Assembly (NCBI GenBank): GCA_043798915.1
Contig: JAZDOG010000097.1
Location: forward strand, 1-36,108
Source of the DNA: Pseudomonadota bacterium
GTDB taxonomy: Bacteria; UBA10199; 2-02-FULL-44-16; JAAZCA01
Length of the DNA stretch: 36,108 nucleotides
Direction of reading: 5' to 3'
Of this stretch, positions 1 to 36,108 are shown piece after piece. The stretch's first letter is position 1; every line of letters begins with the position of its first letter. The notes beneath the pieces were generated by a model. It ran no database searches. It was not told the DNA's origin and saw nothing but the letters and a program-made list of their open reading frames with translations. A program made the translations under genes and the position numbers.

Positions 1-501
1 ACCGTGGGCTATCTCTATTTCAGGATAGCCCTCCTGATCGCCGCCCTGATGGCCGGCATGGCGCTCGGCGTCCTGTATGGAAATGCGATGATAAAAAGGA
101 CGGCCGTCGGCGCGTTTTCCCTGCGCAGATGCCATCTGGTTTTGGTGGTGACCTGCGTCCTGTTGTCCCTCGTGTTTCTGCTCCTGCCCAAAATTTCCGC
201 GCCATGGTTATCGGAACCCCTCCTCATGCTCTGCGCGGTCGGTGCCGGTTTTGCCGGCGCTGCAGTCTTTCCGGTTTCAAACAGGATTTATTTTTCGTCC
301 CGTCCGGATTCGCAGAGGAGGACTGGCGTGATCTACAGCGCGGACCTCGCGGGCTCCTGTTTCGGCGCGCTGCTGCCCAGCGCGATCCTCATCCCGGTCT
401 TCGGGATATACAAGACGCTCATCTTCATCGCCCTGGCCAATCTCCTGATGCTGTCGCTCCCGATCGTCAGTCATAAAACTTTTTTCGTGACTCGTCGATA
501 A
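1..501 (+). CDS. C-terminal membrane part of a fused MFS/spermidine-synthase-like protein (5' partial)
   Basis: Open frame from the window edge with several TM helices. The motifs MAGMALG, GFAGAAVFP and IYSADLAGSCFGALL..ILIP are typical of the membrane domain of long spermidine-synthase-like proteins. Confidence 0.65.
   Translation, partial: TVGYLYFRIALLIAALMAGMALGVLYGNAMIKRTAVGAFSLRRCHLVLVVTCVLLSLVFLLLPKISAPWLSEPLLMLCAVGAGFAGAAVFPVSNRIYFSSRPDSQRRTGVIYSADLAGSCFGALLPSAILIPVFGIYKTLIFIALANLLMLSLPIVSHKTFFVTRR
474..501 (+). promoter_or_regulatory. sigma28/FliA-like promoter candidate (TAAAAC-N14-GTCGATAA)
   Basis: Same -35/-10 geometry as the three ACGCAAC-N14-KCCGATA motifs; ends 66 nt upstream of the ATG at 568. 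Confidence 0.45.
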
Positions 502-567
502 CTTGGACGTAAGAAGAAGACGAAGCACGGGGGAGCTTCCTTGGGGGAGTGTGTTGAGGAGGCCAAC

Positions 568-972
568 ATGTCCGCGTTCAATATCTGTTCCATGATGCCT
601 GAGGGATACAGGGATTTCGATTCCGCTCTTGCCGCCAAGATTGAGCTTGAAAGAAAAAGCAGAGAATCCGGCTCCAAGACCCAGAAGCTCTACCATGTGG
701 AGTTGGAATTCTGCGACGAGTTCCTGCCGCCGACAGGAGGCCCGATCCAGACGACAGTTCCAGTTTCACGGGATAGCGTCTTCGTCATTCGCGAAGGGAT
801 TGTCGATGGCTGCACCACCTATGCGGGATATTCCGGTCCCACCGCTGAGCTCGAGGCGAGGGACTGCGCCGCCTCGCTGGCCGCCCTGACAGGAACACCA
901 TTTTCCGCAATAAGGGCGGAGAAAAGGAGCCGGTTCGATAAAAGGTTTAAGGTAATTCCGGCAACAAAATAA
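568..972 (+). CDS. hypothetical protein (134 aa)
   Basis: ATG at 568 preceded by GAGGAGG (556-562); fills the gap between two clear genes; no recognisable domain. Confidence 0.65.
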   Translation: MSAFNICSMMPEGYRDFDSALAAKIELERKSRESGSKTQKLYHVELEFCDEFLPPTGGPIQTTVPVSRDSVFVIREGIVDGCTTYAGYSGPTAELEARDCAASLAALTGTPFSAIRAEKRSRFDKRFKVIPATK

Positions 973-1059
973 ATTCATCGCCCACCACAAAAATTCAAAA
1001 CCTTGCGAGGGGTTGCCCCGAAGCAGATGGGTTTTGAAACGAGTTACAGGAGACCGCCT

Positions 1060-2616
1060 ATGGCTCCTTATCGCTGGGCGTCCAAGGGTGATCTGAACGC
1101 ATTCTTTGCCCTGATGCTCGACAACGTCCTCAACATGGTCGTGCTGACGGCCATTCTCTCCGGCTTCGGCTACCCGACCGAATACATCTTCAAGCTCATG
1201 ATCCCGGGCACCGCGCTGGGTGTCCTCGTGGGCGACGCGGTCTATACCTGGATGGCCGTGCGTCTGGCGAAGCGGACGGGGAGGGCGGACGTCACCGCGA
1301 TGCCGCTGGGGCTCGACGCACCATCCACCATCGGCGTGGCGGTGGTCGTGCTCGGCCCCGTCTGGCTCCAGACGAAGGACCCGATCCTCACATGGCAGGT
1401 CGGGATGGCGACGATGGTCTTCATCGGGATCGTGAAGGTGATCTTTTCATTCATCGGCGACCGGATCCGCAGGGCGATTCCGGATGCGGGGCTCATCGGG
1501 TCGATCGCCGGCGTGGGGATCGCGCTGCTCGCGTTCCTGCAGCTCTTCCATATTTTTTCGGCTCCTGTGGTGGGCCTCATCGCGATGGGACTTGTCTTCT
1601 ATACCCTCGTGGCGAGGGGACGCCTTCCGTTCGGCATCCCCGGGGCGTTTGCGGCCGTGGCCGTGGGGACGATTTTGTGGCACGCGCTGGGCCGGGCGGA
1701 CCTCCTGGGCACCGCGTATCACGCGCCCAAACTTGCATTCTTCTTCGGCCTCCCCATGCCGACGCTGGGTTTCTTAGGCGGGATGCGCAGGGCGCTCGAT
1801 TACCTGCCGGTCGCAATCCCGTTCGGAATACTCACGATTGTGGGCGGCATCAACGTCACCGAGAGCGCGCGCATTGCGGGGGACGACTACAAGACGAGGG
1901 ACATACTGCTCACAGAGGCGATCGCCACGCTCATCGCCGGAATCTGCGGAGGGGTGTCGCAGTCGACTCCATATATCGGGCATCCCGCCTACAAGGGGAT
2001 GGGCGCGCGCGCGGCCTACACGCTGGCGACCGGGATATTCATCGGACTGGGCGGGTGCCTCGGCTACGTGCAGTTTATCATCGATCTCATCCCTGCAGCT
2101 GCGGTCACGCCGATCCTCGTCTTCGTGGGCCTGGACATCATGAACCAGGGCTATCTCGAATGTCCCAGGAAACATTCATGGGCCGTGGGGATGGCGCTTC
2201 TCCCGTGTATCGCGGAGCTCGTCCGCATCATCGTCACCGGCGTGCTGCACGTAGACGGCTCTGTGCTGGCGGCGCTGCCTGCGCGGTTTCGGCCGGAGGC
2301 GCTCGCGAGCTTCAAACTCATGGAGATGCTGGGGCGCGGGTTCATCATCACGGCGATGCTGTGGGGGGCGGCCTATGCGCACATGATCGACCGCAACACC
2401 AAGACATCGGCGCTCTACTTCGCGATCTGCGCCGCGTTCTGTTCATTCGGCATGATTCACTCCGCTGCGCCTGAGGGCGGCCTCTATTTTCCGTGGCACG
2501 CGCCGCATCCGGCGGCGTACCATTTCACGGCTGGATATCTGACCGTCGCCGTGCTCATCTTCCTTCTGTCGTTTGTTTCTGTCGATTCGCGCCGAACAAG
2601 CGAAAGCGAGGCGTAA
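1060..2616 (+). CDS. NCS2/AzgA-like nucleobase (xanthine/uracil-type) permease
   Basis: ATG 1060 with AGGAG RBS; many TM helices; motifs GDLNAFFALMLDN, VTAMPLGLDAPS, ESA..AGDDY, TPYIGHPAYKGMGAR. Confidence 0.85.
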   Translation: MAPYRWASKGDLNAFFALMLDNVLNMVVLTAILSGFGYPTEYIFKLMIPGTALGVLVGDAVYTWMAVRLAKRTGRADVTAMPLGLDAPSTIGVAVVVLGPVWLQTKDPILTWQVGMATMVFIGIVKVIFSFIGDRIRRAIPDAGLIGSIAGVGIALLAFLQLFHIFSAPVVGLIAMGLVFYTLVARGRLPFGIPGAFAAVAVGTILWHALGRADLLGTAYHAPKLAFFFGLPMPTLGFLGGMRRALDYLPVAIPFGILTIVGGINVTESARIAGDDYKTRDILLTEAIATLIAGICGGVSQSTPYIGHPAYKGMGARAAYTLATGIFIGLGGCLGYVQFIIDLIPAAAVTPILVFVGLDIMNQGYLECPRKHSWAVGMALLPCIAELVRIIVTGVLHVDGSVLAALPARFRPEALASFKLMEMLGRGFIITAMLWGAAYAHMIDRNTKTSALYFAICAAFCSFGMIHSAAPEGGLYFPWHAPHPAAYHFTAGYLTVAVLIFLLSFVSVDSRRTSESEA

Positions 2617-2630
2617 AAAAAGAGGCGCTG

Positions 2631-4157
2631 TTATTCAGCAAAGACCTGCGCGGTGAAGGTGTATATGTCGGTTCCCTTTTGCTTCCAGCAGTCCGGGGAT
2701 AATCCCGCTTTCTGCGAGCAGAGTTCGCCCATGAATTTTTCCATATCCCATTTGGTTTCGGTGGCCACCTGAGGCAGGAAGACGCCGGCATTGAAACCCC
2801 TGATGATCTTCACGCCGTGTTTTCCGAGCGTGATCTCGCGGGGGCTGTCGATTTTTTTGAGGGGGCTCAAGACCGAGATCTCATAACGGAGCGCGCCCAA
2901 TTCATCCTTGCCGACTGGCGGAAACCTTCGATCCTCGAGCGCAGCGGAGAGGGCCATCTGCGAGACGGCCTTGTACAGGGGGCGGTCCGATGGCGAGAAA
3001 CAGCCGATGCAGCCCCTTAAGTTGCCATGTTCCTTGATCGTGACGAAGGCGCCCAGATTCTCATTGAGCGCGGGGTCGCTGATCTTGAATTCCGGGACCT
3101 TCGAACTTCTGATAGCGGATTCAACCGACGTCCGGGCGATCTTCAGGAGCTGTCTCTGCTCCGCCTTGCTCAAGAGGCTGCCGCGTCTTTCGCCGAAGAA
3201 TCCTATCGCCGCATATCCCACGACGCGGTTCCGGTCCTGAGTGACGTCGCCGGAGTTCGCGGCTCTGATCAACCTGATCTCATTTGCGCCGAGTTCCCTC
3301 TCCACCTCCATCACGGTCTTTATCGCATCTATCCCGCAGGCGAAGGTGACGGCGTTGGGGATGTTCCTGCTCTCCAGATCCCTGACGGTCCTCTCGACAT
3401 TTTGAACGTCGCCGAAGAGGATCGCCTTGACCACCTTTTCGTCGGAGGATTTCGCGTCATTGTAGGATGGATAATGGGAGAGGTCGGAGCTGGCGACGAG
3501 CAGCACATTTTTTCCTTTTATGCTCTTCGAAATGGCCCTGGCCAAAGTGATATAATCCCTGTCGAAGTTGTTTCCGAAGAGGAGGGGGACGATCTTGAAG
3601 TGTTTGATCATCCTCTGCAGAAACGGCAGCTGCACTTCGATGGAGTGCTCGGCGACGTGGGGTGATTCCTTGTAATGGATGATGTCCGTTTCCTTCATGA
3701 GCGCATGGGCCAGCTCCGAATCTATTTCGACCTTGCCGAGCGGGGTCTTGAAGAAGCCCTCCGGTATTATCGAGACGCCGTCGAACCTCTCGCGGTGGCT
3801 GTTGCCGACGATGATCACCGTGTCGATTTCCTCGGCGGTGAGCTCCTTGTATCCGAAGGCCGCGACCTGGCCCGAGTATTCATATCCGGCATGGGGGACG
3901 ATCAACGCGGTGAGCTGGCCTTTGGCCTCCGGCGGACTGGCGGCGAGGAGGAGGTGATCGACCGTGCCCTCCAGATCCCTGGGATCGCCCGGATAGAATT
4001 GCCCCGCCACCGCGGGCTCTCTCACCTTTTCCTGCGATGCGGCCGCTTCTGCCTTCGGCGCCGGGGTTGTGCGCTTTGCCTCGCATGCCGGAAGGGAGGT
4101 AAATGTGATCGCTGCGGCCGCCAGGACGATCGAGAGTTTGATCGGGGTGTTCTTCAT
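2631..4157 (-). CDS. amrB: AmmeMemoRadiSam protein B/protein A fusion (MEMO1 + AMMECR1 domains) with lipoprotein-like signal peptide
   Basis: MEMO motifs REPAVAGQFYP, PHAGYEYSG, EHSIEVQLPFLQ, ASSDLSHY are followed by AMMECR1 motifs GAFVT..GNLRGCIG, DRRFPPV, EISVLSP, GVFLPQVA. N-terminus MKNTPIKLSIVLAAAAITFTSLPAC; AGGAGG RBS. Confidence 0.93.
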   Translation of the reverse strand: MKNTPIKLSIVLAAAAITFTSLPACEAKRTTPAPKAEAAASQEKVREPAVAGQFYPGDPRDLEGTVDHLLLAASPPEAKGQLTALIVPHAGYEYSGQVAAFGYKELTAEEIDTVIIVGNSHRERFDGVSIIPEGFFKTPLGKVEIDSELAHALMKETDIIHYKESPHVAEHSIEVQLPFLQRMIKHFKIVPLLFGNNFDRDYITLARAISKSIKGKNVLLVASSDLSHYPSYNDAKSSDEKVVKAILFGDVQNVERTVRDLESRNIPNAVTFACGIDAIKTVMEVERELGANEIRLIRAANSGDVTQDRNRVVGYAAIGFFGERRGSLLSKAEQRQLLKIARTSVESAIRSSKVPEFKISDPALNENLGAFVTIKEHGNLRGCIGCFSPSDRPLYKAVSQMALSAALEDRRFPPVGKDELGALRYEISVLSPLKKIDSPREITLGKHGVKIIRGFNAGVFLPQVATETKWDMEKFMGELCSQKAGLSPDCWKQKGTDIYTFTAQVFAE

Positions 4158-4168
4158 GCTGCGCCCTC

Positions 4169-5278
4169 CTATTTCCAGATGCCCGGGATTTTTTCTCCGT
4201 CCCGGCAGAGGCCGGAATTCAAATTGTTGGACATCACAAAAAAACCTCTCCGGTCGATGACCTTCTCTTTTGATTTGGGACAGTATGTGGCCTCGCCCTC
4301 GGGGTAGTCGGCGTTGCCGATGTACACGTAATTCAAACCAACCCCGAGGGCGATCTTGCGCGCCTGGACAAGTTTTTCAACCGGGGTCGGCGGCAGATTC
4401 AGCATCTTGTAATCCGGGTGGAAGCGCGAAAAATGCAGGGGCACGTCGGGGCCCAGATTGTCCTTCAACCACAGGGCCAGATTTTTGATGTCATCCTCTG
4501 AATCGTTCTCTCCCGGCAGGAGCAGATTGACGATCTCCAGCCACACCCCTTTTTCCTTGATGATCTTCATCGCCTCGAGCACGGGCGCGAGCCTGCCAAC
4601 CGTCATCTTCTCATAGAATTTTTCGCTGAAACCCTTGAAGTCGATCTTGTATGCATCGACATAGGGCAGGAGTTCGCGGAGCGGTTCAGGGTTGATGTAG
4701 CCGGCGCTGACTACGACGACCTTGAGCCCCTTTTCGTGCGCCAGTTTTGCGATGTCCATCACGTATTCATAATAGACGGTGGGCTCGCTGTAGGTGAAGG
4801 CGATCGACTTTGCGCCGCTCTTTACGGCAGCGTCGACCACCTCCGCGGGCGTCATCCTGATCGATTGCGCCTCCCACGGGAGCGCCTGGGATATCTGCCA
4901 GTTCTGGCAGAACTTGCACCTTAAGTTGCAGCCCGTGGTCGCTATGGAGAACGCCACGCTTCCCGGCAGGACGTGGAAGAACGGTTTTTTCTCGATCGGA
5001 TCCACGTGGACCGCCGCAATCTGACCGTAGACCATGGAATAGAGCTCGCCGTTCTTGTTTATCCGTGCCCTGCAGGTTCCGATCTGCCCGTTGGAGAGAT
5101 TGCACCTGTTGGGGCAGAGGTTGCATCGGACGAACCCGCTTCCGGTTTTTTCATAATACATCGCCGGGTGCAGGTTCTCCCGGGAATGTTCCGTCGTCCT
5201 CGCCCTGCCGTAGATGAGGAAGACGGAGAGCGAGACGACGAGGAGCAGAAACAGTATGGCGCCGATCTTTGCTTTCAT
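4169..5278 (-). CDS. amrS: AmmeMemoRadiSam radical SAM enzyme with N-terminal hydrophobic anchor
   Basis: N-terminal CNLCPNRC...C cluster, DPIEKKPFFH, radical SAM motif CNLRCKFCQNW, IAFTYSEP, PLHFSRFHP; adjacent to amrB/A. Confidence 0.93.
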   Translation of the reverse strand: MKAKIGAILFLLLVVSLSVFLIYGRARTTEHSRENLHPAMYYEKTGSGFVRCNLCPNRCNLSNGQIGTCRARINKNGELYSMVYGQIAAVHVDPIEKKPFFHVLPGSVAFSIATTGCNLRCKFCQNWQISQALPWEAQSIRMTPAEVVDAAVKSGAKSIAFTYSEPTVYYEYVMDIAKLAHEKGLKVVVVSAGYINPEPLRELLPYVDAYKIDFKGFSEKFYEKMTVGRLAPVLEAMKIIKEKGVWLEIVNLLLPGENDSEDDIKNLALWLKDNLGPDVPLHFSRFHPDYKMLNLPPTPVEKLVQARKIALGVGLNYVYIGNADYPEGEATYCPKSKEKVIDRRGFFVMSNNLNSGLCRDGEKIPGIWK

Positions 5279-5295
5279 ATTATGTATACGTCTTT

Positions 5296-5360
5296 TGTCA
5301 TTCCTGCGAAAGCAGGAATCTCATTGTCTCCATGGGATTCCCGCTTTCGCGGGAATGACA
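5296..5360. repeat. REP-like palindromic dimer (GTCATTCCYGCGAAAGCRGGAATC arms), copy 1
   Basis: Two inverted 25-nt arms, each a hairpin, around a 15-nt spacer. Its reverse complement matches 19071-19135 at 63/65 positions. Confidence 0.9.
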
Positions 5361-5373
5361 TACATGTCTGACA

Positions 5374-5691
5374 TCATGACAAATGAATATAGAGGAATGT
5401 AGCCAGGATCACCAGGCCCAGGACGAGCAGATAGATGTTCCACCAGGGCCTGTCCTTGACTCCCTTCCTCATCAGAATAAATTTTATGTTGAGCAGGCTG
5501 TGCAGGAGAAAGGCCGCAAAAGTCGGAACCGGCAGCCACTTCCCGTGCAGCAGCTTTGCGGAATCGGGGTCGATGATGCCCTCGGTCTGGCCGTATCCGG
5601 TTATGAAATACAGCAATATCAGGAAAAAAAGCAGACAGGCGCAGTATCTGTTTATCTTGACCAGGGACCTGCTCACTCCGGTCATTTTCAT
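5374..5691 (-). CDS. small 3-TM membrane protein with two membrane-proximal His (cytochrome-b-like, tentative)
   Basis: GGAGG RBS; hydrophobic segments LLFFLILLYFITGY, TFAAFLLHSLL, IYLLVLGLVIL; His in KLLHG and FLLHS. Confidence 0.7.
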   Translation of the reverse strand: MKMTGVSRSLVKINRYCACLLFFLILLYFITGYGQTEGIIDPDSAKLLHGKWLPVPTFAAFLLHSLLNIKFILMRKGVKDRPWWNIYLLVLGLVILATFLYIHLS

Positions 5692-5709
5692 GATCCGTTC
5701 CTCCGTTCG

Positions 5710-6345
5710 TCAGGACAGATGGAGCACCAAGCCCCCGCTCAGAATATTATGAAGACCGTAGACAAAAAACAAGGTCCCCACGATCAGGGCGCAGATCCTG
5801 CCTGCCATTTGAAATTCCTTCATGCGGCCCAAAAAACGCAGGAAGAAGATCGGCAGAAAATAGACGGTCGTCCCGGCGAAGAACATCAGAAAATAGATGA
5901 GGCCCTTCGCCATGCTGTGCAGGTTGAAGACGTAGGTGAGCGACATGAGAAACGGCGGACATATGTTTATCCCCATCAGAAATCCCATGACGAGCGGCAC
6001 CTTCTGGCCGTGTTTTCTGATCTTTGCGCAGAAGGAGAGCCTCTCAGGGTTCAAAAGGCCCACTCCATGAAGGATCATGATCAGGGAGAGCAGCATCAGC
6101 GAGATCGTCATGACCAGGTTTATGTTTTTATCGTCAAACCTCTCGCCCAGATAGCCCACCGCCGCCCCGAAGGCCATGTATCCGATGAGGCGGCCGCAGA
6201 CAATTTTTACGATGACCAGGATATCCTCTCTTTGCGCCCTTGCCTCCGAGACCATGAGGGGGGCGACAAATGGGATGCAGAATGCAAAGCAGTATATACC
6301 GACCGACAGGCCCGAGAGCAGCGGTGGAAGGATGACTTCAGTCAT
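5710..6345 (-). CDS. TauE/SafE-like / DsbD_2 cytochrome-c-biogenesis-type membrane protein
   Basis: Start re-assigned to ATG 6345, just after the upstream stop. About 6 TM helices; GLSVGIYCFAFC, GRLIGYMAFGAAVG, GFLMGINICPP, MFFAGT. Confidence 0.75.
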   Translation of the reverse strand: MTEVILPPLLSGLSVGIYCFAFCIPFVAPLMVSEARAQREDILVIVKIVCGRLIGYMAFGAAVGYLGERFDDKNINLVMTISLMLLSLIMILHGVGLLNPERLSFCAKIRKHGQKVPLVMGFLMGINICPPFLMSLTYVFNLHSMAKGLIYFLMFFAGTTVYFLPIFFLRFLGRMKEFQMAGRICALIVGTLFFVYGLHNILSGGLVLHLS

Positions 6346-6347
6346 GT

Positions 6348-7127
6348 TTATTTTGAAAACACAGCGAGTCCGTTTGTGACCCTCGCGAGCCCCGGCAGCG
6401 AGAGTTCGAAATCCTTGATCCTGGCATAGAGTTGTGAGGATCCGCCGCCGTCCAGCGCCATCGCGTTCGGGCACTCAAGGCCGCCCGCGGAGCGCGACGC
6501 GGACATCCGGCCCGCGAGCTCCGTCATGGATATCCCCGGGCCCTGCGTTATGGCGATCACCACCTTTCCGTCTTTGGTGATGCCCACCGCCGAGCGCGCC
6601 GCCTCGCTCTCCTTGAGCTTCGGGATCTGGCCGTCGACGGCCAGCCTTGGCCCCACCTGCAGCGCCATCCGCACACCCCTTATGGCTTTGAACTCCCTGG
6701 GCGTGTAGATCTTTGGCCCTTCAGCGCTGATCGTGAATATGCTCCACCAGCTCGTGCCGTGGATCGGCGAGACCTCTTTTCCGTCCTTTATTATGAGTCC
6801 GATCGATCTGTGCGCCGGGGTGAAAAATCCGCCGTTTATTGCCAGGAGGGCCTTGTTGTTCCTGACGAGCTCGCCAGCCGTGCTTCCATTCTCCTCGCGG
6901 GGAGAGGTCACAACGTCGATGCGCAATTTTTTAGGATCCACCTGGAAGGCGTGGATGGACGATCTGTCCTCCTCGCTGTCGAGCGCGAAGGACCAGGCCG
7001 CGTACTCGATGCCGTCGGCGAGCTTCGTCCATGTGTAGGCGGCCTTGGGCGCGCAGAGCGCGCTCGCCGGCGCCAGGAGGATCAGCAGGGCCAGCGATGT
7101 CAGGGCTCGTTTTATTCTGGCTGGCAT
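6348..7127 (-). CDS. phosphodiester glycosidase (NAGPA) family protein, secreted
   Basis: Signal peptide after ATG 7127; family motifs AINGGFF, QVGPRL, ARSAVGITKDG, AMALDGGGSS. Confidence 0.88.
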   Translation of the reverse strand: MPARIKRALTSLALLILLAPASALCAPKAAYTWTKLADGIEYAAWSFALDSEEDRSSIHAFQVDPKKLRIDVVTSPREENGSTAGELVRNNKALLAINGGFFTPAHRSIGLIIKDGKEVSPIHGTSWWSIFTISAEGPKIYTPREFKAIRGVRMALQVGPRLAVDGQIPKLKESEAARSAVGITKDGKVVIAITQGPGISMTELAGRMSASRSAGGLECPNAMALDGGGSSQLYARIKDFELSLPGLARVTNGLAVFSK

Positions 7128-7131
7128 CTTT

Positions 7132-8217
7132 TTATTTCCCCCAGATATCCACGACCATGCCGTCGGTGAGTTTGTCGTGTCCCTTAACGACGACAAGGTC
7201 CTCCTCCGCAAGGCCGCGCGTTATCTCGACCCGGTTCCCCTGAGTCTCGTTCGGGATCACCTGAACTCTGTGCGCGATTCCCTTGGTCACTGTGAAGACG
7301 AAATAGGCCTGCCTCTGCTTGATGAGGGCCTCCTCGGGGATGAGGAAGAAACGCTGTTTGTCTGTGCTCGTGAAGACGACCTCGGCCCTCATGCCGATCT
7401 TGTAGCGTCCGCCCGTGTTCGGAATGGCCGCCTTGACCGAAAACGTGTTGTCCTCGGCGTTCAGCTCGGTGCCGACTGTCGTCACCTTGCCGGTGATCTC
7501 GGTGCCGAGTTCAGGGAACTTCACCCTCACGGCCATGCCGGGTTTGACTGCGGTAGCGTTCTGCGAGGGGAGGCGAAACGGTGCGACGAGAGGATCCGCC
7601 CTGGTGATCGACATCATGGCCCTGCCGGCCGGGACGTTGCTCCCGGCCTGGATGCTTATCTTTCCGACGACCCCTGCAATCGGGCTTGTTACCGTCATCG
7701 CACCCGAGCGCTCTTCAAGGCGGGTTATCTGCTGCTGCAGCTTGTCGGTTGCGGCCTCGCTCGACTGGACGTCCGTGTCGAGACCGTCGTACTGGGTGCG
7801 ATCGATGCGGCCCTCCTCGATCAGTCGGTCGCGGTTTTTGAGGAGATACCTGTTCTTTTCGAGGGTTGCCTGCGCGTCCTTCGCGTCCGTGCGTAGCCTT
7901 GCGATCTTTGCGGCCGCCTCCTGCTCGGATATGCGCAGGAGGACGTCGCCCGCATTTACCTGATTGCCCTCGACAACGTTCACGCGCTCCACGGTGATCT
8001 CGTCGGGGGAGGTGACCTCCACGGACTCGGAGGCCTCGAGCGTTGCGGGCGCCTTGATCTCTTGCGCGCGCTCCTGCACCACGACGCTTTCCACAGTCAC
8101 GGGCACCGCGCTGCCGCCGCCCCTCATGAGCTTGGCGAAGAAGCCGCTCCCCTCGTTGCTGCAGCTGAAGGCGATGAGGGCGACGATGCCGGCGATTATA
8201 AGGACCGCTGTCTTCAC
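7132..8217 (-). CDS. efflux RND transporter periplasmic adaptor (membrane fusion protein), lipoprotein
   Basis: Lipobox IAFSC; VVEGNQVNAGDVL lipoyl-like half, coiled coil, VTSPIAGVV, KIGMRAEV, IPEEAL, VEITRGLAEEDLVVVKG. Confidence 0.88.
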   Translation of the reverse strand: MKTAVLIIAGIVALIAFSCSNEGSGFFAKLMRGGGSAVPVTVESVVVQERAQEIKAPATLEASESVEVTSPDEITVERVNVVEGNQVNAGDVLLRISEQEAAAKIARLRTDAKDAQATLEKNRYLLKNRDRLIEEGRIDRTQYDGLDTDVQSSEAATDKLQQQITRLEERSGAMTVTSPIAGVVGKISIQAGSNVPAGRAMMSITRADPLVAPFRLPSQNATAVKPGMAVRVKFPELGTEITGKVTTVGTELNAEDNTFSVKAAIPNTGGRYKIGMRAEVVFTSTDKQRFFLIPEEALIKQRQAYFVFTVTKGIAHRVQVIPNETQGNRVEITRGLAEEDLVVVKGHDKLTDGMVVDIWGK

Positions 8218-8388
8218 TTAAACCCCCGCGGTTGCAGGAGGTTATATTGAATATAAATTTGAGGCAACGGAAAAAGGAGCGTTCAAAGGAATGTATTGTG
8301 GTTTTCACTTGAACAGACCACCTGCGTTGGACTAAGGTCTTGAGCACACAGATAAAATGCCCGGACTTGAAACGGGCAGGGAGGATGT

Positions 8389-8577
8389 ATGGCTAGCAAA
8401 AGCAATACGAATGAAAGAACGCAGGGTCTGAACCTTCGGGATCCAAAGGTCTTCGAAGCGATCCAGAGGCGCGCGTACGAGCTCTATTGCAAGCGCGGCC
8501 ATACGAACGGCAACGACATGAAGGACTGGCTGGAAGCCGAACAATCCGTCAAAAGAGAAATGAGGACGTCGCGGTAG
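8389..8577 (+). CDS. DUF2934 domain-containing protein
   Basis: GGAGG RBS; IQRRAYELYCKRG...DMKDWLEAE matches the DUF2934 signature. Confidence 0.85.
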   Translation: MASKSNTNERTQGLNLRDPKVFEAIQRRAYELYCKRGHTNGNDMKDWLEAEQSVKREMRTSR

Positions 8578-8596
8578 TTTAAGCGACACCAGAGTT

Positions 8597-8758
8597 TCAG
8601 TGAACGATTGCCGTTGTCTCGAATGTGATGGCGGGTTCGGCGTTCTGTTCCCACTTGCGGATATATTTCATCGATATTTTGGCCGTTCCCGTTGCAAGTG
8701 TCTCGAAAACCCATTTTTCATGCCCACCCTGTCCGACCGAGGGTGCGCCCGTTGTCGC
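8597..8758 (-). pseudogene. C-terminal remnant of a protease inhibitor I42 (chagasin) family gene
   Basis: Hand translation directly after the Fic stop gives ATTGAPSVGQGGHEKWVFETLATGTAKISMKYIRKWEQNAEPAITFETTAIVH*. This matches the chagasin pattern VGxGG.E.W.F....G......Y.R(P)WE; the 5' half is missing. Confidence 0.7.
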
Positions 8759-9781
8759 TTAACGCTCCGCAGCCGATGCCAGAACATACCGCGTCGCGCG
8801 ATGTTTTCCGATGCGCACAATCAATCCGCGTTCCAGGAGCAGCTTCATGACGTGATGCGCGCCGGGCGACGTCACCTTGAGCGCTTTGGCGATTTCGCCG
8901 ACGCCCATGCTCCCTTTTTCACGCAGAAGATTGAGGAGCTTCTCCTGCCGAACTGTCAGCGCTATCGGTTCCTCTCCTGCCGGACCTATCATTGCGATGC
9001 GACGCTCGATTCGGTGGAGTGTCTCCAGGATGGACTCCGCCATGAACTCCAGCCATCCTCCGATATCCGCCCCCTCAACCTGCACCCGCTGGAGATTCTT
9101 GATATAGAAGGGCCTGTTCTCCATCAATATCTCATCGAGGGCAAAGATATGGAGGGTATCGAACCCCTTCCGGTAGAGTTCCCACGTTGCGAGCGCTCTG
9201 GCGACACGTCCGTTGCCATCACGAAAGGGATGTATCTCGACAAATCGCAGATGAAGAATGGAGGAGGAGAAAATGGCCGGGAGCGCCCTGGCGGGACCAT
9301 TGAGCCACGCGAGCATCGCCTGCATGAGACCTGGCACATCCTGCCAGGCTGGGGCAATATGCAAACCGGCGCTCACTGGTTCCTTCCGATAGGCGCCTAT
9401 GGGACCTTCATCGGCCGCCCCATCGGCGATAATCTGGTGGAGTTTGAAAATATCTTTATCGGCAATGCTCGATGCTTTTTCCTTCTTCTGCAGCCATGCC
9501 AGCGCCTTGAGGTAGTTCTGGACCATTCGCACATGGCGGTCCGGATAGCCGATCGCTTCCTTCCCCTTCATCAACCCCTGGATCGCCTCCAGCGAGAGGG
9601 TGCAGCCCTCGATTGCGGTCGAACCCCACGCCAGTCGCGTGCGGGCATCGGCGACGAGCGAGGGCACCCACGGGACCTTGATCAGGGAACTCTGGATGCG
9701 CTCGCGGAGGGCGCCGATCTCCTCCAGGAGGCGATACAATCGGGCGGTCGGTTGAAACTGTGGTCTATAGGGCTTATGCAT
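8759..9781 (-). CDS. Fic family protein (class II, N-terminal inhibitory helix) with C-terminal winged HTH
   Basis: Catalytic HPFRDGNGRVAR; inhibitory motif STAIEG; C-terminal LTVRQEKLL...EIAKALKV...LLERGLI wHTH. Start is 9781 or 9787. Confidence 0.92.
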   Translation of the reverse strand: MHKPYRPQFQPTARLYRLLEEIGALRERIQSSLIKVPWVPSLVADARTRLAWGSTAIEGCTLSLEAIQGLMKGKEAIGYPDRHVRMVQNYLKALAWLQKKEKASSIADKDIFKLHQIIADGAADEGPIGAYRKEPVSAGLHIAPAWQDVPGLMQAMLAWLNGPARALPAIFSSSILHLRFVEIHPFRDGNGRVARALATWELYRKGFDTLHIFALDEILMENRPFYIKNLQRVQVEGADIGGWLEFMAESILETLHRIERRIAMIGPAGEEPIALTVRQEKLLNLLREKGSMGVGEIAKALKVTSPGAHHVMKLLLERGLIVRIGKHRATRYVLASAAER

Positions 9782-9784
9782 TAG

Positions 9785-9818
9785 CATAAAGTTTACATAA
9801 AGTGATTCATAAAGTCAA
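9785..9818 (-). promoter_or_regulatory. sigma70-type promoter of fic overlapped by three CATAAAGT direct repeats
   Basis: Minus strand TTGACT (9818-9813)-N17-TAAACT (9795-9790); CATAAAGT at 9785, 9796 and 9808. Confidence 0.65.
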
Positions 9819-9961
9819 GACGACTCAAATCCAAAGATGTCACAAACATCAACCAAATCATCAACCTATTCATAAACCCGCGTCGAGACATTCCCTTCGA
9901 TTGTGCAGAAATTGCGGGACGAGCAGTTCCCATGTTGGCGAAAACGTCAGACGGAGCGGGC

Positions 9962-9974
9962 TAACTCGTTGATA
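9962..9974. promoter_or_regulatory. IHF-consensus site
   Basis: TAActcgTTGATA is the reverse complement of WATCAANNNNTTR, in the divergent fic/glyQS intergenic region. Confidence 0.35.
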
Positions 9975-10101
9975 TATTTCGTTTCCACATCCCGAAAGCG
10001 ATAGATAAATATTCCTCCAGCGGCCGTGAACATTCTTGACGAGCCTGGGGGTGCATGTTAAGCCGCGTCTTCCTTTTCCTCAATTTATCAAGGGGTTTAC
10101 A

Positions 10102-11448
10102 ATGTCAGTCCCCGGCGGGATGGCGGAATTTGCGGGAGTCGAAATGGAGCAGCTCGTGTCGCTGTGCAAGCGGCGCGGGATCATCTTTCAGTCGAGCGAG
10201 ATCTACGGCGGGATCAACGGCTTCTGGGACTTCGGTCCCGTGGGCTGCGAGTTGAAGCGCAGGATCAAGGAATCGTGGTGGCGTCGCATGGTCACATCCC
10301 GCGACGACGTCGTCGGCATCGACACCTCGATCATCGCGCATCCCCAGACCTGGATCGCATCTGGCCACGTGGCGAGCTTCAACGACCCGATGGTCGACTG
10401 CAAGGCTTGCAAGCGCCGCTTCCGCGCGGATGACATCCCTCCTTCAAGCAAGGGGCATGAGAAGGGCAAATGTCCCGAATGCGGCGGCGAGCTCACAGAG
10501 GCGCGCGAATTCAACCTCATGTTTCAGACTCACGTCGGCGCCATCGCCGATTCCGCATCGCTCGCCTACTTGAGGCCGGAGACGTGCCAGTCGATATTCA
10601 CGCAGTTCAAGAACGTGCAGGCGACATCCCGCCAGAAGGTCCCCTTCGGCATCGCGCAGATCGGCAAGGCCTTCCGCAACGAGATCACGCCGCGCAACTT
10701 CATCTTCCGGTCGAGGGAGTTCGAGCAGATGGAGATGGAGTTCTTCTGCCACGAGAGCGAGGCGAGCAGGTGGTTCGAGCACTGGGTCGCGGAGAGGTTC
10801 GACTGGTTTAAGTCCATCGGCGTCAAACCGGGGAAGCTCCGCCTCCGCCCGCACGAGCAGAGGGAACTCGCGCATTACGCGAAGGAGTGCACCGACGTCG
10901 AATACGAGATGCCGTTCGGCTGGTCGGAGATGGAGGGGATCGCCAACCGCAGCAACTACGACCTCACGCAACACATGAACATCTCGGGCAAGGACCTCAC
11001 CTACTTCGACGACGCGCGCAAGGAGAAGTACGTCCCGCACGTCATCGAGACCTCCGTCGGCGTCGACAGGACCGCGCTCGCGGTGCTCGCGGACGCTTAC
11101 CGGGAAGAGGATGTGAAGGGGGAAAAGCGCGTCGTGCTTGGGCTAGACCCGTCGATTGCGCCGGTGCAGGCGGCGGTCCTGCCTCTCTCTGGCAAACTCG
11201 GCGAGCCGGCGAAGAAGCTGGAACTCGATGTGAGAAAACATTTCGTGAGCGAGTACGACGACGCAGGCTCCATCGGCAAACGCTACCGCCGTCACGACGA
11301 GATCGGCACGCCGTTCTGCGTCACCTACGATTTCGATTCGGAAAACGACCACGCCGTCACGGTCCGAGACCGCGACTCGATGCAACAGGAGCGTATCCCG
11401 ATCGACAGCGCCGTGGAATTTTTGAGAAACAAATTCGAAAAATCGTAA
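10102..11448 (+). CDS. glyQS: glycine--tRNA ligase (alpha2, homodimeric type)
   Basis: SLCKRRG, SEIYGG, DFGPVG, LRPETCQ, AQIGKAFRNEITPRNFIFRSREFEQMEMEFF, PHVIETSVGVDR, SIGKRYRRHDEIGTP. Start is 10102 or slightly downstream. Confidence 0.97.
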   Translation: MSVPGGMAEFAGVEMEQLVSLCKRRGIIFQSSEIYGGINGFWDFGPVGCELKRRIKESWWRRMVTSRDDVVGIDTSIIAHPQTWIASGHVASFNDPMVDCKACKRRFRADDIPPSSKGHEKGKCPECGGELTEAREFNLMFQTHVGAIADSASLAYLRPETCQSIFTQFKNVQATSRQKVPFGIAQIGKAFRNEITPRNFIFRSREFEQMEMEFFCHESEASRWFEHWVAERFDWFKSIGVKPGKLRLRPHEQRELAHYAKECTDVEYEMPFGWSEMEGIANRSNYDLTQHMNISGKDLTYFDDARKEKYVPHVIETSVGVDRTALAVLADAYREEDVKGEKRVVLGLDPSIAPVQAAVLPLSGKLGEPAKKLELDVRKHFVSEYDDAGSIGKRYRRHDEIGTPFCVTYDFDSENDHAVTVRDRDSMQQERIPIDSAVEFLRNKFEKS

Positions 11449-11484
11449 TTCTACAGTAAAACGCAAACAAACAAGGAGGAGCAA

Positions 11485-14166
11485 GTGGCAACAAAGTATG
11501 TCTACACGTTCGGGGCAGGAAAGGCTGATGGCAACACAGAGATGAAGGATCTCCTGGGCGGCAAGGGGGCAAACCTCGCCGAGATGAGCGGGCTGGGCAT
11601 TCCGGTGCCGGCCGGCTTCACGATAACGACGGAGGTCTGCACGCATTACTATGCGCACAAACAGGAATATCCCAAAGAGCTCAAGGTGCAGGTGGAGAGG
11701 GGTCTCTCCTATATCGAGAAGACGATGGGCGCCAAATTCGGCGACTCCAAAAACCCGCTGCTGCTCTCGGTCCGCTCCGGCGCCAGGGCCAGCATGCCAG
11801 GGATGATGGACACGGTCCTGAACCTCGGGCTCACTGCCGCCACGCTCAGGGGGCTGATCGAGAAGACCGGCAACGAGCGCTTCGTCTATGATTCCTATCG
11901 CCGCCTCATACAGATGTACAGCGGCGTGGTGCTGGGCGCCGACTCGGAGCACTTCGAGCACATAATCGACGAACTCAAGAAGTCGCGCGGCGTGAAGCTC
12001 GACACGGAACTCACCGCCGCCGACCTCCGCGATCTCTGCGACAAGTTCAAGGCCTGCGTGCGCAAGGATATCAACCTGGAATTCCCCGACGACGTCATGG
12101 AGCAGCTCTGGGGCGGCATCGGCGCAGTCTTCAAGTCGTGGAACACCGAGCGCGCGACCGAATACAGGCGGCTCCACGGCATCCCGGAGCACTGGGGCAC
12201 GGCGGTCAACCTCCAGGCGATGGTCTTCGGAAACATGGGGGAGGATTGCGCCACGGGTGTCGCGTTCACGCGCGACCCGGCGACGGGTCAGCACCGTTTC
12301 TTCGGCGAATATCTCATCAACGCGCAGGGCGAGGACGTGGTGGCGGGTACCCGCACGCCGCAGCCGATCAGCCTCGATGCGAAGAAGATGGCCGACGAGA
12401 TACCTCTCGAGGAGGCGATGCCCGAACTCTACAATCAACTCGTGGAGATATACCAGAAGCTAGAGAAGCACTATCGCGACATGCAGGACATCGAGTTCAC
12501 GATACAGCAGGGGAAACTCTGGATGCTGCAGACGCGCAACGGCAAGCGCACGGCGAAGGCCGCGATCTCGATCGCGGTCGACATGGTGAACGAGGGGCTG
12601 ATCGACAAAAAAGAGGCGATCATGCGCGTCGAGCCCGAACAGCTCGACCAGCTCCTGCACCCGACGATCGATCCCAAGGTGCGGCGCGAGGTGGTAGCCA
12701 AAGGCCTTCCGGCCTCGCCGGGCGCCGCGGTCGGAAAGGCGGTCTTCACCGCCGACACCGCAGCGGAGTGGGCGGCGAAGGGCGAGAAGGTGATACTTGT
12801 GAGGCTCGAGACCTCCCCCGACGACATCAAGGGCATGGCGGTCGCAGAGGGGATCCTCACCGCGCGCGGCGGGATGACGTCGCATGCCGCGGTGGTCGCG
12901 CGCGGCATGGGCAGGTGCTGCGTCGCCGGCGTGAACGCTCTCTCCGTCGATGCCGTCAGGAAACAGGCCAAAGTGGGCAACTTCACCATAAGCGAGGGCG
13001 ATCCCCTGACGCTCGACGGTTCGACCGGCGAGGTGATGCTGGGAGCCCTCCCCACGGTGAGGCCGACGCTCTCTGGCGAGTTCGGCACGTTCATGGGGTG
13101 GGTCGACGAAGTGCGCAAGCTCCGCGTGCGGACCAACGCCGACACGCCGCACGACGCTGAGGTCGCGCGCAAGTTCGGGGCGGAGGGGATTGGACTCTGC
13201 CGCACGGAGCACATGTTCTTCGAGGGCGACCGCATCGACGCGATGCGGGAGATGATACTGGCGGACGATCTCGAGGGCCGCAAGCGCGCGCTCATGAAGA
13301 TACTTCCGATGCAGAAGAGCGACTTCATGGGGATCTTCAGCGTGATGAACGGCTGCCCCGTGACGATCCGCCTGCTCGATCCGCCGCTGCACGAGTTCCT
13401 GCCGCACACCGATGCGGAGATTGCCGATCTCGCCAAGAAGATGGGCGTGAAGCCGGAGAGGCTCAAGGCGAAGGCGGAAGAACTCCATGAGTTCAACCCG
13501 ATGCTCGGCCACCGCGGCTGCCGCCTCGGAGTGACCTATCCGGAGATATACGCCATGCAGGCGCAAGCGATCATGGAGGCGGCTTGCGAGCTCGTGCATG
13601 GCAAGGGAATATCCGTCATCCCCGAGATCGAGATACCTCTCGTGGGGCATCCCCGTGAGCTCAAGCTCCTGCGCGACGTCTGCCAGAGGGTCTGCCAGGA
13701 GGTTATCGCGAAGAGCGGGCAGAAGGTCGAATACACGATAGGCACGATGATCGAGCTGCCGCGCGCGGCGCTCGTCGCCGACGAGATCGCGAAATACGCC
13801 GATTTCATGAGCTTCGGCACGAACGACCTCACGCAGACCACCTTCGGTTTCTCCCGCGACGACGCGGGCCGGTTCATCGGGGAATATGTCTCCAAGAAGA
13901 TACTGCCGTCCGATCCATTCGTGGCGATCGATCGCGACGGCGTTGGCAAACTCATGAAGCTCGGCGTGGAGCTGGCGCGCCGCGTGAAGCCCGATATAGA
14001 GATAGGCATCTGCGGCGAACACGGTGGCGAGCCTTCCTCGGTCATCTTCTGCCACGAGATCGGGCTCAATTATGTTTCCTGCTCGCCCTATCGGGTGCCG
14101 ATCGCGAGGCTTGCGGCTGCGCACGCGGTGCTGGGGGCAGCGGATGGGCCGGGGGCAACGGCATAA
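11485..14166 (+). CDS. ppdK: pyruvate, phosphate dikinase
   Basis: AAGGAGGAG RBS with GTG start; LLGGKGANL, LLSVRSGA, GGMTSHAAVVARG, GIGLCRTEHMF, SFGTNDL, GICGEHGG. Confidence 0.98.
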   Translation: MATKYVYTFGAGKADGNTEMKDLLGGKGANLAEMSGLGIPVPAGFTITTEVCTHYYAHKQEYPKELKVQVERGLSYIEKTMGAKFGDSKNPLLLSVRSGARASMPGMMDTVLNLGLTAATLRGLIEKTGNERFVYDSYRRLIQMYSGVVLGADSEHFEHIIDELKKSRGVKLDTELTAADLRDLCDKFKACVRKDINLEFPDDVMEQLWGGIGAVFKSWNTERATEYRRLHGIPEHWGTAVNLQAMVFGNMGEDCATGVAFTRDPATGQHRFFGEYLINAQGEDVVAGTRTPQPISLDAKKMADEIPLEEAMPELYNQLVEIYQKLEKHYRDMQDIEFTIQQGKLWMLQTRNGKRTAKAAISIAVDMVNEGLIDKKEAIMRVEPEQLDQLLHPTIDPKVRREVVAKGLPASPGAAVGKAVFTADTAAEWAAKGEKVILVRLETSPDDIKGMAVAEGILTARGGMTSHAAVVARGMGRCCVAGVNALSVDAVRKQAKVGNFTISEGDPLTLDGSTGEVMLGALPTVRPTLSGEFGTFMGWVDEVRKLRVRTNADTPHDAEVARKFGAEGIGLCRTEHMFFEGDRIDAMREMILADDLEGRKRALMKILPMQKSDFMGIFSVMNGCPVTIRLLDPPLHEFLPHTDAEIADLAKKMGVKPERLKAKAEELHEFNPMLGHRGCRLGVTYPEIYAMQAQAIMEAACELVHGKGISVIPEIEIPLVGHPRELKLLRDVCQRVCQEVIAKSGQKVEYTIGTMIELPRAALVADEIAKYADFMSFGTNDLTQTTFGFSRDDAGRFIGEYVSKKILPSDPFVAIDRDGVGKLMKLGVELARRVKPDIEIGICGEHGGEPSSVIFCHEIGLNYVSCSPYRVPIARLAAAHAVLGAADGPGATA

Positions 14167-14177
14167 GGGAATTTATT

Positions 14178-15353
14178 ATGAAGAATGGGAAACTGGCATC
14201 GGTCGTCATTGTTGCCCTGGCTCTGTGCGGTTGCGCCAGCTCGCATGACATATTCACCAATATCGGGACGCAAATCGCGAGTCCCAGCGCCATAGTCATC
14301 GATGTCGCATCGAACCGCCTCTACCTCGTCAACTCCAACAGCCTGGTGCTCTACAACCCTGAGCAGGGCAATTTCCAGGCATATGATATCACCAGCCCAC
14401 TGGCGCCCAGGCTCCTGGGCACGACGCAGACGCCCTCCTTCTCAGGCCAGATATATCTCGACACAGTCGGGAAGCGCGCGTACGTCCCCAACCGCTACAC
14501 GACAAACTCCGTTGTGACGCAGGACAGGCTCCTCACCTTCAACGTCGACGAATCGTCTGCGGGTTTTCTCACATCTTCCGAAACCGCGCTCGATCGCGAT
14601 TCGTACGCCATCGCATGCTGCTATCCGGCCACGCGTGCCTGGATCACGACGGGCATGAACGAGCTTCAATATATCGCCATAGGCGGGGATCTCACGCCTG
14701 CCGGGCTTTCGCTTCTGACGCCGCTGTCCGACGGCGGGAACATCTCGGATGCTCTCATCAACAACATCGTGTTTTTGGGCTCCCAGGCTTTTCTGTCGCG
14801 CACGTACGGCGGCGTGATGATCGTGAATCTGGACGAGGCGGGTGTCGCCGGTGCGTTCCCGGTCGATTATGTCATCACCGACATAGACAACCCGCGCGGC
14901 ATTGCCACCGACGGAAAATATATCTACGTCGTGGGCGAAGGGACGATAGATGATGACTACGAGCGCTTCCTGGATATCGTGGATCCGACGACGCTCACTT
15001 CGACGACCACCAACACGAGCGCAAAGACCGTGAGCCGGAGCGACCCCGGGATTCTAGTGGTGCCCCCCATCATCGTGGGCAACAGCCCCCAGGAGGTTTT
15101 GCTCTCGACAGCCAATGCGGCACATTATGCGTTTGTCACGAACCAGGGCGACAACAACGTCTCGGTGATCGATATCACATCTCCGACTAGCGCCTCAAAG
15201 ATCAAGGATATCCCGGTGGGCGACCAGCCATTCTCCATGGCGCTCTACAGCACCGGCGGCGTCGACCAGTACGTCTACGTCGGCAACATCTATTCGAACA
15301 CGATCTCAATTATAGATATACCATCCCTGACCGTCGTCGCGACCTACCCGTGA
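14178..15353 (+). CDS. YncE/YVTN-like beta-propeller lipoprotein
   Basis: Lipobox LCGC; repeated blades RLYLVNS, RAYVPN, PRGIATDGKYIYV, AFVTNQGDNNVSVID, IPVGDQP, YVYVGNIYSNTISIID. Confidence 0.82.
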   Translation: MKNGKLASVVIVALALCGCASSHDIFTNIGTQIASPSAIVIDVASNRLYLVNSNSLVLYNPEQGNFQAYDITSPLAPRLLGTTQTPSFSGQIYLDTVGKRAYVPNRYTTNSVVTQDRLLTFNVDESSAGFLTSSETALDRDSYAIACCYPATRAWITTGMNELQYIAIGGDLTPAGLSLLTPLSDGGNISDALINNIVFLGSQAFLSRTYGGVMIVNLDEAGVAGAFPVDYVITDIDNPRGIATDGKYIYVVGEGTIDDDYERFLDIVDPTTLTSTTTNTSAKTVSRSDPGILVVPPIIVGNSPQEVLLSTANAAHYAFVTNQGDNNVSVIDITSPTSASKIKDIPVGDQPFSMALYSTGGVDQYVYVGNIYSNTISIIDIPSLTVVATYP

Positions 15354-15457
15354 TTTAGCCCGCATTTCCCGCCTTTTTCTGTTGCCAAGAGACATGTCGC
15401 TGTGCTAATTTCCTCAAGATTTTACCGGGGTTACCTCACATATAGCGAGAGCCATCC

Positions 15458-18400
15458 ATGCGACTGAAAACCCTTGAGATGAGCGGCTTCAAGTCGTTCG
15501 TCGACCGCACCAGCATTCAATTTGAAGAGGGAATCACCGGCGTCGTGGGGCCGAATGGCTGCGGAAAAAGCAATATAGTGGACGCCATACGCTGGGTGAT
15601 GGGCGAGATGAGCGCCAAACACCTGCGCGGTTCCGAGATGGCGGACGTTATTTTCAACGGCTGTGAATCGAGGCCGCCGGTCGGGATGGCGCAGGTCTTC
15701 TTGACGTTCGACAACTCCGACGGCCGCGCGCCTGCAGACTACGCTCAGTATAGCGAGATACAGGTCGGCCGCCGTCTCTACCGCTCCGGCGAGAGCGAAT
15801 ACTTCATCAACAAGACCCCATGCCGCTTAAAGGACATCGTCGATCTCTTCCTCGGCACCGGCGTAGGATCCAAAGCCTATTCCATAGTCGAGCAGGGGAT
15901 GGTGGGCGCCATCGTTTCCTCGAAGCCGGAGGACAGGCGGATCCTGATCGAGGAGGCCGCCGGCATCTCGAAGTTCAAATCGCGCAAGGAAGCGGCGCTG
16001 CGCAAGATGGAGTCGACGAAGCTTAATCTCGAAAGGCTGAACGACATCCAGGGAGAGCTGACGCGCCAGATCAATTCGCTCAACCGGCAGGCGAAGAAGG
16101 CCGAGCGGTATCAGAAAGCGAGCGATGAACTCCAGGGGAGAGAGCTCGCGCTGGCCGCCACGCGCCACCGCGTGATGCGGACGGAGCTCGAGGTCCTCTC
16201 CGCGGAGCATCAGAAGCTGAGGGAGAGCGAGACGACATCATCTGCCGGTCTCTCCGGATTCGAGGCGGAGATAGAGGCGAAGAGGCTCTCGCTCGCTGAA
16301 GGCGAGCGAGAGCTGGACGGGGTCCAGCAGGACCTCTACCGCGCCGAGCACTCGATCAAGCTATGCGAGGCCGAGATTTCGCACCGCGAGAAGGAGAGGG
16401 AGAGGATCGTCAGCCAGAACGCCGTGCTCGCAGGGGAGCTCGAATCCTTGAAGGAGCGCAGCGCCTCCGTCGACAGGCAGATAGAGGAAGCAAACTCCGC
16501 GATGGTCGCGGCCGATTTGACGCTCGCCGATTCGGCAGAGGTCACCGGTGCGCTCGATCTGGAGGTCGAAGGAGTCCGCGCCGATTTTCAAAAGTTTCAG
16601 GCGGAGGCGGACGGGCACAAGGAAAAGGCGATGTCCTGCGACGCGGCGATCGCGAGCCTCAATTCCACCATCGACAGCTGCGAACGCAGGCATATCGATG
16701 TGGCCGGCCGGATCGCCAGGGACCAGACCTCGATGGATGCGATCGACCGGCGATCCACTGAGATCAAGGCGGGCCTCGCCCAGCACGAGCAGGAACTCTC
16801 GGGATCCAGGCAGATGAAACTCAAGCTCGAGGAGGAATCCGGCGCGGTGCTCCAGGCGCTCGCAGAACAGCGCCAGCTCTCCGCGGATGCCGAGGCCAGG
16901 TTTACGGCCTTGAGGAATGAAGCGGGGGACAAGCGGGCGAGGCAGAAGTCGCTCAAGGAGCTGCGCGAAAACCTGGAGGGTTACCGCGACGGCGTCCGCG
17001 CGGTCCTCTCGCGTTCCGATGCCGACGGCCAGAAGCTGGCTGGTATCATGGGCACGGTGGGCGAGCTCATCGAAACGGACTCTGAATTCGAACCGGCGCT
17101 AGGCGCCGTGCTGGGCGACAAACTCCAGTACGTCGTGGTCAAGTCGCATGAGGAGGGCGTCGAGGCGATAGACTATTTGAGGAGCGCGGCCTGCGGCCGC
17201 AGCTCGTTCATCCCGCTCGGAGTCCGCACCGCAGAGGCCGGCGGCGAAGCGCCATCCGGCGAGGGCGTGGTGGGGCCGATCTCGAACTTCGTGCGCTTTG
17301 CCGACGACTACCGCCACATCTGCCAGTATCTTCTGGGAGATGTCGTTCTTGTGGATGATCTTCGCCGCGCGCTCGACCTCTGGGGAAACAAGCATTCTAA
17401 CCACACCTTCGTCACGCGCGACGGCTGCGTCGTCGATCCCTCCGGCGTTGTCACCGGAGGCTCCGGGGCCGGGGTGGAGGGAGAGTTCATCGCGCAGAAG
17501 CGAAAGGCGAAGGAGCTGGAAGATGAGTTAAACCGTCTCGGAGGCGAACTCACCTCTGCAGAGGGCGAGGCGAAACGTCTTTCGGAACGCGTGAAGTTGC
17601 TGGAGGAACAGGCTGAGGGCTTGAGGCGCGATGCGCACGGCAGGGAACTCTTTCTCGTCGGCCAGGAGCGCGATGTCCTGCGCGTCCGCGACGAGCTCAA
17701 GAGGTATGAGGGCGACAGGGACAGGCTCGCGGTCGAAACCGCGGCGCTTGCCGAGGAACTGGCGGAGGCAGCTGGGGAGCGGGAGGAAGCGAAGCAGAGG
17801 CTCGTGAGCGAGATTCAAAGCCGCGATGCCGCCAGGGAAAGGCTCGCCGCGCTGCAGGGGGAGATCGAGACGCTCTCGGAAAAGAAGGACAAGAGGGAGC
17901 GCGAACTCATCGACCTCAAGGTCGAACTTGCACAGGCCCGCGAGCGCGCGGCCTCCGTCGCCCGGGAACTCGTGGGGCTCGTAGATGCGAAGACCGAGGC
18001 GGTGCTGGGCGTCGACAGGCGGTTCTCGGACATCAGCCAGGCCAACGGGCGCATGGTCATCCTGGGCCGCGAGATCGAGGGCTTCAAATCGGACCTCGAT
18101 CTGGCGATCAGGAGGGTCAGCCGTCTCCAGGAGACTCAAGCGCTCCTCAAGGAGCGCTACGAGACCGAGTCAGCCGCGCTCCGCGATCAGGAGCTCTCCA
18201 TACGCGACCTGCGCCGTTGCCACGCTGAGGCGCTGGCCTCCTTTCACGAGGTGGAGCTAAGGCTCAGCGAGCACCGCGGAAGGATGCAGTACCTTTCGGA
18301 CAACATCCGCGAGCGATATCATCTCGACTTGAGCACCATCGAGGCGGAGCATGCCAAAGAGGATCTCGATATCGAGGTCGAGGAACAGGCCGTCGCAGAG

Positions 18401-19057
18401 CTCAAAGAGCGCATAGACGGCATCGGCCCGGTGAACGTCGACGCCATCAAGGAGTTTGAAGAGCTCTCCATGCGCCACGAATTTATGACGAAGCAGACGG
18501 CGGACCTTGCGGCGTCGCTCGAGAACCTGTCCAAGGCGATCGCCCGCATAGACCGCACCAGCCGCCAGCGCTTCCGCCGCGCCTTCGAGGCGGTGGACGC
18601 GGAGTTCCGTACGCTCTTCCCCAAGCTCTTCCGCGGCGGACAGGCGCGCCTGATGCTCACCGACGAGGAGAACATCCTCGAGACCGGCATAGAGATCATC
18701 GCGCAGCCGCCGGGCAAAAAGCTGCAGTCGATCACGCTCCTCTCGGGCGGCGAGAAGGCGCTCACGGCGGTGGCCCTCATCTTCTCGATCTTCCTCATCA
18801 AGCCCTCGCCGTTCTGCCTGCTCGACGAGGTGGACGCGCCGCTGGACGACGTCAACATCGATCGCTTCAACGATCTGATCCGCTCAATGACGCCGCACTC
18901 GCAGTTCATCCTCATCACGCACAACAAGCGGACGATGGAGCTGGCCGACCTCCTCTACGGCGTGACGATGGAGGAGGCGGGGGTCTCGAAGATGGTCTCG
19001 GTGAGGCTGGGGGTCGATAAGGAAAAAGAGAAGGAGAGCGAGCCAGCGGTAGCCTGA
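15458..19057 (+). CDS. smc: chromosome segregation protein SMC
   Basis: GFKSF, Walker A GPNGCGKSN, long coiled coils, hinge (VTRDG..VDPSGVVTGG), LSGGEKA signature, LLDEVDAPLD. Confidence 0.98.
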   Translation: MRLKTLEMSGFKSFVDRTSIQFEEGITGVVGPNGCGKSNIVDAIRWVMGEMSAKHLRGSEMADVIFNGCESRPPVGMAQVFLTFDNSDGRAPADYAQYSEIQVGRRLYRSGESEYFINKTPCRLKDIVDLFLGTGVGSKAYSIVEQGMVGAIVSSKPEDRRILIEEAAGISKFKSRKEAALRKMESTKLNLERLNDIQGELTRQINSLNRQAKKAERYQKASDELQGRELALAATRHRVMRTELEVLSAEHQKLRESETTSSAGLSGFEAEIEAKRLSLAEGERELDGVQQDLYRAEHSIKLCEAEISHREKERERIVSQNAVLAGELESLKERSASVDRQIEEANSAMVAADLTLADSAEVTGALDLEVEGVRADFQKFQAEADGHKEKAMSCDAAIASLNSTIDSCERRHIDVAGRIARDQTSMDAIDRRSTEIKAGLAQHEQELSGSRQMKLKLEEESGAVLQALAEQRQLSADAEARFTALRNEAGDKRARQKSLKELRENLEGYRDGVRAVLSRSDADGQKLAGIMGTVGELIETDSEFEPALGAVLGDKLQYVVVKSHEEGVEAIDYLRSAACGRSSFIPLGVRTAEAGGEAPSGEGVVGPISNFVRFADDYRHICQYLLGDVVLVDDLRRALDLWGNKHSNHTFVTRDGCVVDPSGVVTGGSGAGVEGEFIAQKRKAKELEDELNRLGGELTSAEGEAKRLSERVKLLEEQAEGLRRDAHGRELFLVGQERDVLRVRDELKRYEGDRDRLAVETAALAEELAEAAGEREEAKQRLVSEIQSRDAARERLAALQGEIETLSEKKDKRERELIDLKVELAQARERAASVARELVGLVDAKTEAVLGVDRRFSDISQANGRMVILGREIEGFKSDLDLAIRRVSRLQETQALLKERYETESAALRDQELSIRDLRRCHAEALASFHEVELRLSEHRGRMQYLSDNIRERYHLDLSTIEAEHAKEDLDIEVEEQAVAELKERIDGIGPVNVDAIKEFEELSMRHEFMTKQTADLAASLENLSKAIARIDRTSRQRFRRAFEAVDAEFRTLFPKLFRGGQARLMLTDEENILETGIEIIAQPPGKKLQSITLLSGGEKALTAVALIFSIFLIKPSPFCLLDEVDAPLDDVNIDRFNDLIRSMTPHSQFILITHNKRTMELADLLYGVTMEEAGVSKMVSVRLGVDKEKEKESEPAVA

Positions 19058-19070
19058 GGAAATTAGATGC

Positions 19071-19135
19071 TGTCATTCCCGCGAAAGCGGGAATCCCGTG
19101 GATACAATGAGATTCCTGCTTTCGCAGGAATGACA
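19071..19135. repeat. REP-like palindromic dimer, copy 2 (inverted relative to 5296-5360)
   Basis: TGTCATTCCCGCGAAAGCGGGAATC-15 nt-GATTCCTGCTTTCGCAGGAATGACA between smc and ftsY. Confidence 0.9.
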
Positions 19136-19167
19136 TGCATGTGGCAATAACTCCACTATTTACCCAG

Positions 19168-20022
19168 ATGTCAATAATCTCAAAAATTCCATTTGGCGGG
19201 AGGCTCTCGGCCCTGTTCCGCAGGTCCGCTCCGGACGAGGGTTTCTGGGAGGAGCTCGAAAAGACGCTCGTCGAGGCGGATGTCGGGGTCGATGCTGCGG
19301 CCGGCTTCATGGAGTCCGTGCGCGGCGGAAGGACAGTGGAGGACGTGAAGCGCCTTCTGGCTTCACTGCTGTCCGGACTCTTCGTGGCCAGGGGTGAGGG
19401 GGCGGATGCTTCCCCGCGCGTCATCCTCGTGTTGGGAGTGAACGGCGTCGGCAAGACGACGACGATCGCGAAGCTCGCGCGCCTGTATCAGGGCGAAGGC
19501 AAGCGCGTGCTGCTCGTAGCCGCCGATACGTTCCGCGCCGCGGCGGTGGAACAGCTCAAGGAATGGGGCTCTCGCTTGGGGCTCGAGGTCGTGGCTCAAA
19601 GGGAGGGGGCAGACGCAGCGGCGGTGGCCTTCGACGGCGTGCAGAAGGCCAGGGCCAGGGGCCACGATATCGTGATCATCGACACGGCCGGCCGCCTCCA
19701 CACGAAGCAGAATCTGATGGAGGAGCTTAAAAAAATTTCGAGGGTGATAGACAAAGCCATGCCGGGCGCCCCGCATGAGCGCTGGCTGGTCCTCGACGCC
19801 ACGGTCGGGGCGAATGGACTGGCACAGGCGCGCCGGTTTCACGATGCCGTGGGCTTGACCGGCGCGATCGTAGCGAAGCTCGACGGGACGGCGAAGGGCG
19901 GCATCGTCTTCGCCGTCGCCTCGGAGCTCCGGCTGCCGATCACGCACATCGGCGTCGGCGAGCGGATGGAGGACCTTGAACCCTTCGACCCGCGAGCATT
20001 TGTCGATTCCATACTGAATTAA
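19168..20022 (+). CDS. ftsY: signal recognition particle receptor FtsY (NG domain only)
   Basis: LVEADVG, GVNGVGKTTTIAKLA, DTFRAAA, DTAGR, AKLDGTAKGG, IGVGE. Start uncertain; 19168 chosen because 19135 overlaps the REP. Confidence 0.95.
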   Translation: MSIISKIPFGGRLSALFRRSAPDEGFWEELEKTLVEADVGVDAAAGFMESVRGGRTVEDVKRLLASLLSGLFVARGEGADASPRVILVLGVNGVGKTTTIAKLARLYQGEGKRVLLVAADTFRAAAVEQLKEWGSRLGLEVVAQREGADAAAVAFDGVQKARARGHDIVIIDTAGRLHTKQNLMEELKKISRVIDKAMPGAPHERWLVLDATVGANGLAQARRFHDAVGLTGAIVAKLDGTAKGGIVFAVASELRLPITHIGVGERMEDLEPFDPRAFVDSILN

Positions 20023-20065
20023 CCGCGGCTCGACAATCCCTGAAAGATCAGTATAATCCCCCTTC

Positions 20066-21718
20066 ATGGAACAGTTCAGCTGGTCTACCCTCATAGGCGG
20101 CTTTGCGTTCTTTTTCTTTGGCTTGAAGAATGCGCGCAAGGGGCTCGAGGTCGTTGCAGGCGACAGGCTCCGCGCGGCCATGGGCAGGCTCGCCGGCAAC
20201 CGCCTCCTGGCGCTTGGCTTCGGCGCCTTCGTCACCCTCATACTCCAGAGTTCTGGCGCCACATCGGCGATGCTCATTTCGTTTACCGAGACGGGGCTCC
20301 TGACGCTCTTCCAGGCCGTGGCCGTCCTCCTTGGCGCTGATATCGGAACGACCGCCGTCGTGGTTCTCCTCTCGATCAAGGCGATCACCGACTTGGCGCT
20401 CATCATCGTCGCCGCCGGTTTTTTCGTGGAGATTCTGGCGAAGCGCCGCCGCACGCGCGAGATGGGGTCGATCGTGCTGGGGTTCGGCCTCATCTTCTAC
20501 GGCATGCATCTGATGTCCGCCGCGGCCGAGCCGCTCAAGGGGAGCGAGGTCGCGATGCAGGCCTTCGCGTTCCTCGCGGGCCATCCACTCGCGAGCATCA
20601 TCCTTGCGGCGATCCTCTCCGGCGCGATCCACTCGGCCGGGACGATCGGCATCGCCATAGCGCTCGCGTTCGCGGGCACGATATCGTTTGAGGCGGCGCT
20701 GCCGATAGTGCTGGGCGCGAACGTAGGCTCCTGCATCACGGCCGTGCTCGCGAGCCTGGGGTCGGGCGTCGAGGGGCGGCGCGTGGCGCTGGCGCATACT
20801 CTCTCGAAGGTGATCGGCGTGGCGCTGGTCTTCCCGTTCCTCCATCAGGCGGCGGGCGTTATCAACGGGGTGGACCACATAGTCCATGCGGTTTTCCCCG
20901 GCTATCAGACGGACGTCGCTGCGAAGATCGCGATCTCGCATATCCTCTTCAACGTCGGACTCGCCGTGGTTTTCCTGCCGCTGCTCACGCCGCTCGTGGC
21001 GCTCGTGCGCTTGATGCTTCCGGCTCCGCCGCCGAGGGAGGAGCCCTTCGGTCCCAAATACCTCGACAAGTCGGCGCTCGACACGCCCGCGCTCGCCTTC
21101 GCCCAGGCCAAGCGCGAGATCCTGCGCATCGGCAGCATATCGCAGCAGATTTTTGCCGATAGCCTCCGGATGTTCAGCAGGGGCGAGGATTTCAAGGAGG
21201 AGGTGGAGCGCATACAGGCCGCCGACGACAAGATCGACATCCTCGAAAAGGCGGTTCGCTTCTACCTTGCGGAACTCGCGGTGGAACGTTTCTCGGAGGA
21301 TCAGGCAAAGACCCAGCTGGCGCTCGTCGGAATCGCGGCGGACCTGGAGGAGATCGGCGACACGGTGTCGCGCGAGATGGCGCACCTGGCTGCCAAGAAG
21401 GCGAAGTGGCGCCGCATCTTTTCAGACGACGGCTGGCAAGACCTGAGAAATTTTCAGGCGATGGTGCTCGATAACTTCAACCTCATGATGTCGATGCTGG
21501 CGCAGCCCTCAGAGGAGATCGTGAGAAAGATCGAGCGCCATGAGGAGCACATGAACGAGGTGGAGCAGACGCTTCGCCAGGCGCACCTCACGCGCCTGCA
21601 CCAGGGCCTGCAGGAATCCTTCGACACGAGCTCGATACACCTGGATGTCCTTGCCAACATCAGGCGCGTCAATTCCAAGATAGCGCATATTGCAAAGATG
21701 GCGATGGACTCAAGGTAG
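20066..21718 (+). CDS. Na/Pi cotransporter family protein with C-terminal PhoU-like repeats
   Basis: QSSGATS and HSAGT repeats, LGADIGTT and LGANVGS, PKYLD..AL.TP.LA, DLEEIGD. Confidence 0.92.
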   Translation: MEQFSWSTLIGGFAFFFFGLKNARKGLEVVAGDRLRAAMGRLAGNRLLALGFGAFVTLILQSSGATSAMLISFTETGLLTLFQAVAVLLGADIGTTAVVVLLSIKAITDLALIIVAAGFFVEILAKRRRTREMGSIVLGFGLIFYGMHLMSAAAEPLKGSEVAMQAFAFLAGHPLASIILAAILSGAIHSAGTIGIAIALAFAGTISFEAALPIVLGANVGSCITAVLASLGSGVEGRRVALAHTLSKVIGVALVFPFLHQAAGVINGVDHIVHAVFPGYQTDVAAKIAISHILFNVGLAVVFLPLLTPLVALVRLMLPAPPPREEPFGPKYLDKSALDTPALAFAQAKREILRIGSISQQIFADSLRMFSRGEDFKEEVERIQAADDKIDILEKAVRFYLAELAVERFSEDQAKTQLALVGIAADLEEIGDTVSREMAHLAAKKAKWRRIFSDDGWQDLRNFQAMVLDNFNLMMSMLAQPSEEIVRKIERHEEHMNEVEQTLRQAHLTRLHQGLQESFDTSSIHLDVLANIRRVNSKIAHIAKMAMDSR

Positions 21719-21723
21719 GCTGA

Positions 21724-22071
21724 TTAAAAATCCTTCTGCGCGGTTTTCATCTTTTCCTGCTGCTTTGACAGGCGGGCGATGGCGGCGTCCAAGCGGCCGG
21801 CTTCTCTCTGCGCCAGCTTCACGCGGGGAAGCTTCTCGGCCTTCCTCAGTTCCTTGACCTTCTTGGTCTGGGCGACCAGGTGTTTTTTGGCGCGCTCGAT
21901 CTCCCGCCCCAGCTTCTCCGCGTTCCCGGCGAGGAATTTCTTGATGAACGCCTTATAGGCCGTCTCAAAGGCCTTCTTTCCCTCGGGGCTCGTCCTCTTG
22001 GTCTTCTTTTCCCGATGCTCCGGGTGCGCCTTCAAGAAATCCTGCCATGTGTATTTTTGACTGAGTGACAT
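21724..22071 (-). CDS. hypothetical basic (Lys-rich) helical protein
   Basis: AAGGAAGG RBS; 115 aa coiled-coil-like; convergent with the Na/Pi gene without overlap. Confidence 0.7.
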   Translation of the reverse strand: MSLSQKYTWQDFLKAHPEHREKKTKRTSPEGKKAFETAYKAFIKKFLAGNAEKLGREIERAKKHLVAQTKKVKELRKAEKLPRVKLAQREAGRLDAAIARLSKQQEKMKTAQKDF

Positions 22072-22174
22072 AATGCCTTCCTTATGTTTGAGGTCCTCAA
22101 ACGACGACGTGGGGGCGGTCTTTAGGCGATTTTCCCTTGTGAGTCAAGGAGTTTATTGGTATTCGGGGAGGCGT

Positions 22175-22933
22175 ATGCTCCTCGCCATCGATATCGGCAA
22201 CACGACCGCCACCCTGGGGTTATTCGATTCGAAGCGGCTCTGTGCCAGCTGGCGGATCCCTACAGCTGAATGCGCGGGGGTCAGGGTTGTGGCGCGGGCC
22301 GTTGCCTCGCGCCTCGGGAAGCGGCGGGGAGGCAGGGTCGACGGCGTCTGCATTGCGAGCGTGGTGCCTCGACTGGGCAGGGTCTTTCGCGATGCCTGCA
22401 GGGATCTCTTCGGCATCGGCCCTCTCTTTGCCACGCCCCGCACGGCCGGCATCCGGATCAGGCGCTATGACCGGCGGCAGATCGGCGCCGACCGCCTCGT
22501 GGGTGCGCTGGCAGCATATGCCCGTTGCAGGAGGGCCGTCATAGTCGTGGACGCGGGGACCGCCGTCACGTTCGATGCCGTGGATTCCTCAGGGGCATAT
22601 CTGGGCGGGGCGATTGCGCCGGGCATGCGGCTGGCGGGCCAAGCCCTCCGCGAGATGACCGCGAAACTCCCGTTTGTCAGCCTTAAGCGCGCGGGCCGCG
22701 CAATCGGCCGCACTACGCGCGAGTCCATCCGCTCCGGTATCTGCTTTGGATGGGGAGGGCTCGTCGATAATCTCGTTCGATCGATTGCCAAAGAGATGAA
22801 ATTAAGGCCGGTTGTGGTTGCCACGGGCGGAGATGCACGGCTTATTGCGAATGCATCGCAGACAATCGATCGCATCGTTCCTCATCTGATCCTCGAAGGG
22901 CTGAAGATTGTCTGGGAAAACAACAGGAAATAA
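22175..22933 (+). CDS. coaX: type III pantothenate kinase
   Basis: GGAGG RBS and MLLAIDIGNT; IASVVP, IGADR, VVDAGTAVTFD, GGAIAPG, VATGG. Confidence 0.95.
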   Translation: MLLAIDIGNTTATLGLFDSKRLCASWRIPTAECAGVRVVARAVASRLGKRRGGRVDGVCIASVVPRLGRVFRDACRDLFGIGPLFATPRTAGIRIRRYDRRQIGADRLVGALAAYARCRRAVIVVDAGTAVTFDAVDSSGAYLGGAIAPGMRLAGQALREMTAKLPFVSLKRAGRAIGRTTRESIRSGICFGWGGLVDNLVRSIAKEMKLRPVVVATGGDARLIANASQTIDRIVPHLILEGLKIVWENNRK

Positions 22934-22936
22934 AAT

Positions 22937-23005
22937 AAACGAAAGGGGACGTTTCTCCTGTTCATATGGTATTCTCGTGAAAAAGAGAAACGTCCCCTTT
23001 CGTTT
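22937..23005. repeat. perfect 21-bp inverted repeat with 27-nt loop (bidirectional terminator or REP-like element)
   Basis: AAACGAAAGGGGACGTTTCTC (22937-22957) and GAGAAACGTCCCCTTTCGTTT (22985-23005) fill the gap between convergent genes. Confidence 0.8.
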
Positions 23006-24864
23006 TATTGGCGTATGAATTTTGGTTTCAATATCATCATTTGTTTCTTGGCCTGCGCGCATTTTCCGCCGCTGCAGTTTCCACTCACGCAGTCCCCGGA
23101 TCCAGTGCAGCTCCCGCCGTCGCCCCAGCGGCATGCTTTGTGGCCCTGTTGATCCGCACAGCTGCTGCCGGGTGCGCATTCAAAATCGCCTTCGCAGGTG
23201 AGGGCGCCAATAGGCTTATAGACGCAATAGTTCAGAGCCACCTTGCAAAAATTGGTTGTGCACTCGCCATTGCTGCTGCACGAATCGCCCATAGCTTTGC
23301 CGCAGACATTCTTCTCACAGAATCCGGATGAGCACTCGGAGGCATCGGAACATGTGTCTCCGTTCTTTTTTAACATAACAGCGGGTATCAGCGCGCATTT
23401 TTTTTGCTGATCGCAAGATCCAGACAAACAATTGCCGTCGGTGGTGCACGGATTGCCGTCTGCGACGAAGCACGTGCCGCCGGAGCAGATATTATCGCTG
23501 CCGCAATCGCTCGCGATGTTGCAAGGTCCCCCGACCGGTTGGACGAAGGTGCCGCTTTGCGCTTTATCAGCGCAGAATAACGGGTAATCGATGTAGGTAT
23601 TTGAGTCGCCCGGGGCAGTTGATGCCAGTTGCAGTTTTCCGTTGACGTCGCATTTGCAGGATTGCTTTGGATCCCCATAACCTATCGGAAAGCCGTTGAT
23701 GCATTGCACGGGATAATCTTCGCTCCCATATCCGCACTGGATCGCGTACATCTTTGTCTCCCCGTTTTTACAGGTATATGAGGGCGGTTTTGCCGACGTG
23801 CTGTCTGCGCTCGTCTTCTTAATAACGCAGCCGGGCGTGCCGACATTTACACAGCAGGGTTGTCCAGTAGTCTCAAAGCACTGAAGCATATAGCGTATCG
23901 GTTCGCATATATGCTTTGCAATATTCGGGAACTCGAGGTTGCCTTCGAAGGTGTTGAAATTCGGGTGCGTCACTTTTATGCAGTACGGGCCATTGGACAG
24001 GCCAGGGACTTGTGCTTCTCCTGTAACGTCGGTTTTTGATGGAGTCCCGTAGTTGTCGTCGCAGTTGGCGGCGAACTGCACGCTGGCATCCTTTGTGGAC
24101 CCCCCATTCAAGTCGGTTACAAAGACGATGAGGTCTGAACGAGGTGGCTTGGTATCTGAAGGCAAAGGATTTTCGATGCAATTGTCTGTTTCGTAATAGA
24201 CGAGCATGTCCGGAGTATATTTGTCTCCTGTAACACATGCGCCAGTCGAGCAAACCTGGCCAGCAGGACAGCTTGTTATTTCAAATGCCTTATTGCTGCC
24301 ATCGCAGTAGAACTCTTTGATCTGATCCTGATTCACGCATTTATCATTTTTATCCTCATCGAGAGAAGGCACGGGTGTCCCGCCAATTTTTTCTGTGACA
24401 GTGCCTGCGACGGCTGTATTCTTCCCGCCATCGTTGTCTTCGCACGATTTCTGCTGGCAGGCGCCGTCTTTGCATGTGCGATCGGAATCGCAGTCGATGT
24501 CTTTCTCGATCAGTTTGTTGTTGTCGCAAGAGTATTTTTTTACCTTTTTATCATTGATGCACACATCACTGTGAGTCGTGGTGCTGTTGCTGGCCCCGGC
24601 ATAAAGTTCAACGGCACCCTTTCCATTGTCGGTGCATTTATCCGGGGCGGCTGGCTGCGTCCCCGCCGGGGGCCCCCGCCTGTAGAAGATTGATGGGAAC
24701 CACCGCTTGTAGAAGGGCATCGATTCAGCTGATTTTTTTACAGTGAGGCTTGGTGCCGCTGCCATCGTGCTCGGAGCGCTGATGGCGAACATCGTGCCCA
24801 GGACAACTATTGCGAGCAGTGCCTTGCAAAGGACCCGAACCCTGGTTGTCTTGTACGGTGTCAT
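23005..24864 (-). CDS. secreted cysteine-rich repeat protein
   Basis: GAGGGAGG RBS, ATG 24864 and a signal peptide. Two N-terminal Cys modules ending CxxGAC, a carboxypeptidase-regulatory-like beta domain (TDVTGEA...LSNGPYCIKVTHPNF), and C-terminal GxxC-x4-C-x-S-x2-C repeats. Confidence 0.8.
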   Translation of the reverse strand: MTPYKTTRVRVLCKALLAIVVLGTMFAISAPSTMAAAPSLTVKKSAESMPFYKRWFPSIFYRRGPPAGTQPAAPDKCTDNGKGAVELYAGASNSTTTHSDVCINDKKVKKYSCDNNKLIEKDIDCDSDRTCKDGACQQKSCEDNDGGKNTAVAGTVTEKIGGTPVPSLDEDKNDKCVNQDQIKEFYCDGSNKAFEITSCPAGQVCSTGACVTGDKYTPDMLVYYETDNCIENPLPSDTKPPRSDLIVFVTDLNGGSTKDASVQFAANCDDNYGTPSKTDVTGEAQVPGLSNGPYCIKVTHPNFNTFEGNLEFPNIAKHICEPIRYMLQCFETTGQPCCVNVGTPGCVIKKTSADSTSAKPPSYTCKNGETKMYAIQCGYGSEDYPVQCINGFPIGYGDPKQSCKCDVNGKLQLASTAPGDSNTYIDYPLFCADKAQSGTFVQPVGGPCNIASDCGSDNICSGGTCFVADGNPCTTDGNCLSGSCDQQKKCALIPAVMLKKNGDTCSDASECSSGFCEKNVCGKAMGDSCSSNGECTTNFCKVALNYCVYKPIGALTCEGDFECAPGSSCADQQGHKACRWGDGGSCTGSGDCVSGNCSGGKCAQAKKQMMILKPKFIRQ

Positions 24865-25041
24865 AGTTAGACCCTCCCTCACTGCGAGGTGCTGCAATTG
24901 TAATGCCACTTTTCGGATTTATAAAACATCAGCTAAAATGGACAATTGGAAGGGAACGCTCCCTGGCGATTTTGGAAATAGTCAAAGAATTGACGCCCAG
25001 ATTGAGAAAATTATCATTTTGAAAATAGCTGGATAGGCCGC

Positions 25042-26133
25042 TTATGCCAGCTGCGGGAAGAGCTTCTTGAGGACCGGGAGCGTCACCTTGCCGCCCTTGG
25101 TCTGCAGGCCCTTGGCCAGCACATGATCGGAGGCAATCGCCTTCTCGACACCCATGTCTGCGAGCTTCAGCGCATAAGGAATCGTCGCGGCGGTGAGCGC
25201 TTCGGTCGAGGTGTGCGGCGTGAGCGCCGGCATGTTGGGGACGGCGTAGTGGATCACGCCGTGCTTCACGTATGTCGGGTCGTCGTGGCTCGTGGCGCGG
25301 ATCGTCTCGATGCAGCCGCCCTGGTCGATGGACACATCTACGATCGCCGAGCCCGGCTGCATCTTTTTTACCATCTCCTCGGACACGACGTGCGGCGCGC
25401 GGTCGCCTGCGACGAGCACCGCGCCGACCAGGAGGTCGGCCTTCGCGACCCATTGGGCCACGGACTCGCTCGTCGACTTCACGGCCTTTATCTTTCCGCG
25501 ATAGGTCTCCTCGATTGACGCGATCCTGTCGTCGCTGATCTCAAGCACGACGGTCTCCGCCCTGAGGCCCATCGCCACCTCTGCGGAATTGAGGCCGACG
25601 TATCCGCCGCCGATCACGACCACGGTGCCGTGCCTCGTGCCGGTGACTCCTCCCAGGAGCAGCCCCTTGCCGCCGTGGTTTTTGTGCAGGAGATATGTGC
25701 CGATCTGCGTCGCCACGCGGCCAGCGACTTCGCTCATAGGGCGCAACAGCGGCAGGTGGCCGTCGTCCGTCTCGACTGTCTCATAGCCGATCGCAGTCAC
25801 CTTCGTCTCGCAGAGCGCCTTCGCCAGCTCCGGCACGCTTGCGAGATGGAGATACGTGAAGAGATTGAGTCCAGGGCGGAAGTAGCGGTATTCGCTCGTG
25901 AGCGGTTCCTTGACCTTGATGATCATGTCGGCGCTCTTCCAGATTTTTTCCGGATTGGCCTCGATCTTTGCCCCCGCCGATTCATATGCGGCGTCTGAAA
26001 AGCCGGAGAGCACCCCTGCGTCTCTCTCGACATGGACCGTGTGGCCTTTTTTTGTGAGCTGCGCTGCGCCATCGGGTGTGACGGCCACGCGGGTTTCCTG
26101 AGTCTTTATCTCCTTCGGGACGCCGATGATCAT
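25042..26133 (-). CDS. ald: alanine dehydrogenase
   Basis: GAGGAGG RBS; MIIGVPKEIK, KVKEP, FTYLHLA, PLLRPMSEVAGR, IGGGYVG, DVSIDQGG, YAVPNMP. Confidence 0.97.
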   Translation of the reverse strand: MIIGVPKEIKTQETRVAVTPDGAAQLTKKGHTVHVERDAGVLSGFSDAAYESAGAKIEANPEKIWKSADMIIKVKEPLTSEYRYFRPGLNLFTYLHLASVPELAKALCETKVTAIGYETVETDDGHLPLLRPMSEVAGRVATQIGTYLLHKNHGGKGLLLGGVTGTRHGTVVVIGGGYVGLNSAEVAMGLRAETVVLEISDDRIASIEETYRGKIKAVKSTSESVAQWVAKADLLVGAVLVAGDRAPHVVSEEMVKKMQPGSAIVDVSIDQGGCIETIRATSHDDPTYVKHGVIHYAVPNMPALTPHTSTEALTAATIPYALKLADMGVEKAIASDHVLAKGLQTKGGKVTLPVLKKLFPQLA

Positions 26134-26154
26134 TTGAAACCTCCTCATTTAAAT

Positions 26155-26230
26155 TCCCCTCCTTTGTAAGGAGGGGCCGGGGGAGGTAGGTCTACCCCAC
26201 CCTGACCCTCCCCTTACAAAGGGGAGGGGA
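26155..26230. repeat. REP-like palindromic dimer of a second family (CCCCTCCTT..AAGGAGGGG arms)
   Basis: Left arm TCCCCTCCTTTGTAAGGAGGGGCCGGGGGAGGTAG; right arm reverse complement TCCCCTCCCCTTTGTAAGGGGAGGGTCAGGGTGGGGTAG; lies just upstream of the ald RBS. Confidence 0.8.
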
Positions 26231-26400
26231 CTGCTGTTGACGTGATGCTTTAACGCGAAGCAAAGCCCGAGGTCAATCCCTATTCGATTTGGCAAATTTG
26301 ATAAAAAGCTTAAATTACAACAGGTTATGAAATTATTGACGCAGTGCGCCGTGCGCCATGCCGCAGGGCGCCTGGTTTTCCGCTCCGAAGCCAATAATTT

Positions 26401-26429
26401 ACGCAACAATTTGCGCCGGCTGCCGATAC
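26401..26429 (+). promoter_or_regulatory. sigma28/FliA-like promoter motif ACGCAAC-N14-GCCGATAC
   Basis: One of three copies with identical spacing; ends 11 nt before ATG 26441. Confidence 0.65.
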
Positions 26430-26440
26430 GTAGACACAAG

Positions 26441-29400
26441 ATGAGATACCCCAATCACATGGCACTGTTTGCCGCCGCGGTCCTGCTTGCTTCCTGCAGC
26501 AACGGCGGCTCCGCGATGAAACCGGATTTCTCCGGCGCGCCGGACACTGCCTTCACCATCCACGACGAGAAGGATCTGATCGGCGGACCCATGGCGCAGG
26601 GCCGAACGGGCGACGTGCTGCTCAAGAACGACAGGATACGCGTCGTCATCCAGAAGCCGCGCAAGAACCCGGGCGTCAACTCCTTCGGCGGAAACATAAT
26701 CGACGCCGATCTTGTCCGCCCCGGCGGCGCGCCGGGCCAGGACAACTTCGGCACGCTCTTTCCGCTTGTAAACGTAGAGTGGACGGTCGACTACTACAAC
26801 TTCGAAGTCGTCTCCGATGGCTCCGGAGGCGGCCCCAAGGTGCTGCGCGCCTACGGCAAGATCGATGTCTACGACTATCTCGATCTGAGCTTTATCCAGA
26901 ACGTCTCGGAGGGACTCATCGGCCAGAAGCTCACCTATGCCAATCGCTTCGACGACCGGATGGATCCGTTCGACATCTACGGCGACTTGAAAGGGGTAAG
27001 CCCGGACGTCATCACCGATTACACGCTTGAACCTGGAAAAAATTACGTCCGCATCGACACGAAATTCACCAACTCCGGCGACACGGAGGTGAAGCTGCCG
27101 ATGGGCGAGTTCATCAACGGCTCGGGGCAGGGGTCGATGCTGATCCCGGGCCAGGGCTTCTCGCCCGACCTCATGGCGCAGGCGGGGAGCAACACGCCGG
27201 CGATCATCTACGCGGCGTTCGACGGAGTAGACGCATCGTACGGATACTTCTTCAAGGCTGGCCAGTTCATCGATCCCAAGAAGGGCGATCCATACACGAC
27301 GACCTCGATAACATATTCCGGCGTGACAGGGCTTCTGATGGGCGAGGAGTTTTTGAAGATCGCGCCGCTCGGGATGGGCGGGACGCCTGATATCCATTTC
27401 TCGATCCCGCCGGACAGCGAACGCACGATCACCGGATATTTTGTCGTCGGCAACGGCTCGGCCGGGTCGGTGCTGGATGCGGGGCTTTCGGCTATCGGCG
27501 CGGATGCGCGGCCGGTGAGCGGCGTCGTCAAGAGTTCAGACGGCAAACCGTTTGCAAACGCTATCGTTGCCATCCAGTCGAGGGGACAGACCCTCATCAC
27601 ATATCGCACCGACAGCCAGGGGCGCTTCACAGGGAATCTTCCGACCGGCGGCGATCCCGAGTCGAAGCGCTTCGGCAACGGACGTTACACGGTGGCGGTC
27701 GACGTGCCAGGCTATCAGCTGAACGGCACGTCCGGCGCAGGCAAGTGCGAGCCGGCTGAGATCGACGTCTTCACGCAGAAGTCAGCGACCGTCGAGTGCA
27801 CGCTCGGCGAGACGGGGAGGGTAGAGATCTCCGGGCCGGTCGTCGATGCGGCGACTGGAAAGGCCCTGCCCGCAAGGCTCACGATCATCGGTGAGGATCC
27901 GAGCCCCAACAAGGTCGGCAGCGCCGGCCGGTTCCGCTCCTCGATAGAGTGGGAGCAGCCCTTCGGGATCGCCGACGTGAAATACATCACCGCAAAGGGG
28001 ACGTTCGATCTCACGGGTGAGAAGAGCTTCAATATCGAGCCGGGGACGTATCGCTTCGTCATAAGCCACGGCCAGGAATATTCTTCCGACGAGAAGGTGA
28101 TCGAGGTGACAGCCGGCGGGATGCCTCTGCTGCTGAGCCTTGTGAAACTCTCCCGCGTCTCTCCCACGCCCGGCTACATAAGCGCGGATTTTCACATACA
28201 CTCGATCAGGAGCCCCGACTCGACGCTGCCGCAGGAGATGCGCGTGCTCTCAGCCGCTGCGGAGGGGCTCGATGTCCTGCAGGCCTCCGACCACGACTAC
28301 GTCACCGACTATGCGCCGGTGCTCGCCAGGCTTGTGGCGGATGGGCTTATCCCTGCCGGGAGCATGCAGACCTCCTCCGGCGAAGAGATTACGCCCAACC
28401 ACTACGGTCACCTCCACGTGTTTCCGGTGACTGCGAAGGCCGACGATCCGGACGGCGGCGCCATCGACTGGTCTGCCTCGCCCAGGAACGAGGTCTCGTT
28501 CGCGCCGCACTACGTCCTGACGCTCGACGAGTTGACTGACAAGATGCGCTCGGGTCCGGGCGATGAGGTCGTGCAGATAGATCACATCATGGACTCGCCG
28601 ACCGGGATCATCACCGCCTGCGGGTGGGTGACTTCGTCCTTCTATGCGAAGGACTTCGGCGTGCCGCCCCTCTCGAGCTATGCGGATCCGGTCGAGCGAA
28701 GGATGCCGCCGCGCAGCGACGGCGGGATATCGTTCCCGATTCCTCTGGGCGGCTCAGGGCTCGTGACGACCAACTTCGATTCGGTTGAACTCGTGGTGGG
28801 CCCGCATCTGCACGACAACAGCCTGCTGTTTCGCTCCGCGCTGCCTACGTGGTTCAATCTCTTGAACCTCGGCCTCATCGTCACCGCGACGGCGGATTCG
28901 GACAGCCACATGATCCGCCCGGAGCCGGTCGGCATGCCGCGCAACTACGTCCTTTCATCGGTCGACCCGAACGACGGGAAGGGCGCGAACCACTCCGCGA
29001 TCGATCTCCAGGAATATGCGGCCAACATCCGCGCTCACCGCCTGACGGTGTCGGCGGGCCCGATCGTTCTCGTGCACGCGAAATCCGATAGCGGATCTGC
29101 TGCGGAGATCGGCGGGACGGTCACGGGCAAACACGTGACGTTCACGGTGGACGTGAAGGCCCCGTCGTGGGGCTGGTTCGACACGATCGAGATATATGCG
29201 AACACGGAGCCGATGCCGGTGGACGACAAGACCGACACGCCGATGAAGGGGACGGCCGCAGACCCGGCGGAGTTCTACAAGCCGTATCACGTTCCCAGAT
29301 ACACCTATGAACCCGTGAAGAGCTTCAGGCTCGCCGACGGGACGCTTGAAAGCTGGAAAGAGGAGAAGGGCTCGATCACCGCGACGGTCGCGTTCGACAT

Positions 29401-29671
29401 GGACTTCGATGAGGATACCTGGGTTGTCGCGATGGTGAGAGGGACGCAGAGCACGAAGGGCTACCGATCGCTCTTTCCGCTCGTGACCCGCGCGCTGATC
29501 GACGACAAGGCCAGACCGGAATCGTTCGACCCGGCAAACCTCGCGGCGTTCAATGCTGACAAGAGGGTGGGGGCCCAGGGCTGGGCGCTGGCAAACCCGA
29601 TCTTCGTGGACGTTGACGGAGATGGCTTCAAGGCGAAGTATGTGCGATCGGGAGTCTCGCCGCTGAAGTGA
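26441..29671 (+). CDS. CehA/McbA-like PHP-domain metallohydrolase, lipoprotein
   Basis: Lipobox LLASC; N-terminal beta domain (LIGGPMAQGRTGDVLLKND, GGNIIDAD) and a carboxypeptidase-like domain. PHP motifs ADFHIHS, AEGLD..ASDHD, GEEITP..YGH, QIDH, ADSDSH; C-terminal ANPIFVDVDG. Confidence 0.85.
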   Translation: MRYPNHMALFAAAVLLASCSNGGSAMKPDFSGAPDTAFTIHDEKDLIGGPMAQGRTGDVLLKNDRIRVVIQKPRKNPGVNSFGGNIIDADLVRPGGAPGQDNFGTLFPLVNVEWTVDYYNFEVVSDGSGGGPKVLRAYGKIDVYDYLDLSFIQNVSEGLIGQKLTYANRFDDRMDPFDIYGDLKGVSPDVITDYTLEPGKNYVRIDTKFTNSGDTEVKLPMGEFINGSGQGSMLIPGQGFSPDLMAQAGSNTPAIIYAAFDGVDASYGYFFKAGQFIDPKKGDPYTTTSITYSGVTGLLMGEEFLKIAPLGMGGTPDIHFSIPPDSERTITGYFVVGNGSAGSVLDAGLSAIGADARPVSGVVKSSDGKPFANAIVAIQSRGQTLITYRTDSQGRFTGNLPTGGDPESKRFGNGRYTVAVDVPGYQLNGTSGAGKCEPAEIDVFTQKSATVECTLGETGRVEISGPVVDAATGKALPARLTIIGEDPSPNKVGSAGRFRSSIEWEQPFGIADVKYITAKGTFDLTGEKSFNIEPGTYRFVISHGQEYSSDEKVIEVTAGGMPLLLSLVKLSRVSPTPGYISADFHIHSIRSPDSTLPQEMRVLSAAAEGLDVLQASDHDYVTDYAPVLARLVADGLIPAGSMQTSSGEEITPNHYGHLHVFPVTAKADDPDGGAIDWSASPRNEVSFAPHYVLTLDELTDKMRSGPGDEVVQIDHIMDSPTGIITACGWVTSSFYAKDFGVPPLSSYADPVERRMPPRSDGGISFPIPLGGSGLVTTNFDSVELVVGPHLHDNSLLFRSALPTWFNLLNLGLIVTATADSDSHMIRPEPVGMPRNYVLSSVDPNDGKGANHSAIDLQEYAANIRAHRLTVSAGPIVLVHAKSDSGSAAEIGGTVTGKHVTFTVDVKAPSWGWFDTIEIYANTEPMPVDDKTDTPMKGTAADPAEFYKPYHVPRYTYEPVKSFRLADGTLESWKEEKGSITATVAFDMDFDEDTWVVAMVRGTQSTKGYRSLFPLVTRALIDDKARPESFDPANLAAFNADKRVGAQGWALANPIFVDVDGDGFKAKYVRSGVSPLK

Positions 29672-29762
29672 TATCGCTGTGGGAAGTCATGAAGGTACGA
29701 CTCCGAAGGGGATGACGAAATAAGCCCCAGTCACGAGGCGCAGAGCAGGCGCTGGCGGCTAT

Positions 29763-29892
29763 CTGACGGTTTCGCTCCTCGATGGATTTGTCGAACGCAT
29801 CCATGTCATGGTAGATATCGGCGAGCGCGCGAGCACGGTCTTCATAGAAGTCATAGACAACGGCAATGGGATTGACAGTGAACATCTGCCAA
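29763..29892 (+). pseudogene. possible histidine kinase HATPase_c fragment
   Basis: The frame of ORF 29808 reads VFIEVIDNGNGIDSEHLP (G1 box), but N, F and G2 boxes are absent and there is an in-frame stop at 29721. Confidence 0.4.
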
Positions 29893-30177
29893 CATGCCGG
29901 ATTCATGATCGGAAAGTGCGGTTGCCAGGACCTCGCTTTCGGCACCAGGGAAGACACGCTCGATTAGCCTTTCCGTATCCCGCTGCGGCGTTTTTTTGAA
30001 CTATACAACGACCTGAGTTTCCTTTATAAACGCTTTCATGAAGCCATCGAAACCTTACGGCCGTCCTCGTCGAAATATCAAGGCCAGGCGAGTCCAAATC
30101 CGATGACGAGCCCGTCCAGGAACCGGGGAATTTCACGGATTTTTGACGCGCTTTGAATAACAACCCGTCGAAAAAAC

Positions 30178-30206
30178 ACGCAACTTATTGTCACAGTTGC
30201 CGATAC
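30178..30206 (+). promoter_or_regulatory. sigma28/FliA-like promoter motif ACGCAAC-N14-GCCGATAC
   Basis: Second copy; 40 nt upstream of ATG 30247. Confidence 0.7.
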
Positions 30207-30246
30207 CTCGGATAGACCGATGGGCAGGGGGTAGTAGGAGGCAGCA

Positions 30247-31668
30247 ATGCTTGCGGTCATGGGTATAGTTCCGATTCTTGTCTATGCGGCTTATGCCGCC
30301 GGAGCGGCCGTTTTCGCCGCAATCTTCGGAGCGGCCGCGCCTGCCTGCAACACGGACAACCCCAGCGACGACGGTGCCACCGACGCCGGGAAAAAAGACG
30401 GCCCGGACTTGGCTGGTGTCGACATGGCCTCGTCGACAGACGGACCGGACGGTGGTGTGCTGCCGGATATTAGAGATGGCAGGGTGGACGGCTATGTGCC
30501 GCCCATCGATGCCAGCCGGCCAAACGATTTGGTGCCGCAGGACGCCACAATGCGCAAGGGCGTCAATCTGGCCTTCGCGAGCATCACGTCAAACAAGGGA
30601 GCCTGCAAAATCATCGATATGAAAATATCGGCGGATAGCACGCTTTGGGCCCTGTGCGGAGGCATCAATCAATATGCCAAAATCAAATTGCCTCCCAACC
30701 CCGGCGATGCGCTCAAAGCGGCCAATAACATAGATGCCAGCAATAGCCCGGTGGTGCCAATGAGTCCCCAAGGCACGCCGGTGCAGATCATCTTTCCGCC
30801 CGCGCCGCTTGGATATGCGGCGATAGTCATGTACAATATTACAACTTCCGTAAGCTGGGGATCTATACAATCTGGCGGTATGGCGCTCATCGACCAAAGC
30901 GACAAGGCCGGCGAATTTCCCTTGAGTGTGCCGCTGGGGTCTCCGGCGTTGACGGATGTCAAATCGGCGCTGGCTTTTAATGACACGCAAAGAATGCTTT
31001 GGAAATATTTTGTCCCTGGCACTGCAAGCAATCCGAACGTCAAACCGGCGGGTTACCCCGGCATGATCGCCCAATACAAGGCGATGAACGGCATCCCGCA
31101 GCAAAATCCGCCCGGAATTCCAGTCTTCAGCAAAGGTTGGAGATCCGGAGCCATATCGATGCTGGACAATAATGCGAACACGGCCGCCGTGCTCAACTGT
31201 GAAACCGGAGCGAATGACAAAACCGCGAACATCGACGTGGTCGATTTGCCGAAAACTTATTTGGATACGGCCAACGCGGTGATTGCCAATGTGCCGCTTG
31301 GAACCACGGTGTTCTGCTCGAACACATTGCCGTTGATAAACGGATTTGCAGTCGTGGCGCCGGCGGCGGGCGGGCTCATGTTTGCGGAGGTGAAGGCAAA
31401 TGGGGCGAAGACACAAACCCAGCTGAATGGCGAACATGTAACGAGCGTGGATGTCCAAACGGCGACGGTTTATTCGGCCACAGCCGAGGGGAATCTTCAC
31501 ATATTTGATGCGCCGAATCTGCCGGCAAATCCGACAGAAGATCAATTCAGCCCCGTCGCTGGTCTGGGCCAAAATCCGGGTCCGGTGGTCGCTCATGCTG
31601 TCTCAGGCATAGTGTATATCGCATATGGAAACACAATCACCGCCGTCTATCCGTCCCAGGCGCACTAA
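30247..31668 (+). CDS. hypothetical secreted/lipoprotein, probable beta-propeller
   Basis: AGGAGG RBS; hydrophobic N-terminus ending AAPAC; Asp/Gly-rich linker (DGATDAG..DGPDGG); short beta-strand repeats. Confidence 0.75.
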   Translation: MLAVMGIVPILVYAAYAAGAAVFAAIFGAAAPACNTDNPSDDGATDAGKKDGPDLAGVDMASSTDGPDGGVLPDIRDGRVDGYVPPIDASRPNDLVPQDATMRKGVNLAFASITSNKGACKIIDMKISADSTLWALCGGINQYAKIKLPPNPGDALKAANNIDASNSPVVPMSPQGTPVQIIFPPAPLGYAAIVMYNITTSVSWGSIQSGGMALIDQSDKAGEFPLSVPLGSPALTDVKSALAFNDTQRMLWKYFVPGTASNPNVKPAGYPGMIAQYKAMNGIPQQNPPGIPVFSKGWRSGAISMLDNNANTAAVLNCETGANDKTANIDVVDLPKTYLDTANAVIANVPLGTTVFCSNTLPLINGFAVVAPAAGGLMFAEVKANGAKTQTQLNGEHVTSVDVQTATVYSATAEGNLHIFDAPNLPANPTEDQFSPVAGLGQNPGPVVAHAVSGIVYIAYGNTITAVYPSQAH

Positions 31669-31709
31669 TCAAAAAGCGACGGCGAAGGCAGCGTTGCTGC
31701 GTGGCGCAT

Positions 31710-31847
31710 TGCAATCTGGTGCCTGGCGCCAGACCCGCCATCCCCGACCTTTTTGCAATCGTCTCGATTGGCGCACTTGGCCTGATAGCGATCATGGCAA
31801 CCAGAAGAAGAACGCGGCAGCCGGATAAAAATTATACGCATTGCTAA
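31710..31847 (+). pseudogene. orphan C-terminal sorting-signal-like remnant (MYXO-CTERM-like)
   Basis: Frame from 31710 reads CNLVPGARPAIPDLFAIVSIGALGLIAIMATRRRTRQ..*: Cys, spacer, hydrophobic helix, Arg cluster. Not in frame with the upstream gene. Confidence 0.35.
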
Positions 31848-32028
31848 ATAACTATTATTTTCAATGGGTTACTGAGGACCGCCTCAGCCGCTGCAATTTT
31901 TTCTCCGCGACAGACGGTCGATCTTGACTCAGAGGTGGCTTCCTCATCCCAAGATGACATCAGCTGTTCAGAAATCCGAAATTCGGAACATCCCCTGTTC
32001 CGCTTTCTGAACTTTTTCCAAAGAAACC

Positions 32029-32057
32029 ACGCAACCTTTTTTAAGAGTATCCGATAA
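32029..32057 (+). promoter_or_regulatory. sigma28/FliA-like promoter motif ACGCAAC-N14-TCCGATAA
   Basis: Third copy, upstream of ATG 32151. Confidence 0.65.
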
Positions 32058-32084
32058 ATCAGATGGTTATAAAAGCAGTCCCCT

Positions 32085-32101
32085 TTGGCACGGGAATTGC
32101 T
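32085..32101 (+). promoter_or_regulatory. sigma54 (RpoN) -24/-12 promoter
   Basis: TTGGCACGggaaTTGCT matches TGGCACG-N4-TTGCW; GG 32087-88 and GC 32099-100 are separated by 10 nt; ends 49 nt upstream of ATG 32151. Confidence 0.75.
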
Positions 32102-32150
32102 GGGTAATACTGGTTCGAGCTTTGTTTCGGGGGAGAAAGGAATTTCAGAA

Positions 32151-34379
32151 ATGGCCATCCTTTTTCAAAAATGTGTTGTGAGGGAATCAAAAGGTGCGAA
32201 TCAAGGAACTTCTGCATGGGAAAATGCCAGACTGAGCTGCGCCGATCAGTTGATAAAATCCGCGGAAGAAGACATGCAGAGCGCTGAATATGCGCAATCC
32301 GAGATGCCGTGGTTCGTGCGCTGGTTCACCGGCAGCGCAAAAAAGCAATGGGTCCGGCAACAGGAAGAAGCGAGGGCGCATCTGGCGACGGCACGCCGAT
32401 ACGTTCAATTCAAGGATACGGAGAATGCCATAAGCGAAGTGAGAACGTCGATAAAGCTGTCGGTCAGGGCCGACGAGGCGTTGTTGGCGGAGGAAAATGG
32501 CGTCATCGGCAAGGAGACCACTTCAACGAAGGTTTTGGGAGCGACATCAGTGTTTCTGGCGGTGATTGGCACGGCCGGCGCAGCGTCAACATGGGCGGCT
32601 GGTGCGGCTGCTTTTGTGTGCGGCACTGAAACAACTGGAGGCATTCTTGCAGTTATGGGATTTTCGACCGCTGCTGGCGCTGGCGCCGGCTATACGACTG
32701 GTGCCGGGATGGCTGGATTGCGGTCGATTGTAAACGAGGAATCTTACCATTATCCGTCGGGTGAGAAGCTGCAATATACGTTTGCCGGTGCGACAACCGG
32801 TCTGCTGCAAGGAAGTTTCCCGTTTGCTATAAGGACTGGCATGGAGTGGGCCAGGCCCATCGAACCTGGAGCCGGCGCACAAGGCACGATTCAGGCAATT
32901 GGGAAACACGCAGTTGAGCTTACGCCCGCGGCTGTCACCCAAGGGATAATTTCGTCTGCGTACACAATGGTTTCGGGGGGCGATGGCGGGCAGATTGCTT
33001 CTTCCGCTGCGATCGGCATGGCCATTCCGTTTGCTTATTCAGGGTTATCAGTTGTGATGGGTTTGCCGGCGAACCTGAAAGTGCTGACATGGACAGACCC
33101 CGCCCAGCCCGGACAGATCGGCCGCGTGATATTCTATGACGGAATGACGAGGCCGTATCAGGTGTACAGTTACACCTTGCCTGATCAACCAGCACCAAAC
33201 GCGGTGGCGCCATTGTTGTTGGAGGCGGCACCTCCTGCAGCGACAGCGCTGGTACCACTCCGGTCAATATTGGGAGAATGGGGATATGATCCACTTTTCA
33301 AAGTACAGCCTAGAGGATGGGATATTCCAGCCGACTCTGCCAGAGCTATTGTCATCGCTTCAGCTGCGCGCAAACTGGTTGTTCCCGCTGTTATGCAAAA
33401 AACAATTTCTAATGCTGGATCTCCAAGTCTTGGCTTGCCAGGAGCCTGTGACGGGGATATGCACGGCAATATGAACAAGACCGAAGAATATGGATTAATT
33501 AATTTAGCTGCCATTGGCAATGGTGGTGGTGAGAGCGATCCGACTTTTGTCCAAACAGTCTCGATGAATACGCGGTACCACGCTGGTTTAAAAATATTCA
33601 AAAAACGCTGCACAGATTATGAAGCTATAGCAGGTTTTCTAAGACAGATTTTTGCAACTGACGTCGGTGGAATAAAGACGCGCTTTACTACGAAAAGTGA
33701 AGTGCGGGTCTGTGATATTGGATGCGGCGATGGTACTGTAACGGCAAAATTGGTTGAATATCTTCTCGATGTGGTTGATGGCGAAGTCATAGTGGATGTG
33801 ATAGAACCTGTTGAAGAATACAGATTATTGGCTACAGCGAAGCTTGTAGCGCTTGGTTCGGGAAGGCTAAAGGTCAATTTTGTGTCTATGGGAGCTGAAG
33901 AGTATTTTGCAAACGCGGAAATGATATACGACTTAGTTTTTTCATCACATAGTATCTATTTTTTTCCGCTTGAAACGATTCTGAACATTGCCCCAGCGAT
34001 AAATAGTGGTGGATTTTTTGTGGTCGTTGCAATGTCCAGCCAATCGATAATGGCTGAGCTCAAGGACATGTTCTCTCCAAAGCCGACAATTACAACAGAC
34101 GGAGTTTTGTCATTTATCCGGCAACGCAATACAAGGTTTCAACAATCAGCGACCTACCTTCCGTTTCCTAGCGTTTTAACGTTGAATGGAATCACCTTGC
34201 CAGAAAACAAACAGAATCTAACCGAGGAGGCAAAAAATCTCCTTTCTTTGATGATCCAACGAAACATCGATGAACTGGATGATGCCGACTACAAAAAAGT
34301 CAGGCAAGCAATAATTCGACGTAACTCGGGCGACCGGCTCGCGCTTGACAATGGAGGCCTGTTGTTCAAGCTGGAATGA
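32151..34379 (+). CDS. fusion protein: Gly/Ala-rich hydrophobic N-terminal region plus C-terminal class I SAM-dependent methyltransferase
   Basis: GGAG/AAGGA RBS before ATG 32151. Helical head, then Gly/Ala-rich hydrophobic segments and a Pro-rich linker. MTase motifs VCDIGCGDG, VDVIEP, YDLVFSSHSIYFF, INSGGFFVV. Confidence 0.78.
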   Translation: MAILFQKCVVRESKGANQGTSAWENARLSCADQLIKSAEEDMQSAEYAQSEMPWFVRWFTGSAKKQWVRQQEEARAHLATARRYVQFKDTENAISEVRTSIKLSVRADEALLAEENGVIGKETTSTKVLGATSVFLAVIGTAGAASTWAAGAAAFVCGTETTGGILAVMGFSTAAGAGAGYTTGAGMAGLRSIVNEESYHYPSGEKLQYTFAGATTGLLQGSFPFAIRTGMEWARPIEPGAGAQGTIQAIGKHAVELTPAAVTQGIISSAYTMVSGGDGGQIASSAAIGMAIPFAYSGLSVVMGLPANLKVLTWTDPAQPGQIGRVIFYDGMTRPYQVYSYTLPDQPAPNAVAPLLLEAAPPAATALVPLRSILGEWGYDPLFKVQPRGWDIPADSARAIVIASAARKLVVPAVMQKTISNAGSPSLGLPGACDGDMHGNMNKTEEYGLINLAAIGNGGGESDPTFVQTVSMNTRYHAGLKIFKKRCTDYEAIAGFLRQIFATDVGGIKTRFTTKSEVRVCDIGCGDGTVTAKLVEYLLDVVDGEVIVDVIEPVEEYRLLATAKLVALGSGRLKVNFVSMGAEEYFANAEMIYDLVFSSHSIYFFPLETILNIAPAINSGGFFVVVAMSSQSIMAELKDMFSPKPTITTDGVLSFIRQRNTRFQQSATYLPFPSVLTLNGITLPENKQNLTEEAKNLLSLMIQRNIDELDDADYKKVRQAIIRRNSGDRLALDNGGLLFKLE

Positions 34380-34412
34380 TGATGTAGTTGATATGAAGTT
34401 ACGAGGGTAATT

Positions 34413-34979
34413 ATGAGAGTGACCAAAAGGGATTTGATCATTTTTCTCATCATCTTCAGCATTGGTACCATTCTGGGTACAATCGGAACCGTGTCTTTTC
34501 CAATAGGCACTAATATGAGCTATTTTTGGCCAGCTGCCGTCGTTCAAACCGTGGGCGGCCTCTTTTTCGGTATCTGGGGTGTTTTAGCTGGTACTTTATT
34601 CCCAAGCTTGTCGAATGCACTGACAGATGGCTCGAAGTCGCATGTTATTTGGTTGATACCGGCAAATTTTATACAAAGCTTTATTCCGCTCTGTGTAAAA
34701 AAGGTGATTGGTTTCTCTCCACGATCACTCGATATGAAGTCTATTTTCGGGTTTATTGTCGGTTGTGCGATTTTACCTCATGTGTTTGGTGGTTTCGTAG
34801 GTTGTGGTGCTCTCTTCCTGTTAGGTGATATTCCAAATCAGGCTGAATTTTGGCGAACATTACGAGTGTGGCTCATAGGCAATATCCCATGCTCAATTGT
34901 ATTTGGATTGTTGTTGGTGAAAACAGTGGCTCCAATTCTCGAAGATTGTAATCTTTTGTATAAGAGTTTTTTAAAATGA
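34413..34979 (+). CDS. stand-alone MASE1-like integral membrane protein
   Basis: GAGG RBS; about 6 TM helices; YFWPAAVV..GGLFFGIWG near the N-terminus and VWLIGN near the C-terminus resemble MASE1 signatures. Confidence 0.6.
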   Translation: MRVTKRDLIIFLIIFSIGTILGTIGTVSFPIGTNMSYFWPAAVVQTVGGLFFGIWGVLAGTLFPSLSNALTDGSKSHVIWLIPANFIQSFIPLCVKKVIGFSPRSLDMKSIFGFIVGCAILPHVFGGFVGCGALFLLGDIPNQAEFWRTLRVWLIGNIPCSIVFGLLLVKTVAPILEDCNLLYKSFLK

Positions 34980-35067
34980 AATGCCTACTAGACGACACGC
35001 TTACAAGATTGTTTGAGATTTAACGGATTTAATTGCTTTTGAAACCGCCGCTTTTTTAATATTAATT

Positions 35068-36108
35068 ATGCAGCAACAAAGGCGATCAGTTTTTTTGAAG
35101 ATTTTTCTGCTGATGTTGATAAGCAGTGCTGGGCCCTGTTTGCTTATGGGTATTTACGAGCTTATCAGATTTCATAAGGTTATCTATGGCAAAGGGAATC
35201 CTCTGATGATGGCTATAGGTTGTAGTATCCTTCTGTCAGTTATTATGGCGGGGTTCATAACACAAGATATCGTATCTCCCATAAGGACACTCCTCCTTGC
35301 AATTAGGGAGTATACCACAAAGAAGGTCAATCCACGTATCAGCTTTGCTCAACGTAATGATGAGTTCGGATATTTATTTGAAGAGTACGAAAAAATGATC
35401 GCAGATATCTCGTCTTATCAATATAAAATTACACAAAGTGCCCGCCTTGCTGCTATCGGCCAATCAACCGCCATGGTCGCTCATGACGTTCGCAAGCCGC
35501 TGGCGAGCATGAAGGCACTGCTCACTTCATTGCCATCGATTCAGGACGATCCGGAGCAGGTCAAGAGGATGATAACTGCTGTGGATCGCAATATTTCCCA
35601 GACGAACATGATGCTCAACGATATATTGGAGTTTTCGAAAGACTCCACGTCTCTCAATATCGAGGATGCAAGTCCCCAAAGTGTCATCACCTCCGCACTA
35701 GCCGACGCTCTTCGGAACCATGAGGGATCGAGCGTGACGATAGATTATAATTTGACACATAAGCGCAGCTTGCGCGTGGATGCGCCGCGGATCAGCCGGG
35801 TTCTCACAAACCTTATCGACAACGCGCTGGATGCCATGACGCCCCGCGGCGGCACGGCAGCCGGTTCTCTCGAAGTCGACACAGTTGAGTGTTTAAACGA
35901 CGGCAAGAAGACGCTGATCATTAAGGTCACCGACAGCGGCCCGGGGATTCCTGAAGACCTGCTGCCTAAAATATTCGATCCATTCTTTTCACACGGGAAA
36001 CAAGGTGGCAGCGGGCTTGGGCTGGCCATCAGCCAAAGGATCATCAGTTTGCACGGTGGAACAATCAGGGCGAAGAACAGGAAAGGCAAAAGCGGCGCTG
36101 AATTCATG
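35068..36108 (+). CDS. HAMP-domain sensor histidine kinase (3' partial; not in ORF track)
   Basis: Hand translation from ATG 35068 stays open to the window end. Two TM helices with a short loop, HAMP (IVSPIRTL...RNDEFGYL), H-box MVAHDVRKPL, N-box VLTNLIDNALDAM, G1 VTDSGPGI, F IFDPFFS, G2 GSGLGLAIS. Confidence 0.93.
   Translation, partial: MQQQRRSVFLKIFLLMLISSAGPCLLMGIYELIRFHKVIYGKGNPLMMAIGCSILLSVIMAGFITQDIVSPIRTLLLAIREYTTKKVNPRISFAQRNDEFGYLFEEYEKMIADISSYQYKITQSARLAAIGQSTAMVAHDVRKPLASMKALLTSLPSIQDDPEQVKRMITAVDRNISQTNMMLNDILEFSKDSTSLNIEDASPQSVITSALADALRNHEGSSVTIDYNLTHKRSLRVDAPRISRVLTNLIDNALDAMTPRGGTAAGSLEVDTVECLNDGKKTLIIKVTDSGPGIPEDLLPKIFDPFFSHGKQGGSGLGLAISQRIISLHGGTIRAKNRKGKSGAEFM

Follow-up and report, generated by a model that had tools for sequence, protein, structure and literature searches.

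In the agrBDCA and comQXPA loci, recombination has its boundary within the kinase gene, between the sensor and the transmitter, and the sensor moves together with the upstream genes. Intramembrane-sensing kinases such as BceS (with BceAB) and LiaS (with LiaF) work with accessory membrane proteins. In the 5TMR-LYT kinases (LytS, BtsS, YpdA and KinB), the membrane sensor domain has the S-component fold, and the review describing them states that these fused sensors have lost the small-xxx-small motif, with bulky residues at the AxxxA positions (Partipilo & Slotboom 2024, PMC11109136). Here we describe a locus with partial likeness to each of these systems, in which a methyltransferase gene, a gene for a 188-aa membrane protein and the sensor head of a histidine kinase very probably form a portable module that has produced a chimeric kinase.

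The window analysed (36,108 nucleotides) is one whole contig, JAZDOG010000097.1, of a metagenome-assembled genome of 105 contigs (GCA_043798915.1, hereafter G000; 97% complete, 3.3% contamination), and the contig end truncates the kinase gene. The locus in the window is called W, and all features described below are on the forward strand. An AT-rich block of about 2.2 kb (33228-35466; GC 0.425) is bordered by a left flank (30247-33227) with a GC of 0.549 and a right flank (35467-36108) with 0.537, and the remaining window (1-29671) has 0.596. In windows of 200 nt, the GC went from 0.545-0.57 (33100-33399) to 0.40-0.475 (33300-35499) and then to 0.51-0.575 from 35400. The best GC3 changepoint in the gene at 32151-34379 was codon 359 (nt 33228; 0.58 to 0.40), and that in the kinase gene was codon 133 (nt 35467; 0.41 to 0.65), six codons ahead of the phospho-accepting His; no codon permutation among 5000 matched the observed likelihood ratio at either changepoint, and the reading frames of both edge genes are uninterrupted. 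An AT-rich block that spans two genes with both frames intact had been proposed in a sequence-only reading, with edges at 33300 and 35445. The block and its discrete breakpoints were found as proposed, with the right edge correct to within about 20 nt and the left edge placed about 70 nt too far to the right. Low-GC patches are common in G000 (113 of 4532 1-kb windows were below 0.45), and in a genome-wide control for GC3 shifts within ORFs, which was crude in that it used greedy longest ORFs, some of them spurious, the two edge genes ranked only 92nd and 120th of 1501.

The gene at the left edge encodes a protein of 742 aa. Its N-terminal domain (32151-33227), with a coiled coil and Gly/Ala-rich hydrophobic segments, lies outside the AT-rich block, and the ATG at 32151 agrees with the start of the homology to P0027. 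The homologues of this domain, namely P0023 (634 aa; query residues 52-314), P0027 (1467 aa; query residues 27-395), a 640-aa frame in G067 and a 533-aa frame in G046, end in other, unrelated C-terminal parts, and no family in Pfam or NCBIfam covers the domain. The AT-rich segment that follows in frame (33228-33551) contains the left junction and the variable leader/linker of the methyltransferase, for which the modelled part (33489-33554) had a pLDDT below 50. The first residues of the stand-alone methyltransferase of locus L009 align to approximately the first 27 residues of the W row starting at nt 33225. The left edge had been interpreted previously as a swap inside a methyltransferase gene; judging from these alignments, it appears instead to be a complete methyltransferase ORF fused in frame to an unrelated upstream N-terminal membrane domain, at a junction that is known from this one contig only.

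The methyltransferase domain itself (33552-34379; family match 33552-34370) belongs to class I of the SAM-dependent enzymes. A search of the PDB with the family profile found histamine N-methyltransferase (HNMT; 1jqe, E 2.3e-12), and Foldseek with the AlphaFold2 model (pLDDT 89.8) found 1jqd (E 5e-18, TM 0.74-0.78), with the next families at a TM of 0.61 or less. The domain is thus predicted to be an HNMT-like methyltransferase of the small-molecule type. The likeness to HNMT extends over the whole-chain fold, and the profile similarity takes in the substrate-side segment at the N-terminus, motif I and the acidic residue that follows strand 2, whereas the identity is only 13-14% and the present enzyme is a bacterial operon member with an extra variable leader, sometimes fused to membrane domains. 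Among the 13 other family proteins (E of 1e-30 or below), 11 have 279-391 aa, one is a 941-aa fusion and one a 171-aa fragment. The enzyme is fused to another N-terminal membrane region in P0013 and is stand-alone in the cassettes of L009, L012 and L022.

The second gene of the block (34413-34979) encodes a stand-alone membrane protein of 188 aa, which is predicted from its structural model (pLDDT 80.9) to have the fold of ECF-transporter S-components. In a VIA-align search of 48,161 chains, ranks 1 to 15 were all S-components (Z 9.9-16.8, 152-173 residues aligned) and the next entry scored 8.1; Foldseek gave a TM of 0.59-0.70 to RibU and FolT. The sequence-only reading had called the protein MASE1-like, an identity that was not supported: MASE1 matched only one of the seven family members (the W protein and six homologues with 53-69% identity), at an E of 0.65. 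The six-helix fold, the size and the full-length structural match are shared with RibU, FolT, ThiT and BioY, including the solitary BioY and BtuM. Unlike these, however, the family falls short of membership in Pfam ECF_trnsprt (weak matches in three of seven members, best E 0.0068, and none for the W protein), and its genes always lie together with those for a kinase head and an HNMT-like methyltransferase. In a search of three genomes carrying the module for EcfT/CbiQ, none was found in G000 or G084 (94% complete), and G085 has a homologue on another contig, which would be compatible with an ordinary transporter role. In comparison with the 5TMR-LYT kinases, the presumed ligand sensor is likewise an S-component-fold module associated with a histidine kinase, and both groups include hybrid kinases with REC domains. 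There, however, the module is part of the kinase chain and follows an additional helix, H0, whereas here it is a separate protein beside a kinase with two TM helices and a HAMP-like linker, and the small-xxx-small motif is kept in helix 1 (invariant G18, G22 and G25). None of the seven family members matched Pfam PF07694 at an E of up to 10.

The third part of the block is the head of a hybrid histidine kinase (35068-35466; GC3 0.41), in which TM1 and TM2, with a conserved loop of about 15 residues between them, are followed by a HAMP-like linker (no match to the Pfam HAMP model at an E of up to 0.1). The outer loop is among the best-conserved stretches of the kinase, with invariant Y30, E31, L32, R34, K37, V38, Y40, G41, N44, P45, L46 and M47. 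The BceS/LiaS-type kinases likewise have two TM helices, an outer loop that is very short and an adjoining membrane-protein gene that is obligatory, although the candidate partner here is an S-component-fold protein and not an ABC transporter or LiaF. The transmitter (35467-36108; GC3 0.65) contains the DHp domain with His139 and the CA domain (HisKA, E 2.2e-9; HATPase_c, E 1.8e-24) and is cut by the contig end.

Comparison of the head and the core suggested different affiliations. The heads of W, L009 and L010 are 63-64% identical to each other and 41-52% identical to those of L012 and L022. The W core, on the other hand, shares 55-59% identity with kinases of G001, G055, G056 and G057, against only 30-33% with its counterparts in L010, L012 and L022 and 26-30% with paralogues in its own genome. 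In 20-residue windows, the identity between W and L010 was 45-85% over residues 1-120 and 30% or less in 17 of 19 windows from 141-160 on. Between W and the kinases of G001, G055 and G057 it did not exceed 35-40% up to the window 101-120, rose to 60-85% in the windows from 121-140 through 141-160, and was mostly 35-80% thereafter. The GC3 step falls at the crossover (residues ~118-135), and the blastn match to the G001 kinase covers nt 35420-35637. At the protein level, therefore, the kinase appears to be a chimera, in which the head follows the other cassette loci (64% to L010) and the core follows the resident kinases of related genomes. By sequence, the transmitter is a member of a kinase family from the same bacterial class that elsewhere carries large periplasmic heads (864 aa in G001, 809 aa in G057 and at least 752 aa in G055 for the kinases with these long heads). 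Relatives with the same AHDVRKP core but other upstream cassettes had been named earlier as possible support, and related genomes do have a core of this type behind quite different sensor heads. The two loci checked, in G001 and G057, encode kinases with two REC domains and, directly upstream, a dedicated ligand-binding partner, which is a periplasmic solute-binding protein (SBP_bac_1, Peripla_BP_6) in place of the integral-membrane candidate partner, short-loop head and methyltransferase found here. No synteny was found between W and these relatives' kinase loci, and a genome search found no member of the methyltransferase family in G001, G055, G056 or G057.

The order methyltransferase, membrane protein and kinase on one strand was found in all five distinct loci (W, L009, L010, L012 and L022), counting only loci with a readable neighbourhood of the membrane protein (L012, L021 and G085 are the same locus and L011 has the same sequence; L022 is G084). 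The three parts thus keep together at each locus that showed the membrane protein in context, and in four of the five loci there is an overlap of 1-17 nt between the genes for the membrane protein and the kinase. Recurrence in unrelated genomes had been named as possible support; four other distinct loci were indeed found, although G084 and G085 share a class with G000, and the other two, L009 and L010, are metagenome contigs. The identities for the methyltransferase, membrane protein, head and core were 49, 66, 64 and 54% between W and L009, 49, 69, 64 and 33% between W and L010, and 45, 59, 51 and 51% between L012 and L022. Across loci, the membrane protein (48-69%) and the head (41-64%) remain similar, whereas the cores between the groups W/L009, L010 and L012/L022 are 25-33% identical, no better than the W core and the paralogues in its own genome. 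In the core tree the kinases with the cassette occupied three places: L012 with L022 (100/100), L010 with G010 (92/94), and W and L009 inside a clade of kinases without it (99/100). These results suggest a rare, conserved module joined to different kinase bodies in different bacteria, its heads being connected at the HAMP/DHp boundary to at least three unrelated transmitter lineages. The recurrent trio, the chimeric kinase and the fused left edge support the idea of an exchangeable sensor module that had been put forward from the sequence. The mechanism proposed with it, in which a methylated small molecule would be made or inactivated and then sensed through a split MASE1 plus HAMP kinase, is hypothetical. 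The accompanying analogy with agr and comQXP holds for the position of the junction inside the kinase and is limited to it, because the cassette is conserved and not hypervariable, encodes no peptide precursor or processing enzyme, and has no set of conspecific alleles (G000 was the sole genome of its genus among those searched).

On balance, we favour a portable three-gene sensing module recombined onto a resident kinase as the explanation of the locus as a whole, the sensing roles included. The block would have entered, or would last have been replaced, by recombination, with its right end anchored in the conserved DHp/H-box DNA of the resident kinase and its left end joined illegitimately, so that the methyltransferase ORF was fused by chance in frame to an unrelated membrane-associated N-domain. 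The S-component-fold protein may bind a small extracytoplasmic ligand as S-components do, and the state of the ligand could be passed within the membrane to the short-loop head, as in intramembrane-sensing kinases with accessory proteins; the arrangement would then be a split version of the fused sensor of the LytS/BtsS-type kinases. We consider the chances that this candidate co-receptor really serves the kinase to be evenly balanced. The methyltransferase might act on the same compound in the cytoplasm, by trapping, inactivating or resetting it, but a putative role on the sensed ligand is rather doubtful.

An old chimera inherited vertically, with selection or local bias maintaining the low GC3 (for example, in low-expression membrane or sensor genes) and no recent swap at this locus, is a serious though unlikely alternative. 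W and L009 share the junction despite saturated four-fold synonymous sites in both the cassette and the core (identity 0.23-0.31 observed, 0.26-0.27 expected), and a single origin of W and L009 was not rejected (AU; P = 0.087). Moreover, all five loci have a cassette GC of 0.35-0.45, three related kinases that lack the cassette have a mildly lower GC3 in the head than in the core (by 0.07-0.12, no sharp step), and neither mobility genes nor flanking repeats were found at the block. Because the synonymous sites are saturated, a single transfer before the split of W and L009 cannot explain the lasting contrast in GC3, a point that counts against the favoured reading. Against the old chimera, the steps in W and L009 (about 0.33 to 0.65 at the same place) are sharp, two to three times the gradient of the control kinases, and the left edge steps as well, exactly at the start of the relatives' methyltransferase ORF. 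The methyltransferase is a soluble enzyme, so that codon bias of membrane proteins cannot account for its low GC3, and the absence of a step in the L010 and L012 kinases indicates that the gene does not inherently have a low GC3 in its head. A false join in the assembly, in which conserved kinase sequence linked the DNA of two organisms, one AT-rich and the other GC-rich, is extremely unlikely: the metagenomic origin and contamination of G000, the position of the block 640 nt from the contig end and the location of the right junction in the most conserved kinase DNA would fit, whereas both the head/core junction and the GC3 step recur in L009, an independent metagenome contig with 49-66% protein identity, two in-frame joints would be required, and the left joint has no repeat.

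The genes may also be co-located without functional coupling, the 188-aa protein being a solitary S-component that transports a vitamin-like compound, the methyltransferase its metabolic partner, and the kinase a neighbour or an operon regulator that makes no contact with it. We regard this as unlikely. The fold scores (Z up to 16.8), the EcfT/CbiQ homologue in G085 and the solitary S-components that are described as transporting without an ECF module, such as BioY and BtuM (PMC11109136), are consistent with it; against it, the head diverges together with the membrane protein while the cores do not, the genes overlap in most loci, a change of transmitter leaves the head linked to the two upstream genes, and this head, with almost no extracytoplasmic domain, has a highly conserved loop of 15 residues. 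A polymorphic effector, with an anchoring or delivery N-domain, an exchangeable enzymatic C-terminal cargo and the small membrane protein as the cognate protective partner, would make the block a C-terminal cassette replacement as in polymorphic toxin loci. The unrelated C-termini of the N-domain relatives (533, 634/640 and 1467 aa), the GC3 step at the domain boundary and the fusion in P0013 could be read in this way, and a language-model search pointed weakly to two pre-toxin families, DUF637 (0.87) and PT-TG (0.84), both below the threshold of 0.9. This reading is nevertheless very improbable, as most members of the methyltransferase family stand alone, also within the same cassette, the kinase head always accompanies the cassette, the nearest fold is a small-molecule methyltransferase, and secretion-system genes were not seen in the ORF list of the window.

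The methyltransferase family was also found without the other two genes of the trio, a further point against the favoured reading. In G014 it adjoins a convergent gene for a Cache/HAMP/PAS protein, and in G036 a more distant member lies on the same strand directly 3' of genes for sucrose synthase, sucrose-phosphate synthase/phosphatase and a PfkB kinase.

In 200-nt windows, the GC content of the window falls from about 0.55 to 0.40-0.475 near nt 33300 and exceeds 0.5 again near nt 35450, so that the composition drop described in the sequence-only reading is real. The breakpoints, which that reading had placed by hand, resolve into discrete changepoints of third-position GC (GC3) inside both genes concerned. 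In the gene at 32151-34379 the best changepoint lies at codon 359 (nt 33228; GC3 0.58 before and 0.40 after), and in the kinase gene at 35068-36108 it lies at codon 133 (nt 35467; 0.41 before and 0.65 after); none of 5000 codon permutations of either gene reached the observed likelihood ratio. The block between them (33228-35466) has a GC content of 0.425 against 0.549 and 0.537 in the flanks, and a GC3 near 0.8 is typical for the genes of the window. The source genome, G000, in which the window makes up all of contig C45 (36,108 bp), is metagenome-assembled (2.34 Mb in 105 contigs, GC 0.577, 97% complete, 3.3% contamination), and low-GC patches are common in it (113 of 4532 1-kb windows below 0.45). 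When internal GC3 shifts were ranked genome-wide, the two genes came 92nd and 120th among 1501 ORFs, a weak control since the ORF list includes spurious ORFs; this ranking shows that the GC3 step by itself is not extraordinary within G000. No repeats were found at the block edges, and promoter-like and terminator-like sites were not above shuffled expectation. A search of sequencing runs for the window returned two DNA runs from one study (shares 0.11 and 0.08) and no RNA run, with six contig pieces of 151-260 letters, none of which extended across either junction.

The block encodes a methyltransferase, a 188-aa membrane protein (34413-34979) and the head of the kinase. An alignment search with the membrane protein detected the same trio on two metagenome contigs (L009 and L010) and on a contig of the GTDB genome G085 (L012; L011 is the same sequence), and a methyltransferase profile run against the 93 species genomes of the phylum added a locus in G084 (L022). 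All five distinct loci keep one arrangement on a single strand, with the methyltransferase first, then the membrane protein and the kinase; in four of them the membrane-protein gene runs into the kinase gene by 1-17 nt, and in the window 88 nt separate the two. The trio thus recurs, which the sequence-only reading had named as support if it occurred in unrelated genomes; of the loci assigned to a genome, those of G084 and G085 come from the same class as G000, and L009 and L010 are metagenome contigs without an assigned host. Within G000 itself, no paralogue of the N-terminal domain of the first gene, the methyltransferase, the membrane protein or the kinase head was found (hits of at least 60 bits). 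The kinase head alone, used as a query, retrieved itself and the L010-type kinase and nothing else. No collinear locus came up when 40 relatives were searched at the DNA level, G000 being the sole genome of its genus (g1) among the 41 searched, and in tblastn of the neighbouring genes against the kinase loci of relatives only the kinase was matched.

The kinase head, about 133 residues long, consists of a transmembrane helix, a conserved loop of about 15 residues, a second transmembrane helix and a linker, and is followed by HisKA (Pfam E 2.2e-9; His139 invariant) and HATPase_c (E 1.8e-24) domains. The linker gave no match to Pfam HAMP (PF00672) at E <=0.1, and the NCBIfam kinase models CpxA, BaeS and CreC align from residues 46-49 onward over it; from its position and its Pro...DEFG pattern we take it to be HAMP-like. 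The gene is cut by the contig end, and the missing rest was not located on other G000 contigs (hits of at least 60 bits). A Response_reg domain is present in the L009 and L010 kinases; in that of L012, whose frame is open-ended, Pfam showed none at E <=0.01.

Divergence along the trio is far from uniform. The window shares 49% identity with L009 in the methyltransferase, 66% in the membrane protein, 64% in the head and 54% in the transmitter core, whereas for L010 the corresponding values are 49%, 69%, 64% and only 33%; L012 and L022 share 45%, 59%, 51% and 51%. Cores are 25-33% identical between these groups, the same level as between the core of the window's kinase and paralogues of its own genome (26-30%). 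A search of the phylum with the window's core found kinases of 55-59% identity in G001, G055, G056 and G057, four related genomes from which the methyltransferase family is absent. The kinases of G001 (864 aa), G057 (809 aa) and G055 (at least 752 aa) carry long N-terminal heads, those of G001 and G057 have two receiver (REC) domains each, and immediately upstream of these two hybrid kinases lie genes for different periplasmic solute-binding proteins, SBP_bac_1 in G001 (locus on C18, 8531-12404) and Peripla_BP_6 in G057 (locus on C41, 14-3219). Relatives thus do combine the same core with other upstream parts, the second kind of support named in the sequence-only reading. To judge from the different solute-binding-protein genes, this transmitter may serve the bacterial class more generally as a platform for sensing that depends on a partner.

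The position of the switch was determined with sliding 20-residue identities. The kinases of the window and L010 share 45-85% within residues 1-120, and of the 19 windows that start with 141-160, 17 show 30% or less; against the kinases of G001, G055 and G057, identity is at most 40% up to residue 120, 60-85% in the windows from 121-140 to 141-160, and mostly 35-80% thereafter. The crossover at residues ~118-135 (nt ~35420-35470) takes in the GC3 changepoint of the kinase gene (nt 35467), and a blastn match to the G001 kinase (nt 35420-35637) starts at the crossover. In a maximum likelihood tree of 16 cores, the trio kinases fall in three places: L012 and L022 group together (100/100), L010 groups with a non-trio kinase of G010 (92/94), and the kinases of the window and L009 lie inside a clade of non-trio kinases (99/100). 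The kinase is thus a chimera with its joint at the GC3 step. Both the recurrence of the trio and the sharing of its core with other heads favour an exchangeable sensor module, the recurrence being qualified by the class that G084 and G085 share with G000, so that module exchange is a supported reading.

In the first gene, the C-terminal part encodes a class I SAM methyltransferase, for which Pfam gives only a weak signal. An exhaustive search of 1.84 billion representatives showed that its family is small, with 14 proteins at E <=1e-30 including the window's own, and the matches span query residues ~476-762; a search with the full-length 764-aa ORF returned only itself at near lengths. A 16-member profile matched human histamine N-methyltransferase (HNMT; PDB 1jqe, E 2.3e-12, chain residues 14-214), and the AlphaFold2 model (pLDDT 89.8) was closest by Foldseek to HNMT 1jqd (E 5e-18, TM 0.74-0.78, other methyltransferase families reaching TM 0.61 at most). 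The modelled fold includes the substrate-side domain and SAM-binding motif I of the HNMT type, and D76, G78, G82 and E106-P107 are invariant in the family, so that by fold and profile the enzyme is predicted to be an HNMT-like class I methyltransferase. A member in G014 occurs without the other two trio genes, next to a convergent Cache/HAMP/PAS protein. A distant member (E 4.5e-77 to the profile) was found in G036 (C26, locus 6753-13014 on the minus strand), with genes for sucrose synthase, sucrose-phosphate synthase/phosphatase and a PfkB kinase directly upstream on the same strand, a context which may hint at a role in small-solute chemistry.

The 188-aa protein belongs to no Pfam family and has six homologs of 53-69% identity; the homologs P0005-P0007 are on contigs of 1.2-1.9 kb. 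In a VIA-align comparison of its model (pLDDT 80.9) with 48,161 PDB representatives, ranks 1-15 were all ECF S-components (Z 9.9-16.8, rmsd 2.6-4.2, 152-173 residues aligned), followed by MreD at Z 8.1, and Foldseek agreed (TM 0.59-0.70 to RibU, FolT and 4huq_S). The protein is accordingly modelled as a six-helix S-component fold over its whole length. Among the seven family members, PF12822 (ECF_trnsprt) was weakly seen in three (best E 0.0068) and PF07155 in one (E 2.9); the curated Pfam cut-off was reached for neither, and the window's protein matched neither. The earlier designation "MASE1-like" is not supported and gives way to this fold: MASE1 (PF05231) does not match the window's protein and appears in one of the seven members at E 0.65. 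The sole related signal in the window's protein is a weak resemblance of residues 24-167 to the N-terminal region of EspC in NCBIfam (E 1.1e-4, with 20.5 bits where the cut-off is 1200).

Two questions concern how the block came to its present state, and the first is its left edge. Counting from the TTG at 32085, the first gene has in residues 27-395 a domain with homologs at the N-termini of P0023 (634 aa) and P0027 (1467 aa) and in reading frames of G067 (640 aa) and of G046 (533 aa), the C-terminal parts being unrelated in every case; a language-model search with this domain gave only sub-threshold leads. In alignment A4, the start of the stand-alone methyltransferase of L009 aligns with roughly the first 27 residues of a row starting at nt 33225 and so falls at the GC3 changepoint, which indicates that the block begins at the start of a complete methyltransferase ORF. 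The in-gene composition breakpoint of the sequence-only reading therefore stands, but not a swap within a methyltransferase gene: we reinterpret the left edge as a probable gene fusion, in which the whole ORF was joined in frame to an unrelated upstream domain. That the fusion is functional would agree with a second joining of a membrane region to a methyltransferase (P0013, 941 aa) and with the methyltransferase frame of L010, which is open to the 5' end of its contig; however, the joint is seen on a single contig, and of the 13 other strong family members 11 are of stand-alone size (279-391 aa), the others being the 941-aa fusion and a 171-aa fragment. As to P0027, its long C-terminal region contains repeated helix-turn-helix motifs (HTH_23, Xre-like and HTH_3), odd beside an N-terminus with hydrophobic Gly/Ala-rich segments.

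The second question is the age of the GC3 contrast at the kinase joint. L009 has the same junction with the same step (about 0.33 to 0.65), L022 shows a weaker rise, and L010 and L012 show none; control kinases have only a mild gradient (0.07-0.12). Between the window and L009, four-fold synonymous sites have reached saturation in the cassette as well as in the core (identity 0.23-0.31, where 0.26-0.27 is expected), so the contrast is not a leftover of one transfer before the two loci split. It is possible that each lineage acquired a replacement cassette on its own at a later time, which would involve recombination anchored in the conserved H-box DNA of the kinase and an illegitimate join on the left; it is also possible that the AT-richness of the cassette has been kept by selection. 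A single origin of the window and L009 kinases was not rejected (AU; P = 0.087).

As to how the exchanged parts work together, the S-component fold is a high-affinity binder of small ligands. The 188-aa protein and the short-loop kinase head may contact each other within the membrane, as suggested by three features: the outer loop of the kinase is among the most conserved parts of the head, helix 1 of the 188-aa protein has an invariant GxxxGxxG (G18, G22 and G25), and searches of three trio genomes for an ECF module came back empty for two. EcfT/CbiQ (PF02361) was not found in G000 (97% complete) or G084 (94%), both incomplete genomes, and a homolog was present in G085 on a contig different from that of the trio. 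The small-xxx-small pattern of helix 1 differs from the AxxxA motif which, according to PMC11109136, docks EcfT in S-components; the same paper reports the S-component fold as the membrane sensor domain of LytS/BtsS-type kinases. These features favour a split receptor, in which the 188-aa protein would bind a ligand, the kinase head would pass the bound state on via its HAMP-like linker, and the same compound would be modified inside the cell by the HNMT-like enzyme. Co-folding of head residues 1-130 (4-row alignment) with the 188-aa protein (7 rows), run with no controls, scored 0.16 against a mark of 0.32 and counts neither way. A more specific version, which we regard as tentative and rather improbable, is a split "transceptor": an ECF-free S-component would serve as the ligand subunit of the kinase, the methyltransferase would act on the sensed ligand at the membrane face, and lineages would trade the whole specificity unit through one-sided homologous recombination, with the conserved H-box DNA of resident kinases as the anchor. 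The membrane-face position would account for the occasional tethering of the enzyme to membrane domains, and the H-box-anchored exchange for the identical step codon in two anciently diverged loci.

The locus combines known kinds of system, namely domain-shuffled two-component sensors, S-component-fold receptors and kinases with accessory proteins. In 5TMR-LYT kinases (PF07694) the fold is fused N-terminally and has an extra helix H0, whereas here it is a separate gene beside a two-TM kinase head, and PF07694 hit none of the seven family members at E <=10. The likeness to agr and comQXP proposed earlier holds for the position of the recombination boundary, between the sensor and the transmitter of the kinase with the upstream genes co-varying. 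It does not extend to the peptide precursor, the processing enzyme or the within-species hypervariable alleles: the plus strand of the cassette has no ORF of at least 60 aa beyond the three genes without overlapping them, and in the comparison across loci, rather than within one species, the cassette proteins are conserved (identity 48-69% for the membrane protein and 41-64% for the head). Literature searches on S-component/kinase co-sensing, HNMT/kinase operons and solitary S-component/two-component systems yielded PMC11109136 as the sole relevant paper and no description of the trio. The locus offers a natural, sequence-resolved case of the rewiring of bacterial signal input, in which a membrane protein that putatively binds a ligand travels together with an enzyme and a kinase head, and the unit is attached to different transmitters at the HAMP/DHp joint. 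This joint is the one used by engineers for chimeric kinases. The case also extends the link between ECF S-components and receptors, recently proposed for fused 5TMR-LYT kinases in PMC11109136, to a split two-gene form which could be an evolutionary intermediate. Moreover, it defines a rare, uncharacterised family of HNMT-like bacterial methyltransferases whose genomic context points to a small-molecule signal that could be identified experimentally.

Some further observations concern the surroundings of these loci. About 1 kb upstream of the trio, L012 encodes a 243-aa soluble HisKA/HATPase_c fragment with neither sensor nor receiver (323-1054, plus strand). On the plus strand of the window, an 1114-aa CehA/McbA-family (PHP-type) metallohydrolase protein is encoded at 26327-29671 (NCBIfam E 9.9e-25, above cut-off); it also has a CarboxypepD_reg-like domain and an N-terminal sequence that by eye resembles a secretion signal, and its GC3 of 0.81 is genome-typical and differs from the genes downstream. 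A 473-aa ORF at 30247-31668 (plus strand, GC3 0.64) has an N-terminal hydrophobic segment and matches no Pfam or NCBIfam family; this ORF and the gene of the N-terminal domain make up a stretch of intermediate composition (29.7-33.2 kb) that separates the GC-rich core genes from the AT-rich block. Like the AT-rich block, many low-GC 1-kb windows of G000 are at contig ends (for example C9:1-2000, C10:1-2000, C42:1-2000, C47:27001-30000 and C57:70001-72000), and the assembly may be prone to break at AT-rich islands.
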